Positions 1-64,000 of a DNA stretch of 64,000 nt are shown piece after piece. The first letter of the stretch is position 1. Each line of letters starts with the position of its first letter. A program made the translations under genes and the position numbers. Source of the stretch: an uncultured virus (IMG/VR IMGVR_UViG_3300025154_000007) (taxonomy: Duplodnaviria; Heunggongvirae; Uroviricota; Caudoviricetes); the IMG/VR virus record IMGVR_UViG_3300025154_000007, one strand, 5' to 3'. Under the pieces are notes generated by a model. It saw only the letters and a program-made list of their open reading frames with translations, was not told the origin of the DNA and did no database searches.

Positions 1-1
1 G

Positions 2-157
2 TCCGCCGCATGGTCCGCCGCATGGTCCGCAGCCGCTATTATTTCCGAAGATCCGATTGCAATTGATTATTTCAATAAAGTTTGGGAAATCTGGAAAGCG
101 GGCTACGGCTATATGTGGGATAAAGATGGTATTTTTTATGTTTATAAAGACTTTTAA
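2..157 (+). CDS. 3' end of a hypothetical phage protein with SAAW repeats (partial, runs off window start)
   Basis: Frame 2 is open from base 2: SAAWSAAWSAAAIISEDPIAIDYFNKVWEIWKAGYGYMWDKDGIFYVYKDF*, stop TAA at 155-157. Encoded by a 12-nt tandem repeat (tccgccgcatgg). Confidence 0.7.
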   Translation, partial: SAAWSAAWSAAAIISEDPIAIDYFNKVWEIWKAGYGYMWDKDGIFYVYKDF

Positions 158-171
158 TATTTTATAAGGAG

Positions 172-393
172 ATGAAAATGAGTAATACAGAGAAAAACAA
201 AATAGAATTAATGAAACAACTAGCTAAAAGCAGAAATAAGTATAGTTGTCCTTTCGATGATTTAAATATAATATTTGCTTACGGTAAATCACATAATAGA
301 CAAGCAACTATAAACGTAATGTTATATGTACTTAGATTAGAAACTGCTTTGGCAGAAACTGCTCTGACAGAAATTGGCCTAATAAATTTTTAA
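172..393 (+). CDS. hypothetical protein
   Basis: ORF with AAGGAGA RBS immediately upstream; in operon context. Confidence 0.6.
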   Translation: MKMSNTEKNKIELMKQLAKSRNKYSCPFDDLNIIFAYGKSHNRQATINVMLYVLRLETALAETALTEIGLINF

Positions 394-403
394 GGAGATA
401 AAA

Positions 404-784
404 ATGGATCAAGAACGGAATCACAAGATTTTCAGTTATGTAACAGAGCGGGAATTCTATGACGGCCTGAATGAAGCGAAAAGGGAAAATCTTTTTGTTG
501 ACGAAAAAGGCCGTGTTGATATCGGCGAATTGCTTGCCGGTATGTGGTTGGCATTCGGGGAAGGCCGGATGGTTGTCGTTCCGCGCGGAGGATTCAAGCC
601 GCCTGAAAAGAAAGAAGAAATAAAACAGGAAGCCATAGAAAATAAGCCAATTAGTACCATGGATTTAGGCACGATATATCCTGCAGCAAATGCGCTTGAG
701 GAATTTATTGAAGAAGTTCCGAAAAAGAAGCGACCTTCAAGAGCCAAAGCGAAAAAGGAAATTGCCGAACCTGCGGCAGAATAA
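404..784 (+). CDS. hypothetical protein
   Basis: AAGGAG RBS; tight spacing to the primase gene. Confidence 0.65.
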   Translation: MDQERNHKIFSYVTEREFYDGLNEAKRENLFVDEKGRVDIGELLAGMWLAFGEGRMVVVPRGGFKPPEKKEEIKQEAIENKPISTMDLGTIYPAANALEEFIEEVPKKKRPSRAKAKKEIAEPAAE

Positions 785-786
785 TA

Positions 787-1686
787 ATGATAGATTTCAT
801 CCAGCTTTGCCGGGATTATGGAATTGATTACCGCATTGATGTGCAAGGTTGGACGAATGTGTTTTGCCCGTACCATTCAAATGGGGATCGCGGATATAAA
901 GGCGGCTTAAATAATAAAGGCGGCTATTTTCACTGTTGGCAGTGCGGCGGCCAGGATGTAAAAAAAGTATTATCGGATATTCTTGAAATATCGTATCATG
1001 AAGCCGGTTCTTTGCTCGAACAATATTCAACGGATATTTCTGTTAGAACCAAACTGAATAAAAAGAAAATATCGGCATCGAAAATAGATTTGCCGATGGC
1101 TGAATTGGATACCCGTTGCAAGAAGTATTTGGCAGGCCGGAATTTTGATTCTGATTATTTACAGGAAAAATATAAATTATGCGGGGCAACCTTGGCAGGT
1201 GAATGGGCCGGGCGATTGATCATTCCTATTTACTATAAAAATAAATTAGTGGCATTCCAAGGCAGAAGTTTATTAAGCAAAGAACGTTGCAAAGAATTGG
1301 GAGTATTGCGGTATAAGACATCAAGCAAGGAAAGATCCATTATTGATCCTAAAAGTATTTTATATGGGTTGGATGATTGCAAGGAAAAATATATAATAGT
1401 AGTTGAAGGTGCGCCGGATAAATGGCGCTTTGGAGATAATTGCGCCGCGACATTAGGAACTTCAGTAACGGATGAACAAAAGAATATTATGCTGAAATAT
1501 GATAGAATAATAATCATATTCGATCCTGAAAAAGAAGCGCAGGAACGGGCATTGAAATTGGGGAATGAATTGAATCTGATAGATAGTAAAAAGAAAGTAG
1601 AAATAATTGATATGGAAAAGAATTATGATATCGGGGACTCTTCGGAAAAAGAAATCAGATGTTTGAAAAAGGAGTTAGGATTATGA
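787..1686 (+). CDS. DNA primase (Zn-finger + TOPRIM)
   Basis: N-terminal CPYH...CWQC zinc finger, RLIIPI...FQGR, IVVEGAPD TOPRIM motif, ATLGT and FDPE acidic motif. Confidence 0.9.
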   Translation: MIDFIQLCRDYGIDYRIDVQGWTNVFCPYHSNGDRGYKGGLNNKGGYFHCWQCGGQDVKKVLSDILEISYHEAGSLLEQYSTDISVRTKLNKKKISASKIDLPMAELDTRCKKYLAGRNFDSDYLQEKYKLCGATLAGEWAGRLIIPIYYKNKLVAFQGRSLLSKERCKELGVLRYKTSSKERSIIDPKSILYGLDDCKEKYIIVVEGAPDKWRFGDNCAATLGTSVTDEQKNIMLKYDRIIIIFDPEKEAQERALKLGNELNLIDSKKKVEIIDMEKNYDIGDSSEKEIRCLKKELGL

Positions 1687-1925
1687 AAAATATACACACT
1701 GAAGTTAAACACTCATTATCAAAAGACGCTTGGAATATTATAGGAACAGAATTAGGCGAAAAATATAAAATTGCTAGAATACCTTATTTTGTTGTTAAAG
1801 ATAGTGAAATACTTACTACTCAAAATAAAAATGAAGCCCTAGAACACGCTTTATTTATTAGTAGATGCTTTAATAATGAATACTATAGAATACATAATTT
1901 AAATCATTTATCTGATTAATAATAA

Positions 1926-3401
1926 ATGCCCAAACTAAAGCCCTATTCTTTTCAGCGCGAAGCGGTTAGATTTATAGAATCTCCGCGTTATCCGGTTCAG
2001 CCCGGCTATGGAATCATTGCAGACGATTGCGGCTTAGGAAAAACAATTGATACTTGTTTAATATCCTACGCCCATTTGGATGAAGGTTCATTTTTAATTG
2101 TTTGTACAGCATCCATGAAACTTAAATGGGCACGAGAAATTTTTAAATGGACAGAGCAAGATTCATATATTATTTACGGAGAAAAAGAATATAAATTACC
2201 GAAAGCAAAATACTATATTATCAATTATCATATCTTAGGTAGAGAAAATAAACTCGATAAGAAAAAAGAGAATAAACGTAAATTATCTTTTAAACGAAAG
2301 GAAGAAAAAAGACAACGTGAATGCAGAATGAACGGAACTATATTCAAAAAATCTCGATATAAAAAAGGAAATATTAGATTAGAAGGATGGATTACTGAAC
2401 TAGCGAAAAAGGATATTATCGGAATATTCCCGGACGAATGTCACCGACTTGCGAATGATGAAACTTGTACATGGACTAAGTGTTTTATGAAACTAGTAAA
2501 AGATATTAACCCTAAAATATTAGTTCCATTATCAGGAACATTAACAAGGAAAAGAACAAAGAATTTATTTCCAATAATAAACATGGTAGCGCCTAAAGTA
2601 TTTCCGAGTAAATATAGATTTTATTGGCGATACTGCAATCCAACTCGCGGATATGCTGGATGGGAATATAATGGATCTACTAATGAAGCTGAACTAAATA
2701 AAAAATTACAAAAAGTAATGATCCGTCGTTTAAAATCCGATGTATTAAAAGAATTACCGCCTAGAACATTCTCAGTTATTCCCATGGAATTGACAAAATT
2801 AGAAGCTAGAAATTATTCATCATTGGATAATGAATATAAAAAACTAATAAATAAACAATCATTACGGGCTAAAAATACTTATTCAGAATTAAAATTATTG
2901 GCATATTTGGCAAAAAGAAACAGTTGTTTCAATTGGATAGACGAATATTTGGAAGATCATGATAAATTGATAATAGCCGCATGGCATAAAAAAGTAATAA
3001 ATGATCTTTACGATAAATATAAACATATAGGATTAAAAATAGATGGAAGCGTTCCTAGCACCAAAAGGCAGGAAATAGAAGATAAATTTCAAACTGATGA
3101 TAAAATAAAAGTGATTATTTTGCAGATAGACGCGGGAGGAGAAGGAATAACATTAACGGCCAGTAACGCCATAGCGATTATTGAAATGCCGGATACACCG
3201 GGGCAATTAATCCAAGTAAGCGACCGGGGGCATAGAATCGGATTGAAGTCAGATACATTTACCATTTATTTTCCTTTTGCGGATGGAACCATTGAAAATA
3301 AAATAGCCGATGAAATAGAAAATAGTTATAAGTCATTGGAAGAAATAATTGACGGAAAAAAAGGTTCCGGGCTATTCAAATACAAGTTCAAGAATCTATA
3401 A
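1926..3401 (+). CDS. SNF2-family (HARP/SMARCAL1-like) helicase
   Basis: ADDCGLGKT (Walker A), DECHRL (DExH), LSGT, MIRRLKSDVLKELP, AGGEGITLT, QVSDRGHRIG motifs. Confidence 0.9.
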   Translation: MPKLKPYSFQREAVRFIESPRYPVQPGYGIIADDCGLGKTIDTCLISYAHLDEGSFLIVCTASMKLKWAREIFKWTEQDSYIIYGEKEYKLPKAKYYIINYHILGRENKLDKKKENKRKLSFKRKEEKRQRECRMNGTIFKKSRYKKGNIRLEGWITELAKKDIIGIFPDECHRLANDETCTWTKCFMKLVKDINPKILVPLSGTLTRKRTKNLFPIINMVAPKVFPSKYRFYWRYCNPTRGYAGWEYNGSTNEAELNKKLQKVMIRRLKSDVLKELPPRTFSVIPMELTKLEARNYSSLDNEYKKLINKQSLRAKNTYSELKLLAYLAKRNSCFNWIDEYLEDHDKLIIAAWHKKVINDLYDKYKHIGLKIDGSVPSTKRQEIEDKFQTDDKIKVIILQIDAGGEGITLTASNAIAIIEMPDTPGQLIQVSDRGHRIGLKSDTFTIYFPFADGTIENKIADEIENSYKSLEEIIDGKKGSGLFKYKFKNL

Positions 3402-3419
3402 TAATAGTAAGGAGATAAT

Positions 3420-3617
3420 ATGATATCCGATGAATTGCGGAATAAATGGAATAAAAAAGTTAATGCCATAAAGGAGGCAATAGAAAATAAATCCATAGAT
3501 TTAAATGATTGGGAAATATCTTTTATAGATTCCATCGATATTCAACTGAATAGTAAAAAAGATATATCATTCAAACAATCATCTATTCTATCAAAAATAT
3601 ATGATAAAATCGAATAA
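3420..3617 (+). CDS. hypothetical protein
   Basis: AAGGAG RBS directly downstream of a TCTATAATA motif. Confidence 0.6.
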   Translation: MISDELRNKWNKKVNAIKEAIENKSIDLNDWEISFIDSIDIQLNSKKDISFKQSSILSKIYDKIE

Positions 3618-3803
3618 TACTTATATTGTTTTTACCAAACATGATTGTTGGGATTCTCGATTTGAAGTATACGTTCAAAAAGTAATCTCATATAAAAATA
3701 ATAAATGGAAAGTGACTTTACTTAATGAAAAAGCGTTTAAATATAAACAAGAAAGTTCAGCAATCAAAGCCGCGCAATTATGCAACGGAGAAATAAAGAT
3801 TAT

Positions 3804-6026
3804 ATGAATGATTATGTAAAGTTTCTCGAATCAAAAAGTAATGAATTTATCGGCGTAGGTTTTAATCCTGAAAAATTAAATAAATATCTTTTCCCGTTTC
3901 AAAAAGTAATAGTTGAATGGGCATTACAAAAAGGCCGAGCGGCTATATTTTCAGATTGCGGAACAGGAAAAACAATCATGGAATTAGCATGGGCCGATGC
4001 GATAATAAAAAAAACAGGCGGAAATGTTTTAATTGTTACACCATTATCAGTATCGTATCAAACATTACGCGAGGGAGAAAAGTTTCATTTCCAACATGAA
4101 AAACAATCACGCGATGGAACAATAAAAGATAAAATAACGATAACCAATTATGAAATGTTGGATAAATTTAACCCCGATGATTTTATCGGAATTGTTATTG
4201 ATGAAAGTTCAATAATTAAATCTTTTGATGGAAAAACTAGAAATATAATTATCAGTAAATTTAGTACGGTAAAATATAAACTAGCCTGTACTGCCACTCC
4301 TTCCCCAAATGATTATATGGAGCTTGGGAACCACTCGGAATTTCTAGGTATAATGACTTATGTTGAAATGCTATCTAAGTATTTTTATCACGACGCTTCA
4401 AATACTTCACAATGGAAATTAAAAGGCCATGCTGAAAATGATTTCTGGAAATGGATTTGTTCATGGGCGGTAATGATTCGGAAACCTTCAGATATAGGTT
4501 TTTCCGATGAAGGCTATAATTTACCTAAACTGAATACAAAACAAATAATAATCCCAAGTGGAATATTACTAAATGCCGATAAAAATAAATTATTTTCTTA
4601 TAAGGCTAGTACGCTTGAAGATCAAAGGCAAGTAAAAAAAGAAACGATGATTCCTAGAATAGAAGCATGTGCGAAACTGGTAAATGCTTCCAAAGAACAA
4701 TGGATAGTTTGGTGCGGATTAAATACTGAGGGTGATTTACTTGAAAAAATGATTGATGGTGCCATTCAAGTTGCCGGTAAAGATTCTATTGAAGATAAAG
4801 AAGAAAGATTAAATGGGTTTATTGAAGGAAAATATAGGGTACTGGTAACTAAAAAAAAGATAGGCGCATTCGGATTGAATCTTCAAAATTGCCATAATAT
4901 GGTTTTTGTTTTTACCGATCATAGTTATGAATTGACATATCAGGCGATAAGAAGGGAATGGCGTTTCGGGCAATTGCATGAAGTAAATGTTTATTTTATT
5001 TCTGCCGATATCGAAGGTCCAATCTTGCAAAATCTGATGCGTAAGGAAAAAGCCGCGCAGAAAATGCAAGATGGGATGTTGAAGTATATGAAAATATATC
5101 AAGATGTATTTAAAACTGAAAATATAAAAGATAACTATAAAGAAGGAAATCAAATGGGCAAAGATTGGGAAATGAAACTAGGCGATTGCGTAGAAAAAAC
5201 AAAAGAAATAGATGGTAACTCAATTCATTATTCTATATTTAGTCCGCCATTCGCATCTCTTTATACTTATTCCAATTCAATTAGGGATATGGGAAATTGC
5301 AAAGATATAAATCAATTCGCTAAACATTTTAAGTTTCTAACCAAAGAATTATTGCGCATAACTATTCCGGGTAGATTACTTTCATTTCATTGTATGAATC
5401 TCCCTACTAGTAAAACGCGAAATGGATATATTGGCCTTGCTGATTTTCGCGGAATACTTATCCAAATGTTTATCGATGCGGGATGGATTTATCATTCTGA
5501 AGTTGTAATCTGGAAAGATCCAGTTACAGCAATGCAACGTACAAAAGCATTGGGCTTGCTTCATAAACAAATAAAAAAAGACTCTACGATGTGCCGTCAG
5601 GGTATACCAGATTATTTAATAACTATGCGAAAACCTGGAGATAATCCAGAACGTGTAAAACATACCGGAGAATCATTTCCCGTTGATGTTTGGCAGAATT
5701 ATGCCAGCCCTATATGGATGGATATTAACCCATCTAATACTTTACAACGCACTTCGGTTAGAGAAGAAAAGGATGAGCGGCATATTTGCCCATTACAATT
5801 ACAAGTAATAGAACGAGGAATACAATTATGGACTAATCCGGGAGATATAGTTTTTGATCCATTTACTGGAATAGGATCGACTGGATATGTTTCATTATTG
5901 CAAGAAAGAAGATTTATTGGGATAGAATTAAAAGAAGTTTACTATAATCAAGCCGTTGCAAATTTGAAAATGGCAAATAAAAAGAAAGGAATGAGTTTAA
6001 TCGGAACATCATTATTTAACGAGTAA
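3804..6026 (+). CDS. SF2/SNF2-like helicase fused to an amino (N4-C/N6-A) DNA methyltransferase
   Basis: N-half: DCGTGKT, VIDESS, TATPSPND, GLNLQ, QAIRREWRFGQ. C-half: GDCVE, FSPPF (motif IV), HICP, DPFTGIGST (motif I), GIELK. Start set to ATG 3804, which overlaps the upstream stop (ATGA). Confidence 0.88.
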   Translation: MNDYVKFLESKSNEFIGVGFNPEKLNKYLFPFQKVIVEWALQKGRAAIFSDCGTGKTIMELAWADAIIKKTGGNVLIVTPLSVSYQTLREGEKFHFQHEKQSRDGTIKDKITITNYEMLDKFNPDDFIGIVIDESSIIKSFDGKTRNIIISKFSTVKYKLACTATPSPNDYMELGNHSEFLGIMTYVEMLSKYFYHDASNTSQWKLKGHAENDFWKWICSWAVMIRKPSDIGFSDEGYNLPKLNTKQIIIPSGILLNADKNKLFSYKASTLEDQRQVKKETMIPRIEACAKLVNASKEQWIVWCGLNTEGDLLEKMIDGAIQVAGKDSIEDKEERLNGFIEGKYRVLVTKKKIGAFGLNLQNCHNMVFVFTDHSYELTYQAIRREWRFGQLHEVNVYFISADIEGPILQNLMRKEKAAQKMQDGMLKYMKIYQDVFKTENIKDNYKEGNQMGKDWEMKLGDCVEKTKEIDGNSIHYSIFSPPFASLYTYSNSIRDMGNCKDINQFAKHFKFLTKELLRITIPGRLLSFHCMNLPTSKTRNGYIGLADFRGILIQMFIDAGWIYHSEVVIWKDPVTAMQRTKALGLLHKQIKKDSTMCRQGIPDYLITMRKPGDNPERVKHTGESFPVDVWQNYASPIWMDINPSNTLQRTSVREEKDERHICPLQLQVIERGIQLWTNPGDIVFDPFTGIGSTGYVSLLQERRFIGIELKEVYYNQAVANLKMANKKKGMSLIGTSLFNE

Positions 6027-6028
6027 AC

Positions 6029-7465
6029 ATGAAAATAACTAAACCCTCAAATGACTCCGAAAGGCGTTTCATCATAAACCTAATAACGGATGATCGATTC
6101 TGTAAAGAATTGATTCCGCTTATAAATAAAAAATATTTCTCATCGATATACGCCAGGGAAATTAGTTCTTGGTGCGTGGAATACTACGATCAATTTCAAC
6201 GTGCGCCTGGAAAAGATATCCAGGATATTTATTATTCTAAAAAGCAAAATATTGAAGATGAAGAAACCGTTGACTTATTAAAAAAATTCCTTTCATCGAT
6301 AAGCAAAGAATATTCAGAGTCACATATCAATAATATCGAGTATGAGATAAAAAATGCCGTAAAGTTTTTAAAACTTAGATCATTGGAAGTATTAAAGAAT
6401 TCCATTATCGATTCTATAGATGATAAAGAACCAAGTAAAGGCGAATCGGCTTTAGCTAATTTCAAAAGAGTAGAAAAATTAAATGGCGAAGGAATAGATA
6501 TATTAAAAGATAGCAGAAAAATAATAGAAGCTTTAACAAAAGAACATAACGAAATAATAACTTTTCCAGGGGCGGTTGGAAAAATAATACCGCCGATATG
6601 TCGTGGTGATTTTATGTCTTTTTTCGGCCCGGCTAAACGTGGTAAATCTTTTTGGTTGTGGTATACGGCTCAACTGGCAATGTCCCAAGGAAACAAAGTT
6701 ATTTATATACCTCTTGAAATGAATGAAACTGCGATAATAAAAAGATGTTGGCCGTCAATTATGGGCCAACCGCTATATAAAAAAACAGTAAATTCGGCTC
6801 ATTTTGAAATGGATGAAGAATCACAAAAGTATAGAATTATTCAAGATTCGGAGGAAAGGGAAGGAATTGATTTAACGTCAATAGAAACCATCCAAAAAAG
6901 ATTAAGGCGATTGTATAGAAAAGGCAAAGTAAGAATAATTCCAATGGTTTCCGCCACAAATGAAATGATAAAATCCGTTTGTGATAATCTGGAATATTAC
7001 GATAATTTTATTCCCGATGTTATTGTTATTGATTACGCCGATTATATGGAAGCGGGAAAAAAGTATACTGATAACAGAGATAAAATAAATACTGTGTGGA
7101 AAGGAATACGAGACTTTGCCAATGAACGCGATATTGCCATGATTACGGCAAGTCATACGGAAAAACATACCTTTGAATCAGATATAAAAACTTCACAAGC
7201 ATCCGAAGATATAAGGAAAATAAATCATGTGACTTTGGCGGTGGCACTTAATGCGACGAAAAAAGAGAATGAAAATAATATAATAAGATTAGGCATGATG
7301 GAAATAAGGGAGGGCAGGCATATAACCGATCAAGCCGTAGTATTACAATGTTTGGATATTGGGCGACCGTGTATAGATAGCCGTCTAAAAAATGATGTAA
7401 TATTAACTAAAATAGATAATACGGAAGATGATGAAGAAGAAAATGATTATAAAAGGAAAAAATGA
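6029..7465 (+). CDS. replicative helicase, DnaB/T4 gp41-like
   Basis: GPAKRGKS Walker A, LEM, VIVIDYADYM, ITASH, SEDIRK motifs. Confidence 0.85.
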   Translation: MKITKPSNDSERRFIINLITDDRFCKELIPLINKKYFSSIYAREISSWCVEYYDQFQRAPGKDIQDIYYSKKQNIEDEETVDLLKKFLSSISKEYSESHINNIEYEIKNAVKFLKLRSLEVLKNSIIDSIDDKEPSKGESALANFKRVEKLNGEGIDILKDSRKIIEALTKEHNEIITFPGAVGKIIPPICRGDFMSFFGPAKRGKSFWLWYTAQLAMSQGNKVIYIPLEMNETAIIKRCWPSIMGQPLYKKTVNSAHFEMDEESQKYRIIQDSEEREGIDLTSIETIQKRLRRLYRKGKVRIIPMVSATNEMIKSVCDNLEYYDNFIPDVIVIDYADYMEAGKKYTDNRDKINTVWKGIRDFANERDIAMITASHTEKHTFESDIKTSQASEDIRKINHVTLAVALNATKKENENNIIRLGMMEIREGRHITDQAVVLQCLDIGRPCIDSRLKNDVILTKIDNTEDDEEENDYKRKK

Positions 7466-7502
7466 TCATTATTTATCTATAATATTATTGGGGGATTAAG
7501 TT

Positions 7503-8615
7503 ATGCTAAATATATTCGATGAAGAAATCAAACATGGGCATATAAAAACTGAAAAAATAATCGATCCACTGCATGTTTTTTTTGAAGTCGCCGATAAAGT
7601 GATAGGAACAAAAAATGAAATGTCTGTATTAAGTGCGATATATAAGCACAATTCAACACTGATTGTGTCAAATGTTAAAGAATTTCTAATAAAAAATTAT
7701 AGCGGCCATGAAGAGGATAGTTTATATAATTACATTCATAGTAAGGCGTATAATAAATTAATTAAATCATCTTTAAATAAAGATGCATTTCCGGCAATTC
7801 CAATTAATGAAATTGATATCACTTGGGTTAATATAAATAAAGTTCAAGCTGGATTAATGCTGAATGCTTTCAAGTTCATAAGCGACGATGAAACCCGTTA
7901 TTTCATGAATGGTATTTATTTTGACTCAGGAAATGCAGTTTCTACAGATGGAAAGCGCATGTTTTATTCTTCCGGGTTTGATAATTTTCCGGCTATAATT
8001 CTTCCTGTTTCAAAGTGTATTTCTTTTATTCTGCAAAAAGGAACAAATATAAAATATGGCATATCCGTAAAATATTCTGTATTTCAATTTGCGTATAAAA
8101 ATGAAGCTTTCACATACTATCTATTCAATATTGAAGGGCAATTTCCTAACTGGGCAAAAATCATACCAGAAAAACAAACATATAGTATCGGCATTCCAGA
8201 TATAGAAAAATGGAAATCAATATATAATATAATAAATCAAATAAAAGTTAAAAAGGGAATATCCCGAATAATTATAAAACCGGAAACGGAATCCAAAGTA
8301 GTCAATGTGTATTTAGATCACGAAATTGGAAAAGAATTAATATTTATCGGTTCAATATTATGGAATGGTTTTTATGATGAGGGCAGGATAAAAAAAGACA
8401 AGGAATTGTATGATGAATTAAATAAAGATAATCCCGTTAAAAAAGAGTATGAATCAAAAGAGCTTATTGAATTGGCAATAAACCCAATATACCTGAATGA
8501 TGCGTTGACATTAAAGCCTTTAAAAGAAATACAGTTTACAAGTTTCAGGAAAGTAATTACATTTGTATATACTGATGGAAGTTTCAATTTAACCATGCCC
8601 ATGGAATTAATATAA
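7503..8615 (+). CDS. DNA polymerase sliding clamp (DnaN/beta-like) protein 1
   Basis: DETRYFMNGIYF, VSTDGKRM, IEGQFPNW, AINPIYLNDAL and terminal MPM match beta-clamp domain II/III motifs. Confidence 0.8.
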   Translation: MLNIFDEEIKHGHIKTEKIIDPLHVFFEVADKVIGTKNEMSVLSAIYKHNSTLIVSNVKEFLIKNYSGHEEDSLYNYIHSKAYNKLIKSSLNKDAFPAIPINEIDITWVNINKVQAGLMLNAFKFISDDETRYFMNGIYFDSGNAVSTDGKRMFYSSGFDNFPAIILPVSKCISFILQKGTNIKYGISVKYSVFQFAYKNEAFTYYLFNIEGQFPNWAKIIPEKQTYSIGIPDIEKWKSIYNIINQIKVKKGISRIIIKPETESKVVNVYLDHEIGKELIFIGSILWNGFYDEGRIKKDKELYDELNKDNPVKKEYESKELIELAINPIYLNDALTLKPLKEIQFTSFRKVITFVYTDGSFNLTMPMELI

Positions 8616-8628
8616 ATAGGAGAACCAT

Positions 8629-9711
8629 ATGAAAATTAATCGTATCAAATTTTTAAGCGTCCTGAAACAAGTAATGCCCGGTATTGAATCTGATTCTGTC
8701 CTTTTGGAAGGATCGGATACATTCATTTTCCACGATGGATTTATCCATACTTATAATGATAATATTTCCGTTTCCATTCCTTTTCCCATCCTTGATAAAA
8801 GCAATAATCCGGTTTCAGGTGCTATCAAGGCAAAAGATTTTTATAATCTTTTGAATCGGTATTCAGGCGATACAATTACTTTGATTCCCAAACTGGATAA
8901 ATGGCTATTGAAATCCGAAAATGCCGTAGCTGAATTAACTTTGCTCGAAAATACCTTGATCGATAAAGTAAAAGGCTTGTCCGATACCAAAAATAAATAT
9001 ATAAATATTCCCGAAAAGTTTATAGAAGGTATTTCCATTTGTTTATTCTCAAGCAATAAATCAGTATTGGCTGGTATATTTGTAGAGAATGAAATTATAT
9101 CCAGTACCGATGAAATTAGGATCAATTGGTATAATATGGTAACTTCTATAAATAATTCTTTTTGGATTACCGATGAAGCCTGCAAGGAATTGGTGAAGCT
9201 GAACAATCTTAAATCCATTTCTATTTCCGATTCCTGGGTACATTTTAAAACGGAAGATAAAACTATTTTTAGTTGTAAAAGACTGAATCAAGAAAACTAC
9301 CCCATTAAAATGATTAAAGAATTGGTTGAAAGGAACCAAAAAGAAAAAACCGATATCAGTAATAGATTGCCCGAAGGATTGATGGCGGCAATAAATAGGG
9401 CGGCGGCATTATCAACAAATATAGAATCATTCGATACTATCAAGTTGACTTTCAGCAATGAAAATATCGAAGTTTATAGCGAGCGGACAAGCGGAAAATA
9501 TACTGAAACAGTAGCATGGGAAAAGCCTTTGAAAAGGGAAATTGAACCGATAAGTATTTTTGTGGATTATGCCATGATTGAAAATGGAATTAAGTATAGT
9601 AAATCATTTTATTTAAAAAAGACTAAGGATCAAAAAAAGGAAAGTATGAAAATTATATTTTCCAACCCTAACGGAATACAGTTGATAAAGACTTTTGAAG
9701 GAGGAGAATAA
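8629..9711 (+). CDS. sliding clamp (DnaN/beta-like) protein 2
   Basis: 360 aa (beta-clamp size); MKINRIKFLSVLKQV start, LAGIFV...SSTDEIRI, NYP, AAINRAA patterns; context between helicase and polymerase. Confidence 0.65.
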   Translation: MKINRIKFLSVLKQVMPGIESDSVLLEGSDTFIFHDGFIHTYNDNISVSIPFPILDKSNNPVSGAIKAKDFYNLLNRYSGDTITLIPKLDKWLLKSENAVAELTLLENTLIDKVKGLSDTKNKYINIPEKFIEGISICLFSSNKSVLAGIFVENEIISSTDEIRINWYNMVTSINNSFWITDEACKELVKLNNLKSISISDSWVHFKTEDKTIFSCKRLNQENYPIKMIKELVERNQKEKTDISNRLPEGLMAAINRAAALSTNIESFDTIKLTFSNENIEVYSERTSGKYTETVAWEKPLKREIEPISIFVDYAMIENGIKYSKSFYLKKTKDQKKESMKIIFSNPNGIQLIKTFEGGE

Positions 9712-10064
9712 TGAATTGTGATATAGAAACGAAAAACGCCAAAATTGAAAGTACAATGCTTGGATATGAAGATCACGGAATATTTTCTTTTTATATACAT
9801 CTTAATTATGACGGATCAGGTCAAAGTGCCGGAGGATATGCCTTAGATAATTATATTAAGGAAAAGGATAAAAGAATTGGAACTGCACTTGGAATGCAAC
9901 TAATAATTGAAATATTAAAAGTATTAAATATAGAATCGTGGGAAAAACTAAAAGGAACATATATCAGAGTGCGAGCGGGTTACGGAAAAGTATATGCAAT
10001 CGGGCATTTAATAAAAAATCAATGGTTAGAATTTGATACATTTTTTAAGGAAAATCGAGAATAA
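9711..10064 (+). CDS. conserved-looking hypothetical phage protein
   Basis: GGAGA RBS, TAATG coupling to the upstream gene. Confidence 0.6.
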   Translation: MNCDIETKNAKIESTMLGYEDHGIFSFYIHLNYDGSGQSAGGYALDNYIKEKDKRIGTALGMQLIIEILKVLNIESWEKLKGTYIRVRAGYGKVYAIGHLIKNQWLEFDTFFKENRE

Positions 10065-10065
10065 T

Positions 10066-12699
10066 ATGCAACTAGGATTTTTTGAAGAAGAAGTAAAAAT
10101 AATAGAATCTAAAACAGTACTAAAGCCCAGAATAAAAAAAGAACCGGTTTTCAATTGTACCAAATGCGGATTATCCCAAAGTTGTAAATCTCCTCAAATG
10201 GCTGTACACGGAAAAGGTAAATTATCTATTCTAATCATCGGAGAATATCCAGGCCAAAGTGACGATAAAAATAATAAACAATTTACCGGAGAAGTTGGAA
10301 GATTACTAAAAGAAATAATCAATGAATTAGGATACGATTTATACCAAGATTTTTATACCACTAATGCCGTTCGATGTTTTCCAGGCCTGGATAAAGACAA
10401 AGTAAAATTACCAAAACCGATACAAATCGCCTCATGCCGTAAGTTTCTATTAAAAGATATTGAAGAAACAAACCCCAAAGTTATTATTCCTTTAGGAAAA
10501 CTGGCCGTTGACGGATTGATCGGTCATCGGTTATCGGGACGAATTTCAAACACTACTATTACAGATTGGGCTGGATTGAATATACCTGATCAAGAATTGA
10601 AAAGATATATTTGCCCTTCCTGGAATCTGCAAATGATTTTGCGCGGGAATAATCAAACCGATGTTGTACTTTATAAACAATTAAAGGCACATATTAAAAA
10701 GGCCATTGAATTGGCAGAAAAGCCTTTTTATATTTCCAATTACGGCTCCGAAATAATATCCATTACTGCCGTAAAAGAAGCAACTGATATAGTAAAAAGA
10801 ATTACTGAAAATAAAGTTAATGAAGCGATAGCATTTGACTATGAAGCTACCGGAATAAAACCGTATAGAAAAGGCCATGAAATAGTTTGCGCGTCTGTAT
10901 CAGATGGACTATTCGCGTACTCATTCCCATTTTTTAATGATGAAGAATTTAGAACTGCCTGGAAAGAATTAATGCAATCTGACGTAAATAAAATAATTCA
11001 TAATAGTAAATATGAAAATATATGGACTAAGATACGATCAGGATTCAATAATAAAGGAAGCTCCTGGATAAAGAATATAATTTCCGATACAATGCTGGAT
11101 GCTCATATTATCCATAATCAAAAGAAAGTCAATTTAAAGTTTTGGGTATACGCGAAATTCGGTGTATTAGGGTATGATTCTGAAATTGATCCGTATCTTG
11201 AATGCAGTAAGGAAGAAAAAGATAAATACGGCGCAAACGGATTCAATCGAATAAAAGAATTCCCTATTGAAAAATTATTGACTTATAACGGGCTTGATTC
11301 CTTTTTTACTTATAAATTGTGGGAAATCCAACAAACAGAATTAAATAATTTGACTAGGCAAGGATCGGAATTCTTTTTGGAAAGTTCCTTTGAATTAAGC
11401 AAAGCTGAAAATAATGGGATGTTACTAGATACTGAAAATGCCAAATTAGAATTTAAAAGATTAACGCGTAAACTAAATAAAATAGAATCGGGCGTAAGGA
11501 AATCTGAAGAAATAAAAAAATGGGATAAAACAAAAAATGGCAAGCCGGTTGAATTTGCTTTATCCAACACAAATCACTTGACACATTTACTTTTCAATTG
11601 CATGAAAGTAAAATACGATAAAAATAATATCACTTCTACTGGAAGGCCAAAAGGCGATATCGAAGCATTGGGAAAATATGATGATCAAATAGTAAAAGAT
11701 GTTTTATTATGGCGTAAATATAAAAAAGTGCGTGATACAAATTTAAATGGTTTTATTAAAGAAGGGACTGATAGCATCATTCATACGTCATTAAACTTAC
11801 ACGTAGCAAATACCTATAGAAGTTCATCAAATGACCCAAACCTTCAAAACGTGCCCGTGCGCGAAATAGAAACTATGCAACTTTTACGAAAATTGATAAT
11901 AGCACGTCCAGGGCATAAATTAGGCGAATACGACTATAAGGCCATGGAAGCGGTAATCAACGCAATATATAATAAAGATCCAAATTGGATCAGGTATGTT
12001 ACCGATGCGTCAACTGATATGCATAGGGATATGGCCGCTAAAATATATATAAGAAAAAAAGCCGAAGTATTAAAATCAGAAAGACAAACGGCCAAAAGTA
12101 ATTTTGTATTTGCTACTGTTTACGGTTCTTATTGGAAAAATACTGCCGTAAATCTTTGGAACGAATGCGACGAAGAAACCAGAGTACATTTAAAGTCAAA
12201 AGGCGTCAGAAATATAAATGATATGCGGGAACATATGAAAAAAGTAGAGGCGTGGTTCTGGGAACAATTTCCTGTTGGCTATGAGTATAAAGAAAAAACA
12301 TTGCGGGATTATGAAAAGAAAGGATATATTGATTTATTGACCGGCTTCCGTTGCTATGGACCGATGACCAGAAACAAAATCTTGAATTATCGTGTACAAG
12401 GAACGGCTTCACATTGTAAATTATGGGCGTTGAAAAATATCAGTCAATTAATGCAGAAAAAGAAAATGAATAGTAAGATATTATTAGAAATTCATGATAG
12501 TATTTTACCCGATATCGATCCTGCCGAGGAAGATTATTTAGATTATCAAATGTGGTTATATGGAACGCAAAAGATTAGAGAAAATTTTGAATGGTTAATC
12601 GTGCCATTATTCATAGAGAAAAAGGTTAGTAAGTTGAATGGGAATTGGGCTGAGATGGAAAATAAAGGGTTACTTACAGGAGAATATTTCAATGCTTGA
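10066..12699 (+). CDS. family A DNA polymerase with N-terminal family-4 uracil-DNA-glycosylase-like domain and 3'-5' exonuclease
   Basis: UDG-like part: CTKCGL..C, IIGEYPG, TNAVRC. Exonuclease: FDYEATG, HNSKYE, YNGLDS. Polymerase: TYRSSSNDPNLQNVP, DYKAME, RQTAK..F...YG, NYRVQGTAS, IHDS. Start moved to ATG 10066 just after the upstream stop. Confidence 0.92.
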   Translation: MQLGFFEEEVKIIESKTVLKPRIKKEPVFNCTKCGLSQSCKSPQMAVHGKGKLSILIIGEYPGQSDDKNNKQFTGEVGRLLKEIINELGYDLYQDFYTTNAVRCFPGLDKDKVKLPKPIQIASCRKFLLKDIEETNPKVIIPLGKLAVDGLIGHRLSGRISNTTITDWAGLNIPDQELKRYICPSWNLQMILRGNNQTDVVLYKQLKAHIKKAIELAEKPFYISNYGSEIISITAVKEATDIVKRITENKVNEAIAFDYEATGIKPYRKGHEIVCASVSDGLFAYSFPFFNDEEFRTAWKELMQSDVNKIIHNSKYENIWTKIRSGFNNKGSSWIKNIISDTMLDAHIIHNQKKVNLKFWVYAKFGVLGYDSEIDPYLECSKEEKDKYGANGFNRIKEFPIEKLLTYNGLDSFFTYKLWEIQQTELNNLTRQGSEFFLESSFELSKAENNGMLLDTENAKLEFKRLTRKLNKIESGVRKSEEIKKWDKTKNGKPVEFALSNTNHLTHLLFNCMKVKYDKNNITSTGRPKGDIEALGKYDDQIVKDVLLWRKYKKVRDTNLNGFIKEGTDSIIHTSLNLHVANTYRSSSNDPNLQNVPVREIETMQLLRKLIIARPGHKLGEYDYKAMEAVINAIYNKDPNWIRYVTDASTDMHRDMAAKIYIRKKAEVLKSERQTAKSNFVFATVYGSYWKNTAVNLWNECDEETRVHLKSKGVRNINDMREHMKKVEAWFWEQFPVGYEYKEKTLRDYEKKGYIDLLTGFRCYGPMTRNKILNYRVQGTASHCKLWALKNISQLMQKKKMNSKILLEIHDSILPDIDPAEEDYLDYQMWLYGTQKIRENFEWLIVPLFIEKKVSKLNGNWAEMENKGLLTGEYFNA

Positions 12700-12853
12700 A
12701 TACGATAATGAAATATTGAAAATTACCGAAGAAACACAAATGGATTGGCCAAATGAGGTAATACGGTGTACGGAAACTGTTATAGCGTAAAAGCGCCATT
12801 ATTAAAAGAAATAAAAGAACAACGATCTATAATATTATCGTAAGGAGAAAACA

Positions 12854-13078
12854 ATGAAATTTAGTTTATTGGAATTTCGGTATGCCAAAAGGGAATATAC
12901 GTATCTTATTATTTTTGGTATTTACACTGAATATAGTTATGATAAAGTGCTTTTAGGTATTAGTATAAACCTTGATCCAGATTATAAAAAGAATAAAAGG
13001 ACTAAAATAATAGACTGGGATTTTTTATTTTTGCATTATTTACATAAGCGGTTTATTTCCAAAGAGGAAATATTATAA
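12854..13078 (+). CDS. hypothetical protein
   Basis: TCTATAATA motif then AAGGAG RBS; coupled to the clamp loader gene. Confidence 0.55.
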   Translation: MKFSLLEFRYAKREYTYLIIFGIYTEYSYDKVLLGISINLDPDYKKNKRTKIIDWDFLFLHYLHKRFISKEEIL

Positions 13079-14007
13079 TGGCAACTTTATATCAGAAGTA
13101 CAGACCGAAAACATTTGAAGACGTAATCGGAAATGAATCGTCAATAGCCGCGCTGGAAAAGGCGTTGACCAAAAAGAATCATTCCCATGTCTATCTTTTA
13201 TCCGGCCCGCCTGGAACCGGGAAAACCACCATTGCAAGAATAGCCGCCAATAAACTAGGCGCTACGGAAATGGATTTAAGAGAAATCAATTCCGCGAATG
13301 CCAGAGGAATAGAAACGGCTAGAGAAATTATTCAATCAATCCGTTATAACCCGCAAGGTGAAGCTATTGTTTATATACTAGATGAATGCCAAAAATTCAC
13401 AGGAGAGATGCAATCAGCACTATTAAAACCTTTAGAAGATACGCCCGAATCGGTTTACTTTTTTCTATGCACTACTGACCCAAGTAAGTTACTAAAAGCG
13501 ATTAAATCCCGCTGTACAGAGATAAAAACCACTGTTTTACCTATCGAAAAAATAGTATCGATCATTAGACGGGTAAACAAGCTGGAGGAGCTTGGTATAT
13601 CAAAAAACGTACTGGAATCCATAGCAAACAAGGCTGAGGGAAGCCCCAGAAACGCATTGGTGATGCTCGAACAGATATCCAATGCCGATTCCGACGAAGC
13701 TATAGAAAAAATACTTGATTCCAAAGGTAATGAGGATGATGCCGAAGTAATAGAATTGGCTAGGGCTTTATTGAACAGTAAAAATAACTGGAAAGATATA
13801 GCTATTATTCTTAGAAAATTAAAAGATAACGGGAAGCTAGACGATACCGAAACTATTCGTTATATTGTTTTAGGGTATATGAACGCAGTAATAATGAATG
13901 GAAGTTTAATGCCTCGTGCCGTAGCCGCCTTGGAAGCTTTCAGTGAGCCAACATATAACACCGGAAAAGCCGGAATAACTTTGGCATGTTTGCAAACAAT
14001 AAGTTGA
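13078..14007 (+). CDS. clamp loader AAA+ subunit (DnaX gamma/tau-like)
   Basis: LYQKYRPKTFEDVIG, GPPGTGKTT, ILDECQ, ALLKPLE, IKSRC, GSPRNAL. Confidence 0.92.
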   Translation: MATLYQKYRPKTFEDVIGNESSIAALEKALTKKNHSHVYLLSGPPGTGKTTIARIAANKLGATEMDLREINSANARGIETAREIIQSIRYNPQGEAIVYILDECQKFTGEMQSALLKPLEDTPESVYFFLCTTDPSKLLKAIKSRCTEIKTTVLPIEKIVSIIRRVNKLEELGISKNVLESIANKAEGSPRNALVMLEQISNADSDEAIEKILDSKGNEDDAEVIELARALLNSKNNWKDIAIILRKLKDNGKLDDTETIRYIVLGYMNAVIMNGSLMPRAVAALEAFSEPTYNTGKAGITLACLQTIS

Positions 14008-14274
14008 TTTTATGATAAAAAAGAAAGTTTTGATCTATAATATAAGTATAAGGAGATTTTAAATGAAGTATCTGGCAATCATATTGGTTATTATTAATGC
14101 TATACTTTTGATACTTATTACTATTTTATTTTGTATGAAAAGGCTTAAATTGGAAAATAAATGGTATTTTATCCCTTGGGCAAGTATAAATTTTATTTGC
14201 AGTGTTATTTTAGTATCAAGTTATAAATAATGGGTCTTAGGAATCCATTAAAATATTTTTCGGAGGATTAGAAA

Positions 14275-14835
14275 ATGGCTACTTGTAAGGAAATCGCTGA
14301 AAGTTCTGGTATTGACATCGCGTTTGTGAGGATCGCGGCAAAAAACAAGGGTTTTGAACTTCCGCGTGGCAGGAATCCCATGAATTTCAAGCCCAAGGAT
14401 ACTATTTCCATTACGTCCGAAGCCAAGAAGATTGCTGCTGCTGATGTCAAGGCAAAGGCCGCGAAGAAGGCTACCAAGGCTGAAAAGGTCGTTCCCAAGA
14501 AGGTTGAAAAGGTCGTCGTCGTCAAGAAGGGCAAGAAGGAAGAGCCGAAGCCCGAACCGAAAAAGGTCGCGAAGAAGGCGGTTGAAGAGGCTTCAGCGAA
14601 GAAGGCCGAAAAGCCCGCGCCCAAGAAGGTTGAAAAGGCTCCGGCAAAGAAAGCTGAAAAGCCTGCTCCGAAGGTCGCCAAGAAGACGGTACGGGAAAAG
14701 GTCCAGGATGATGAGCCTGAACTTGATATCGATGATGATCTTGATGACGAAGATGACGACGTGGAAGATGATCTGGAAGACGATGACGATGAAGATTTGG
14801 GCGATGATGACGAGGACGAGGAAGACGACGAATGA
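14275..14835 (+). CDS. Lys/Ala/Pro-rich histone-H1-like protein with Asp/Glu tail
   Basis: KKAEKPAPKK repeats followed by a long D/E run; GGAGG RBS; GC-richer codons than neighbours; followed by a terminator. Confidence 0.7.
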   Translation: MATCKEIAESSGIDIAFVRIAAKNKGFELPRGRNPMNFKPKDTISITSEAKKIAAADVKAKAAKKATKAEKVVPKKVEKVVVVKKGKKEEPKPEPKKVAKKAVEEASAKKAEKPAPKKVEKAPAKKAEKPAPKVAKKTVREKVQDDEPELDIDDDLDDEDDDVEDDLEDDDDEDLGDDDEDEEDDE

Positions 14836-14840
14836 ACTTT

Positions 14841-14877
14841 ATCCCGCTTGTCAATAAAATGACCGGCGGGATTTTTT
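14841..14877 (+). terminator. intrinsic terminator
   Basis: ATCCCGCT-TGTCA...TGAC-CGGCGGGAT stem followed by TTTTTT. Confidence 0.7.
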
Positions 14878-14926
14878 ACGTAAAAAGCCAAACCAAAATC
14901 TATAATATCAATAAGGAGTAAATATA

Positions 14927-15406
14927 ATGGCTAAAGAAGAGCGTCTATTTTCCGAAGATGTCAGAATAAATAAATATAAGCTTGAAATTGAATGTGAAAA
15001 ACAGGCAAGTATTTATTTTTATTGGGCTGAAAAGCTTGCCGATGCAAAGAATAAGTTGAATGAAAAAGAAGATGCGCTGAAATTGATAACCGCCCAAAAA
15101 GATTTGGAAATCAGAAAAAATTGGGAGGCGGAATATCTTGCGGTAAATGGAAAACAAACCGAGGCCGGGATAAAAGCGATATTGGAAAGTGAAATACAAT
15201 CAGCAAGGGAAAATATCCGCGATGCACAATCTGAGGTTAATTATTTGATCGCGGCGGTATCGGCAATGGATCATCGTAAATCAGAATTGGATAATTTAAC
15301 TACGTTATTGGTAAAAGGATTTTATGCAGCGCCGAATGGGGGGAAGCGTGAAGGGCCGGTTGAATTGACACAACGGGATATCAGAAAGAAACTGAGGAAG
15401 GAATAA
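14927..15406 (+). CDS. UvsY-like recombination mediator protein
   Basis: Helical protein (...TEAGIKAILE...A.SAMDHRKSELDNL) next to SSB and RecA-like genes. Confidence 0.6.
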   Translation: MAKEERLFSEDVRINKYKLEIECEKQASIYFYWAEKLADAKNKLNEKEDALKLITAQKDLEIRKNWEAEYLAVNGKQTEAGIKAILESEIQSARENIRDAQSEVNYLIAAVSAMDHRKSELDNLTTLLVKGFYAAPNGGKREGPVELTQRDIRKKLRKE

Positions 15407-15407
15407 A

Positions 15408-15695
15408 ATGAAAGGGTTGGCAATCATAGGTATTATTTTTATGTTAATATTGTCCGTTATTATTGACGGGATGATTCTTGTTATTTTATGGAACTGGTTT
15501 ATTGTTTCGTTGTTTAGTTTACCTGCATTGACTATTCCTTATGCAATCGGAATAAGTTCTATAATTTCTTATTTACGGCCATATACTAAAAGTGATAGTA
15601 ATAAAAAAAGTAGTATAACTGAATTAATTGGCGTAACAATAGCCAAGTCGGTTTTATTTTTACTATTCGGATATATTATCCATTTATTTATTTAA
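15408..15695 (+). CDS. membrane protein
   Basis: Three hydrophobic segments. Confidence 0.65.
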   Translation: MKGLAIIGIIFMLILSVIIDGMILVILWNWFIVSLFSLPALTIPYAIGISSIISYLRPYTKSDSNKKSSITELIGVTIAKSVLFLLFGYIIHLFI

Positions 15696-15705
15696 GGAAG
15701 GAAAA

Positions 15706-15978
15706 ATGAATAAAATTCGCAGAGGGCAGATTCAGGAAGCGATTGATCTGTTGGAAAATGCCAAAGGAATTATTGAAAGTTGTAAAGATGAAGAACAGGA
15801 ATATATTGATAATATGCCTGAACCGCTTCAAAATAGTGAAAGGGCCCAAAATGCTGAAAATGCTGTAAGTAATTTGGATGAAGCTGAGTATAATATTTCT
15901 GATATTATTGAAACTTTGGAGGACGCGGTTTCCAATATTGATAATGCTATAAATAGTGCCGAGCAGGCCAAAGAATGA
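15706..15978 (+). CDS. hypothetical acidic helical protein
   Basis: AAGGAAGG RBS; operon context. Confidence 0.65.
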   Translation: MNKIRRGQIQEAIDLLENAKGIIESCKDEEQEYIDNMPEPLQNSERAQNAENAVSNLDEAEYNISDIIETLEDAVSNIDNAINSAEQAKE

Positions 15979-16172
15979 AAGTACCGCCTGAAGTAACATT
16001 AAAAGTAAATATAACGGAGGTTCATTTTACCCGTAAATTCAATTTTGGCAATTATGAAACAATGGATATTGGGTATGTTGCAACAGTAGCGCCGAATCAA
16101 AAGCCGGAGGACGTAATCAAAGCGTTGGATTTAGAAACAATCAAATACAGAAAATGGAGAACAGAAAAGTGA
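15975..16172 (+). CDS. hypothetical protein
   Basis: ATGA overlap with the upstream gene and GTGA overlap with the downstream gene. Confidence 0.55.
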   Translation: MKVPPEVTLKVNITEVHFTRKFNFGNYETMDIGYVATVAPNQKPEDVIKALDLETIKYRKWRTEK

Positions 16173-17302
16173 AAAAGAAAAGCAAAAGCAACAGTTTGAA
16201 GAATAGAATGAAAAGAAGCTATGAAAATCGGGAAGGCCGCAGTAGATCATCCGCTTTAGATTTCAGTAAACTTGACGATATTAAATTTTTTGAACCAAAG
16301 CTAGATAAAAATTATATTGACATTGTTCCATATATAATTACTACAAAGAATGATCCTCTTATCCATTCAGGGGACGCTGAACTTAATGACCCATCATATA
16401 TGCTTGAATTGTATTTGCATACATTTATTGGCCCTACCCATGCGGAAATAATCTGCCCGAAATCCAATTTTTTTAAAGAATGCCCGATATGCAAACAAGC
16501 ACAAGAATTAAAAGATGCTGGGAAAAAAGATGACGCTGGTGAATTATGGCCTTCTTTGTTCTGTTATTATAATGTAATAGATAAAACTAAACCGGAAGAA
16601 GGTTTGAAAGTATTCAAGATAAAATTCAATAAATTTGAAAAACAATTGGTAACAGCCGCAAGGGTGGCAGCAACAATTGCAAATGATGATGAAGATGACA
16701 AACCAAGCAATAGCGCGGAAAATTATATTGATTTTAGCAGTATTGATGACGGTCAATCAATCAAGTTTTGGGGAGAAAATGTAACAAAAGCAATAAAAGG
16801 CAGACAATCAACATATCTTGAATTTTCAAATTTTACTTTTACAAAACGAAAAACTGCATTGGATGAATCTTTGATGGATGAAGCGGTAAAGTTTGATACT
16901 TTGATGAAGATTCAAACTCCCAAACAAATAGAAACCTTGCTATATGGCGAAGATAAAGAATCCGATGATGAAGATGAAAAGCCCAAGAAAGGCACTTCCA
17001 AAAAGAAACCCGATATTGATGACGATGATGAGGACGAACCGCCCAAGAAAACTTCAAAGAAACCTCCGGCCAAAAAGAAGCCGATTGAAGAGGACGACGA
17101 TGAAAAAGATGACGAGGACGATGAAGAAGAGGATACTGATGAAGATGCGGATGAGTCCGATGATGATACGGATGAGGAAGATGAAGCGGAGGAGGATAAC
17201 GAGGATGAGACTGACGATGATGAAGATGATGAGCCGCCCCCGGTAAAGAAAGGGAAAACCGTAATCGGGAAAAAGCCAGTGCCTCTAAAAAAAAAGAAGT
17301 AG
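16169..17302 (+). CDS. single-stranded DNA-binding protein, T4 gp32-like, with long acidic tail (may extend to 17427 by -1 frameshift)
   Basis: IDIVPY, LH.F.G, ICPK...ECPIC Zn motif, YNVID, DF...DG.SIKF, very acidic C-terminus; GTG start after GGAGA. Confidence 0.75.
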   Translation: MKKKSKSNSLKNRMKRSYENREGRSRSSALDFSKLDDIKFFEPKLDKNYIDIVPYIITTKNDPLIHSGDAELNDPSYMLELYLHTFIGPTHAEIICPKSNFFKECPICKQAQELKDAGKKDDAGELWPSLFCYYNVIDKTKPEEGLKVFKIKFNKFEKQLVTAARVAATIANDDEDDKPSNSAENYIDFSSIDDGQSIKFWGENVTKAIKGRQSTYLEFSNFTFTKRKTALDESLMDEAVKFDTLMKIQTPKQIETLLYGEDKESDDEDEKPKKGTSKKKPDIDDDDEDEPPKKTSKKPPAKKKPIEEDDDEKDDEDDEEEDTDEDADESDDDTDEEDEAEEDNEDETDDDEDDEPPPVKKGKTVIGKKPVPLKKKK

Positions 17303-17431
17303 AAAAAAATAAATGTCCGGCAGGGCATAAATTCGGATTAGATCATGACAAGTTCAAGGAGGATTGCGAAGAATGCGATATATGGGCTGAATGTATGAGA
17401 CGAAAAAATCAGTTGAAGAATAAATAAACGC

Positions 17432-17468
17432 ATATGGCGTCTATAATATAAGTAGACGCCATATTTTT
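17432..17468 (+). terminator. 12-bp perfect hairpin with T-tract; overlaps a TCTATAATA promoter motif
   Basis: ATATGGCGTCTA-taatataag-TAGACGCCATAT-TTTT. Confidence 0.65.
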
Positions 17469-17482
17469 ATAAGGATGATACC

Positions 17483-18571
17483 ATGACCAAAAAAGCATCG
17501 ATGGATATAGAAAAAACTATTTTGCATAAAGAAAAGGAAAGTAAATCGCGTATATGTTTTCCGACCGGATCGGATTTGATGGATATCCAGGTTGGCGGCG
17601 GTGTAACAAAGGGATATCCGGCTGGAAGGATAATAAATATAGTTGGCGATAAATCCAGCGGAAAAACATTCATGGCGATTGAAGTTATCGTTGCCGCGTA
17701 TTATAAATATAAAGAACGTATGAAATGGGTATACGATGATTGCGAATCCGGTTTTTCTTTTGATACCAAAAAACTATACGGCGTGGAAATAATGCCGTTG
17801 GATCAAAAGAAAAGGACAAAATCAAAAACAGTCGAATCCGCATATTGTAATATACGATTATTTCTTGAATCATTAAAAGATAATGAACTTGGTATTTACG
17901 TCATAGATTCTTTGGATTCGCTTAACGACAAGGAAGGCGAAAAAATAGCAGACGAGCAGTTCACAAAATTCAAGAAAAGGAAATTATCACCGCAGGAAAA
18001 AGAGGACAAAGAAAAAGGTTCTTACCGCATGGCGAAACCCAAATATTTGTCCAATACTTTTTTCCCTTCATTGTCTGATTTGATTGAAAAGAAAAATGCA
18101 TTATTGATTATCATATCTCAAGTCAGATGCAATCTTGATCCGATGAGTTTTGAAAAATATACGCGGGCTGGAGGAAAGGCAATGGATTTTTATTGCCATA
18201 CGGTTTTATGGCTTGCGAGTGTAGAAGATATAATAAAAAAAGGCATTCCGGTTGGAGCGGTTACAAAAGCAAAAAATGCGAAAAGCAAAACACCAAGGCC
18301 GAGGCGAAGCGTATTTGTAAAACTTTTATTCGATTATGGAATAGACAATATCCAAAGCAATGTAGATTATTTATATGATATTTTGACGCCAAGAGGGAAA
18401 TTGATAAAGAATCCATCCGGGGAATGGGATGGGGAAAATATGTCCCGGTTGAATCTTATAAAATATATCGAAGAACATAAACTTGAAAAAGAATTGAAAA
18501 AAAGGACGGCTGAAAAATGGGAAGCGATAGAGGAAAGCGTGAAGAGCAAACGGACTCCAAAATACCAATGA
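17483..18571 (+). CDS. RecA/UvsX-like recombinase
   Basis: PTGS..MD...GG, GRIINIVGDKSSGKT, DCE, VIDSLDSL, IISQVR, GGKAMDFY, K.AKSK...P, F.YGID. Confidence 0.9.
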   Translation: MTKKASMDIEKTILHKEKESKSRICFPTGSDLMDIQVGGGVTKGYPAGRIINIVGDKSSGKTFMAIEVIVAAYYKYKERMKWVYDDCESGFSFDTKKLYGVEIMPLDQKKRTKSKTVESAYCNIRLFLESLKDNELGIYVIDSLDSLNDKEGEKIADEQFTKFKKRKLSPQEKEDKEKGSYRMAKPKYLSNTFFPSLSDLIEKKNALLIIISQVRCNLDPMSFEKYTRAGGKAMDFYCHTVLWLASVEDIIKKGIPVGAVTKAKNAKSKTPRPRRSVFVKLLFDYGIDNIQSNVDYLYDILTPRGKLIKNPSGEWDGENMSRLNLIKYIEEHKLEKELKKRTAEKWEAIEESVKSKRTPKYQ

Positions 18572-18763
18572 AACTACATGAAGAAATGGGAATAACAAAA
18601 ACAGAAGCGTATGAGTTATGGCGAGATTATCAGTTATTGATACGAGTAAATAAAAATAGAAAAGATATAATACATTTTTTAAGTAAAAATTATAGCGTTA
18701 TTGCCTATTTTGCGGCATTGGCCCTAGAAATTGTTACGGTTGATTTAACTACAAAAGCGATAA

Positions 18764-19168
18764 TTGAAGGAATTAAAATTGATAAAGAAACTCAAGCGTA
18801 AAAAATTACCATCCATAAAAAGATTGCGGAACAAAATTGATCAATTGTTCAATAAATATATTCGGGAACGGGATAAAGCTTGTATTATAACCGGTGAAAC
18901 AAATGCATTATCCTGTTCACATTATTATGATAAAAAGAATAATCCTTTTCTTCGATGGGATGAACGGAATGCCCACGCAATGACAATAAAAATGCATTGG
19001 CTCCATCATCACGGAAGAGCGCCTGATTACGCCTTATGGATGTTTGAAAACAATTCCATGGAATTCATGAAGCAATTAGCTATTGATTCAAAAAAGCTGG
19101 TAAAATTGAACAGGAAAAATTATAATGATTTATTGAAATATTATCAGGATAAATTGGATAGCCTATGA
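18764..19168 (+). CDS. NinG/Rap-like recombination endonuclease
   Basis: D.LFNKYIRERD..CI.TG....CSHY......RWDERNAH pattern. Confidence 0.75.
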   Translation: MKELKLIKKLKRKKLPSIKRLRNKIDQLFNKYIRERDKACIITGETNALSCSHYYDKKNNPFLRWDERNAHAMTIKMHWLHHHGRAPDYALWMFENNSMEFMKQLAIDSKKLVKLNRKNYNDLLKYYQDKLDSL

Positions 19169-19674
19169 AAATATGGATAAGTTTGGTTTTGTTTTTTATT
19201 GCAGTATCATCGGGACCAAGCTCAACAAGCATTCCGGTGATAGAACCCAGAATAATAAAACATTATCAGACTTATTCCATACCCGAAAAATATCATTATA
19301 TTGTCATAAATAGCGCAAGCAAAAACGGAATACCGATATGGTTATTCTCAAGGTTGATAGAAAAAGAATCAAGCTGGAACCCAAAGGCGTACAGGAAAAA
19401 TAAAAATGGATCGAAGGATATCGGGATTGCTCAATTCAATAATAAATATATTGCTGATTATATCTGGTTTGATAATGATGGCAAAAAGTTTGATCCATGG
19501 AACGCCTTTGAATCCATTCCGGTAATGGCCAGATATCTGAAAAGATTATACGACGCTACAAGCGATTGGAGTTTGGCGGTATTGGCTTACAATGCCGGAT
19601 TAAGCCGGGTGCTTGAAAACAAAGTACCGAAAAGCAGTATGGAGCATATGGAAATTATTATGAAAATATATTGA
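19165..19674 (+). CDS. secreted lytic transglycosylase (SLT domain)
   Basis: N-terminal signal; ESSWNPKA, GS.DIGIAQFN, AVLAYNAG motifs. Confidence 0.88.
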   Translation: MKIWISLVLFFIAVSSGPSSTSIPVIEPRIIKHYQTYSIPEKYHYIVINSASKNGIPIWLFSRLIEKESSWNPKAYRKNKNGSKDIGIAQFNNKYIADYIWFDNDGKKFDPWNAFESIPVMARYLKRLYDATSDWSLAVLAYNAGLSRVLENKVPKSSMEHMEIIMKIY

Positions 19675-19716
19675 AATTTTCCTTTATTTTTTGATTAAAT
19701 GTTCTATAATATAAGT

Positions 19717-20160
19717 ATGAAAACATTCAAATTATTTCTTGCGGCTTTGGTTCTTTCGGGTTGTTCGCCTTTTTATCTGAATACCGAAGGGTATTCTGTC
19801 AAGGACGGCGATCTTGAAGAATCGTGGAAAAAAACGGCATCTTATACTTATATATGGGAAGAGCTGGATGCTGAACAATATATAAAATCCCCGCATGAAT
19901 TTGAAGATGACGGCGGCGGCGATTGTGAAGATTTCGCTGTTTATTTAATGTACCTTTTGGGGAAGAAATCTGAATTGGCAGGCGTACTATTAAACGGAAC
20001 AACTTTATTCCATGCGCTTGTAATATATAATGGAAAATATCTTGATCCACAAGTTTACGGTAAATACTATACTAAAGATGAATTTATATTGATAAAAACA
20101 TATAATTATGATTATATGATGTTTGCGGCTACAAATGGCGGAACAAAAAATATATGGTAA
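19717..20160 (+). CDS. lipoprotein, transglutaminase-like cysteine protease (BTLCP/LapG-like)
   Basis: Lipobox LSGC; GGDCEDFA catalytic Cys motif, HAL and YLDP complete a Cys-His-Asp triad. Start set to ATG 19717. Confidence 0.75.
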   Translation: MKTFKLFLAALVLSGCSPFYLNTEGYSVKDGDLEESWKKTASYTYIWEELDAEQYIKSPHEFEDDGGGDCEDFAVYLMYLLGKKSELAGVLLNGTTLFHALVIYNGKYLDPQVYGKYYTKDEFILIKTYNYDYMMFAATNGGTKNIW

Positions 20161-20372
20161 ATATATTACGAACCAAGAAACCGGTTGAATGTGAAATGTG
20201 GCTAAAAGATCCAAAAACCGGGATGCTTACCAAATGTAAAAATAAAATTGATTTTATATGGACAAGATCGGGTGGATTTCTTTGCGCCAAATGCACAAAC
20301 AGAATGCATAAAAGATATCCAAATTACGGCAAGTTTATCGACGCCAAAAAATATTTAAGCAAAATAAAGTAA
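20154..20372 (+). CDS. small Cys-containing hypothetical protein
   Basis: CEM...CKN...LCAKC; last gene of the + arm. Confidence 0.5.
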   Translation: MVNILRTKKPVECEMWLKDPKTGMLTKCKNKIDFIWTRSGGFLCAKCTNRMHKRYPNYGKFIDAKKYLSKIK

Positions 20373-20375
20373 CCG

Positions 20376-20445
20376 GGTGCCCCTTGCCCGAATTGAACGG
20401 ACGGCCTCATCATCCGGTATGGATTCACACCTGATAGCCGGGGCA
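20376..20445 (-). other. degenerate tRNA-like element
   Basis: Minus strand TGCCCC...GTCCG-TTCAATT-CGGGC-AA-GGGGCA-CC: T-arm and partial acceptor stem, but no canonical D-arm or anticodon loop. Confidence 0.35.
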
Positions 20446-20450
20446 TTTAT

Positions 20451-20963
20451 TTATCCGGTTACTAATTCTTTTACATATAAAACCCATCCGGCAAATCCAA
20501 CAACACCTATTCCGATACAGCCTATTTTCCAATATAGAATCTCATTCAGTTTATTGTTTATTTCCTTCTTCAATACGCCCAAGGACGTTTCCAAACTCAA
20601 TACCGATTTCCCTGATTCTTTCGCTTGATCCTTTAGCACTACTATTTCCGATGATGAGCTTTCCAACTGCGTCGATACTATTGACAGTATATTTTTCGAG
20701 TCTGTTAAATCCTGTTTCAATATTTTTATATCTTCCTGAGAGAGATTCAATTGATTTCCCAATTCCGTCAATTGTATTTCCGAGGCCGTCAATTCCAGAT
20801 TCAATTTTTCGTTGGTTATCATTAATTGATTTTGCAAGGATTTCAAGTTCAGAAACTCTATCTTTGATATTTTCATTGTTTCTTGACTGAATAAACAAAC
20901 CGGCAAGAAAGAAAACAATGCCGATGATAATATAAGGAATAATTTTCTTGAACACATTGTCAC
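20451..20963 (-). CDS. spanin-like envelope protein (signal peptide, coiled coil, C-terminal TM)
   Basis: LFLILSSALFSFLPVCLFSQE signal, heptad-rich middle, WKIGCIGIGVVGFAGWVLYV TM; directly after the holin with ATGA coupling. Confidence 0.6.
   Translation of the reverse strand: MTMCSRKLFLILSSALFSFLPVCLFSQETMKISKIEFLNLKSLQNQLMITNEKLNLELTASEIQLTELGNQLNLSQEDIKILKQDLTDSKNILSIVSTQLESSSSEIVVLKDQAKESGKSVLSLETSLGVLKKEINNKLNEILYWKIGCIGIGVVGFAGWVLYVKELVTG
20551..20955 (-). CDS. i-spanin-like protein nested in another frame of 20451..20963
   Basis: N-terminal TM (IIPYIIIGIVFFLAGLFI), then coiled coil; AAGGAG RBS upstream. Confidence 0.6.
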   Translation of the reverse strand: MFKKIIPYIIIGIVFFLAGLFIQSRNNENIKDRVSELEILAKSINDNQRKIESGIDGLGNTIDGIGKSIESLSGRYKNIETGFNRLEKYTVNSIDAVGKLIIGNSSAKGSSERIREIGIEFGNVLGRIEEGNKQ

Positions 20964-21247
20964 TCCTTGGGCTTTCGTTTCAGGAGATTGGAATACAGGT
21001 TATATCCGTATGCACCAAGCGCCGCGTGGACAAGCGAATTTACCGCGTATGACGCCAAAACAAACGGCTTTTCAGTAGCAAAAAGCAACAAGGAAGCCAA
21101 AAGCGGGAATAGTACATACCCCTGCTTGAACCTGTTTTTTCTATCGAAGGATTTCAATAAAGCCGTAAGAAATACCACGCCGATCAAGAATAAAGGATCG
21201 ATCCCAAGTTCCTTGAACAATACCAAAGCCTGATTTATTGCTTCCAT
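20960..21247 (-). CDS. holin
   Basis: 95 aa, three hydrophobic segments, basic C-terminus, adjacent to the endolysin. Confidence 0.7.
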   Translation of the reverse strand: MEAINQALVLFKELGIDPLFLIGVVFLTALLKSFDRKNRFKQGYVLFPLLASLLLFATEKPFVLASYAVNSLVHAALGAYGYNLYSNLLKRKPKE

Positions 21248-21849
21248 TATTTTACTCCCCGTTTTATATCTTCGATAAACGCATTGAACAATGTCGGTTT
21301 ATTTACCCATAGACGTGGGCAATCTTTCCAGCCGACTACCATATTATGCGTACCCACGGAATCTTCCCTTATATTAAATTTTTTGCACAATGAAATAACC
21401 AATTCAATTGCGGAAGAAATAGTAGCATCCCGGAATGTTCCCACAGAATCAATTGCGCACATTTCTATTCCGATGGTTACTTGATTCGGGGATGATTTTA
21501 TTTTATTCGGATTATTGTATCTTTCGATATTGGCGTATTGGCCGAATTTTTCCCGTGCCCAATCAGTATAAATAACTTCGCTTTTCGGATCGATCAAAGA
21601 TGACCCGCAATGATACGCCATTTCAGTATCAGGTATGACATGAAATGTTTCTCCGGTAAAATCAATTATATAATGCGCAGATGAATAATGTTTTTCTTTT
21701 GGGCAATCATTCTCAAAATAATCCCATATTTGTTTTGTGGTATGCCCATAAGGCCCGGTCCAGTGCATTATAATTCCCGATACTTTTTTCAGATTCCTTC
21801 CGGGCCTCGTATATTCATTTATCGCAAGATATTTTTCGGTTAATGTCAT
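21247..21849 (-). CDS. endolysin, N-acetylmuramoyl-L-alanine amidase (Amidase_2)
   Basis: IIMHWT, SAHYIID, EMAYHCG, N..TIGIEMC, H......KDCP. Confidence 0.92.
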   Translation of the reverse strand: MTLTEKYLAINEYTRPGRNLKKVSGIIMHWTGPYGHTTKQIWDYFENDCPKEKHYSSAHYIIDFTGETFHVIPDTEMAYHCGSSLIDPKSEVIYTDWAREKFGQYANIERYNNPNKIKSSPNQVTIGIEMCAIDSVGTFRDATISSAIELVISLCKKFNIREDSVGTHNMVVGWKDCPRLWVNKPTLFNAFIEDIKRGVK

Positions 21850-21850
21850 A

Positions 21851-22231
21851 TTACATTTTCTTCATTATGACAGCAACCAATATAGCCGCAATGAATTGCA
21901 GGGCATTCATAAGATATACGCCTTTCAGATTGATCTTGGCTATTGCCATTTCATTTATCTCCTTTTGCAGAATTGCTATTTTCTGGTTTATGTCATTTAT
22001 GCCAGAAAGCCCGAAACATTCTTCCCGCCGTCTTACATGCCATAAATTATTTACATGATCAACAAACTTTTCATATTTATCTATCAATATGATGAGATTT
22101 CCCCTTATGCCGTTGTTCCTGTTCGGCAATGGTCCCATCAATACGGTTTGGATATCGCCTATTACGGCGGTATTTTCCTTGATATCATTTTCAATCAAGT
22201 TAAATCTTTGGTTAATTTCATCAATATCCAT
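21851..22231 (-). CDS. lysis-module membrane protein (coiled coil + C-terminal TM)
   Basis: Coiled-coil N-region, NNGIRG, C-terminal hydrophobic helix; just upstream of the endolysin. Confidence 0.55.
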   Translation of the reverse strand: MDIDEINQRFNLIENDIKENTAVIGDIQTVLMGPLPNRNNGIRGNLIILIDKYEKFVDHVNNLWHVRRREECFGLSGINDINQKIAILQKEINEMAIAKINLKGVYLMNALQFIAAILVAVIMKKM

Positions 22232-22241
22232 TGCGCACCCC

Positions 22242-24509
22242 TTATATGATTCTCAGATTGAATTTTATCATTGCGTTTTTTAGATCGTATTCCTTTCCCA
22301 ATACTTCACATTTCTTTGTTCCGAGGAATGAAGTTGTTTCCCGCCATATCTGGACATCAACGTTATCGCCGACATTTACGGCATAATATTTCATGGGAAC
22401 AGTAATCGATAATTCACCATGCAAATCCTTGAAATAAACAATCAGATCCTCAGCCAATAAAACGGCATCAGAATTAAATATAAGTTTGGTATTAAAATGC
22501 TTAAGGGTATCTATTCCGTATGAAGAATAAGTTGATGCCTTGTAAGTATTATTTAATGCCCAATTCATATTATCAGAATATTTTCCGATATATAATTTTT
22601 CTTCGGTTGCTGTATAAGTTTTACCTACAAAAATATTGCCTTGGTATGGATCATAAAATAAAGTGCGCGATAATTTACTAGGTCCGATATATTCAAATCC
22701 AGATACCCCATTCTCATCTGGCGCATTTATGCTTTTCATTGCTGAATTTCCAAATCCACCAGAGGTATTCTCAAGCATATATAACATATCATTTTCATCC
22801 ACTATCATGTTATATATAAAACTTGCATTTATGCCCGTAATATCCGTTCTTTCATATACGGATATTACATCTATTCCAGTAGAATCAAGTTTTAATATCT
22901 GAGAATTCGTAACTTGACCGCTAAACGTCAATCCATCAGATGCCCTAAATGCTACAAATAAATCTCCGGTAGATATATGACATATTCCAGTAACATCAAA
23001 TGCGGCAAAACCCGAAAATACCGCTGCGGTAGCATATACAGAACCAATACTTGAAGTAAATATAGTCATTGAAGTTCCGTAATCAGCCGTACCAGATTCT
23101 CTTGCCAAAACATATACTCCGGTTCCAACCACCCATTCAGCGTATTCAAACAGATAAGAAGACACGGTTGTATACGCTGACCACGAACTTCCGTAATCCG
23201 TAGAACGCATAACTGAAAATGCGCTGGAAGAATTCATACCATAATACAATACTACGCCGGAGCCTTCATTTATTGCTTGCGTCAAAGGAAGAACAGTAGT
23301 AAATATGCTCCATGAACTTCCATAATCTGAAGAACGCATTACTGAAAATGCGCTGGAAGAATTCATACCATAATACAATACTACGCCGGAGCCTTCATTT
23401 ATTGCTTGCGTCAAAGGAAGAACAGTAGTAAATATGCTCCATGAACTTCCATAATCCTTTGATCTAAAAATTCTATCCGAGCAACAAATTAATATTTCCC
23501 CATTCTTTGGTGAAATTATATTTCTTACAACGCTTGAGGTAGAACTGATTTCCATTACAGAAAATGAAGAACAATAATCGCTAGTTTTTCGTATATTCAT
23601 TCCGCCAGATAGTGGAACATACTCAACAAATATCAATGAACCATTATCCATAGCTATTGGATATAATTGCCCCTTTGATTCAGTCGTTATAGTTCCTGCT
23701 TCAATTAAGGGAAATGGGGGGCTTTCTACGCTTGTGCTTCCCAATATATCTTTTTCGTCATAACTTATCGCTGTCGGATTTATTACGTCGTACCGGCTTA
23801 TCACCGAGACCGAAGTAGCGTCGGTATCGATCATTTTATAGGAATACCGCCCATCTCCGGTTATGAAAAAGAATCCCATTGTACTTTTGACGCAATCTTC
23901 TATAGCTTTATTCACGGTATCATTATCGGGATGCTTTCTATAAACGTCATACGCCAATGCTTTTGCGGCAGTCATCGCCGAAACATCGAAATACAGACTT
24001 CCGGCAGTTATAGCATAATTTCCCAACAATATGTTTTCAACGCCCTGTACCGCATCCACGAATTCAAGATCAACGCTCGAACCTGTAGTCAGTCTTTTTC
24101 TTAAATCAGCGATACCGAATATTGCGACATCTTCTTTTATTTCTATTTTTTCGATATAACCAGTATAGATATTCACATACTCGCTTATATCCAATTCCAC
24201 ATAGCCAATATAAACTTTTATTGACGAGCCTATTACATTATAGTCATCCATCAAAGTATCAAATGCGCCGTCATTGTTTATAAGTTGGATTGACGATGCC
24301 CCGAATACCAATATTCCGAAAAAGGCGCTATCCCTTTTTATTGATATCCTGGGATCGTTTTTTAATCTTCCTTGGTATAAATCAGCTGATCCAATTGGAA
24401 TAAATTCATCAAAAGAAAATCTTCCGGCATAATTTCCATCTTTGGAATCGATATCGAGCAATACACGGAATGATGATACTGATTTATTTATTTCCGTCGA
24501 GAATGACAT
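22242..24509 (-). CDS. tail tip / receptor-binding protein with Asp-box (BNR) beta-propeller insert
   Basis: Follows the distal tail gene; repeated SxDYGSSW Asp-boxes; N- and C-terminal parts resemble a tail hub. Confidence 0.7.
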   Translation of the reverse strand: MSFSTEINKSVSSFRVLLDIDSKDGNYAGRFSFDEFIPIGSADLYQGRLKNDPRISIKRDSAFFGILVFGASSIQLINNDGAFDTLMDDYNVIGSSIKVYIGYVELDISEYVNIYTGYIEKIEIKEDVAIFGIADLRKRLTTGSSVDLEFVDAVQGVENILLGNYAITAGSLYFDVSAMTAAKALAYDVYRKHPDNDTVNKAIEDCVKSTMGFFFITGDGRYSYKMIDTDATSVSVISRYDVINPTAISYDEKDILGSTSVESPPFPLIEAGTITTESKGQLYPIAMDNGSLIFVEYVPLSGGMNIRKTSDYCSSFSVMEISSTSSVVRNIISPKNGEILICCSDRIFRSKDYGSSWSIFTTVLPLTQAINEGSGVVLYYGMNSSSAFSVMRSSDYGSSWSIFTTVLPLTQAINEGSGVVLYYGMNSSSAFSVMRSTDYGSSWSAYTTVSSYLFEYAEWVVGTGVYVLARESGTADYGTSMTIFTSSIGSVYATAAVFSGFAAFDVTGICHISTGDLFVAFRASDGLTFSGQVTNSQILKLDSTGIDVISVYERTDITGINASFIYNMIVDENDMLYMLENTSGGFGNSAMKSINAPDENGVSGFEYIGPSKLSRTLFYDPYQGNIFVGKTYTATEEKLYIGKYSDNMNWALNNTYKASTYSSYGIDTLKHFNTKLIFNSDAVLLAEDLIVYFKDLHGELSITVPMKYYAVNVGDNVDVQIWRETTSFLGTKKCEVLGKEYDLKNAMIKFNLRII
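23212..23456. repeat. tandem duplication, 129-bp period, 116 bp identical (23212-23327 = 23341-23456)
   Basis: Direct comparison; encodes the 43-aa unit RSxDYGSSWSIFTTVLPLTQAINEGSGVVLYYGMNSSSAFSVM twice. Confidence 0.95.
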
Positions 24510-26294
24510 TTACATTTCCTCTTCCATATTCAAAGAATAAGCAAATTTCATTCTATCGGTATGATCAAAACCTATCGCACCATTGAAACTTACATAACAA
24601 GGTTCCACTAATTGATAACTTCTAATTTGGTCGAAATTGCAAAAGATAAAAGAAGAATGATTTCCGACTTCATCATACATTTTGGAAAGTTCATATACCA
24701 TTGTTTCTTCCGTAGGCGGAAACGTGATATTGAATTCCCGCCAACCAACCCCGACCGATGCCCATTTCTGCCTGTTTTTTCCGTGGATAACATTATCACT
24801 TCTTTTTTTTGCTACTTTGAAATCAAGCAGGGATGAAGGATCGATTGTCAGATATTCCCCAAGCCATAAACGCCCGATTTCTAAATCGCCCTGCGCCCCG
24901 AAAGTAAACCGCCAATATTTATAATAATAAGTATCGTCAAGGAATTTCAAACTTAAATTCGGGTTAATTGTTATCTGTTCATCCAATTCTGGATCGCCCC
25001 AATCATTAGAATTATTGGCTTGTATGCGGAGATTGTTTCCAGTAAGTAAATTATGGCCCAATACGGCGGCAATATTTACACCCAAACCATAATCAACAGG
25101 CCACCATCCGGCAAGTCCGTCATATTCACCAACCCAAGATTCTTGATTATAAAGTTTTTCAATTTCCCAATCGGCAAGGGCGCGGTTGTAGATGCGGGGG
25201 TCGGCGATATCCCCCGTATAATAGGAAACACTGCCGTCCCTCCCAAGAAGATTCAGCGTACCACTAGATGCGAATTGAGATGCCGGAATAGAAGTGGTAT
25301 TATGTATATTTAGAACACCGTCAAAATAGATATCTACCGAAACTGATGGTGTATATACCCCGGTAATCAAATGCCAATTTCCGTCAAGGGCATTTAGTCC
25401 TATGCATGTTGTTATAAATTGAGTTGTACCGTCAACGGAAATCCTAAAATCAGGATTTGTATTGACAAAAATACTCGGGCCTCTGGAACCCCCGCCGCTG
25501 TCTTTCGTCATCACATATCCGCCGACAGTTGACTTGAACCATAGTGACCATGTAAAAGCTCCTGGTATATTAAGCGACGCGGATAATCTCACAATATCAT
25601 TCACGCCATCCCCGATCAGCCCCCTCCCCGCCGGAGTATCCACCGGAGTCGCACCGACCACCGTGCCGTTGTTCCCGTTGCCCGATTGATCTTCTAGTTG
25701 ATAAGTATAATTTCCGTTTCCGAAATATAAACCATCGACATCAAATACCGTCCCGGCTGATGCCGTATTTGTTCCCAATATCGTCAGAGTTGTAGCCGAT
25801 GCTCCGCCCACAATCAAAGAAGAAAATAAAGCGAATTCAGTGCCAATTCCCGTAATTGTAGAAACTACCGACGCGCCGACTAAAATTGAAACGGTGGTTG
25901 ACAACGCATTAGGAGAACGCAATTTTGTTATCAAAGTTTGGCCGCTTGCCAATGCTACGCCGGAAGCTTTTCTGATGTATGATCCTGCCGTACTTGCCGT
26001 CAGCCGTAGTATTCCATTATATGTAGTATAATCAATTGTTCCGCCTGTAGCAACAAAAGAATATGCACTCCCGGAAAACTCAGTAAATAAAACCGTTCCA
26101 GCACTTGCATCTGGGTACTCAGGAAAAGTATCCAATTCCGCCAACACCGTTTGGCTTGTAGCCGATCCCGATTTCCATACCGTAGTCAACCGCTGATCCT
26201 GGACATCTAAAATACTATATCCGGTTGCCGTGGATAACGCCGTCAAAGTCGAAGCATTCAAATCGTCAATTATATTATCGTACGCCACCCTCAT
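24510..26294 (-). CDS. distal tail protein with inserted LamG/concanavalin-like carbohydrate-binding domain
   Basis: DQSGNGNNGT, FTWSLWFK, DGNWHLITGVY, YFDG, G.IADPRIYNRAL LamG motifs; directly after the tape measure gene. Confidence 0.78.
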   Translation of the reverse strand: MRVAYDNIIDDLNASTLTALSTATGYSILDVQDQRLTTVWKSGSATSQTVLAELDTFPEYPDASAGTVLFTEFSGSAYSFVATGGTIDYTTYNGILRLTASTAGSYIRKASGVALASGQTLITKLRSPNALSTTVSILVGASVVSTITGIGTEFALFSSLIVGGASATTLTILGTNTASAGTVFDVDGLYFGNGNYTYQLEDQSGNGNNGTVVGATPVDTPAGRGLIGDGVNDIVRLSASLNIPGAFTWSLWFKSTVGGYVMTKDSGGGSRGPSIFVNTNPDFRISVDGTTQFITTCIGLNALDGNWHLITGVYTPSVSVDIYFDGVLNIHNTTSIPASQFASSGTLNLLGRDGSVSYYTGDIADPRIYNRALADWEIEKLYNQESWVGEYDGLAGWWPVDYGLGVNIAAVLGHNLLTGNNLRIQANNSNDWGDPELDEQITINPNLSLKFLDDTYYYKYWRFTFGAQGDLEIGRLWLGEYLTIDPSSLLDFKVAKKRSDNVIHGKNRQKWASVGVGWREFNITFPPTEETMVYELSKMYDEVGNHSSFIFCNFDQIRSYQLVEPCYVSFNGAIGFDHTDRMKFAYSLNMEEEM

Positions 26295-29200
26295 ACCACT
26301 GCCCCCGCGCTTATTAATATCGATCTGTTTTTTGTAGCCGGGAATATCTTGCTTAATATAGGTTCGGAATCTATTTGCACAGTAAGATTTATCATGCCCT
26401 CGCCTGAATCGGCGGAAATTCCAGTTGATCTTTTGGATGCTGAAACTCCGGCGCTTTCATTTATGGCGGAAACGTTTAATCTTGTTCCCACTGATTTTAA
26501 TGGCTCCATTCCGCTTAAATGCAGCGTATCGACTGCTTTGGTATATGGATCAAGGTTTTCCGGTTCTGATAATGATTCATTTAAAAGATTTATAAGATCC
26601 ATATATACTCCCCTTGCCGATGCAGGAGCTTTTGCCATGTCAACCCTTAATTCCGCTATTTCTATTCTGGTTCTTGCATCGGCCAATGCTTTCTCGGAAG
26701 CCAGTATTTTTGCATTGGTTTCCTCTATTGCAGTCGCACGAAGTTTTTCATATCTATCTATTATTATTTGTCTAGCAAGGGCATCTTCTTCTTCCGCAAT
26801 TAGTCCCTGTATTCTTGCCCGTTCTTCAAGATCAAATGTAGTAGATAATTGTTTTCTTAGGTCGGCTATGTTGTTTGCAATTCTTTCTTGATCCGTTTCT
26901 TCCTTGAATCCAGCTAATTCAAGCACTAATCGTTCTTCCTCATCAATTAAATCAATTTTATCATCAAGGCCGCTTTTTAAATTGGTTATTTCCTGTTCCA
27001 GTATTTTTAATTTAGTGTCTTCAGTTACTTTCAATATTGCTTTTATATCGGAGGCTATTTTTTTTGCGGCTTCCTTGGCTTTTTTTGCGGATGCATCGAA
27101 AATATCAAATATCTGTACACCAACTTGAATTATGCCGGAAACAACCGCACCTTCCTGGCCGAATAGCATAGCGATATCAGCCCCCATCAAAGCGAGATTT
27201 CTGCCCATGTCTTCCGTCTCACCGTTTATCAGATTACCGATATGGTTGACCATATTGCTTGTTATGGAAATTATATTATTGGCAAGGGACAAGCGGGCGT
27301 TCTTTTCTTTTTCCATATTTTCTTTTTTATATGCAAGAAGAGAATCATCCAGATTTTTTTCATCGTTGACCCGCTTAAGTTTATACGCCGCCATTTGATT
27401 TTCGGCGCTTATTGTGCCTAATCTGCTTTTTTCCCTCGCCGCATCCCGCTTATCGATAGCTTCTATTGCGGTATCCACTTCATCATTTATTGCTTTTTGT
27501 TCTGAATCGTGAATCGCAATCGAATCTTCCAATTGTTCGGCATTCGCATCTTTCAATTTTTGAGTCAAGGCTTCTATCGCCGCTAATCTATCAGCTTCAA
27601 GTTTCGATCCTTTGGCCCATGGTGTTTTGGATAAGATATTTATTTGTTCCGCTATTTTTTGAAACTCGGTTTTTTCATCTTCAAGAATCCCCAATACTTC
27701 TTTTCTTATATCTTTATATTTTTCTGTTGTTTCAAGCGCTTTCTTTTCGTCATCAAGTTTCTTTTTCGCAGCAAGAAGTTCCTTTTCAGAATTAGCAGCA
27801 GAAATAACGGCATTTCCACGGGCGTTTTGCATTTGGTTTCTGTTTTTTTCTACCAAATCCGTGCGTACTTGTTTCAATAAAACCAATTCTTTTTCAAGCT
27901 CAGCGTTTTCATTTTCAAATAATCCGGTAGAAGCTCCGATTGAGGCATTCACTTCTTCTATTCTGTCATTTATTATTTTGAAATCATCTGCAATATTTCC
28001 GGTAGTACCGCCCTTTAATACGGCATTCAATTCTTTTTGATTTTCCTGAGCTATACGGATATTATTTGCAACCAAAGCAAATGCCGCCGCCAAAGCAATT
28101 ACGGCAGTCGTCGCCGCAACGATAGGATTTATCACCAATCCTGCTTGCAATGCAATAACGGCCCTTGTCAAATTACTTACGCCTATTATTGCCGGTCCCA
28201 ATATTGCGGTAAATCCGGCAATAATCAATATATTTTGTTTGGTATTGGAATCCAGATTACCGATCCATTTGGCCAATTCGCTTACACCTTTCACCGTATT
28301 TTTTATTGCGGGCATTAAATCTTCTACAAATGATCTTCCCGTGGAACTTACGTCATCCGAAAGCGTAGACATCAAGCCGGATAATGTTTTGGAAGCGGTT
28401 TCCATCCCTTTGAAAAATAGACCGCCTTCCGAAGTGACAAACTTGAAAGATTCAGCAACCATATCCGAGGATATCGCGCCTTTGGACATTTTATCTTTCA
28501 GCGAGGCCATGCTTTCGCCGGTCCGATCAGATATTTCTTTTAAGGGATTGAATCCGGCATTTATCAATTGCAGTAAATCCTGCCCCATCAATTTACCGGC
28601 TGATTGTACTTGCCCGTATACCAATGCCAAAGAATTCATTCTGGCCTGATTGCCGCCGGAAACATCGCCGATTCTTTTCAATACATTTATTACTTCTTTT
28701 CCCGATACGCCAAACTGCAATAAAACTTTGGTGGAAGCCGCAAGCCCGGAAGCCTCGAACGGAGTAACCGCCGCCAAATCTTTTATATCTTCCATCAATA
28801 CTTTGGCTTTTTCGGCACTTCCGAGCATCGTGGTAAATGATGCTTCAAGCATTTCCATATCAGCCGCAGATTTTACCGCCGCAACACCAAGCCCCAACAA
28901 AGGTGCAGTAACAAATAGGGAAAGGCTTTTTCCTATTTTTCCTGCTTGCATACTCCAATCAGTCATTTTTTTAGTCAATGAAACTTGCTTTTTTTCCAAT
29001 GCGATTATTTCATTTCCAAGTTTATAATAATCGTTCATTAATTTTTGGGTTTCTTTTCCGGTAGGATCAATGCCTTCGGAAATCAATCGGCTCATTTCAG
29101 TTTTAAGAGCGGCCTGTTTTTGTTTTAATATATCAGTAGAATTTCCCCATAACGCAGTTTCACCATCCAAGTTTTTTAAAGATTTAGCTAAATCAGTCGA

Positions 29201-29314
29201 TCCTTTTGCAATAGATTCGGCCATTGATCTAAACTTAGATTCGGATTTATCCACAGAATTATCAAACTGGGAATTGTCACCTACGATCCTTACAACCATA
29301 TCGCCGACTGACAT
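26291..29314 (-). CDS. tail tape measure protein
   Basis: 1007 aa helical protein; VTAPLLGLG, F.TMLGSAEKA, TPFE, GKLMGQDL.QL..AG, FFKGME..SKT..G..STL.D motifs. Confidence 0.95.
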   Translation of the reverse strand: MSVGDMVVRIVGDNSQFDNSVDKSESKFRSMAESIAKGSTDLAKSLKNLDGETALWGNSTDILKQKQAALKTEMSRLISEGIDPTGKETQKLMNDYYKLGNEIIALEKKQVSLTKKMTDWSMQAGKIGKSLSLFVTAPLLGLGVAAVKSAADMEMLEASFTTMLGSAEKAKVLMEDIKDLAAVTPFEASGLAASTKVLLQFGVSGKEVINVLKRIGDVSGGNQARMNSLALVYGQVQSAGKLMGQDLLQLINAGFNPLKEISDRTGESMASLKDKMSKGAISSDMVAESFKFVTSEGGLFFKGMETASKTLSGLMSTLSDDVSSTGRSFVEDLMPAIKNTVKGVSELAKWIGNLDSNTKQNILIIAGFTAILGPAIIGVSNLTRAVIALQAGLVINPIVAATTAVIALAAAFALVANNIRIAQENQKELNAVLKGGTTGNIADDFKIINDRIEEVNASIGASTGLFENENAELEKELVLLKQVRTDLVEKNRNQMQNARGNAVISAANSEKELLAAKKKLDDEKKALETTEKYKDIRKEVLGILEDEKTEFQKIAEQINILSKTPWAKGSKLEADRLAAIEALTQKLKDANAEQLEDSIAIHDSEQKAINDEVDTAIEAIDKRDAAREKSRLGTISAENQMAAYKLKRVNDEKNLDDSLLAYKKENMEKEKNARLSLANNIISITSNMVNHIGNLINGETEDMGRNLALMGADIAMLFGQEGAVVSGIIQVGVQIFDIFDASAKKAKEAAKKIASDIKAILKVTEDTKLKILEQEITNLKSGLDDKIDLIDEEERLVLELAGFKEETDQERIANNIADLRKQLSTTFDLEERARIQGLIAEEEDALARQIIIDRYEKLRATAIEETNAKILASEKALADARTRIEIAELRVDMAKAPASARGVYMDLINLLNESLSEPENLDPYTKAVDTLHLSGMEPLKSVGTRLNVSAINESAGVSASKRSTGISADSGEGMINLTVQIDSEPILSKIFPATKNRSILISAGAVV

Positions 29315-29315
29315 A

Positions 29316-29591
29316 TTATACCGCCCCGTATTTAGTCGCGTATTGTGCTTTCAATGCATCGCTTTTTTCTTTTTCGGCCAATTCTTTTGCCTGATCCCTT
29401 ATTTCTTTTAATTCATTATAACTTTTATCGGCCAAACCGGGAGTATTTTCACTTTTCCCGTATTTCATTTCAATGCCTTTGTTATGATAAAGAATAATCT
29501 GCCCGATAGTCATTTCCCATAACAAATATTCCTTCGTCGCCCATGGATACAATAAAGCCATGGAAACAAACAAGCGCCCAAGATGAATCAC
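29316..29591 (-). CDS. tail assembly chaperone, frameshifted C-terminal part (gpT-like)
   Basis: In the -1 frame of the upstream chaperone and open from the A AAA AAC site; lies before the tape measure gene. Confidence 0.75.
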   Translation of the reverse strand: MIHLGRLFVSMALLYPWATKEYLLWEMTIGQIILYHNKGIEMKYGKSENTPGLADKSYNELKEIRDQAKELAEKEKSDALKAQYATKYGAV

Positions 29592-29971
29592 TTCTTCCTG
29601 GGCGCCTTCCGGTTTTTTGTTGCACCGCCCACAGGTATTCCCGAATAGGCTTTTATCAATGCATCGCGTACCGCGCCGACAAATGCCTCCACCTGCACCG
29701 GGCTTACATTTTCGTCAAACCATTCCCGGTCCATTTCAGGATATTTATGCGAGCAAAATACAGCGCATAATTCAATCGACAAATCAAGGGCCTTCCGGGT
29801 TCCTTCTCCCCCGGAAGCCATTTCAGTCTGTCCGATGGAATTCAATTCCTGGACAATCTTGTCAATGTCGAAAGTAATGCCGCAAGGGATGAAAGATACG
29901 TCAATATCATTTCCTCCCAAACGGACTATTTTTGATTCAGGCCGTAAAACATCCAGATCTTCAATTTTCAT
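29588..29971 (-). CDS. tail assembly chaperone (gpG-like)
   Basis: Between tail tube and tape measure genes, with a slippery site near its 3' end. Confidence 0.8.
   Translation of the reverse strand: MKIEDLDVLRPESKIVRLGGNDIDVSFIPCGITFDIDKIVQELNSIGQTEMASGGEGTRKALDLSIELCAVFCSHKYPEMDREWFDENVSPVQVEAFVGAVRDALIKAYSGIPVGGATKNRKAPRKK
29612..29618 (-). other. -1 programmed ribosomal frameshift heptamer A AAA AAC
   Basis: Minus strand ACA AAA AAC CGG; the -1 frame reads KKPEGAQEEVIHLGRLF... into ORF 29316..29591. Confidence 0.85.
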
Positions 29972-30517
29972 TTACGCAACCGTCTTGGTATAAATTGTTC
30001 CGGCAGTGGCATACTGTTTTGCGGTCATGGCAAAAGAATAAACCGCAATCGGGTCGGTATCATTATCGGACTTGAAAGCAACCGTCCATCCATTATCCAG
30101 GAAACATTTATTCAGAACATAAGTAGTGGTTTGCGTGGAACCGGAAGCTAGTTTCCGCGTATTCACCAATTTCATTCCCTTACCCGTCAAAACCGAAGTC
30201 TGCCCGCCGACAACCGCCGATCCCGAAGTACCGGTCATGGCCCCGCCGGACAAAGACGAGAAACTGGAACCATCATATTCAACCAAATCAAAAGAAAGTT
30301 TTGCAGTTTCCCGCGCAATACCTTCCAACGGATCAACGGAATTTCCGCCTTGACTCGTAAAAGGTTCCATCACATAATCCATATTTTTTAGCATGCCGGA
30401 ACCGAGATTGACCCAGCCCGCCGCTGCCGCAGTGGCACCAAGCGTGCCTACATACATGATATAGTTACCGGTTTCTATTTTGGCATCCGTTACGGTTGCA
30501 ATCTGATATAAAGCCAT
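29972..30517 (-). CDS. major tail (tube) protein
   Basis: Position after tail terminator and before chaperones; beta-rich, 181 aa; AGGAG RBS. Confidence 0.75.
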   Translation of the reverse strand: MALYQIATVTDAKIETGNYIMYVGTLGATAAAAGWVNLGSGMLKNMDYVMEPFTSQGGNSVDPLEGIARETAKLSFDLVEYDGSSFSSLSGGAMTGTSGSAVVGGQTSVLTGKGMKLVNTRKLASGSTQTTTYVLNKCFLDNGWTVAFKSDNDTDPIAVYSFAMTAKQYATAGTIYTKTVA

Positions 30518-30529
30518 AATTCATTCTCC

Positions 30530-30706
30530 TTATTTATTCTTGGATTTTTTCCATTGCGCAATTCTATCCCGTTTTACTTTTGCGCCGCGATCCATAGATG
30601 CTTGTACTCTTTTTCTTGATCCCGCAGAACTGCCTTTAAATAACTTACTACCGGAAGATTTAGCAGATCCGCTTCCTTTCTTCCTTCCGCTTCCAGGTCC
30701 GCCCAT
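30530..30706 (-). CDS. small basic protein (not in ORF track)
   Basis: MGGPGSGRKKGSGSAKSSGSKLFKGSSAGSRKRVQASMDRGAKVKRDRIAQWKKSKNK*; AAGGAGA RBS; fills the intergenic gap. Confidence 0.7.
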   Translation of the reverse strand: MGGPGSGRKKGSGSAKSSGSKLFKGSSAGSRKRVQASMDRGAKVKRDRIAQWKKSKNK

Positions 30707-30718
30707 ATATTTCTCCTT

Positions 30719-31123
30719 TTAACTTACGCTTGACGATGGAAATACCATTTGTATATCCACCGGCGCATTATATAATTGATCCGCCGGTTCCCAAATCAAT
30801 CCCTGATTCTGCCTTAAACTGCATCTTGAAATTTCAAACCCATTCTGACTTCCATATATTCCTGTAGAGGAAGTCCCGTGGAATAAATCCGTCACCAATC
30901 TTGCCAATTGCATTGCGACCGAAGCCGTGGTCGCCCTACAATTTATCGAATAAGGCAACGATTCAAATCCGTTACTTCTTTTTCCGCCTGATACTTCAAA
31001 ATAATTAATACTTGGAACAACCGTAGTAGCAGGACGAGTCCCGAAATAAATACGGGTAGAGGTGATTGCCGTAATAGCCGAGGTTTGATTAAGACTCCAC
31101 CCGATGACTTGATCCGGCCTCAT
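30719..31123 (-). CDS. tail terminator / completion protein (DUF3168-like)
   Basis: RIY...P....P.I.Y..VS, ..I.C.A....A..LA..V pattern; synteny. Confidence 0.7.
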   Translation of the reverse strand: MRPDQVIGWSLNQTSAITAITSTRIYFGTRPATTVVPSINYFEVSGGKRSNGFESLPYSINCRATTASVAMQLARLVTDLFHGTSSTGIYGSQNGFEISRCSLRQNQGLIWEPADQLYNAPVDIQMVFPSSSVS

Positions 31124-31578
31124 TTCTGATACTCCTTGAATTCCATTTTTCCATTCTTTTCATATATTATCAAAACTCTTCCTTTCGCCAAATCCAATGA
31201 TGGGCGAAGGAAAGGATCAGCGTCCATTCTTACAGTTCCAAATTCTTTATATGGCCCATAATCAACCGGTGTACCAACCAAAACTTCCATATCACTATCA
31301 GGCGATTCTATTTGCATTTCATTCGTAGATAAACTGGGCGGCTTTCCATACGGCGTATCATTCTGGAATTCGGCAGGATTACCAGGTTCAGTACCTTTAT
31401 CAAAAGCCTGGGTTGTTATCGATGCCGCCAAATAACCCCAATTGACCGCACATAAAAGTTTTGCTTGGCCTTCCACAACCAGCCCGATTTCATAGGCAGT
31501 GCGATTAGTTACTTTTTTACCTTGTATTTTTACTTCTTTTCCTTTCCATACGGACCGGATTTCAACTTTCATGCTCAT
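31120..31578 (-). CDS. HK97 gp10-like tail completion protein
   Basis: AK.LCAV.WG.L..SI, VGT.VDYG.Y.EFGT.RM.A.PFLRPS. Confidence 0.85.
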   Translation of the reverse strand: MSMKVEIRSVWKGKEVKIQGKKVTNRTAYEIGLVVEGQAKLLCAVNWGYLAASITTQAFDKGTEPGNPAEFQNDTPYGKPPSLSTNEMQIESPDSDMEVLVGTPVDYGPYKEFGTVRMDADPFLRPSLDLAKGRVLIIYEKNGKMEFKEYQK

Positions 31579-31907
31579 GTTATTTTCTCCAGCCCGACCA
31601 TTTCTATTTCATCAAGTTGCATGATATTATCAAAACCATTTATCGCATATGTTTCGGAATTATAAGTCATTTCCTTATCCGTTCCCGCAAAAGAATAATA
31701 ACTTGGAATAGTAACTAAAATATGACTTGAAGCCCGCGCCATTTTATCGGAAATATATCTTGCACTTTGACTCGGGCTCCAAATGGCCGCTTTGGGCAAT
31801 CCGGTTAGCGTGGTTGTAACAGTCGTCCCGCCCATTCCGTCAGGCGTTTCCACCTTGCGGATTATCGAAACGGCTGAATTAATCAAAGTCAAAAAATCTT
31901 CTAGCAT
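31575..31907 (-). CDS. head closure / head-tail joining protein
   Basis: R....PDGMGG motif; synteny. Confidence 0.7.
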   Translation of the reverse strand: MLEDFLTLINSAVSIIRKVETPDGMGGTTVTTTLTGLPKAAIWSPSQSARYISDKMARASSHILVTIPSYYSFAGTDKEMTYNSETYAINGFDNIMQLDEIEMVGLEKIT

Positions 31908-32506
31908 TAAAATACCCTTCCGATTTTAAATGCATCTAATTGATTTATGATTTTCATAGGATAACCATAAATTTCATCCTTTTCTCCATCTGTAAATGTT
32001 TCACTAAGCGGACCTAATGAACGGCTACGAATATTTGGTGCCGTTTTATCCCTTATATCATAATCAAAATATATCATTTTGGCGGCTGTCTGTTGAACCG
32101 ATACCGGCCATCTGATTACTGAAAAATAAATGAACTTCCCGATATTATTATTGAAAGCCTCATCAACCACCGAACAGGCCGAAGTCAATATCACCGTTTC
32201 AGCCGTCAAACTTTCAATCGTAGCAATCTTGTCATTGCGGTAACTATTATAAATCAAAATATCATCACCAGCCTGGAATCCATAATCTTCCCAATCATTC
32301 CCGGTTGATAAAACTATTGACCTGGCCGTTGCATTGAAAGTAGCCGTCGATCCGACATATAAATCTTTCAATTCAAAATAATTATTGCAGATATAACAAA
32401 TGCGTTCCTGTACGATGGGAATCAAACCCGATGCCGTAATTGTCGCCGCTGTGGCGCTTATTTTGGGAGCGTAAATTGTTACCTGAGTAGCCGAAATCAG
32501 GGCCAT
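31907..32506 (-). CDS. head-tail connector (adaptor) protein
   Basis: ICNNYF...WP.SV...AAKMI...IRSRSLGPLSETF...GYP..I...L pattern; synteny. Confidence 0.7.
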   Translation of the reverse strand: MALISATQVTIYAPKISATAATITASGLIPIVQERICYICNNYFELKDLYVGSTATFNATARSIVLSTGNDWEDYGFQAGDDILIYNSYRNDKIATIESLTAETVILTSACSVVDEAFNNNIGKFIYFSVIRWPVSVQQTAAKMIYFDYDIRDKTAPNIRSRSLGPLSETFTDGEKDEIYGYPMKIINQLDAFKIGRVF

Positions 32507-32508
32507 GA

Positions 32509-32667
32509 TTACTTATCCTTTTCTACATTCTTCTTTTTCATTTTGCCCTTTCCTTTTTTCTTTTTGTCATCGGGCATCTTTTTTCCTTTTTCTTTGGCCA
32601 TCATGGCTTTTCCTTTCTCCATCATTTTACGGCCTTCTTCCATCATCTTTTCGCCTTCATGCATCAT
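32509..32667 (-). CDS. small Met/Lys-rich protein
   Basis: MMHEGEKMMEEGRKMMEKGKAMMAKEKGKKMPDDKKKKGKGKMKKKNVEKDK; GGGAG RBS at the end of the upstream gene. Confidence 0.6.
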   Translation of the reverse strand: MMHEGEKMMEEGRKMMEKGKAMMAKEKGKKMPDDKKKKGKGKMKKKNVEKDK

Positions 32668-32669
32668 AA

Positions 32670-33209
32670 TTAAGTCTCCCGATAGAAATGCGTCCTGATC
32701 ACCGTCCGGCAGGAAGCAAGATCGGCAACCCAACGAAGTAAATGTACACTGGATAATCCGAGCAACCATTCATCACGCGATCCGCTTTCCCCACCGGAAA
32801 TGTTGATATTGGCACCTATCCCCGATGATCCACCGATAACAAATGTTTCCAAAACGGTACCGGAACTGGTATAAGTTCCATTTGCGACATGAACCAATGT
32901 ATTTGTATTGGTACTATCCTCATATTTATTATTGCAGGTTATTATTGATCCGGCAGTTGCAGTTGCATTCGGAGCACGGCTCCATGTCAATATGCCCGGC
33001 CCGTCAACGTCAATTTCCGCAGTAAAATGATGCACATTTGTTGCGGGCGCAGTAATCAAAATATTTACTGCCGAAGCCGCGCCGACTATTTCATAATGCG
33101 AACCCACAAAAGATAACCCATCATGGGCTTTACCATGCGTGCTATCAATAGTTCTTATCGCACCTGATTTTGAATCTTGGGGATATACAGTAACATTATT
33201 TCCACCCAT
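32670..33209 (-). CDS. putative virion structural protein
   Basis: GGAGG RBS; Gly/Ser/Thr beta-rich; in the head-neck cluster. Confidence 0.6.
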   Translation of the reverse strand: MGGNNVTVYPQDSKSGAIRTIDSTHGKAHDGLSFVGSHYEIVGAASAVNILITAPATNVHHFTAEIDVDGPGILTWSRAPNATATAGSIITCNNKYEDSTNTNTLVHVANGTYTSSGTVLETFVIGGSSGIGANINISGGESGSRDEWLLGLSSVHLLRWVADLASCRTVIRTHFYRET

Positions 33210-33224
33210 TTATATTGCCTCCCG

Positions 33225-33268
33225 TAAAAAGAATAGGGCGGCTGAAATTATCTTATCCAGCCACCCCA
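33225..33268 (-). terminator. intrinsic terminator after capsid/decoration genes
   Basis: Minus strand GGGTGGCTG...CAGCCGCCC-TATTCTTTTT. Confidence 0.7.
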
Positions 33269-33277
33269 TAACTTTCA

Positions 33278-33667
33278 TTACTCCGTCGCACGCGGATACT
33301 GGGAAGCAGTCCAAGTAAGCGGCCCTGCACCGGTCTGGGTAAATACAAGTGTTCCCGTCGCACTAAGGAACCTTGCGCCTTCAAATCCCTGTCCGCCGAT
33401 AACCACCGTTGCGGCAGTGCCGATTGAAATAGTCGCGGCACCTTGTCCGATCTCGGAAAAGTTGGCTCCTGCGGCGAGCGACAAAGAAACGCTGGCCGTA
33501 GTGGACGCATTCGCGGCAACAATGGCAAGCGATTTAAAATCAAGAGAACTCTGCGCAGTGGACGCAGAAATAGTCATGGTGTCCGAAGATGCCGAAGTAC
33601 CGGAAGCCGCAACCTGCGCGGCACCAGTAAGAGCAATCGTAGTGGGTTGTAAAGTTCTTGCAGCCAT
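33278..33667 (-). CDS. putative capsid decoration protein (Ala/Ser/Thr-rich)
   Basis: Directly after the major capsid gene, strong GGGAGG RBS, before a terminator. Confidence 0.6.
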   Translation of the reverse strand: MAARTLQPTTIALTGAAQVAASGTSASSDTMTISASTAQSSLDFKSLAIVAANASTTASVSLSLAAGANFSEIGQGAATISIGTAATVVIGGQGFEGARFLSATGTLVFTQTGAGPLTWTASQYPRATE

Positions 33668-33682
33668 TTTTTATTCCTCCCC

Positions 33683-34552
33683 TTAACCCGCCGCTTCGGC
33701 GAGATACAAAGTCAACAGAGCTTCAGGCCGGGTTACTTTCGCACCGTAAACATAAAGCCCACGGGCGGCATCGGCGAACGTAGTCTGCAACCGCATGGCT
33801 TCGATTTCACTGATCTGTCCGCCGTAGCTGATAGCCGAGCGATCGCCGCACATAACCCGATACTGGGTTTCATCGGTCGAAACGTTATTGGAAACAAAGA
33901 TATCAAACCCGAACGCCTGCCCGACAAAGCCATTTACGATTATTCCGTCATTCATGACTTTCGGAACGCCGATTGCAGAAATACCGCCAATCTCGGCAAG
34001 CACCAATTTCTGGACAACCCAAGGCGGAAGCGCAATCCAACGTCCCTGGGTAGGAACATTCTTTTCCGTCAAATACCGCTGGGCATAGGAAAGGGTTTCA
34101 ATAATATTTCCCGAACTTACAGAAAGCGAACTTGCAGAAGAACCAATATAAGTAGTAACGGAAGGCGTGGCACCGGCCTGCGCATAAAGCCCGGCAATAA
34201 AAGCATCGATGGTATCTCCGATACGATACGCGGCATCGGACATTGCGCCGTCCATTACTTTCGGATGAGTCTGCGCTTTATCGATATCATCAATTTTGAA
34301 ACTGAACGAAGACGCCTGATCAATAATCAGCGTTTTGTCCGCGCTGGTCAAAGTCTCATAAGTCAACGTCGCATTTTTAGTATACGCATTGACCGTCACC
34401 GGCCCGATTTCATTGATATGAACCGTATCACCATAATTAAAAATCTCTTCGACAAAATCCTTATTCGTCAAACCGCCAAAAACCAATGCCTTGCGGAGCT
34501 TAACAAAAAGCGTCCCGCTCCACATTTCAGGAATAAAATTTTCCAGTCCCAT
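33683..34552 (-). CDS. major capsid protein (HK97 fold)
   Basis: NFIPEMWS..L, GDTVHI, L.IDQ...F.F.IDDID..Q, L....VP..GRW, G.VGQAFGFDI..SNN, F.D..RGL.VYGAKV.RPEAL. Confidence 0.9.
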   Translation of the reverse strand: MGLENFIPEMWSGTLFVKLRKALVFGGLTNKDFVEEIFNYGDTVHINEIGPVTVNAYTKNATLTYETLTSADKTLIIDQASSFSFKIDDIDKAQTHPKVMDGAMSDAAYRIGDTIDAFIAGLYAQAGATPSVTTYIGSSASSLSVSSGNIIETLSYAQRYLTEKNVPTQGRWIALPPWVVQKLVLAEIGGISAIGVPKVMNDGIIVNGFVGQAFGFDIFVSNNVSTDETQYRVMCGDRSAISYGGQISEIEAMRLQTTFADAARGLYVYGAKVTRPEALLTLYLAEAAG

Positions 34553-34568
34553 GATTATCCTCCGATTA

Positions 34569-35231
34569 TTACGCCGTTATTGGCGCTTCTCTTTTTTCAG
34601 CTTCAGCTTTGTAATACTCAAATCTTTCATGGGGAGTCATCCCCGCAATATTCGGCCCTGTTGCTTTTTCAGTGCCCGATTTTGGTTTATAAGAACCATT
34701 GGCCATCAATTCATTGGTGACTTTCAATTTCAATTCTTCTTGCTTGGCCTTGAAAGTCTTTGTATATAAAGTGGCCTCTTCAAGGCTTCCGAAATTGATA
34801 CCGGAAATAAATTCAGGATCAACCTGTTCCTTGAAAGCCAATTCCTTTATCTGCCCTTGAAGCCGTTCGCGCTCGCGTTCTTTTTTATCCTTTTCCATTT
34901 CTTCACGCATTTCACGAATCTGCTTCTGTTCAGGAGATTCAGCGGGATTGATCTTCAATATCTCAGCCGCAACACGCGCCTTGATTTCAGCCTCACCAGC
35001 GCCTTTTTTCCAGGTATTTATTGCCTCGGTCGCACGCTTGTCGCCGTACGGCTGGATCAATTCCTTTCCTTCTTTCGTTTCCAAAAAAGGCTTTACTTCA
35101 TCAACGGTCAATTCAGGCCTGGGATGCAATTCATCGAACAATGAAATAATTTCCGGCTTCTCTTTGTTCGCAATAAGAGCGTCCTTCACCTGTTCAACTT
35201 CAAATTCAATATCGCCAATCTTAATTTTCAT
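34569..35231 (-). CDS. capsid scaffolding protein (DUF4355-like)
   Basis: Charged helical protein (D.R...A..TWK, ...SPEQKQIRE) just upstream of the capsid gene. Confidence 0.75.
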   Translation of the reverse strand: MKIKIGDIEFEVEQVKDALIANKEKPEIISLFDELHPRPELTVDEVKPFLETKEGKELIQPYGDKRATEAINTWKKGAGEAEIKARVAAEILKINPAESPEQKQIREMREEMEKDKKERERERLQGQIKELAFKEQVDPEFISGINFGSLEEATLYTKTFKAKQEELKLKVTNELMANGSYKPKSGTEKATGPNIAGMTPHERFEYYKAEAEKREAPITA

Positions 35232-35487
35232 TTTTCTTCCCCTTTCCCTTGGCAGTCTTTTTGATTCCTTCCAAGTTCTTTTTAGCTTTTATTTCCTTGA
35301 CCGGATCAGTACGGATAGGGCCCTGATCGGTCGGGATACCGATTTCTCTATAGGTTTTCCTTAGCTTTTTTACACTTACCCGCTCGCCTGGGTATAATCT
35401 AGGCTCCTGGGATGCAATACCTGAATTCGCAAGGGAATCCTTGCGCCTTTGCCGTGCATCCAGTTTCCGTTGACGTTCCCTTTTCAA
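35221..35487 (-). CDS. small basic protein
   Basis: Probable TTG start after AGGGGG RBS: MKRERQRKLDARQRRK...KGKGKKNEN. Confidence 0.55.
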   Translation of the reverse strand: MKRERQRKLDARQRRKDSLANSGIASQEPRLYPGERVSVKKLRKTYREIGIPTDQGPIRTDPVKEIKAKKNLEGIKKTAKGKGKKNEN

Positions 35488-35515
35488 TTTATATATCCCC
35501 CTTTTGAATAGAAAT

Positions 35516-35638
35516 AAAAAGAAGGCGTATAAATAAATGACCGGGATTTCTCCAAGCCGTTTACCTATACGCCTTCTCCAGTTTACTGGTCGAAGCACTT
35601 ATACTATATAATATATCGTATTATCAAACGTTTGTAAA
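35516..35638 (-). promoter_or_regulatory. sigma70-like promoter plus structured leader/attenuator upstream of the head-tail operon
   Basis: Minus strand TTTACA-17-TATATT, small hairpin CCAGT-AA-ACTGG, then 12-bp stem AGAAGGCGTATA...TATACGCCTTCT followed by TTTT. Confidence 0.55.
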
Positions 35639-35640
35639 GT

Positions 35641-35922
35641 CTACCTCCTTTTTAGCGTTTCTTCTTCCATCGCCTGTATTTTTGCTTTTAAGCTTTCACG
35701 ATCTTTATCTACAGGAATACTAACATATTCATTTCGTTCAAATTTAACTTTTGGTTTAAGATTACAATGCTCGGTATCTTTTGAATTTTTTGTAACCAAT
35801 GAAACCTGCCCTTGGGTTACGGTAAAAGTTATGGATACTTCGCCGTATTCTTTTATTTCCAATTCCCTGCGTACCCAATCGAAATAATTTTCTATGCTTG
35901 TTCCGGTAGTCGAGTTAATCAT
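35641..35922 (-). CDS. DUF2292/YezD-like small protein
   Basis: YGEVSITFTVTQGQV.LV pattern typical of this family. Confidence 0.5.
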   Translation of the reverse strand: MINSTTGTSIENYFDWVRRELEIKEYGEVSITFTVTQGQVSLVTKNSKDTEHCNLKPKVKFERNEYVSIPVDKDRESLKAKIQAMEEETLKRR

Positions 35923-36151
35923 TTATTTGCTCTTTGAAATCATCCAGTTTATTGCGCCTTTTCAATTCCATCTTAATACAAGTATCCAACTCTCCCAAAT
36001 CAGCAAGCCCGAATCTTTCAACCAAAATAAAAGCCAATCCCGACCAGGACCAGGAATCATCACTAAATAAAGCGTTGAACATATTCTCGATAGTTTCCGG
36101 CATATTCAGTCTATAATCATCGTATTCTTTACTTCCCGTTTGTCTTATCAT
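35915..36151 (-). CDS. hypothetical protein
   Basis: Overlap-coupled with both neighbours. Confidence 0.5.
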   Translation of the reverse strand: MIRQTGSKEYDDYRLNMPETIENMFNALFSDDSWSWSGLAFILVERFGLADLGELDTCIKMELKRRNKLDDFKEQIND

Positions 36152-36648
36152 TTATTATTCCTTATACTTTTTATAATATGGGCCATTCTATTAACATCAA
36201 GTATTAAATCATTGCCCAGTTTAAGAAATTCTATTTCTTCTAAAGTACAGTCGGCGCGTTTCAATTGCTCAAACCATATTTTATTTCTCTTATTCAAATC
36301 GTTTAATAGAAAAACGTCAATCGATTTTGAATCACCCAAGTTATAATATTTAAGTTCATTGGAATATAAATGAATCTTGGCAAGACAATTCTGACCCAAT
36401 CTTATTTTACAACGAACATTCACCAATAAATCAAAAGCACAACTTGACATTTCCCAATAACAAACTATTTCAAACCGTTTCGGGTTTCTATTTATATAAT
36501 CAACCAATATATCTTTATCCGTTACCATTCCTCCGCCACTTGTAAAATACAAAACAATATTTTCATTTAGATCGATTTTATCAATATCGGCTAAAAGCAT
36601 TTTAATTGAATCGTGGTTTATATCACCTTCAAACTTGACGGCTTTCAC
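36148..36648 (-). CDS. ClpP/crotonase-fold protease-like protein (possible prohead protease)
   Basis: F.GDI, LYFTSGGG.V, MSSCAF, ..IH; located in the head module. Confidence 0.6.
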   Translation of the reverse strand: MKAVKFEGDINHDSIKMLLADIDKIDLNENIVLYFTSGGGMVTDKDILVDYINRNPKRFEIVCYWEMSSCAFDLLVNVRCKIRLGQNCLAKIHLYSNELKYYNLGDSKSIDVFLLNDLNKRNKIWFEQLKRADCTLEEIEFLKLGNDLILDVNRMAHIIKSIRNNK

Positions 36649-36773
36649 TTCTTGGCCTTCTTTACTTTTTTCGGAAGCTTCTTTCCTTTCGGCGTCTTGC
36701 TTTCCATTTCTTTCGCCAATTTAGGATCAGTCGCCCATAACTTTTTTCTCTGTGCTTGACTTTTCATCGGCAT
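36645..36773 (-). CDS. small basic protein (not in ORF track)
   Basis: MPMKSQAQRKKLWATDPKLAKEMESKTPKGKKLPKKVKKAKK*; AAGGAG RBS; GTGA overlap with the next gene. Confidence 0.72.
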   Translation of the reverse strand: MPMKSQAQRKKLWATDPKLAKEMESKTPKGKKLPKKVKKAKK

Positions 36774-36777
36774 TATT

Positions 36778-37077
36778 TTACTCCTTTAGTTTATTAGATA
36801 CAATTTTTTGTGCGGCCTTAACTTGTTCTTGCGCCAAAACTCTGGCGGCATCCAATCGTGCTTTATCCAATTTAATTTCTTCCGCCTGTAGTAATGTACG
36901 AACATCGTTTTCTGTCATCCACCGTTTTTCTTCTTTTATTCGCGATTTACTAGTTACGGGATTTGGAATACTCGCTTTTTTAGAAACAGTTTTCTTTGCA
37001 GGTTTAATGGTTTTACTTTTAACAGGGACTTTCTTTTTGGGAATTACTTTTTTTGTTTCTTTTTTTATAGCCGCCAT
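36778..37077 (-). CDS. small Lys-rich protein
   Basis: AAGGAG RBS; MAAIKKETKKVIPKKKVPVKSK... Confidence 0.68.
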   Translation of the reverse strand: MAAIKKETKKVIPKKKVPVKSKTIKPAKKTVSKKASIPNPVTSKSRIKEEKRWMTENDVRTLLQAEEIKLDKARLDAARVLAQEQVKAAQKIVSNKLKE

Positions 37078-37163
37078 TATTCTACTCCTTTTTAGTCAAA
37101 AAATAAATAAGCATAATTTCAAACGGGCTTAAACAATAACCCACAAAATGAATAATTTCCAAT

Positions 37164-38090
37164 TCAAGTTTTAACCGAACCATAAGTTTTCTCCCATTCA
37201 TCATAGTTCATATAAGGAATAATCCCCTGCTCGCGCGTCCGCCTTAATTGCGGGCTATATCCGTCGATTTCAAATCTTAGACGACACCTGCAACGGATTG
37301 ATTCTTCTGCCGGTAGATTTTCATCCAAAGGATATCTGGCATGGATCGGCTCAAAATAACCTTCGGCATTTCTTTTTACTCCGTCCATTCTGCGATGAGT
37401 TATTCTGGTACGCCCGTCCAAAGTTGCATCCCACACATCCACGCCTTCAACGCCATTATTTTTAGCTTTTAAATAAGCATCATTCGTCGCTTTGTTCAAT
37501 GCCCGCTGCCCTTCCGTTCTTATTATAACTTCAGCACTGGAATATATCTTGAATGTCGCTTTCTTCAAATCAGAAATCATCGCACTATAGCTTTTGCCGA
37601 TGGAAAGATTATTCAGCAAAGCGCTTCGTATGAATCTTTTGGCTTTCGGGCCGTAATTGTGCAAAGCCTCAGCAAGTTCAATATTTTTGGGATTGGTTAT
37701 CGAAAACAATTCACGGATAGCATTCTGGTTCAATACGCCATAATTCAAACTTACGCCGACGGCCTGATCCATTGCCCAGGCATAATGGAAAAATGACTCA
37801 TTATATTGTTCCGGCAGGAATCTTTTGATCGAAGCTATATTTTTCGCCAATGCCGGTTCCAGCGCTTTCAATATCTGTTTTTCCATTGTTTGGTACTTAT
37901 TGTATTTTGTCATTTCAGCACGGGTCAATAAACCATTCTTTCCATACTTGGAATATATCTTTGACATCTCGCCACGAATAGTAGATAAAGAATCAGCCAA
38001 AGCCTTTTGGACTTTGGCATGATATTTCTTTTCATTCTTCATCAATTGGGCGAAGGCTTGTTTTTCATAATCAGATAATATTCTGGGCAT
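37164..38090 (-). CDS. minor capsid / head morphogenesis protein (SPP1 gp7 / Mu gpF-like)
   Basis: IIRTEG.RA.N, WDATLDGRTR.TH..MDG, E.I.CRC. Confidence 0.9.
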   Translation of the reverse strand: MPRILSDYEKQAFAQLMKNEKKYHAKVQKALADSLSTIRGEMSKIYSKYGKNGLLTRAEMTKYNKYQTMEKQILKALEPALAKNIASIKRFLPEQYNESFFHYAWAMDQAVGVSLNYGVLNQNAIRELFSITNPKNIELAEALHNYGPKAKRFIRSALLNNLSIGKSYSAMISDLKKATFKIYSSAEVIIRTEGQRALNKATNDAYLKAKNNGVEGVDVWDATLDGRTRITHRRMDGVKRNAEGYFEPIHARYPLDENLPAEESIRCRCRLRFEIDGYSPQLRRTREQGIIPYMNYDEWEKTYGSVKT

Positions 38091-38099
38091 TTATTTATC

Positions 38100-38264
38100 C
38101 TACCGCCAACTAAAATCAGTATTACAAATAAATACTTCTTTAGTCTCATTATCAATAGAAACTATTACTTCTTCGGTTTCACAATCATTATAGGCATCCC
38201 AAGTTTTTACTTTAAAATCCTGTGGTAATTTATTCAATTCTTCTATTAATTCTTTTACTACCAT
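38100..38264 (-). CDS. hypothetical protein (not in ORF track)
   Basis: MVVKELIEELNKLPQDFKV...FSWR*; fills the gap between portal and minor capsid genes. Confidence 0.55.
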   Translation of the reverse strand: MVVKELIEELNKLPQDFKVKTWDAYNDCETEEVIVSIDNETKEVFICNTDFSWR

Positions 38265-38266
38265 TT

Positions 38267-39769
38267 TTATAACTCATCCGCTTGACTATTGATTTCATCG
38301 TCTATCGGAGCTTCCACGTCAAACCGCATAAGCTCTTCCTGTTCTTTTTTCTGCCTCCTTAATTCAACTTGGACATTCGGGATAATATCATCCGGCATTA
38401 TATCCGCAATTAAATAAGAACTAAATCCCGCCGCTTTCATTTGGGTAGCTGTTTGCGCAAGTTCCAAAAGATTCTGAGGAATATTCCGCTTATGACTTAT
38501 AGTTATCATGTCATTTGTCCCAATCGGCCTGCCTTGTTTCGCATAAATAATGGTTATCAGTTTTATCCTTTCAAGCAATCCGACATCGAAATCCGCCTCG
38601 GTCGAGCTTACAAGATTCTCAAAGTCAAACATTAACCGCTGAATCGCCGCGCCGGAAAGATTGCCCGTTGCCATATAATTAAAATCAGGCACATGACTCT
38701 GGATATGTATTTGTTCCCTTAAACTTTTTGCCATAAACTCAAGGAACGCGGTCGGTATATCTTTAGTCAGGAATTTTATTTCACCGTCACTGGGGACATT
38801 CTCAAATATCCGTTTATTTTTCAGCTTCTTCAATACCTCAGAAGCCGCATTCGGACTCTTTACGTCAATCGCGTTTGTTATCGCATACCGTTTCATTATC
38901 AAATAGGCGAATGCAAACTTGTCAAACTCATTCTTTGAATCGGAATATAGCGCATCATGGGCATCGATCAAATCCAGCACCGATTTAATTATACCGAGCA
39001 TATCATCACCTGCATAATAAGCAACTACAGGAATCTCATTGAAAAAATTAGGGTATTCAGGGTTTGTTTTATCCGGTGTAAGTTCCCACTTATTGTTTAC
39101 ATCATTCCGTTTCCTGTCGAACAATTCCACTTTATCTTTATAATACATTTCAACCTTGAACCAATTCTTGTCTATTTCGTAGAACCTTATCGCCATTTTC
39201 TTTTTGGGCTCTGAATCATAATCGTACAAAAGAATCATTTCACGCGGATCAACGGTAAAAAACTTTGGTTCCGCTTTTACATTGAATGTTTTTTGATCTA
39301 TTGTTTTATCTATATAAACTATTTCATAAGACAATCCGAATATGCCGATATTCCTTCCCGCGCGGGATGTCTTTATATGCTCATTATTCAGATTGAAAGT
39401 GGTTTGCAATTCCCGGACATATTTTTCATCCTCGGTCAATTCTTTTTCTTTCAATTCCCCGTCTTCGATATCTATTTCTTCCTCATCGATTGATTGATCG
39501 GTTTCCTTCGTCGCTTTGTAAGTTATATATCTAGGACGCCAACCGTATCCGGTCCAAGTAGTCACAAGTTTTCTTCCATAGCCAATAACAATTCTATTAT
39601 CGGAGCTATTCGCATCGGGCTTGGATCGAGTAAGTATTTTGGTATTTTCCGCAAGATAATAGGACCATAATTTATTCAGCAACGGCAGGCGCTGGGATTC
39701 ATAATCAGCGATATATTTCAATATATCATCATTGGACAATGTTTCTTTTTCAGTTTTCAATATATTCAT
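38267..39769 (-). CDS. portal protein, SPP1 gp6-like
   Basis: L..YY, DNRI...Y...LV....GY, G.SYE..Y, IPVV.Y, V..LIDA.D...S...N, FLTK, S.VPD, GNLSG.A. Confidence 0.93.
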   Translation of the reverse strand: MNILKTEKETLSNDDILKYIADYESQRLPLLNKLWSYYLAENTKILTRSKPDANSSDNRIVIGYGRKLVTTWTGYGWRPRYITYKATKETDQSIDEEEIDIEDGELKEKELTEDEKYVRELQTTFNLNNEHIKTSRAGRNIGIFGLSYEIVYIDKTIDQKTFNVKAEPKFFTVDPREMILLYDYDSEPKKKMAIRFYEIDKNWFKVEMYYKDKVELFDRKRNDVNNKWELTPDKTNPEYPNFFNEIPVVAYYAGDDMLGIIKSVLDLIDAHDALYSDSKNEFDKFAFAYLIMKRYAITNAIDVKSPNAASEVLKKLKNKRIFENVPSDGEIKFLTKDIPTAFLEFMAKSLREQIHIQSHVPDFNYMATGNLSGAAIQRLMFDFENLVSSTEADFDVGLLERIKLITIIYAKQGRPIGTNDMITISHKRNIPQNLLELAQTATQMKAAGFSSYLIADIMPDDIIPNVQVELRRQKKEQEELMRFDVEAPIDDEINSQADEL

Positions 39770-40288
39770 TTTGTATTTCCTTTAAAGCTTTGATCATTTT
39801 ATTCATTAAAACAGCATTATTCCATAATTTAGGTGCAAATAGTATATTTGGTTTATTTGGTTTCTTAATGAATAAACACCTGAACCAGTTTATCAATCTC
39901 ATTTTATATTTCCTTTACGACACAATATATTCATTTTTTACCTCTTAAATTATACTTACATGAATAGAAGTTAATTTGCCAAAATCCCAAATAATAAAAC
40001 AGTCGGTATCTGCTATATAAAATAAATCACAACTATTTACGGCTGTATAATTAATAAAACACAGTTCTTTTTGTAATAGTGCCATTTTATTTGTGATCAT
40101 TTTACCTTTTCTTTTACAACAGGTTCAATTGACTTTTCAATAACCACCGGAATAATCAAACTTTCTTTTTTTATAAATCCTTTGCAATCATCGGGGCATA
40201 ACCGGCCTTCACAGTAAAACTCGCAATTGGGCTTAGGTATGTTAATGCAATCTATTCTACTTTCCATGGTATTTCTCCTTTCCTTCTA

Positions 40289-40513
40289 TTATAGCTTATT
40301 CGCCCGCTCTTTTCTACGTTCTTTTTTATTGAGATGAATCCTTGGTTTATTCGGCGGATCGATCCTTTTCAACAGCACCATTCTATTACCGCATTTCGGG
40401 CATCTAATTATCATACCGTATTTACCCACTGCCTGTTCTACATTATTCATATTAAATTCAAACTTGCATTTTATACATTTAGTCAAACCATCAATACGGA
40501 TCGCATTTTCCAT
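40289..40513 (-). CDS. Zn-ribbon protein
   Basis: CIKC...CPKCG. Confidence 0.6.
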   Translation of the reverse strand: MENAIRIDGLTKCIKCKFEFNMNNVEQAVGKYGMIIRCPKCGNRMVLLKRIDPPNKPRIHLNKKERRKERANKL

Positions 40514-40614
40514 TATTTAAATCCGCATCTTTTACAAACCAACCAAATAATTATAAAACATATAAAAATATATTGTATAATTTCCATATTGCTTTCCTTT
40601 TAATTCAAATCAAT

Positions 40615-40644
40615 TTTGGGATAATAAATATTTATTATCCCAAA
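40615..40644. repeat. perfect 30-bp palindrome
   Basis: TTTGGGATAATAAAT|ATTTATTATCCCAAA. Confidence 0.9.
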
Positions 40645-40704
40645 CCAAATATAACGTAACAATATGCCCGATCTTTATCAGATTATAATTCATTTTACCT
40701 TCCT

Positions 40705-42072
40705 TTATAGGCCTAAATCACCAAGACTATATCCGGGATCATACCAGACACTTCCCAAATTGGACCAGATATATTCACTCCCATATCTCAATGCCGCAAT
40801 ACAGTCATCATTTACTTCTACAAATGCGTCCATGGCATCCCCGTTTTTGTCTTCCCTTCTTTTGAAGCCCTGAATCTCCCTCGCAAGATTAGGGCAATTA
40901 CTTCTATGTATATGTATTTTTTTAGAGCACAAATAGTCAATCCCGTATTTCAATGAGGCCGGGCCTTTCTTTGCTTTTTCTATCCGCCTAAAACCACTTC
41001 TTTCAAACTCTAATCTACGATCTTCCTCGGCACTATCGCAGGTGATAATCCATTCATGCGCCTGCTGGTTAGGCCATTTATCTTCCACCGACTGGATAAA
41101 ATCTGAAGTAGTCCAGCCCTTTCCGTATAGTTCATCAAAACAATATAATTCATCGTCCTTATATCCAGCACGGATCAAAGTGGAAGCATGAATAGTCCCA
41201 AAGTCCATCCCTTGAAATACCTCTTCCAAATCATTTTCTGTATAATCGAAATCTTCTATTATATAATTGCTGAATACGATATTTCCCAAAACACCCCAAT
41301 TACCCAACACATAAACATCATAATAATATTTATCTATTGTTTTGAACTTCAATAATTCTTTTCGTTCTTCCTCACCGTAAAATTTATTGTCTTCGTGCGT
41401 AGTTTTCAATATAACGACATTCGGATTATTTATTATTGCTTGTTGATCAGTATTATCATGCTCATAAAATAAAGTCCCTTCTTGCGGATTATCGATATAA
41501 TCTTTCTTTATAAAGTGTGATATCAAAATTGGATTCATTGATCCAGTAAATCTTTTCCTTGTTTTTGTTTCACCACGCAACCTTACACCATTTAACTGGA
41601 ATATATCTTTTTGGGTAAAGTTGGTCATTTCTTCGCAACGTATATGCGTTATCGGCCCATTCGTCGCGCGGATACCTTTAATCTTTTCAAGTTCGTTATC
41701 ATCTTTGCATCCGCCGAACAATATTTCATTTCCAGTCCTTAAACAAGTTATACGCTCATTACCATTTGAATAATTTACTTTGAATTTATTTGATAATGTA
41801 TGGTTGAAATATTTATTGTCCCATTCGTTCATTACGCTAAGCAAATCCTTGAAAGTAGTATTATGATGACTTGCGGAAACTTTATGCATCACCAACACAT
41901 TGTTTTCTTCTTTTCCAAGAACATCCAATAAATCACGTTGCGCTAAAAAATAACTTTTACCACTTCCGCCGCCACCATAGAATATTTCTGTTCTTGCATT
42001 TGATCTTAAATACGGGAAAAATGCTTCATTGAATGATTCTTTGGGTATCGTATATTTCTTTATTTCGGGCAT
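40705..42072 (-). CDS. terminase large subunit (PBSX/SPP1 type)
   Basis: YGGGGSGKS, EKIKGI, EE, RLRG, NP, TTH.DN.F, Y.LG.WG, GMDFG, DSAE, DD.I.ALRY. Confidence 0.95.
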   Translation of the reverse strand: MPEIKKYTIPKESFNEAFFPYLRSNARTEIFYGGGGSGKSYFLAQRDLLDVLGKEENNVLVMHKVSASHHNTTFKDLLSVMNEWDNKYFNHTLSNKFKVNYSNGNERITCLRTGNEILFGGCKDDNELEKIKGIRATNGPITHIRCEEMTNFTQKDIFQLNGVRLRGETKTRKRFTGSMNPILISHFIKKDYIDNPQEGTLFYEHDNTDQQAIINNPNVVILKTTHEDNKFYGEEERKELLKFKTIDKYYYDVYVLGNWGVLGNIVFSNYIIEDFDYTENDLEEVFQGMDFGTIHASTLIRAGYKDDELYCFDELYGKGWTTSDFIQSVEDKWPNQQAHEWIITCDSAEEDRRLEFERSGFRRIEKAKKGPASLKYGIDYLCSKKIHIHRSNCPNLAREIQGFKRREDKNGDAMDAFVEVNDDCIAALRYGSEYIWSNLGSVWYDPGYSLGDLGL

Positions 42073-42579
42073 CTATTTAATCTCTATTACGAAAGGTTCA
42101 TTATTTGCATTTGACAACTCAATTTCCTGCTTTTCTCCCCAACCATCTGCTGGATAATCCTTCATAGGCTTTCTATTATTCAAAAAGAATTTAATGGCAG
42201 CAACATTAGGCGGATAATATTCTTTTACACGAACTTTTTCAACGTGAGCACCCATATCTTTACCATCAGAAACCGCCAAAGCTTTGGTAGTATAAGCATC
42301 AAATCCCATCGCTGTTTTCAATAATGCTTTCTCTACTAAATTGTTGCGTAATTCCTTTCTTCCTTTCCTTATTGCTTCTTCAAATGATTTATATACCTTT
42401 TTCCATTTGATTCCCGTAACTTCCGTTATTCCCAATATAGAATATATTTCTTTGTTTGATTTACCTTTAACCGCAAGATTATAGGCAATTTTATCCATTC
42501 TTTCATTATGCAATTCCTTCGGGCCGGATTTCTTTCTTATTTTTGATTCTTTGTTTGATTGCTTAGTTTCCGGTTTCAT
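42073..42579 (-). CDS. terminase small subunit
   Basis: N-terminal HTH (LA.KG.SNKEI...LGI...T...W), VE.AL...A.G, YPP.V.A..F.L.NR; adjacent to the large subunit. Confidence 0.85.
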   Translation of the reverse strand: MKPETKQSNKESKIRKKSGPKELHNERMDKIAYNLAVKGKSNKEIYSILGITEVTGIKWKKVYKSFEEAIRKGRKELRNNLVEKALLKTAMGFDAYTTKALAVSDGKDMGAHVEKVRVKEYYPPNVAAIKFFLNNRKPMKDYPADGWGEKQEIELSNANNEPFVIEIK

Positions 42580-42603
42580 GATTTTCTGTGCCTCTTTATA
42601 TCA

Positions 42604-42632
42604 ATTATAACGTATTTTTAATGTTTTGTTAA
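42604..42632 (-). promoter_or_regulatory. sigma70-like promoter upstream of terminase genes
   Basis: Minus strand TTAACA-17 nt-TATAAT. Confidence 0.55.
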
Positions 42633-42640
42633 GTACAATT

Positions 42641-43159
42641 TCAAGCGTCATTCCAGTACATTTTCCTGTATAGAACGCAATTTTCATTATTCATCCTGTT
42701 CAATATTTCTTTCAAAGCCAAATCATTGTATCCATTTTTATGTAATTTATAAGCTCTTTTTATTACATCTATTGAATCTTGCGGACGATTATGTTTTTTG
42801 AATACCATTATTCCGTATTTGGGATTGATTATTTCGATAACTTTTTCAGCTTCTTTCACCAATTCTTCAGGGACACAATAATAAAATTTATTCGGGGTTA
42901 AATCACAATACTGATATTGATAATTATTACCTTTATAAGTTTTCAGTATTTTATGTTTATGCTCCTTTTGTTTTATTTCATTCAATAAATCCTGCTTTGA
43001 TATTTTTACTTCTACCTCAGTAATTTCCTTCGTTTTTTTATTCAACGCCAATACATCAGCGATACCATAATTATATTGAAATTCAGTAACCGAAAAAGAA
43101 GCTCTTCCAAATTTAAAATAACAAAGTAAAGCTGTTTTTATTATTTTGGAATTGATCAT
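42641..43159 (-). CDS. PD-(D/E)XK nuclease, MmcB-like
   Basis: TE......ADV, EVEVKISKQD, N.FYYCVP, YGI. Confidence 0.7.
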   Translation of the reverse strand: MINSKIIKTALLCYFKFGRASFSVTEFQYNYGIADVLALNKKTKEITEVEVKISKQDLLNEIKQKEHKHKILKTYKGNNYQYQYCDLTPNKFYYCVPEELVKEAEKVIEIINPKYGIMVFKKHNRPQDSIDVIKRAYKLHKNGYNDLALKEILNRMNNENCVLYRKMYWNDA

Positions 43160-43160
43160 T

Positions 43161-43526
43161 TTAACCTATTTCAATATAGGAATCCTTTTGGACTTCTATG
43201 ATTTCCAGATTATCGGGAAATATCGGCATTACATTACTCATGATAATACTTTCTTTTTTACCCACGTATAGTTTAGTCGGTTTTATTCTATGACTATTCA
43301 CAAAACATTCTAATTTTTTATTTATTTCATCGATGCATATTTCATAGCATATTTCATAATCAGATTTTTCTTCTTTAGGAATGCTTTCACGCATTATTCT
43401 TATACTTTTACCAATTACAATAATATATTGATCCTTTTCCAAAACTATTTCTTTGCAAAATAGATCCATTTCATTTCTCCTTATATAGTTAATTGCATTT
43501 ATTTTCAAACCATCAAAGTTTTCCAT
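43161..43526 (-). CDS. hypothetical protein
   Basis: ORF; C-terminus (P..LY.G..E...LEIIEV.KDSYI.IG) resembles 43684..44076. Confidence 0.55.
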   Translation of the reverse strand: MENFDGLKINAINYIRRNEMDLFCKEIVLEKDQYIIVIGKSIRIMRESIPKEEKSDYEICYEICIDEINKKLECFVNSHRIKPTKLYVGKKESIIMSNVMPIFPDNLEIIEVQKDSYIEIG

Positions 43527-43683
43527 TTATTTTTAATCCTCTCGATACCAGATAATCAATAAATTCTATATAAAATGTTTCTTTATCAAGATCCACTGTA
43601 TATCTACGATATAATTTATAATTCATATACTCAGTCAAAAATGTATTTATCCTTTCATGCAATTCATTGTCAACTATCATTTC

Positions 43684-44076
43684 TTATTCTCCTATCGCAA
43701 TATAAGAATCCATTTTTACTTCAATAATATTCAACCCCAACAATCTTCCATTATGCGGAATAAAATTTAAGTTACTATGTTTTTCATAATCCACCAATAT
43801 AGAAATTTCATATTGCCCAAAATAAATATAGTTTGGTTTTTTCAAATGAGCTGAACTATAATCACGTATTTTTTCCATACAAGTAGAAATCAATTTATCA
43901 TAAGCAGATTGACCCAATATTTCAAACACATTATCCTTAAAATTTATTATCACTTCAAAATCATCATTGGTATCAAAAATTATACTACCATCCATTAATA
44001 TACTATATCCGTCTTTTTCTTTTTTAAAATCCAACACACTTAATAATTTTTCATAATGGTTAACAATGGTGTTCAT
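43684..44076 (-). CDS. hypothetical protein
   Basis: ORF; C-terminus (P.YIY.G..E...LNIIEVKMDSYIAIG) resembles 43161..43526. Confidence 0.55.
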   Translation of the reverse strand: MNTIVNHYEKLLSVLDFKKEKDGYSILMDGSIIFDTNDDFEVIINFKDNVFEILGQSAYDKLISTCMEKIRDYSSAHLKKPNYIYFGQYEISILVDYEKHSNLNFIPHNGRLLGLNIIEVKMDSYIAIGE

Positions 44077-45147
44077 TTCTTATTCTCCTTATCAATCCTT
44101 TCGGGATTAGCAATTTTTTCTTTCTTGCTTCCTTGATCAAACTTATCACCATATTCATTTCCGTCAAAATCTTGTCTTCCTGCCCGACTATCCATAAAAA
44201 GTATTCCCCGGTTTTATATCGTGCCAAACATATATCCGATCCCATCCCCCATTCGCAAAACTTTATTTTTACATCATAACCGTGAATGATATTGCTTTTT
44301 CTCTGGAAGAATTCCTTGTTCATTTTTTATCTAACGTTTCCACAAATTGACATAGCTGATTATACATTCGTTTACAATATTCCGAATCATCCTGCACGTA
44401 TAAAAAATGACCTAGCAAAGCGCTAAATTCAATTTCATCAAAAGTCAATACAATGTTATATTCTTTCTTTTCCTTTGATTCTATTTTCATACTCAATCCT
44501 TCATCCGCGTATTATCAACATCAAACTTAGGCATGGGCATATTACGCATTTGCTTTTCAAACAATTTATTCAATTTTTCTTTTTCAAGAAAATTATATTT
44601 ATTATATAATATAATATTATCATCTTCAAGTTTTTTTACCCTATCCAATAAATCGCAAATGGCATTGAATTGATGATCGCTATCTTCTTCCAAAATAATT
44701 ATTTGCCTCTTCAATTCTTTCTTTTTCATTTCTGCCCCTTATTCTTTTGGATGTTTCAGCATCTCTATTTCCTCAGCAATATTTTTATCTTCGAAACTAT
44801 TTTCTTTGCAGTATAGATCCACCAATTCAGCCGGAATAGCGGCATTATTACTGGATGACATAATAACCGGTATTTTACGCGAGGTAAGCCAGCCAATAAA
44901 TCCGTAAAGCGCGGCGGCAGGTTTTACCCACAAATATTGTTTATCAAACACAACAACTTCTTCTTTACTCATCTTTACTTGCAATTGCAATTCATTCATA
45001 CGTGATTCAAGTTTATTCAATCTCATTAGTATTTCTTTCTTTTTCATAGATCATCCTCCTTATCATTTCCTGAAACATTTATACATGCCATAACACAAAA
45101 AATAATAAACCCGCCAACAAAAATCCTGCAATGAATCCTACCATGAT

Positions 45148-46680
45148 TTACTCCTTCAAACTTTTCTCCAATTGTTCGCCGATCAAATGTTCCCTGATCG
45201 ATATCGCCTCACCGTTTTTATTTACCGCCAAAGGTTCCTCCACAACCTCATGCGTCATATTATATAGATGGGTAAACTTTTGCATATTGGCTTCTATATC
45301 AATTTTATTCACATAATTTATTATTCCTTCCTTGCAATTAGGGCAGGGTTCCCCAACATGCTCCTTTCCGTCATTTGCGGTTATTTTTATTCCGCATTTA
45401 GGACAGGAATAATTTTTTTTGAAATTGGCCATAAATAACGGCAATTCCCTTTTATAATCCAATGTTTCCACAAACGCTATTCCCAATTCCGTTTCAACCA
45501 CAAAAGCATTTACCGAAGCCAAATATAATTCAACGGTTTTCGATATCCATTGTTTTGATTGTTTCGGAAAATCCAACCCCTGTTTCCTTATTACTTTTTT
45601 AATATCCGCATACGGTATTTCCGTTACTGCCCCATGATCCGTGGTATACATTTGTTGCAAGGACAACCGCCACGCCGAAAGGAAATTCTTTTTATAGTAC
45701 AAATGTATTTCTTCCGTGGGCATCCCGTTATTGGATATTTTTTCTGTCGAGCTCCGCGCATAAGGATGTTCATGCTTTTCCCATATAGGCAATTTAGGGC
45801 TTTCTTTATTGAAAGCCGCATTGAATCTATCCCAGAATAATTCATAATTATCGTCAATTAAACATCCGCGTTCTTTTATTTTTTGCGCTTCTATAATTAA
45901 ATTATCATAATTCCATTTATTTAAATTGGCAGTATAATCAGTAAATCTGGCTTTATCCTTGTGATATGCAAAATCGCATCCGGCAAGAAATATATTTCCA
46001 TAGCCCAATTTATCGGCAACGAATAATTGCATAGGCGGCGAACAGGCAAACAACATCATTTCGGTTCTTATATAAAAATGAAAAACCGGCTCGCGCAAAC
46101 TTTCACCTTCCCGATGACTATACATCAATTTCTGGACATTTGCATAAAATGAATCGGCCCTGCCATTATTTTGAAGGTATAGAAGTATTTCATTCGGCCA
46201 GCATTTCAGAATACTCGGGTGGGCTCCGGGATGGGTAATCATTTTCGTTTTTGTCTTGCTCCAGTCAACACCTTCTATTTCCTTGTCAATACAAAACGGA
46301 TCAAGCACCAAAATATGACTAGGTTCTATTCCGTGATACATAAAAGATAACGCATGGGAAGTAGAACAAATTATTCCGCCTTTCCATTCTTTCAGATGCT
46401 CAATCGAATCATCGAGCGAAGGGCCGGAACCGATGACAAAACACGGTATTTTTTCTACCTTCGGCTCATCACTTATATCCCGCGCTCTTCCCGATTTTAT
46501 CGCATCAATAAGCAGTTTCCAATTCTCGCCGCTGTTTACATATTCATGTACCAATTGTTTTTGGGCCGTACCCTGATTATATTCATTGGAATTATGGATG
46601 GTAGATTCTCCCGGTCCGGTTCCTGGCCCATATTGCTTTTCTATTTTTTGCCGGAAATTACCTTCGATTATTTCACTCAT
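45148..46680 (-). CDS. Maf/DUF115 (MptE-like) family protein, putative nonulosonic-acid glycosyltransferase, with C-terminal Zn ribbon
   Basis: CFVIGSGPSLD, GIEP.HI..LDP, LGY.NIFLAGCDFAY; CPKC...CPNC near the C-terminus. Confidence 0.75.
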   Translation of the reverse strand: MSEIIEGNFRQKIEKQYGPGTGPGESTIHNSNEYNQGTAQKQLVHEYVNSGENWKLLIDAIKSGRARDISDEPKVEKIPCFVIGSGPSLDDSIEHLKEWKGGIICSTSHALSFMYHGIEPSHILVLDPFCIDKEIEGVDWSKTKTKMITHPGAHPSILKCWPNEILLYLQNNGRADSFYANVQKLMYSHREGESLREPVFHFYIRTEMMLFACSPPMQLFVADKLGYGNIFLAGCDFAYHKDKARFTDYTANLNKWNYDNLIIEAQKIKERGCLIDDNYELFWDRFNAAFNKESPKLPIWEKHEHPYARSSTEKISNNGMPTEEIHLYYKKNFLSAWRLSLQQMYTTDHGAVTEIPYADIKKVIRKQGLDFPKQSKQWISKTVELYLASVNAFVVETELGIAFVETLDYKRELPLFMANFKKNYSCPKCGIKITANDGKEHVGEPCPNCKEGIINYVNKIDIEANMQKFTHLYNMTHEVVEEPLAVNKNGEAISIREHLIGEQLEKSLKE

Positions 46681-46830
46681 TTATTTTTTCCTTTATTTTA
46701 TTACTATCAACAACAATACTTCTTAAAAAAAGATTTTCTTTCCGCAAACAGTTATTTTCAACTTCTAATTTTATAACTTCAGCTTTAACATCGTGTAAAA
46801 CCGCAACTAATTCAAAAACATCCTTTATAT

Positions 46831-47676
46831 TCATTTATTTATCTCCACAATCTTCCTGAATTCCCTTGCATATCTGGTATATGTTTCCATTCCCTTTCCT
46901 TTCAAAATAAATTCCTCCATCAATACTTCGCAAACCTTGAAATAATGATCATAATCAGTTTCAAAACATTGCCATGGTTCGACCGCATAAGCCAATATCA
47001 ATTTCTTGGGTGGGATCGCGCCTTCAAGATTATTGTCAATTACCGAATCAAACTTCGGTTGCGTTTCCCAGACATTCATTACCCAATCTTTTTTTGCTAT
47101 TCCCCATCCCCCGCACAATTTGGAATATTGCCATAATTTATCCGTTATAACCGGAAGTACATGATACGGTTTTCCGTAGGAACAGGTCATATCATCCATA
47201 TTTTTATAAACAAAGTTTTCCCGATCCGGGCTGTATGTTCCCATTTCATCCGAAGGACAATATTTATTTACCAAATGAAACGCAGAAATCAAATCATCCA
47301 GATCATTCGGCTTTTTAAGCGGCGAAGTGGGAAGCATGGAAATTATTTCATCGGGAAATATACCTTCCTTTCCCAGTTCATGAACCGCGTGGGCAAACGG
47401 TACACCAGCCGTCGTATCGTTGTCCCAAACAGGCCGCCTGACGACTTTTGCTCCGTATTGTAGTCCTATTGCGGCTATCTCCGCGTCATCGGTAGTAAGT
47501 ACTGTCAAATCCACCTGGCGTGCGCAAAGCCCCTGCATTATAGACCATGCAACAAGAGGATGATTGCAAAAACTTTTAATGTTTTTTCTGGGAAGTCGTA
47601 TCGATCCACCTCGCGCCGTAATAAGACATAATACAAATGGTTTTTTTATTTCTGTTTTTTCATTTTCCATATTCAT
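46831..47676 (-). CDS. acylneuraminate/nonulosonate cytidylyltransferase (NeuA/PseF-like)
   Basis: LITARGGSIRLPRKNIK.F...PLVAWSI, V.TTDD.EI, GA.V..RP, LPTSPL, ETD...F. Confidence 0.88.
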   Translation of the reverse strand: MNMENEKTEIKKPFVLCLITARGGSIRLPRKNIKSFCNHPLVAWSIMQGLCARQVDLTVLTTDDAEIAAIGLQYGAKVVRRPVWDNDTTAGVPFAHAVHELGKEGIFPDEIISMLPTSPLKKPNDLDDLISAFHLVNKYCPSDEMGTYSPDRENFVYKNMDDMTCSYGKPYHVLPVITDKLWQYSKLCGGWGIAKKDWVMNVWETQPKFDSVIDNNLEGAIPPKKLILAYAVEPWQCFETDYDHYFKVCEVLMEEFILKGKGMETYTRYAREFRKIVEINK

Positions 47677-47683
47677 TCCTTTT

Positions 47684-48001
47684 TTAATGTTTACTTTTCC
47701 TGTTGACCTTGATTACTTTCCAGCCTTCTTTATATTCATCATTTACAAATACCACCTTGAATCTTTCTTCCGACATATTCCAGCATTCATAATCAAAAAA
47801 TACTTTTCCGTCATCCAATCTGAACCTGCAATGCAATTCCCCGTTTACCGCCAACTTCCTCCCTGTCCGATCAAGTTTTTTATTATATGGTATTTCATAT
47901 CTACCTTCATAAACACCATACCCCATAAAATAACATAAATGCCTTTTAGTATCATTCTTGGAAATAAGCGCGGCCCGGTCATTCGGTTTCAATGGTTCCA
48001 T
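47684..48001 (-). CDS. hypothetical protein
   Basis: AGGAG RBS; GYGVYEG...F.LDDGK.F...ECW. Confidence 0.6.
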   Translation of the reverse strand: MEPLKPNDRAALISKNDTKRHLCYFMGYGVYEGRYEIPYNKKLDRTGRKLAVNGELHCRFRLDDGKVFFDYECWNMSEERFKVVFVNDEYKEGWKVIKVNRKSKH

Positions 48002-48332
48002 TTATTTTCTCCTAAATAACCAGAAAAATCCAAATCGGGAAGTTCCGGCATATCTACGTCCTTTTATACATATAATACGCCCGCCGCCATAAATAAATTG
48101 GCGTATAAATCGTTTTATCATACGCCAAGACCTATAATCAATCTGAATTATCATTTTCTTCCATCCAATTCAATATCACTCAAATCCTTGCATTTTGTCC
48201 CGTCAACAAAAACAATCAATATACGCCCATCATTATCCATTGACGCCTTTGCTATTACTTTCAAATAGCCCCTATGTCGTACTACCCTTCTGACATAATA
48301 TTTTTGTTTAAAATCCTCCGGGGAACGATCAT

Positions 48333-48647
48333 TCATATTATTTTCCTCTTGTCATTTTTCTTCATCATTCTTCTTACTGCCTTGTCTATTTTGGCATATT
48401 TTATTTTCTTATGCCGTTCGATATTATAAAATCTTTCGGTATCTTTATGTATTATTTTATAATAATCAATTGCTATTTCAACATCGGCTATTTCTTTTTC
48501 AATATTATCTAGTTCACCGCCTTTGTTAAGATATTGAAGGATTGCCGCACCCAATTCAGCACATTCCTCAGCAAGTTTGGAATATTGCCAATTCTTCCCG
48601 CTCAATTCAATATTTTTCAAATCATAATCCATTCTAGTCATTTTCAT
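48333..48647 (-). CDS. MazG-like NTP pyrophosphohydrolase
   Basis: KLAEECAEL...IEKEIADV; start set to ATG 48647 overlapping the permease stop. Confidence 0.7.
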   Translation of the reverse strand: MKMTRMDYDLKNIELSGKNWQYSKLAEECAELGAAILQYLNKGGELDNIEKEIADVEIAIDYYKIIHKDTERFYNIERHKKIKYAKIDKAVRRMMKKNDKRKII

Positions 48648-49477
48648 TCTTTGATCGCCCCCGATAACGAATTTACAAAATAGCGAGATGCAAAAATAAA
48701 TATGATCAAAACCGGCAATATCAAAACAACACCTATCGCAAAACTCTGCCCTATGAAATTTTTGTTCCCTTGCAAAGCCCACGCCTGCCCGTACATCGCC
48801 CGGACCATTCCGACCAATGCCGTCAAATTATTGTTTTTCTGCAATTGAAGCGATTGCCATATCCAATCCTGCATTGATCCTATCGATGAAAATATTCCTA
48901 TCGTAGTAACCAACGGCAAGGAAATCGGCATAACAATATAAAACAAAACCTGTATTTCATGCGCTCCATCTATTCTAGCCGATTCAACCAGACTTTTCGG
49001 AATTGAATCAAAATATATCTTGGATAGATATAAAAACATAGGATTGAACAAGCAGGGCAAAATAACCGCCAACAATTCCCCGGACAAATGCAATATATTT
49101 ATAACTTTGAATAATGGGATAATTATTGAAATCCTGGGAACCATTACCCCGAACAATAAAAGCATCCATAATATTTTCTTGAATCTGAATTGATAAAAAG
49201 AAAAAGCATAACCGGCCACTATATTTACAAATATATTACCTATTGTAGTAAACGCCAGAACAACGATGGTATTGAACGCCCATTTTATTATATTCAGATT
49301 ATGCAAAACCACATAATAATTATCCAATGTAGCGTCAAGCGGAAAAAGATTCGGCGGCATGATTATAAATTTCGTATTCTGGTACAAACTGCCGATGAAT
49401 AAAAAATACATAGGGAATAAAACTATAGCCGCCAAAATGATTATAAGTATCTTACTGAATATAACACGTTGCTTCAT
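48644..49477 (-). CDS. carbohydrate ABC transporter permease (MalG-like)
   Basis: Six TM segments; TLDNY, AGYAFS.Y.F..K, IPKSLVESARIDGA (EAA loop), F...L.GAIKE. Confidence 0.93.
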   Translation of the reverse strand: MKQRVIFSKILIIILAAIVLFPMYFLFIGSLYQNTKFIIMPPNLFPLDATLDNYYVVLHNLNIIKWAFNTIVVLAFTTIGNIFVNIVAGYAFSFYQFRFKKILWMLLLFGVMVPRISIIIPLFKVINILHLSGELLAVILPCLFNPMFLYLSKIYFDSIPKSLVESARIDGAHEIQVLFYIVMPISLPLVTTIGIFSSIGSMQDWIWQSLQLQKNNNLTALVGMVRAMYGQAWALQGNKNFIGQSFAIGVVLILPVLIIFIFASRYFVNSLSGAIKE

Positions 49478-50328
49478 TTATTTATTCCAATTTCTATTTT
49501 ATTTTTTAATAAAGTCATTCCTATGGTAATGAATAATAAAATGATCGCCCCCGCACTTGCCATCCCGTGTTTTGACAAAGTAAACGCCATATCATATATA
49601 TTATATACAATCGTGGCAGTATATTCGTAAGGAGCCAAAAACTGTATTGTTTCAAAAATAGCCATTGCGTTTATCGCGGACATGAATCCGAGCATCATCA
49701 ATATGGGGAATATCTGCGGAAGTATTATTTTTATTTTTATCTGGAACCATGAAGCTCCGTCAATTTGCGCTTGATCAAACATTGACGTTTCAATTGACAG
49801 AATGGAAGCCAGAATCATTATCGCATTTGTTCCTAGGGATGCCATTATGACCACAAAAGAAATAGCCGGTATCCCGGTAATACCTTGTGCAAACCAGACA
49901 ATTGATTTTATGCCACAAATATTCAGCAACCAATTCAACGGCCCATTCAAATGAAAAATCCATTTCCACATTGAAGCTATAAATACACCAGCCGAAATTA
50001 TCGGAATATAAAAAGCGAACCGAACGAAATCATGCCATTTTTTTGAAAGATTGCAACTGAGCAATGCGAGAAAACCAGCCCCGCCAATCTGCCCGATGAC
50101 CAATAAAATAATATAAAAAAGACTATTGAATATTGATTGAATAAATGCCTTATTTGAAAACAAGTTTATGTAGTTTTTCACCCCTACAAACTTGGAAGTT
50201 ATAAAATTGGTTTTTTGCATGGATAAAATAAACAATTCATACAAAGGCCAAAATATAAATAATCCCGCCAACAATACGGCAGGAAGCAAAAAGATATATT
50301 TTATTTTATCTCCGGCATGTTTTATCAA
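49474..50328 (-). CDS. carbohydrate ABC transporter permease (MalF/UgpA-like)
   Basis: YIFLLPA, FVG.KNY..LF, R.AFYIP.I, W.WIF...G.LN, DQAQIDGAS.FQ (EAA loop), G.ASA.A.IL. Confidence 0.93.
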   Translation of the reverse strand: MIKHAGDKIKYIFLLPAVLLAGLFIFWPLYELFILSMQKTNFITSKFVGVKNYINLFSNKAFIQSIFNSLFYIILLVIGQIGGAGFLALLSCNLSKKWHDFVRFAFYIPIISAGVFIASMWKWIFHLNGPLNWLLNICGIKSIVWFAQGITGIPAISFVVIMASLGTNAIMILASILSIETSMFDQAQIDGASWFQIKIKIILPQIFPILMMLGFMSAINAMAIFETIQFLAPYEYTATIVYNIYDMAFTLSKHGMASAGAIILLFITIGMTLLKNKIEIGINK

Positions 50329-50634
50329 CTATTTTCTCCAATAGTGCATTATTTCATTTAAGGTCATTTTATCTTTTGAATAATGATATACCGGGATTCC
50401 GTCTTTTTTATCCAACTTATACAAATTGGATTTATAGTCGAATATATCCCATGATTCAAATAATTTTCTATAATTATTTCCATTGGCAATATAATTAAAT
50501 TTCCTTACTTTTTTATTCGCTAAATGTTTTCCATATTTGCCATAACCGCCGCTTTTAATTATCGGAACTTTTTTCATGCTTCTGCTCATAAGTTCCTCCA
50601 TTATAAAATATGCCGGTTTAAGGTTCACCGGCAA
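50329..50634 (-). CDS. hypothetical basic protein inserted in the ABC operon
   Basis: ANKKVRK....NG..YRK.F.SWDI.DY; start uncertain. Confidence 0.55.
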   Translation of the reverse strand: MPVNLKPAYFIMEELMSRSMKKVPIIKSGGYGKYGKHLANKKVRKFNYIANGNNYRKLFESWDIFDYKSNLYKLDKKDGIPVYHYSKDKMTLNEIMHYWRK

Positions 50635-50645
50635 CCTTATTCTAT

Positions 50646-51920
50646 TTACTCTTCCAGGGCTTCGTTCAGCGCCTTTTCATATTCAGCAATCGCGGCTTCC
50701 GGCGCAATAGCCAAATTCAAAACCTTTTGGAGGATCGGGAAATGAACCGGCCTTGTCGCGGAAAACTTCGCATTCGTCAAACCGACATCGAACAAGCCAT
50801 TATTTTTCATGATGCCCATGATTGCGTTCAGATTCTTGTCATCCATAAGCATCTTGACATCGGATCGATTCGGAATGACCGAAGCCAATGACATTTGACT
50901 TTGGATATAACCATCATTCATATATTCCACCAATCGGGCGGCGACTTTATCTTTCGCGGTTCCCGTCTTGTGAATTACAAACGCGGCATTCATCATATAT
51001 GTAGGCACATTCTTAACGGAAAAATCACGCGGGAACGGAACATACTTTACTTCAAACGGCTTCGCAATAAACTTTTGCTGAATGGCCGTATCCCAATATG
51101 GGCCCATCCATGCCGCGAAAAACGCTGTAGCCGCATAATTGCCCTTCGCCCATTCCGCCGCGTAATCATCGTCATTCAGCATCGCCGCGCCATCGGGAAT
51201 ATATTTATTTTTAGCAAGCGCCTGAAAAAATTCATACGCTTTGGCACCTCCGGTTTCCCTTATCGTAGTACGGGAATAATCGCCCGGCTTATAAAACTTT
51301 GCTCCGAATGAAGCAAACCAATTATTGATCAAATAATCACCAGACGTATTGGCGGCGAACATTCCAGTAGCAAACTTCTTTCCGCCATAATAATCCTTCA
51401 CTTTTTCAGCCATGACAATGAAATCGAAAATAGTCCAATTATCAGGAACGACATATCCGATTTCCTTCATCATATCCATATTGATACACATACCTTGCGG
51501 AGCGCCGGGAACAGGAAGCGCAAGAACTTTACCATTCCGCTTATACGGATCGAGTACGCCAGAATTATACTTTCCCAAGTCCCGGATATAAGTATCAAGC
51601 GGCAGGGCATATTCCGGCAGGATCAATTTGGATGACCGCACCAGAGTATCGTTATAAATATTCGGGGCCTGCCCGGAAGCCAAAAGCGCATCAAGGGAAA
51701 GCGTCGCCCCAGTCTTCAAATCAACCTGAAGCAATTCCACCTTGGCATCGGGAAAATCCTTCAAAAGCTTGGGAAGTGCGTAATCATAATAAAAAGACTT
51801 TCCTTTCATTTCACCGGAAAGCAAAATCATCTTTGTATCGGTAGTCAAGAAAGTAATATTCTGCGCAAAAGAAAAAACCGAAATAAAAGCCGCCATGAAA
51901 ATAAATAGATGTTTCTTCAT
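50646..51920 (-). CDS. ABC transporter sugar-binding protein
   Basis: Signal peptide (..FSFA-Q), LASGQAPNI, PLD.YI, G...ALP, .N.D...E.G...P..WT..DF; 424 aa; upstream of two permeases. Confidence 0.9.
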   Translation of the reverse strand: MKKHLFIFMAAFISVFSFAQNITFLTTDTKMILLSGEMKGKSFYYDYALPKLLKDFPDAKVELLQVDLKTGATLSLDALLASGQAPNIYNDTLVRSSKLILPEYALPLDTYIRDLGKYNSGVLDPYKRNGKVLALPVPGAPQGMCINMDMMKEIGYVVPDNWTIFDFIVMAEKVKDYYGGKKFATGMFAANTSGDYLINNWFASFGAKFYKPGDYSRTTIRETGGAKAYEFFQALAKNKYIPDGAAMLNDDDYAAEWAKGNYAATAFFAAWMGPYWDTAIQQKFIAKPFEVKYVPFPRDFSVKNVPTYMMNAAFVIHKTGTAKDKVAARLVEYMNDGYIQSQMSLASVIPNRSDVKMLMDDKNLNAIMGIMKNNGLFDVGLTNAKFSATRPVHFPILQKVLNLAIAPEAAIAEYEKALNEALEE

Positions 51921-51943
51921 TCTTTTCTCCTATAGAATTTTAT

Positions 51944-52630
51944 TTAAAAAGAAACCTTGACGGAAGCGCACCACGTATCATCGAACAAAACATAATTCAT
52001 TTCAAAAACAATCCCCGCAATAACCGAAGCCTTGACTCCGAAATCGGAAGTAAAATCTTCCGTCTGAAAATTATAAGCGGTATTGTAATAGGGCTTCAAA
52101 TATTTATCACCGCCGAACTTATAATCTACGCTTCCGGCAACGTCATACGTCGGAGAATCAATAAGCTCATCGGCGGTAAATGTTCCCGAAAGTCCGACCG
52201 GTCCGAATACACTTCCCGATGCGACATCAAAAGTTCCGACAAAATCCGCCGTTCCCTTCGCCGGATCATTGACGACATCCGTATACGATACCGCCGGAGT
52301 CAAAGTAAAAATATCCGAAAGATTCAAATCATAGGCGAGCTTCCCCTTCCAGGATTCATTTAGCTTACCCGTCACCGTAAAAGAATTGACGGTGTATGAC
52401 GCAGTAAAAGTCGGCCAACCCGAAGATACCACCCCGTTATCAACCGCAATTGATTGTTCCAGCCCGATAGAAACCGGCCCCTTGACCGGCATCGCGTAAT
52501 CGAACGAAGTTGAATTGCTGTAAACACCTTCATCCGTATACGCAAACTTTGAACTGCCGGACAAACCGACTTCCGCAAAAGCAAATCCCGCAATGAGCAC
52601 CAACGCAAAAATAATAAAAATTTTCTTCAT
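51944..52630 (-). CDS. putative outer-membrane beta-barrel / porin
   Basis: Signal peptide AGFAFA-E, alternating amphipathic beta-strands, C-terminal WCASVKVSF with terminal Phe. Confidence 0.65.
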   Translation of the reverse strand: MKKIFIIFALVLIAGFAFAEVGLSGSSKFAYTDEGVYSNSTSFDYAMPVKGPVSIGLEQSIAVDNGVVSSGWPTFTASYTVNSFTVTGKLNESWKGKLAYDLNLSDIFTLTPAVSYTDVVNDPAKGTADFVGTFDVASGSVFGPVGLSGTFTADELIDSPTYDVAGSVDYKFGGDKYLKPYYNTAYNFQTEDFTSDFGVKASVIAGIVFEMNYVLFDDTWCASVKVSF

Positions 52631-53002
52631 GTTTTTTCTCCCAAAGACAAATATTCAGGTTCGACCCAAACCACGATGCCACCCGGAATAGTTGCGCACA
52701 TTGCGGTTCCCAACAATACATTGAAAATAATAAATACCAAATCTTCACCCGTCCGATTGTCAACTACCTTCGTTTCCGCCTTTACCTCCTGAATCTGTTC
52801 TGCTGTCATTTCTGATTTTCCTCCTTTTCTTCCGCCAATTCCAATTGATCGCAATTAAGCCATAATATATTTCCATTAAGGTATTTACATTTTACACCAC
52901 GATGGGAAAAATCATAGTCATATTTTATAAATATAAATATTTCACCGGTTTTAATATATCGTAATTTGGTTCCCGGTTCCATATCTTCAAACTGTTCTAC
53001 AA

Positions 53003-53272
53003 TCAAATACTATTCCTTTTATCAAAAAATCTATTTCTTATATAATTAACGGGCCGCCAAAACACATTTCCTACAATTCTAAGCCGCAACGTAAAAAAGA
53101 AATACTTAATCGGATGCTTTTTATTTTCAAGTTGTATTGTTTTGAACCAAAGCGTATCTTCAATATTAACATATTCTTCGACCTTCTTAATTCCTTCTTT
53201 TTCACATTCTTCTAATACTCCATCTTCTTTCAAAAAATCATCAAAAGAACTGCCAATATTTTCTTTTCCCAT
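53003..53272 (-). CDS. hypothetical protein with antitoxin-like N-terminus
   Basis: IGSSFDDFLKEDG.LEE N-terminal motif. Confidence 0.5.
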   Translation of the reverse strand: MGKENIGSSFDDFLKEDGVLEECEKEGIKKVEEYVNIEDTLWFKTIQLENKKHPIKYFFFTLRLRIVGNVFWRPVNYIRNRFFDKRNSI

Positions 53273-53489
53273 TTAATTACTCCTTTTTCAAATTATCTTT
53301 GTTCAAAAACAACACGGGAATATTTATCATTTTAATCATATTATCAATAACGGTTTTATCATTCGCATTTTTATATAATTCGGACATGGCATTGAACATT
53401 TCCGTAAGTTCCTTATACGGCGGATTTATAATTTCATATTTTTGATCAGGAGAAAACACCATTCCACTACCCATAATAGTTTTCTTCAT

Positions 53490-54125
53490 CTAATTGCTCC
53501 TTTCAATGACTTTAGATACTCCGGTTTTATTGTCCTTGCTAACTTCAAATATTTTATCGGCAATATTGCAGACATCGGCACTGTAAACCGAATTACTGTT
53601 TATTATAAATTGCAAGCCTAATTCCTTTGACAACTTCCTTATTATTTCAAATCCTTTTACATTCAATTCACGCGGCTGAAGGAACTTAAATGGCTCATCC
53701 AATATAATCACATTATCGGATTTTCCCAAACTCCAAGCCGCAATCCGCAAAGCAAACGAAGTCAAATCGACCAAGCCACCGCCGCATTGATTCATGGGGT
53801 CATCCAATTCTATTCCATTCTGCCGCAATACCAATTCCGCTTCCGTCTTTCCGCGCTTTATTTCAAAGTTTACATCGAAAACATATTCATCCGGGAAACA
53901 AGTATCTAAACATAAATTAACCAAATCGGATATTTGGTATTTTATTTGCTCTTGCGTATCCTTGGCTACCTGCTGGATAAATGCCTGCGCCTTTTCCAAT
54001 ACGATAATATTATTATTCGTACTAAATAGATTATTTTCATAATCTTGTAGCTTCGATGCCAAAAGCTCTCTTTTACCTTTCATTTTATTTATCTTTTCGG
54101 AATAAATATTTGATTGGAAATTCAT
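53490..54125 (-). CDS. Rad50/SbcC-like ATPase, C-terminal half
   Basis: Coiled coil, then signature-like QCGGG..D..SFALR and Walker B IILDEPF. Confidence 0.82.
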   Translation of the reverse strand: MNFQSNIYSEKINKMKGKRELLASKLQDYENNLFSTNNNIIVLEKAQAFIQQVAKDTQEQIKYQISDLVNLCLDTCFPDEYVFDVNFEIKRGKTEAELVLRQNGIELDDPMNQCGGGLVDLTSFALRIAAWSLGKSDNVIILDEPFKFLQPRELNVKGFEIIRKLSKELGLQFIINSNSVYSADVCNIADKIFEVSKDNKTGVSKVIERSN

Positions 54126-54292
54126 TATATGTCCTTTATAGCGTCTAAAACACAATCAATCTGTAAAAAACTATCAAGCACAGATTTTATATAATTTTCA
54201 TCTTGAAAACTATTATAAATAGTCATTAAAGCATTGCCATACCATTTAACGCCCTTAATATAATAAGAAAAAGCTACACTAATTCTTTTCAT

Positions 54293-54505
54293 TTATTCAT
54301 CTTCTACATAAATATAATAATAAAGACCAGTACTAGAAATATTTTTAGCATTTGGAAATTGTTTCTTTATTCCTTCCAAGCCTATACCAGCTTTAACAAT
54401 ATAAATTTTCCCTGCACCCTCATCGGAATAAAGTCTACGCATACCGACAATCTGACAACTAGAAAATAACATAGCCACTAAAACAATAAAAATAAACCCT
54501 TTCAT
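54293..54505 (-). CDS. small lipoprotein
   Basis: MKGFIFIVLVAMLFSSC lipobox; GGAGG RBS. Confidence 0.62.
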   Translation of the reverse strand: MKGFIFIVLVAMLFSSCQIVGMRRLYSDEGAGKIYIVKAGIGLEGIKKQFPNAKNISSTGLYYYIYVEDE

Positions 54506-54741
54506 ATTTCCTCCCAATCGCATAGAGCTTGTAATTTAGAAACTAGCTTTTCTTTTTTCTGGTTACATTTTTGCAAACTATCCCTATATTCTTTCATCTT
54601 TTCATCTATCCCATCTATATCTATTTCATAATCTTTTTTTACTTGTTCTTCAATTTTAGCCTTGGCGCCTTCCGCCCTGGCCTTATTTGTTTTAGCAGCT
54701 TCGATCTTTTCGCGTAATGCGGTAAATTCTTTAACTGTCAT
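54502..54741 (-). CDS. coiled-coil protein
   Basis: Heptad-rich; between the Mre11-like gene and the Rad50 C-half. Confidence 0.6.
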   Translation of the reverse strand: MTVKEFTALREKIEAAKTNKARAEGAKAKIEEQVKKDYEIDIDGIDEKMKEYRDSLQKCNQKKEKLVSKLQALCDWEEI

Positions 54742-55139
54742 TTGTTTTCCGCCAAATACGACTCAACTTCCGGCATATATTGTTCCCAATCTTCTTTTTC
54801 AATTCTCCCGTTAATACCATCATACGTAATCACTTTATCTCGAATATTAGCTTTATTTATAGTTTTTTTATCCGTGTACTCGTCATTTAAATGACTAAAA
54901 TCAAAAATGTAATCGCCGATACTGTAACAACCAAATAAAACTAAACCTAATATTCCGTATAAAAAAGGAAGTATTAATATAAAATTGAATATATATCTAC
55001 CAACTAATGGAAGATCGCTGCATAAAAAAGGCGTGTTTATTGTAAATAAATGAGTAATAATAAAGTGCAAACTTATACCCGTTAATACTAATAATACATT
55101 ACCCATACGCAATAATATACCTTTAATACGCAACCGCAT
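54738..55139 (-). CDS. membrane protein
   Basis: Two hydrophobic segments. Confidence 0.55.
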   Translation of the reverse strand: MRLRIKGILLRMGNVLLVLTGISLHFIITHLFTINTPFLCSDLPLVGRYIFNFILILPFLYGILGLVLFGCYSIGDYIFDFSHLNDEYTDKKTINKANIRDKVITYDGINGRIEKEDWEQYMPEVESYLAENK

Positions 55140-55141
55140 AA

Positions 55142-56026
55142 TTATTCTCCTTCTACCAAAGATCGAATCATTTTGATAGTATCTTCATCCAAGGTTTTCT
55201 TGTTTTTCTTTATCGCACGTTCAATGTTATCAATAATGGATAAGCTAATATTTGTACTTTTCTTGATTCCTTCCACAAATGCAGTTATTCTATTATCCCT
55301 TTCCTCTTCTTTTTTTAAATATGCGTCATCAATCATTTCTATATTATCATCCAAATATATTCTTTCTACTATTTCTTTTTCGGTATCGACATAAAAAACA
55401 GAAGGCTTATATTCTTTTTCATCGGAACTTTGGCGAATAGTACATCCACCATTAATTACATGACGGCCGTCTTTTTCGTAATGGAAGCACTTGTGATTAT
55501 CACCTGTAAAAATGTATTTATAATCAGGGTACTTTTCTAATAATTGACTAGCCGTTATTCCGTCGCAATTAGGCGGAATACCTTTCAAGGCCTTAAACAC
55601 TAATTGATGAATAAATAAAACGTCATCTAATGGCCCGCTTACTTCGGTATTAAAATCTACCCATGCGCCAAATTCAGACATCCCATGAACTATTTTATTA
55701 TGCTTTTTCGATAAACTAAAAAATACTCCGATAGAACTATTATTTACATTTTCCATAGAATGGAATTGCAAATCGTGGTTACCGGCTAAAATATGAACCT
55801 TCTTATTTATATTTGAAAATTCCTCTATCAGCATTATCATCAAATATTCCGGTACGGTTCCTTTATTGAATAAATCACCAACTATACATAAAGGAACATT
55901 ATATTTATTGGCGATGGAAACTATATTCCTGATCATCAATCTTTGCGTTTCATCCCAATCATTATCCGTTCGACAGCGAGGCAAATCGGGCCGGATATGC
56001 AGATCGGAGCAGCTAATTATTTTCAA
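55142..56026 (-). CDS. Mre11/SbcD-like metallophosphoesterase nuclease
   Basis: SDLH, GDLF, AGNHD, H, TGDNH motifs. Confidence 0.9.
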   Translation of the reverse strand: MKIISCSDLHIRPDLPRCRTDNDWDETQRLMIRNIVSIANKYNVPLCIVGDLFNKGTVPEYLMIMLIEEFSNINKKVHILAGNHDLQFHSMENVNNSSIGVFFSLSKKHNKIVHGMSEFGAWVDFNTEVSGPLDDVLFIHQLVFKALKGIPPNCDGITASQLLEKYPDYKYIFTGDNHKCFHYEKDGRHVINGGCTIRQSSDEKEYKPSVFYVDTEKEIVERIYLDDNIEMIDDAYLKKEEERDNRITAFVEGIKKSTNISLSIIDNIERAIKKNKKTLDEDTIKMIRSLVEGE

Positions 56027-56532
56027 TTATGTATCCTTATTCCCATTTCGTGCCTAGATTCAAAAATATCGGCTATTTTTTCTGTTTCCATCAACATTTC
56101 AGCAGTAATACTTTCGACAATGTTATTTAAATTACTATAAAAAAAATTTAGATACACCTCATTACCAATCGAATAATATTTTTGATTCCTACTTGAAAAT
56201 ATACTATCATCATGTCTTAATTCAGCAATATATTTTTTATTTTTATTATAAATATATTTTTTAATGCCATGTAAATATTGCGGATAATTATATAATTTTA
56301 TATCCAACTTTTCAGTGTAATATATATTATTGTACGTTACTAACAACATATATTTATTATTTTTAAATGATTTTTCCTCAACTGACCACCCAAATTTGTA
56401 CCATAAATCATGAAACAATATAAATACATTTTTTATCTTATCCTCTTCTTCTTTTTCAGATAAAGAAATTCGTTTTAATGCTATATCAATACTATTTAAC
56501 ATTATAGCCGTATCACCATTATTTGTAATCAT
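56023..56532 (-). CDS. hypothetical protein (very AT-rich)
   Basis: Overlap-coupled ORF between the Rad50 N-half and Mre11. Confidence 0.55.
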   Translation of the reverse strand: MITNNGDTAIMLNSIDIALKRISLSEKEEEDKIKNVFILFHDLWYKFGWSVEEKSFKNNKYMLLVTYNNIYYTEKLDIKLYNYPQYLHGIKKYIYNKNKKYIAELRHDDSIFSSRNQKYYSIGNEVYLNFFYSNLNNIVESITAEMLMETEKIADIFESRHEMGIRIHN

Positions 56533-57449
56533 AGTTTACCACCACAAATTGGACAAGTATCTGGCATTTGTTTTTCCAGCTTTTCTATCAATGCGCTATT
56601 CTCTTTTATCTTTTGTACCTCGGCATTATAATTTTCCAGGCAATCATTCAAGTTTTCTATATTATCCAATAATTCTTTTTCTTCTTTTTTTATTTCATCC
56701 AATTGTTCTATTGTTTCTTCAATATTTTTAAATGGTATTTTTAAATGATTTTGTATTATTTTTACATATTTTTTATAATCGACATTCAATGTTTCCAGCC
56801 CGTCAATTTTATCTTCGATGGATTCCGCCAATATTTCAACTTCATTTAATTGATTGTTCAGCCTTTCAGCTTCATCCAGAATAACAAATGTTTCCAGTTC
56901 CTTTTCTATGGAAATTATTTCGGCCTCATATTGTTTTATGTCCTGATTATATTTTCTTCTTTTGCTTTCGGCGTTGTTTAATATTTTGTCGATAAGATCC
57001 AGGCGGATTTCTTTGTTCAGGAATCTGGCAACCTCGGAAGCCGATTCAGATAAAAGAAAAGGCGCATCCATTTGACGCTGGATATTCACTTCGCCGATAT
57101 TCAATATTTTTTCTACTTGTTCGGGAACATCCATCCCGATAGCTTCCAAAGTAATATCGTCATTTATTTTATAGCCGTTAAGATCAGGATTGCGTATTCT
57201 TTTAATCGAATTATTTTCGTTGGTAATTTGTGCGGAAGTGGATTTAAGCGGATTACCTTTCTTGTCCCGATTCCAGTAAGAAATAAATGACAGGCCGGAA
57301 GGACGGTTATAAATAGCCCAGAACAATCCACGAAGGATCGCCGTCTTGCCGGAATTGGAATGGCCGATTATTGCATTGACGTTGGGAGAAAAGTTCAGGG
57401 TACTTTTTTTATGGCTTTGGAAATTACGAAGAATTAGACTTGAAATCAT
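56529..57449 (-). CDS. Rad50/SbcC-like ATPase, N-terminal half ending in the Zn-hook
   Basis: L.NFQSH, G.SNSGKTAILR, Q-loop QRQ.D..FL, coiled coil, terminal CPICG. Confidence 0.88.
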   Translation of the reverse strand: MISSLILRNFQSHKKSTLNFSPNVNAIIGHSNSGKTAILRGLFWAIYNRPSGLSFISYWNRDKKGNPLKSTSAQITNENNSIKRIRNPDLNGYKINDDITLEAIGMDVPEQVEKILNIGEVNIQRQMDAPFLLSESASEVARFLNKEIRLDLIDKILNNAESKRRKYNQDIKQYEAEIISIEKELETFVILDEAERLNNQLNEVEILAESIEDKIDGLETLNVDYKKYVKIIQNHLKIPFKNIEETIEQLDEIKKEEKELLDNIENLNDCLENYNAEVQKIKENSALIEKLEKQMPDTCPICGGKL

Positions 57450-57676
57450 TTAATATCCTCTAATTCTATATCTTTAGAGGTTACTATTTCAAATTCAAAA
57501 ATACGTCGGACAATTTGGTCTATAGTAACTTTTTTTTGTCTTATCTCGCCGGTTTCCTGATTTACTAAATTAATAGTCACAGTATCCATGCCATGAATAG
57601 TTATAATACAATTACCATAAGCTATTTCTAATATAGATATCCAAGGTTTCGCAATTCGTTTCTTTTGTTTCGCCAT
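57446..57676 (-). CDS. hypothetical protein
   Basis: AAGGAG RBS; preceded by a TGCTATAAT extended -10 at about 57717-57725. Confidence 0.6.
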   Translation of the reverse strand: MAKQKKRIAKPWISILEIAYGNCIITIHGMDTVTINLVNQETGEIRQKKVTIDQIVRRIFEFEIVTSKDIELEDIK

Positions 57677-57745
57677 CTTTTATTCTCCTTCGGTTTACCG
57701 ATCGGACGTCATCTATATTATAGCATATCGACGAAGAAAATAAAA

Positions 57746-57842
57746 GCGGGCCGAAAAGGCAGGTACGGTATCCAGTCGGCAATCGAGCAATTACCGGCTT
57801 TCCCATGTTCCTTTTGCTTTCCTTACCTTTTCTCCAGTCCGC
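57746..57842 (-). ncRNA. candidate ~97-nt small RNA
   Basis: Starts 7 nt after TATAAT of a TCTATAATA motif; 5'/3' ends pair; internal hairpin CGGTAATTG/CGATTGCCG; followed by TTTTATTTT; no credible ORF. Confidence 0.6.
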
Positions 57843-57849
57843 AATAATA

Positions 57850-58251
57850 TTATAGATTCAGATCCCACAATTTATCCAGCATAATATCCGATAATGCCGC
57901 TAAATGAACCGCCGCGAATTCCTCATGCTCGAACATATCCCGGATTTTCAAAGATTTACACAAGGTAAAAATAACATGATTGCATTCATGCATTATTATA
58001 TATCGGTTAAGTTTATCTTTTGAAAATCGCAATGTTCCGTATATACTCCTTCTATTGGTATGATTATATTTCCGGTTAGGCGAAAACATTGCCCGGCTTG
58101 CAGTATAAATAGGATCATTGCTGAATGACTTTACTATGCAATCTTCGTGGTATTCTTTTGCGGTATCGTAAATATCGATTTCCAGCCTGATTATATGATC
58201 CCTTTGCTTATACTGGGCCGAATAATTCAGGAAACGGATTTCTTTGGACAA
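57850..58251 (-). CDS. hypothetical protein with HExxH metallopeptidase-like motif
   Basis: IIMHECNH...EEFAA. Confidence 0.6.
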   Translation of the reverse strand: MSKEIRFLNYSAQYKQRDHIIRLEIDIYDTAKEYHEDCIVKSFSNDPIYTASRAMFSPNRKYNHTNRRSIYGTLRFSKDKLNRYIIMHECNHVIFTLCKSLKIRDMFEHEEFAAVHLAALSDIMLDKLWDLNL

Positions 58252-58295
58252 TTATGAATCCCCCCTTTTGTTAAAAATATTATAGATTCAAACTA

Positions 58296-58589
58296 TCAAT
58301 GTTTTATTGTTTCGCAATATTCGCAGATATTATATTTCTTTTCACTCATTTTATGACAATGCGGGCATTCCTCTTCTTTTTCCGTAATTCTCAATTCAGT
58401 TGACGAAACAGGTTTATTTGGTTCAACGGGTATTTTCTTCTTTTTCTTTATTGCGCCGTATATTGTTATACCCAGAAATGCCGCAAAGAAAATAGGCGCA
58501 GGAATTGTTCCGTAAGAACAGATTGAAAGTATCAGCGCAATACCGTACAAAAGAATCAGAATAATCGGAAGGAAGAAAACATATACCAT
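58296..58589 (-). CDS. membrane protein with C-terminal Zn ribbon
   Basis: Two TM segments, CPHC...CEYC. Confidence 0.65.
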   Translation of the reverse strand: MVYVFFLPIILILLYGIALILSICSYGTIPAPIFFAAFLGITIYGAIKKKKKIPVEPNKPVSSTELRITEKEEECPHCHKMSEKKYNICEYCETIKH

Positions 58590-58601
58590 GATAATTCTCC
58601 T

Positions 58602-59507
58602 TTAAATATTAGCTTTCAATATAGCGCTAATTGATCTTGCATCCTTTTCCCCTTTCGATAAAGATAACAATTCTTTATAGATAGCTTTCAAATTATCTAA
58701 GGCGATAGTATCCTGCTTTAATTGTTCTTCACGAAGATCAATCATATGCTTTAATTGAATTAAACTTGCCCTTTCAAACGGAATACGCAAATATTCAGTA
58801 TTACCGTTATATTCATCTTGATAAGTTACAAATCTAGGTGCTTGCCTTTCTCCTATCGTATCTATTTTACACTTTAATATCGCAGTCCTACATATTTCAT
58901 TTACTCCGTTTTTATACTCACTAATAACATTTTTATAATCTTTATTTCCACCACTAACAATATCAATTAGTTCATCCCCAACTTTATCAATAGTAAAAGG
59001 CTTATTACGTGTAGATAAATCATCAATTATAACTTTCATCGCCTCTTGAACTGAATAATAATGGCCTTTAGAATCCACTGATCGCGCCACGTAATCTTGG
59101 GCACCCATACCCGTATTAATACCTAATTGTTTTGCTTGTTTCAACGCCAAATCAGTTATATGTTTATTATATATTTGTTTAGCGGTTATGCAGTCAGGAT
59201 ATTTATTAAGGTACAACAAAACATCTTCACCATTTTCAATAAAGAAATTACCCATTCCTTTTTGAAAACCTTTAGTTTCTTTATCTATTTCAAATAAACG
59301 AATAATACACGTTATTTCCAATTGTAATAACTCTATTCTCATTTTATAAATGTATCCCATAGTCTTCCAATATTGGCGCATTGCTTTTATTTTAGTTAAA
59401 AATACTTTAAGCGCCTCAGTACTGGAAATGGCCTTTATTTCTTTTGTCATTTCTCCCAATTGAGAATAAATATCTGATATGCCCGATAGAACCAATTCAT
59501 TAGTCAT
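58602..59507 (-). CDS. hypothetical protein
   Basis: 301-aa ORF, AGGGGG RBS. Confidence 0.7.
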   Translation of the reverse strand: MTNELVLSGISDIYSQLGEMTKEIKAISSTEALKVFLTKIKAMRQYWKTMGYIYKMRIELLQLEITCIIRLFEIDKETKGFQKGMGNFFIENGEDVLLYLNKYPDCITAKQIYNKHITDLALKQAKQLGINTGMGAQDYVARSVDSKGHYYSVQEAMKVIIDDLSTRNKPFTIDKVGDELIDIVSGGNKDYKNVISEYKNGVNEICRTAILKCKIDTIGERQAPRFVTYQDEYNGNTEYLRIPFERASLIQLKHMIDLREEQLKQDTIALDNLKAIYKELLSLSKGEKDARSISAILKANI

Positions 59508-59526
59508 AAATCCCCCTATACAGAAA

Positions 59527-60489
59527 TTAAAATCCCCACTCTTTCTTGATGACGCCTAATTTATTTTTTTTATCTTCTATCCTCTGTAATTTATTTTTTT
59601 CTTTTTCACTGGCCTTATAATTCAAAATTATAGATTTAGAACTATCACAAGTATGTTTTTTGTTTAATTTCTGTAAACTACCACATTCAAAGCACCAATA
59701 ATAGCCAGATTTAAACAGCGCCGAACTAAAAAGATCATCGCAATAACCGCAAATATTTATTTTTGTGTCTTTAAAAAAAGGAACAGTGTCGTAATCTGTC
59801 ACTTCAATTTGCGATTGACGATGAAAACGGCCTGATCCTTCATAATATCTTCCGCAAATTAAGCAATAATCATTACGTTGATAGTCATTCCTCATATAAG
59901 GCATTTTACGGCCTTTGTCATACATATAACGAAATTGAATTAATTTACTTATCTTGTGTCGTATTCTAGGCACAAAATAATGTTTTCCGTCTAACATTTC
60001 TAACATAATACGATTATCATCGTAAAAACTTCTTTTAATATTAAAGGCATTATTTATATGGAATTCATTAGCATGATCATTGTAATTATGATCATCGTTT
60101 ATTAAATAATGATTCGACTTTTTAGCTAATAAATCCCCATAAAATTCATATGATAAATGTTCTAATTTTTCTTTAATAGTACCATTTTTATATTTATTAT
60201 AAGTATCAGTAGTGACTCTTCTATTTATTTCCTTTTCTTCATATCCACGCCGTAAACTTCTTTTTATATGATTAGAATAATAGTACATTAATTTATTAAT
60301 ATTATATATTGAGTGAATACCCCGTATTTTATCATACACACTTTCAATAAATTCATTTTCTTTATTTTCTTTTTCCTCTGGAGAACGGGTCGAACCCAAT
60401 CCCCAATGCATTATCGCTTTTCGCATTTCAATATGATCTAAATATGTAAGAACATCTCCAAGTTTAGCGAACAATTTTTCAGCTTTCAC
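59527..60489 (-). CDS. hypothetical protein with Cys clusters
   Basis: 320-aa ORF; CLICG, CGYC, CFECG..HTC; TCTATAATA motif upstream. Confidence 0.65.
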   Translation of the reverse strand: MKAEKLFAKLGDVLTYLDHIEMRKAIMHWGLGSTRSPEEKENKENEFIESVYDKIRGIHSIYNINKLMYYYSNHIKRSLRRGYEEKEINRRVTTDTYNKYKNGTIKEKLEHLSYEFYGDLLAKKSNHYLINDDHNYNDHANEFHINNAFNIKRSFYDDNRIMLEMLDGKHYFVPRIRHKISKLIQFRYMYDKGRKMPYMRNDYQRNDYCLICGRYYEGSGRFHRQSQIEVTDYDTVPFFKDTKINICGYCDDLFSSALFKSGYYWCFECGSLQKLNKKHTCDSSKSIILNYKASEKEKNKLQRIEDKKNKLGVIKKEWGF

Positions 60490-60599
60490 TATAAACCACC
60501 CTTAAAATATGTAAGTTAACTACTTACAGTTGTATTATAGACGAAAAACATTCTTTTTATCATTTCAAAACAATTATTCCGCATAAAGTCCAAAAGTTT

Positions 60600-60875
60600 T
60601 TGAACGTGTTTCTATATATTTATTTTAATATATTGGAAGCGGTTTTATTGTTTTGGGTGACGTATATAGAAGAAAACATTGATTTTGAAAAAAGGAGCGT
60701 ATACTATAGTATATGGTACCAGCGTATACAGGAGTATATGCTTATATATAAGAAATAGACTAATCTCAAGAAATAAGTTATCTCTAAAGAGATAATAAGA
60801 ACCTTGCGGTTCATCAATCCCTTTTAAAAACCTTTTATAGCCTATAGCAAAAAACCAGAACATCGTCTATAATAT
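60600..60875. promoter_or_regulatory. divergent AT-rich control region with clustered palindromes (candidate origin)
   Basis: TATACTATAGTATA (60700-60713), CTTATATATAAG (60741-60752), TTATCTCT-AA-AGAGATAA (60778-60795), AGCGTATAC x2; flanked by outward-facing TCTATAATA motifs. Confidence 0.5.
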
Positions 60876-60888
60876 GAAGTATAGGAAA

Positions 60889-61028
60889 GCAAGCGACCTT
60901 TGGCCGGGTTTCTTGCACGATCTTTTCTAAACGGGTCCAGATTCGACAAGCCCCTTTGGGCGGCTCGCTGATTCTGGTATTGAGGACCAAATACTGGAAG
61001 AGGGGCCACGAGCCACCCAAAGGGGTTT
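60889..61028 (+). ncRNA. structured 5' leader / cis-regulatory RNA
   Basis: Hairpin 60889-60916; long stem 60948-60967 / 61009-61028 enclosing hairpin 60972-60999; ends 3 nt before the TTG start. Confidence 0.6.
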
Positions 61029-61031
61029 TAT

Positions 61032-62345
61032 TTGAATGATTTAATATCTATTAAAAAACAAATACTATTAAATACGTATAGAAAAGAAATATGGGATTTT
61101 TATAATTTTTCTATAATAGAATTATTTATATTTGACCGCTTTTTCAATTGGGCTTCTACGGGGCAAATGATTTTTATTATGCACGATGGCAAGAAATTCT
61201 TTTTGATTGATTATTTTTATATTGCCCCTTCTTGGGGAATGTCGGAGATTTATTTGAAAAAGATAATGCTGGGATTATCCGGCTCAATGCCCAAAAACGT
61301 TTCTACTAATCTTAAATATCCGTTGATAAGACTTACCCAAAAAGATGAATATAAAAAATGGAAGTCTTATTATGGGTTTGAAATCGGCACAATGAACACT
61401 TTGATTTCTTGGGATAGTCTAAGTCTGAAAAGAAAAGCATTCCTAGAGGAGTTTATAAATATGGACGGCCTGTTTACCGAATTGCCCATCCAGCCGAAAC
61501 AAATAATAAAAGACAAGGATTTCCATAAAGTCCCCGCCCATTCAGTTTGCCTTGATCTTTACAAATCACTTTTACAAATAAATACAAATAACGGAAAGCG
61601 TTTATTTGTAAACCATATCATACCCGCCGATGCCCATCATTACAACGCCACCTATGCGCATTTCCAGGACGCAATCTTTTGTCTTTATGAAGGTAAATTC
61701 CTTACTACCTACAATTCCGATAAAATGGTCGAATGGTTCCGAATCAAATATAAATATTATTTAAATAATGAATCTATAAAAGAAAAAATACGATCCTGTA
61801 AACATGACTGGAATAAAATAAAAGAAATAGTATTGGAAGCCGGGAACAATTACGCTTTATGGTTTGATGTCAATTCCGAACAATATGATAAAGATGCATT
61901 ACCTAGATCCATCGTAGATTGGATATATTCCGCTCATACGGAGACTTCAATGTTCTATGTTTCATTATTGCAACCGCCGACATCCGCACGGGAAGCCGAG
62001 GCGGAAAGATTGTTCAACAGGATCAACCCGAAATACCGGAAAATATTCTATTCATTGAAACAGGAAAGTTTCGACGGCTACACATTCTGGAATAAAATAA
62101 ATGACCTGATAAAATGGTATGATAAATATTGGGGAAGATTGACCAGACAGGATATTAATTGTGCTTATTGGCTGGATGGAATAACGGCTAATTTCCTGAA
62201 TAACTATAAAGAATGGCTTATGGCTTTCACCGATGAAAAACCCTTCCTTAAAAATATCGGAATAAATAATAATACCTTCGATTTATATATCAAACAGAAA
62301 ATAAAAGATCACGGTATCGAAATCGAAATCCCAAGGAGTTTGTAA
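61032..62345 (+). CDS. hypothetical protein (437 aa)
   Basis: Long ORF, TTG start; first gene after the divergent control region; no motif recognised. Confidence 0.7.
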   Translation: MNDLISIKKQILLNTYRKEIWDFYNFSIIELFIFDRFFNWASTGQMIFIMHDGKKFFLIDYFYIAPSWGMSEIYLKKIMLGLSGSMPKNVSTNLKYPLIRLTQKDEYKKWKSYYGFEIGTMNTLISWDSLSLKRKAFLEEFINMDGLFTELPIQPKQIIKDKDFHKVPAHSVCLDLYKSLLQINTNNGKRLFVNHIIPADAHHYNATYAHFQDAIFCLYEGKFLTTYNSDKMVEWFRIKYKYYLNNESIKEKIRSCKHDWNKIKEIVLEAGNNYALWFDVNSEQYDKDALPRSIVDWIYSAHTETSMFYVSLLQPPTSAREAEAERLFNRINPKYRKIFYSLKQESFDGYTFWNKINDLIKWYDKYWGRLTRQDINCAYWLDGITANFLNNYKEWLMAFTDEKPFLKNIGINNNTFDLYIKQKIKDHGIEIEIPRSL

Positions 62346-62636
62346 ATGGATAAATTATTGGAATTGATATCTAAATGCAAGTGCCATATTTCTTTGGAAA
62401 TAAATGAGCATAGAAATTATTACGCTACAGTGAAGGAAACATTGGATGAATTAAATTCATTGGAATGCCCGCCTAGTTATGATGAAGAAATAAAAAATAA
62501 AATGATAAAATGGGATACAATAATATCATTGCAATTCTATCCTATTACCCCGATTGGTTTTTATAGTTTGTTAGATTCTGATTTGGACAGCATTTTAACC
62601 AGGGCTTTGAATTGTCTAAAGGAGGAAAATAAATGA
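62346..62636 (+). CDS. hypothetical protein
   Basis: AAGGAG RBS; operon context. Confidence 0.6.
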   Translation: MDKLLELISKCKCHISLEINEHRNYYATVKETLDELNSLECPPSYDEEIKNKMIKWDTIISLQFYPITPIGFYSLLDSDLDSILTRALNCLKEENK

Positions 62637-62920
62637 TTTTGAAACCCGGAACAACAGGATGGAAATGGTCCGATGATATCAAAAATAAAATCCGTGCAAC
62701 CTGCCTGAAAATTGACCGAACAAAAGAATGGCGCGAAAAGCGGATAAATGCATCGAACGAAGTCTGCAACAAAAAAGTAATTTGCATCGAAACCGGAAAA
62801 GAATATAAATCGGAATCTGCCGCCGCAAAAGAATTGAAAGTAAAACCGATCCAGATATCGCGGGTTGTCCGAGGCGAGCGGCATACGGTGCATGGTTTAA
62901 GTTTTAGGTTTATCGTATGA
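62633..62920 (+). CDS. NUMOD3/NUMOD1-type DNA-binding protein (homing-endonuclease-associated domains, no nuclease domain)
   Basis: G.KWS...K.KI, KKVICIETG.EY.S...AA..L.....IS.V..G.R.T..G..F.F. Confidence 0.7.
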   Translation: MILKPGTTGWKWSDDIKNKIRATCLKIDRTKEWREKRINASNEVCNKKVICIETGKEYKSESAAAKELKVKPIQISRVVRGERHTVHGLSFRFIV

Positions 62921-63312
62921 AAATGTACGATTGTCCGAAATTCAATATTTGTTCAGCTCCGTTATGCCCGCTGAATAAAAACAGTTTGAAAAATGGTGAA
63001 TGGTATCCGAATGATGAAATATGCCATAAAGTTTCGGAACGGAAAAACAAACGCTGGATAAAAATACAGCGACGTATCCAGAAAAAGACAAACGGCAATC
63101 CAGATATCGGAGAATTCAATTTTGCAATGCTCGAAAGGATCAAGGCAGTAGGTTCAAAAATCCACGGCTTGGGTGATATCCGCAAACCACCGCTTTTGCG
63201 TACATGGCTCCAGAATCATCCGCCTATCGATACTAAATCCATGACAGTAATCAAACGGCACTGGGAAGCAGGTAAACGACTTGCTGAGTACAGGGTTAAA
63301 TCGAATGTCTGA
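62917..63312 (+). CDS. hypothetical protein
   Basis: CP.F..CSAPLCPL N-terminal Cys motif; ATGA coupling. Confidence 0.6.
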   Translation: MKMYDCPKFNICSAPLCPLNKNSLKNGEWYPNDEICHKVSERKNKRWIKIQRRIQKKTNGNPDIGEFNFAMLERIKAVGSKIHGLGDIRKPPLLRTWLQNHPPIDTKSMTVIKRHWEAGKRLAEYRVKSNV

Positions 63313-63625
63313 CGCCAAAAAGTACCGGTTTTCCTTACGGAATTTGACCAAGCTTGTGTTTGACGTATCTTTCCTAGTCCGAGGGTTTGGGTATCTTTTT
63401 TCATCGCATTTCAGCGGTTATGGATCGCGTCCTCGGAACGATACCCAGTATAAGTTCAAGGATCGTACGTAAAACGGGTTAATTGTTTAATTCTATATAG
63501 TGTAAGGGGTTATTTTATCATGATTAGTGCCATTTACCTTCAAAAACAAATAAAAATATTTTTACGATTTTTTATAACTCTATATACTATATACATTTAT
63601 AAATGTTTTATAAGTGCGTTTTTTG

Positions 63626-63655
63626 TTTACAAAATTAGAAAACCCGTGATATACT
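63626..63655 (+). promoter_or_regulatory. sigma70-like (probably early) promoter
   Basis: TTTACA-18 nt-TATACT with TGn extension, AT-rich upstream tract, AAGGAG RBS downstream. Confidence 0.6.
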
Positions 63656-63680
63656 ATAGATAGTTAGTAAGGAGAGCAGT

Positions 63681-63878
63681 ATGGAAATGACGGCAGCGGT
63701 AAAAGATAAGGTGACTGGAGAAAAATCCTCTATAACCCGCGACTGGGATATGACTAAAAAAGAATTTAGAGTCGAGCTTAATCGAAATGGCTATACGGTT
63801 ATTGGTAGGATTTTTACTGAGGAGGATATGAGCACTCGTCGTGGTCGTCTTTATTGGTGCCATGGGGTAAAAATTTAA
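63681..63878 (+). CDS. hypothetical protein
   Basis: AAGGAG RBS after the promoter. Confidence 0.6.
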   Translation: MEMTAAVKDKVTGEKSSITRDWDMTKKEFRVELNRNGYTVIGRIFTEEDMSTRRGRLYWCHGVKI

Positions 63879-63944
63879 TCGTAGATAGCCGCCTACGGGC
63901 GGTAATGCGGCGAGCCGGTCCAAAGCCCGGCAAAGGAGCTTTTT

Positions 63945-64000
63945 ATGAAAGCATTGATGGCTGATTCGGTTTATGGCGTTTACGAAGTAGACGGGTTCAT
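63945..64000 (+). CDS. 5' end of a hypothetical protein (partial)
   Basis: AAAGGAG RBS then ATG; MKALMADSVYGVYEVDGF... open to the window end. Confidence 0.55.
   Translation, partial: MKALMADSVYGVYEVDGF

What the first reader, a model, noticed from the sequence alone, without database searches (positions are those of the whole stretch)
45148..52630. Phage-encoded import-activate-transfer pathway for a sialic-acid-like (nonulosonate) sugar
Seen: one co-directional block in a tailed phage genome holds a beta-barrel-like protein, a sugar-binding protein, two ABC permeases, a NeuA/PseF-like cytidylyltransferase (ARGGS..KN, PTSPL) and a Maf/DUF115-like protein (GSGPSL, G.D.AY). I found no nonulosonate synthase (NeuB/PseI) in the window. 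Established: NeuA/PseF enzymes make CMP-nonulosonates, and Maf proteins transfer these to Ser/Thr of flagellin. Inference: the phage scavenges the sugar rather than making it, activates it, and O-glycosylates either its own virion or host flagellin/surface proteins. Several virion proteins here (33278..33667, 29972..30517, 24510..26294) are visibly Ser/Thr/Ala-rich. Small unrelated genes are interspersed, so functional linkage between the transporter and the enzymes is unproven.
Basis: partly seen in the sequence, partly recalled or inferred. Interest (0 to 1): 0.92.

Follow-up and report, generated by a model that had tools for sequence, protein, structure and literature searches.

The report
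Phage sugar-import and protein-glycosylation cassette
A groundwater tailed phage carries a conserved gene set that appears to import a sialic-acid-like sugar, activate it with CMP and attach it to a still unknown protein, while sister phages carry genes to make such a sugar in place of the importer.

Summary
All six genes are present at the stated coordinates, on the minus strand of a roughly 69-kb siphovirus-like phage genome. They encode an outer-membrane-protein-like protein, a sugar-binding protein, two ABC permeases, a NeuA/PseF-like cytidylyltransferase and a Maf-like transferase with a C-terminal zinc ribbon.

- **Conserved order:** of 36 related viral loci, 22 keep the order binding protein, permeases, cytidylyltransferase, Maf. 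Ten are too truncated to judge.
- **Alternative supply:** the other 4 carry sugar-synthesis genes next to cytidylyltransferase–Maf instead of the importer; three include a NeuB-family synthase.
- **No overlap:** NeuB and the importer were never seen on the same contig.
- **Gene fusion:** one relative fuses the cytidylyltransferase and Maf into a single protein.
- **Active sites:** both acidic residues critical in the solved Maf align with conserved aspartates.

Several things remain open: the sugar's identity, the binding protein's ligand, the acceptor protein (virion or host), the host organism, and the source of the missing ABC ATPase. No cellular copy of this Maf clade was found, and I found no paper describing such a phage system. 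The logic matches bacterial sialic-acid scavenging, so this is a new variant of a known kind.

The parts
51944..52630 (-). 228-aa secreted, all-beta, outer-membrane-protein-like protein; possible outer-membrane channel for the cargo
   Evidence: It has a signal peptide and a C-terminal ...VKVSF, and no Pfam, NCBIfam or PHROG match. Only 4 relatives exist among 1.84 billion cluster representatives. My AlphaFold model is all-beta but weak, at pLDDT 40.3. The Atlas model aligns to porins at TM 0.53-0.73, and its feature search points to the KdgM porin family at 0.93 with 158 shared features, which is a lead only. Other secreted proteins ending in F sit directly upstream of the binding protein in L001, L006 and L017.
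50646..51920 (-). 424-aa periplasmic substrate-binding protein of a CUT1-type (cluster D) ABC importer; ligand inferred to be a free ulosonic acid
   Evidence: The AlphaFold model has pLDDT 92.2, and the fold matches solved sugar-binding proteins. The family has 131 members at E <= 0.001, mostly on phage-sized contigs. Signal peptides are of the signal-peptidase-I type: 3 of 116 have a lipobox-like motif. The best PDB sequence match is the 9rsi/9ru4 series, 'sugar ABC transporter, sugar-binding protein', at 57 bits alone and 75 bits by profile; its ligand is unknown to me.
50329..50634 (-). 101-aa conserved small protein of unknown role, probably not part of the pathway
   Evidence: Homologues occur in L007 and L015, and also in L014, which has no importer. 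No family match.
49474..50328 (-). ABC permease, MalF/UgpA/GlcT-like, 284 aa
   Evidence: PF00528 at 31.6 bits; GlcT 72.5 bits and UgpA 63.5 bits, both below cut-off. An EAA-like loop ...DQAQIDGAS... is visible in the translation; the motif is recalled.
48644..49477 (-). ABC permease, MalG/UgpE/GlcU-like, 277 aa
   Evidence: PF00528 at 44.5 bits; GlcU 91.1, UgpE 84.9 and MalG 79.4 bits. An EAA loop ...ESARIDGAHE... is visible in the translation.
48333..48782 (-). MazG-like NTP pyrophosphohydrolase; the listed GTG start overlaps the permease, so the true start is probably an internal Met. Interspersed gene, role in the pathway doubtful
   Evidence: phrog_2245 at E 1.4e-10 over residues 56-145. 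A homologue sits between the two permeases in L006.
48151..48336 (-). 61-aa conserved small protein, unknown
   Evidence: Homologues in L006, L007, L009 and L014.
47684..48001 (-). 105-aa conserved small protein, unknown, usually just upstream of the cytidylyltransferase
   Evidence: Homologues in L006, L007, L009, L011, L012 and L015. No family match.
46831..47676 (-). 281-aa CMP-ulosonate synthetase (NeuA/PseF-like cytidylyltransferase)
   Evidence: PF02348 at 45.6 bits; PseF 77.2 bits, below its cut-off. The family profile matches solved NeuA enzymes at E 8e-33 to 4e-20, against 9e-11 for the best KdsB. S25, R27, P29, K31, T117, D210, W235, Q236 and D241 are invariant across 26 sequences.
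46673..46834 (-). 53-aa ORF between the cytidylyltransferase and Maf, unknown
   Evidence: ORF only. No family match and no tblastn match in the related loci.
45148..46680 (-). 510-aa Maf-like glycosyltransferase (PF01973 core, residues 66-179) with a phage-specific C-terminal half and a CxxC...CxxC zinc ribbon
   Evidence: PF01973 at 56.0 bits. The family profile's best PDB match is 5mu5 at E 8.3e-6. D127 (invariant) and D236 (at least 90%) align with E324 and D415 of 5mu5, the residues reported as critical for activity. C426, C429, C446 and C449 are invariant. The family has 255 relatives at E <= 0.001.

Best explanation
The block is one functional cassette of a virulent-looking siphophage of a diderm host.

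Proposed path:
1. A secreted outer-membrane-protein-like protein may let the sugar through the outer membrane.
2. A periplasmic binding protein and two permeases bring a free sialic-acid-like ulosonic acid into the infected cell. They are powered by a host MsiK/MsmK-type ATPase, because the phage encodes none.
3. The NeuA/PseF-like enzyme joins the sugar to CMP.
4. The Maf-like transferase puts it on Ser/Thr of a protein.

What is shown here: the domains, the conserved catalytic residues, the conserved gene order, and the exchange of the importer for sugar-synthesis genes in sister phages (NeuB seen in three of four).

What is inferred: the cargo, the use of a host ATPase, and the acceptor. 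I favour virion proteins as acceptor (about 45%) over host flagellin or another host protein (about 25%). Two observations favour the virion. The cassette always sits beside or inside the head and packaging genes. This Maf clade also lacks the flagellin-recognition parts known from bacteria.
For: Domains and fold:
- Domain matches as listed in the observation check.
- The fold of the binding protein matches solved sugar-binding proteins.

Synteny:
- The 36 related viral loci found with the Maf alignment were mapped by tblastn.
- 22 have binding protein and/or permeases upstream of cytidylyltransferase-Maf in the same order.
- 4 have synthesis genes instead.
- 10 are cut too short to tell.

Synthesis variants:
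- L014 and L021 carry class-III aminotransferase, methyltransferase, radical-SAM/SPASM, NeuB (PF03102, 149.7 and 119.3 bits), B12-radical-SAM and GmhA-like SIS in the importer's slot.
- L011 carries the SIS and aminotransferase genes at its cut end.
- L031/L106 carries Maf, then a PseC/LegC-like aminotransferase, an SDR, NeuB (228.5 bits) and a second type of cytidylyltransferase.
- L093, a further contig, carries Maf, then a PseB/LegB-like dehydratase (226.3 bits) and a NeuB fragment.

Mutual exclusion and switching:
- NeuB relatives occur only in contigs without importer genes.
- On the cytidylyltransferase tree the synthesis type appears in at least 2 places nested among importer types; well-supported branches force 2 changes.

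Coupling and activity:
- L038 fuses both enzymes into one 687-aa ORF.
- L030 has a BNR_2 sialidase-like gene (65.6 bits) directly upstream of its binding protein.
- The cytidylyltransferase profile matches NeuA far better than KdsB.
- The catalytic equivalents of 5mu5 E324 and D415 are conserved.

Precedent and integrity:
- PF01547-type sialic-acid ABC importers that borrow the shared ATPase MsmK are known (PMC8461474, passages).
- In a scan anchored on the portal, 13 of 14 loci with at least 7 kb upstream carry Maf.
- Contigs from other groundwater samples bridge both borders of the block at even depth.
Against: - No ligand evidence exists. The solved relatives of the binding protein with a named ligand bind neutral oligosaccharides, and fold scores do not separate them.
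- The cytidylyltransferase matches curated models mainly in its N-terminal 120 residues and stays below every equivalog cut-off.
- No ABC ATPase is present in the roughly 69-kb genome or in the related cassettes I scanned. Import therefore depends on an unidentified host protein.
- Five small genes and a MazG-like gene are interspersed.
- The host is unknown, so neither its flagella nor its own sugar pathways can be checked.
- One portal relative with 7.6 kb of upstream sequence (L081) lacks the cassette, so it is accessory.
- Conserved synteny within one lineage is partly inheritance, not independent evidence.
- The Ser/Thr richness of the 129-aa capsid-neighbour protein (28.7%) is composition only.
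Confidence: 0.7

Rival explanations
1. The pathway is as described, but its acceptor is a host protein such as flagellin, a pilin or another surface protein. The purpose would be to mask a receptor, stop motility or exclude other phages, not to decorate the virion.
For: All characterised Maf enzymes act on flagellin (passages in 10.1101/2020.06.03.131540; abstract of 10.1101/2023.12.03.569772). Flagellar ulosonic-acid glycans are discussed as affecting flagellotropic phages (passages). Nothing here excludes a host acceptor.
Against: Only the PF01973 core of the phage protein matches any Pfam family. There is no TPR domain and no relative of the clade in one genome from each of 185,579 species. 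In bacteria the acceptor choice lies in a C-terminal TPR domain or in a separate factor, GlfM (abstract). The phage clade instead has its own C-terminal half with a zinc ribbon. The phage shows no lysogeny genes, so lasting modification of the host seems of little use. The host and its flagella are unknown.
Confidence: 0.25
2. The importer is an ordinary auxiliary metabolic module that takes up a neutral oligosaccharide for energy or carbon. It only happens to lie next to cytidylyltransferase-Maf, which would use a sugar made by the host.
For: The nearest solved binding proteins with a named ligand bind arabino-, malto-, chito-, cello- or xylo-oligosaccharides. The permeases resemble glucose, maltose and glycerol-3-phosphate systems. 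Unrelated small genes are interspersed.
Against: The importer lies upstream of cytidylyltransferase-Maf in all 22 importer-bearing loci, despite identities of only 23-55%. The 4 loci without it carry sugar-synthesis genes instead, three with NeuB, and the two supply types never coincide. The exchange happened at least twice on the cytidylyltransferase tree. A sialidase-like gene abuts the binding protein in L030. The binding-protein family consists almost wholly of proteins on phage-sized contigs.
Confidence: 0.12
3. The Maf-like enzyme transfers the CMP-activated sugar to something other than a protein, for example phage DNA or a lipid or glycan carrier.
For: The C-terminal zinc ribbon is a motif often found in nucleic-acid-binding proteins; this is recalled. 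Source annotations call relatives 'RpoP' or 'Com'. Phage glycosyltransferases that hypermodify DNA exist (10.1101/2023.12.21.572611, search listing only).
Against: No hydroxymethylase, TET/JBP-like or thymidylate-synthase-like gene was found among 60 scanned ORFs. The PF01973 core and its catalytic residues match protein O-glycosyltransferases. I know of no precedent for ulosonic acids on DNA.
Confidence: 0.05
4. The block is host DNA joined to phage DNA by misassembly, or the host flank of a provirus.
For: The nearest held record, G001, is labelled 'provirus' and does not contain the block. ABC transporter genes look like host genes.
Against: G001 runs from window 54125 to 64000, then 5.2 kb, then window 1 onward. 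It is therefore a permuted piece of the same roughly 69-kb genome. Phage genes flank the block on both sides, and 22 related phage loci carry the same arrangement. In another groundwater data set, contigs bridge both borders (44046-46391 and 52240-53615) at an even depth of 5.5-6.1. GC content in the block is 0.35-0.40, within the window's range of 0.29-0.46.
Confidence: 0.02
5. The PF01973 protein is a true MptE-type 6-hydroxymethylpterin diphosphokinase, not a glycosyltransferase.
For: Pfam names PF01973 'MptE-like'.
Against: The best solved match is the Maf structure 5mu5, and both of its critical acidic residues are conserved. The gene is always next to, and in L038 fused to, a CMP-sugar synthetase, and sits beside NeuB clusters in sister phages. 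No pterin or folate genes were seen.
Confidence: 0.02

Closest known systems
Bacterial sialic-acid 'precursor scavenging' for surface decoration, e.g. Haemophilus influenzae: uptake by SiaPQM, CMP-Neu5Ac synthetase SiaB, then sialyltransferases (pathway recalled; transporter families read in PMC8461474)
   Same: The three-step logic is the same: take up a free sialic-acid-like sugar that the cell does not make, activate it with CTP, and transfer it to a surface molecule.
   Different: Here all three steps are encoded by a phage. The importer is a CUT1-type ABC system without its ATPase. The transferase is a Maf-type protein O-glycosyltransferase rather than a lipooligosaccharide sialyltransferase.
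Maf flagellin glycosylation islands (Campylobacter, Helicobacter, Aeromonas, Magnetospirillum Maf PDB 5mu5, Geobacillus, Clostridium)
   Same: They share the PF01973 core, both critical acidic residues, and linkage to a CMP-ulosonate synthetase and, in sister phages, to NeuB, PseB and PseC-like genes.
   Different: There is no flagellin gene, no TPR domain and no recognisable GlfM. The C-terminal half is phage-specific with a zinc ribbon. No member was found in cellular genomes. The sugar is supplied by import in most members.
PF01547 (cluster D) sialic-acid ABC importers: ST6 SatEFG of Streptococcus pneumoniae and ST7 SatXYZ of Ruminococcus gnavus (PMC8461474)
   Same: Same binding-protein superfamily, with two MalFG-type permeases and, as a rule, no ATPase of their own, using the shared MsmK instead (passages).
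   Different: Membership could not be tested because no reference sequences were at hand. The phage binding protein forms its own family. Those systems feed catabolism, whereas this one sits beside an activation and transfer pair.
Mycobacteriophage virion glycosylation (Freeman et al. 2023; seen only as a title in a reference list; content recalled)
   Same: Phage-encoded glycosyltransferases decorate the phage's own capsid and tail proteins. This is the precedent for the virion reading.
   Different: As recalled, those phages use ordinary nucleotide-sugar glycosyltransferases and host sugar pools. They have no importer, no CMP-ulosonate step and no Maf.
Sugar and transport genes in cyanophages: KdsA/KdsB (PMC12801897, passages) and the phosphate-binding protein PstS (recalled)
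   Same: These are phage-borne genes for CMP-activated ulosonic acid (Kdo) synthesis, or a phage-borne periplasmic binding protein.
   Different: Those are single steps thought to boost host pathways. No permeases, no dedicated transferase and no import/synthesis alternation have been described.

Membership tests
Maf (PF01973, flagellin ulosonic-acid O-glycosyltransferase) | PF01973 domain above Pfam's gathering score | tested here: met
   56.0 bits against 34.6, residues 66-179. The same domain is found in the relatives scanned.
Maf (PF01973, flagellin ulosonic-acid O-glycosyltransferase) | Acidic residues equivalent to E324 and D415 of Magnetospirillum Maf (5mu5), reported as critical for activity | tested here: met
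   The profile alignment places LLE(324) on the phage LD127 and GVD(415) on the phage GCD236. D127 is invariant and D236 at least 90% conserved in 34 sequences. The residue roles come from passages of 10.1101/2020.06.03.131540.
Maf (PF01973, flagellin ulosonic-acid O-glycosyltransferase) | Genomic linkage to CMP-ulosonate synthesis | tested here: met
   The cytidylyltransferase lies directly upstream in the window and in 31 of the 36 related loci (tblastn). In 4 of the other 5 the locus begins at or just before Maf. In the fifth, L031, a second type of cytidylyltransferase lies downstream. The two enzymes are fused in L038. NeuB, PseB and PseC-like genes are adjacent in sister phages.
Maf (PF01973, flagellin ulosonic-acid O-glycosyltransferase) | Flagellin as acceptor, recognised by a C-terminal TPR domain or a GlfM partner, with a flagellar gene neighbourhood | tested here: not met
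   No TPR or other Pfam domain lies beyond the core. No flagellar gene was found in the window. The C-terminal half gave no usable Atlas match. The true acceptor cannot be tested with these tools.
CMP-nonulosonate synthetase (PF02348; NeuA/PseF/LegF) | PF02348 domain above the gathering score | tested here: met
   45.6 bits against 22.6, but only residues 17-90 align.
CMP-nonulosonate synthetase (PF02348; NeuA/PseF/LegF) | Reaches the score of a curated equivalog (PseF TIGR03584, or the KdsB models) | tested here: not met
   PseF scores 77.2 bits against 205.7, and the KdsB models score 33.6 bits or less. The sugar cannot be named from these models.
CMP-nonulosonate synthetase (PF02348; NeuA/PseF/LegF) | Closer to nonulosonate (NeuA) than to octulosonate (KdsB) enzymes | tested here: met
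   A profile of 26 family members matches NeuA structures at E 7.7e-33 (9ftb) to 3.8e-20 (1eyr). The best KdsB match is 8.7e-11.
CUT1-type binding-protein-dependent ABC importer | Cluster D/SBP_bac_1 binding protein plus two PF00528 permeases | tested here: met
   The binding protein is assigned by fold and by its relatives' PF01547/PF13416 domains. Both permeases are above the cut-off.
CUT1-type binding-protein-dependent ABC importer | A cognate ATP-binding subunit | tested here: not met
   No ABC transporter ATPase appeared in any ORF scanned in the window, in the rest of the genome or in the related cassettes. The ATPase-like ORF at 53490-54155 is the C-terminal half of a split SbcC. A host ATPase is inferred.
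Sialic-acid ABC importers ST6 (SatEFG) and ST7 (SatXYZ) | Orthology of the binding protein to SatE or SatX, and binding of Neu5Ac or 2,7-anhydro-Neu5Ac | not tested
The ligand of the best PDB sequence match (9rsi/9ru4 series) could not be found.
KdgM/NanC family of small acidic-sugar porins | PF06178 match, or a confident 12-stranded barrel resembling KdgM/NanC | tested here: inconclusive
   No Pfam match and a poor AlphaFold model. The Atlas feature hit to a KdgM cluster scores 0.93 with 158 shared features, under the tool's guide value of 170. The structure row for KdgM gives TM 0.54.
MptE 6-hydroxymethylpterin diphosphokinase | Pterin or folate pathway context, with a short single-domain protein | tested here: not met
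   The protein has 510 aa, sits in a sugar-activation context, and its best solved match is a Maf. The typical size and context of MptE are recalled.

The most novel reading that the evidence does not exclude
A widespread lineage of environmental siphophages coats its own virions, for example the Ser/Thr/Ala/Gly-rich 129-aa protein encoded next to the capsid gene or the tail tube, with sialic-acid-like sugars. It does so with a phage-only, zinc-ribbon-bearing clade of Maf transferases. The lineage swaps the sugar supply among three interchangeable modules: import from the environment through a phage-built route across both membranes, a GmhA/NeuB/radical-SAM pathway to an unusual ulosonic acid, or a Pse/Leg-like pathway. 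The virion surface chemistry would then depend on what the phage can scavenge or make.
Probability: 0.4. Interest if true: 0.9.

Novelty: new variant of a known kind. Interest (0 to 1): 0.78.

Why it matters
**Firsts.** If correct, this is the first phage-encoded Maf-type protein glycosyltransferase. It is also the first case of a phage building a multi-part importer to obtain a building block for a modification rather than for energy or nucleotides.

**A natural experiment.** The alternation between importing and making the sugar, on a conserved activation and transfer core, assigns a role to proteins that sequence models cannot name.

**Practical value.**
- Sialic-acid-like coats change charge, stability and recognition of surfaces, so this bears on how environmental phages persist and are recognised.
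- The phage enzymes could serve as compact tools for attaching such sugars to chosen proteins.
- The binding-protein family offers candidate binders for rare ulosonic acids.

Tried and rejected
**Searches that found nothing**
- blastn of the block against 50,697 phage records: no match.
- Own assembly not held. The nearest record, G001, lacks the block only because it is another piece of the same genome.
- The Maf alignment against one genome from each of 185,579 species: 44 pattern matches, none a relative. The scan depends on patterns, so absence is not proven.
- tRNA scan: none.
- No RNA holder was listed among the sequencing runs.

**Structure and binding attempts**
- Complex prediction of Maf with the 129-aa Ser/Thr-rich protein returned 'no answer', score 0.00. 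This is no evidence either way.
- The AlphaFold model of the 228-aa protein was too poor (pLDDT 40.3) to search with.
- The Atlas search with the Maf C-terminal half gave nothing usable; all TM values were below 0.5.
- Foldseek and VIA-align on the binding-protein model give tied scores across many sugar-binding proteins and do not point to a ligand.
- The ligand of the best PDB sequence match (9rsi/9ru4 series) could not be found.

**Uninformative analyses**
- Promoter and terminator scan: 55 promoter-like sites against 43.5 +/- 7.2 in shuffles, and 5 terminator-like sites against 8.2 +/- 2.6.
- Host clues are weak. Two metagenome-bin labels (Bacteroidales, Deltaproteobacteria) sit on phage-like contigs. 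Gln follows the hydrophobic core of the signal peptide in only 30 of 116 binding proteins by a crude parse.

**Ideas set aside**
- The DNA-hypermodification idea found no supporting genes.

**Unavailable**

**Sequences left out of alignments**
- A1 uses 33 of the best 120 listed Maf relatives (255 in all), plus the window protein.
- A2 uses 30 of the 131 binding-protein relatives, plus the window protein.
- A4 and the tree use 25 of 32 locus cytidylyltransferases. Left out: L010, L022 and L027 (truncated), L024 and L025 (same as L023), L035 (near-identical to L034) and L038 (the fusion).

Full report
**1. What is there**

The stretch 45148-52630 holds eleven ORFs, all on the minus strand. In reading direction they are:
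- a 228-aa secreted protein (51944-52630);
- a 424-aa binding protein (50646-51920);
- a 101-aa ORF;
- two permeases (49474-50328 and 48644-49477);
- a MazG-like ORF;
- ORFs of 61 and 105 aa;
- a 281-aa cytidylyltransferase (46831-47676);
- a 53-aa ORF;
- a 510-aa PF01973 protein (45148-46680).

Pfam places both permeases in PF00528 (31.6 and 44.5 bits). It places the cytidylyltransferase in PF02348 (45.6 bits, cut-off 22.6) and the last protein in PF01973 (56.0 bits, cut-off 34.6). NCBIfam ranks PseF first for the cytidylyltransferase, at 77.2 bits. That is under its cut-off of 205.7 and ahead of the KdsB models. The permeases come next to the GlcTU, UgpAE and MalG models.

The binding protein has no Pfam match of its own. 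Its model (pLDDT 92.2) has the fold of ABC sugar-binding proteins.

The 228-aa protein has a signal peptide, is predicted all-beta and ends in ...VKVSF. My model of it is poor, at pLDDT 40.3. The Atlas's own model aligns with porins at TM 0.53-0.73, and a KdgM-family hit is a lead only. The protein has only four relatives among 1.84 billion cluster representatives.

**2. The block belongs to a phage**

The window carries the following phage genes:
- replication genes: helicases, DnaB-like helicase, DNA polymerase, clamp loader, UvsX-like recombinase;
- lysis genes: SLT and amidase;
- tail genes, including a 1007-aa tape measure;
- capsid, scaffold, portal and terminase genes;
- a split SbcC together with SbcD.

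The nearest held record, G001, matches window 54125-64000, then 5.2 kb, then window 1 onward, at 99.9-100% identity. The genome is therefore about 69 kb and circular or permuted, and the block lies inside it. The longest contig carrying these proteins is 69,543 bases.

In groundwater metagenomes, one 25.7-kb contig spans 43800-53700 without a difference. That contig may be the source of the window. In another data set (filed twice, as X5 and X6), contigs tile the stretch at an even depth of about 5-6. Two of those contigs bridge the borders, at 44046-46391 and 52240-53615. A chimeric host fragment is very unlikely.

**3. Are the genes linked?**

Scans of viral contigs with the Maf protein and with an alignment of 34 Maf-like proteins returned 36 loci. 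In one genome from each of 185,579 bacterial and archaeal species, the alignment found no relative among 44 pattern matches.

A tblastn map with the window's proteins sorts the 36 loci as follows:
- 22 show binding protein and/or permeases upstream of cytidylyltransferase-Maf in the window's order, at 23-55% identity for the binding protein;
- 10 are cut off too close to the enzymes to tell;
- 4 have no importer.

Some loci are near-copies of each other (L023/L024/L025, L009/L010, L033-L035), so the independent count is lower.

**4. The four loci without an importer are the key result**

- In L014 and L021 the importer's slot holds a class-III aminotransferase, a methyltransferase, a radical-SAM/SPASM protein and a NeuB-family synthase (149.7 and 119.3 bits). 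The synthase is nearest the NeuB_NnaB model, then PseI, both below cut-off. The slot also holds a B12-binding radical-SAM enzyme and a GmhA-like isomerase. L014 has a UDP-galactopyranose mutase as well.
- L011 begins with the same isomerase and aminotransferase.
- The contig of L031/L106 carries Maf, a PseC/LegC-like aminotransferase, an SDR, a full NeuB (228.5 bits), a second type of cytidylyltransferase and a methyltransferase. All lie between terminase and portal.

A further contig found through its portal, L093, has Maf, a PseB/LegB-like dehydratase (226.3 bits) and a NeuB fragment.

Relatives of NeuB were found only on contigs without importer genes, and none in the window or the rest of its genome. 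On a tree of 26 cytidylyltransferases, the synthesis type sits in at least two places nested among importer types. One of those places is inside the window's own well-supported clade.

So the lineage keeps an activation and transfer core and exchanges what feeds it: an importer or a synthase pathway. That is the strongest available argument that the importer's cargo is the sugar the synthetase activates, or a sugar at or beyond the NeuB step.

**5. Further links**

- In L038 the cytidylyltransferase and Maf are one 687-aa ORF with both Pfam domains.
- In L030 a BNR_2 (sialidase-like, 65.6 bits) gene lies directly upstream of the binding protein. An aldo/keto reductase and a class-III aminotransferase lie between the binding protein and the permeases, which hints at release and tailoring of the imported sugar.
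- Secreted proteins ending in Phe lie directly upstream of the binding protein in L001, L006 and L017. They are unrelated in sequence to the window's 228-aa protein. The position seems to be kept for an outer-membrane protein, which together with signal-peptidase-I-type binding proteins points to a diderm host.
- A scan anchored on the portal, which does not depend on Maf, kept the best 80 of 273 relatives. Of the 14 loci with at least 7 kb upstream of the portal, 13 carry Maf. Twelve of the 14 are contigs already known from the Maf scan. Of the two new ones, L093 has Maf and L081 does not.

**6. Are the enzymes likely active?**

*Maf.* The Maf-family profile finds the Magnetospirillum Maf structure 5mu5 as its best solved match, at E 8.3e-6. 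A preprint that I read in passages (10.1101/2020.06.03.131540) states three things:
- E324 and D415 of that protein are critical;
- the domain is a modified GT-A fold related to GT42 sialyltransferases;
- Maf enzymes accept Neu5Ac and Kdo donors as well as their native sugars.

In the alignment, E324 falls on the invariant D127 and D415 on D236, which is at least 90% conserved.

*Cytidylyltransferase.* The family keeps S25, R27, P29, K31, T117, D210, W235-Q236 and D241 invariant. Its profile matches NeuA structures at E 7.7e-33 to 3.8e-20, against 8.7e-11 for KdsB.

**7. What is missing**

*No ATPase.* No ABC ATPase is encoded in the genome or in the related cassettes I scanned. The ATPase-like ORF at 53490-54155 is the C-terminal half of a split SbcC. 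Both permeases keep an EAA-type loop, the ATPase docking site (motif recalled; sequence). Sialic-acid importers of the same binding-protein family normally use the shared ATPase MsmK (PMC8461474). Use of a host ATPase is therefore a reasonable inference, but it is not shown.

*No ligand.* Fold and sequence comparisons do not reveal the ligand.

**8. The acceptor**

Known Maf enzymes choose flagellin through a C-terminal TPR domain or a partner, GlfM (abstract of 10.1101/2023.12.03.569772). The phage clade has neither. It has its own C-terminal half with four invariant cysteines.

The core pair always lies beside or within the packaging and head genes, and in L008 between portal and capsid gene. 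The 129-aa protein encoded just after the capsid gene is 28.7% Ser+Thr and 31% Ala+Gly, and it is conserved in six relatives.

These points make virion proteins my preferred acceptor, but they are circumstantial. A host protein remains a serious rival.

**9. Comparison with what is known, and novelty**

The logic equals bacterial sialic-acid scavenging for surface decoration (recalled). The parts belong to known superfamilies.

What appears new:
- the carrier is a phage;
- the Maf clade is found only in viral contigs;
- the importer is dedicated to feeding a modification;
- import and two kinds of synthesis alternate as the supply.

Five full-text searches listed no paper on a phage Maf or a phage ulosonic-acid import cassette. 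Subscription journals are not covered by that library.

I rate this a new variant of a known kind, with interest 0.78. Confidence in the pathway reading is 0.7, and in the virion as acceptor about 0.45.

Noticed in passing
alignment A4, e.g. L026:8734-9570, L033:2400-3236, L014:9109-9954: Many cytidylyltransferase homologues carry a short conserved C-terminal tail, roughly K-[YH]-x-G-N-x-x-Q(Q), after a variable linker. The window's protein ends before it. It could be a docking or targeting peptide.
   Followed up: no
L038:110-2173: Cytidylyltransferase and Maf are fused in one 687-aa ORF. L007, L017 and L039 carry two Maf-like genes each.
   Followed up: partly
L030:137-1327 and L030:2646-4447: A BNR_2 sialidase-like protein without an obvious signal peptide lies directly upstream of the binding protein. 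An aldo/keto reductase and a class-III aminotransferase are inserted between the binding protein and the permeases.
   Followed up: partly
L014:1235-8941 and L021:2570-9068: An unusual sugar pathway pairs a GmhA-like heptose-phosphate isomerase with a NeuB-like synthase, a B12-radical-SAM enzyme, a radical-SAM/SPASM protein and a class-III aminotransferase. The product may be a methylated amino ulosonic acid with more or fewer than nine carbons. [quoted passage not shown]
   Followed up: no
window 53490-54155, 55142-56026 and 56529-57449: SbcC is split into an N-terminal gene and a C-terminal gene that flank SbcD, with small ORFs between. The same split is seen in L001, L021, L026 and L033-L035.
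   Followed up: no
window 3780-6026: A 748-aa fusion of a helicase (ResIII and Helicase_C) with an N6/N4 DNA methylase.
   Followed up: no
window 33278-33667: A 129-aa protein with 28.7% Ser+Thr, 31% Ala+Gly and only 7% charged residues is encoded directly after the capsid gene. It is conserved in L008, L016, L021, L023, L032 and L037. It is likely a capsid decoration protein and is a candidate acceptor.
   Followed up: partly
L081:5357-7531 and L020:8949-11291: Large terminase genes of 724 and 780 aa. The L081 gene contains an intein splicing domain.
   Followed up: no
L015:8845-9558, L009:6735-7490, L022:2125-4686 and L027:3806-4402: Cargo genes are inserted in or beside the cassette in relatives: a dCMP-deaminase-like gene between cytidylyltransferase and Maf, a DNA methylase between the permeases, RtcB plus a radical-SAM gene, and a Vut_1 vitamin-uptake-type transporter. 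The cassette region seems to be a hotspot for insertions.
   Followed up: no
window 52016-52387 and 49546-49651 (runs X5/X6): A second, diverged variant contig covers part of the 228-aa gene (20 differences in 372 bases). A run of 12 differences lies in the first permease. Both suggest co-existing strains that differ most in the envelope-facing parts.
   Followed up: no
G001 (L005:10844-11782): The 5.2 kb of the genome outside the window encodes a DUF7666 plus pentapeptide-repeat protein. G001 is labelled 'provirus' although it is a permuted piece of this phage genome.
   Followed up: partly
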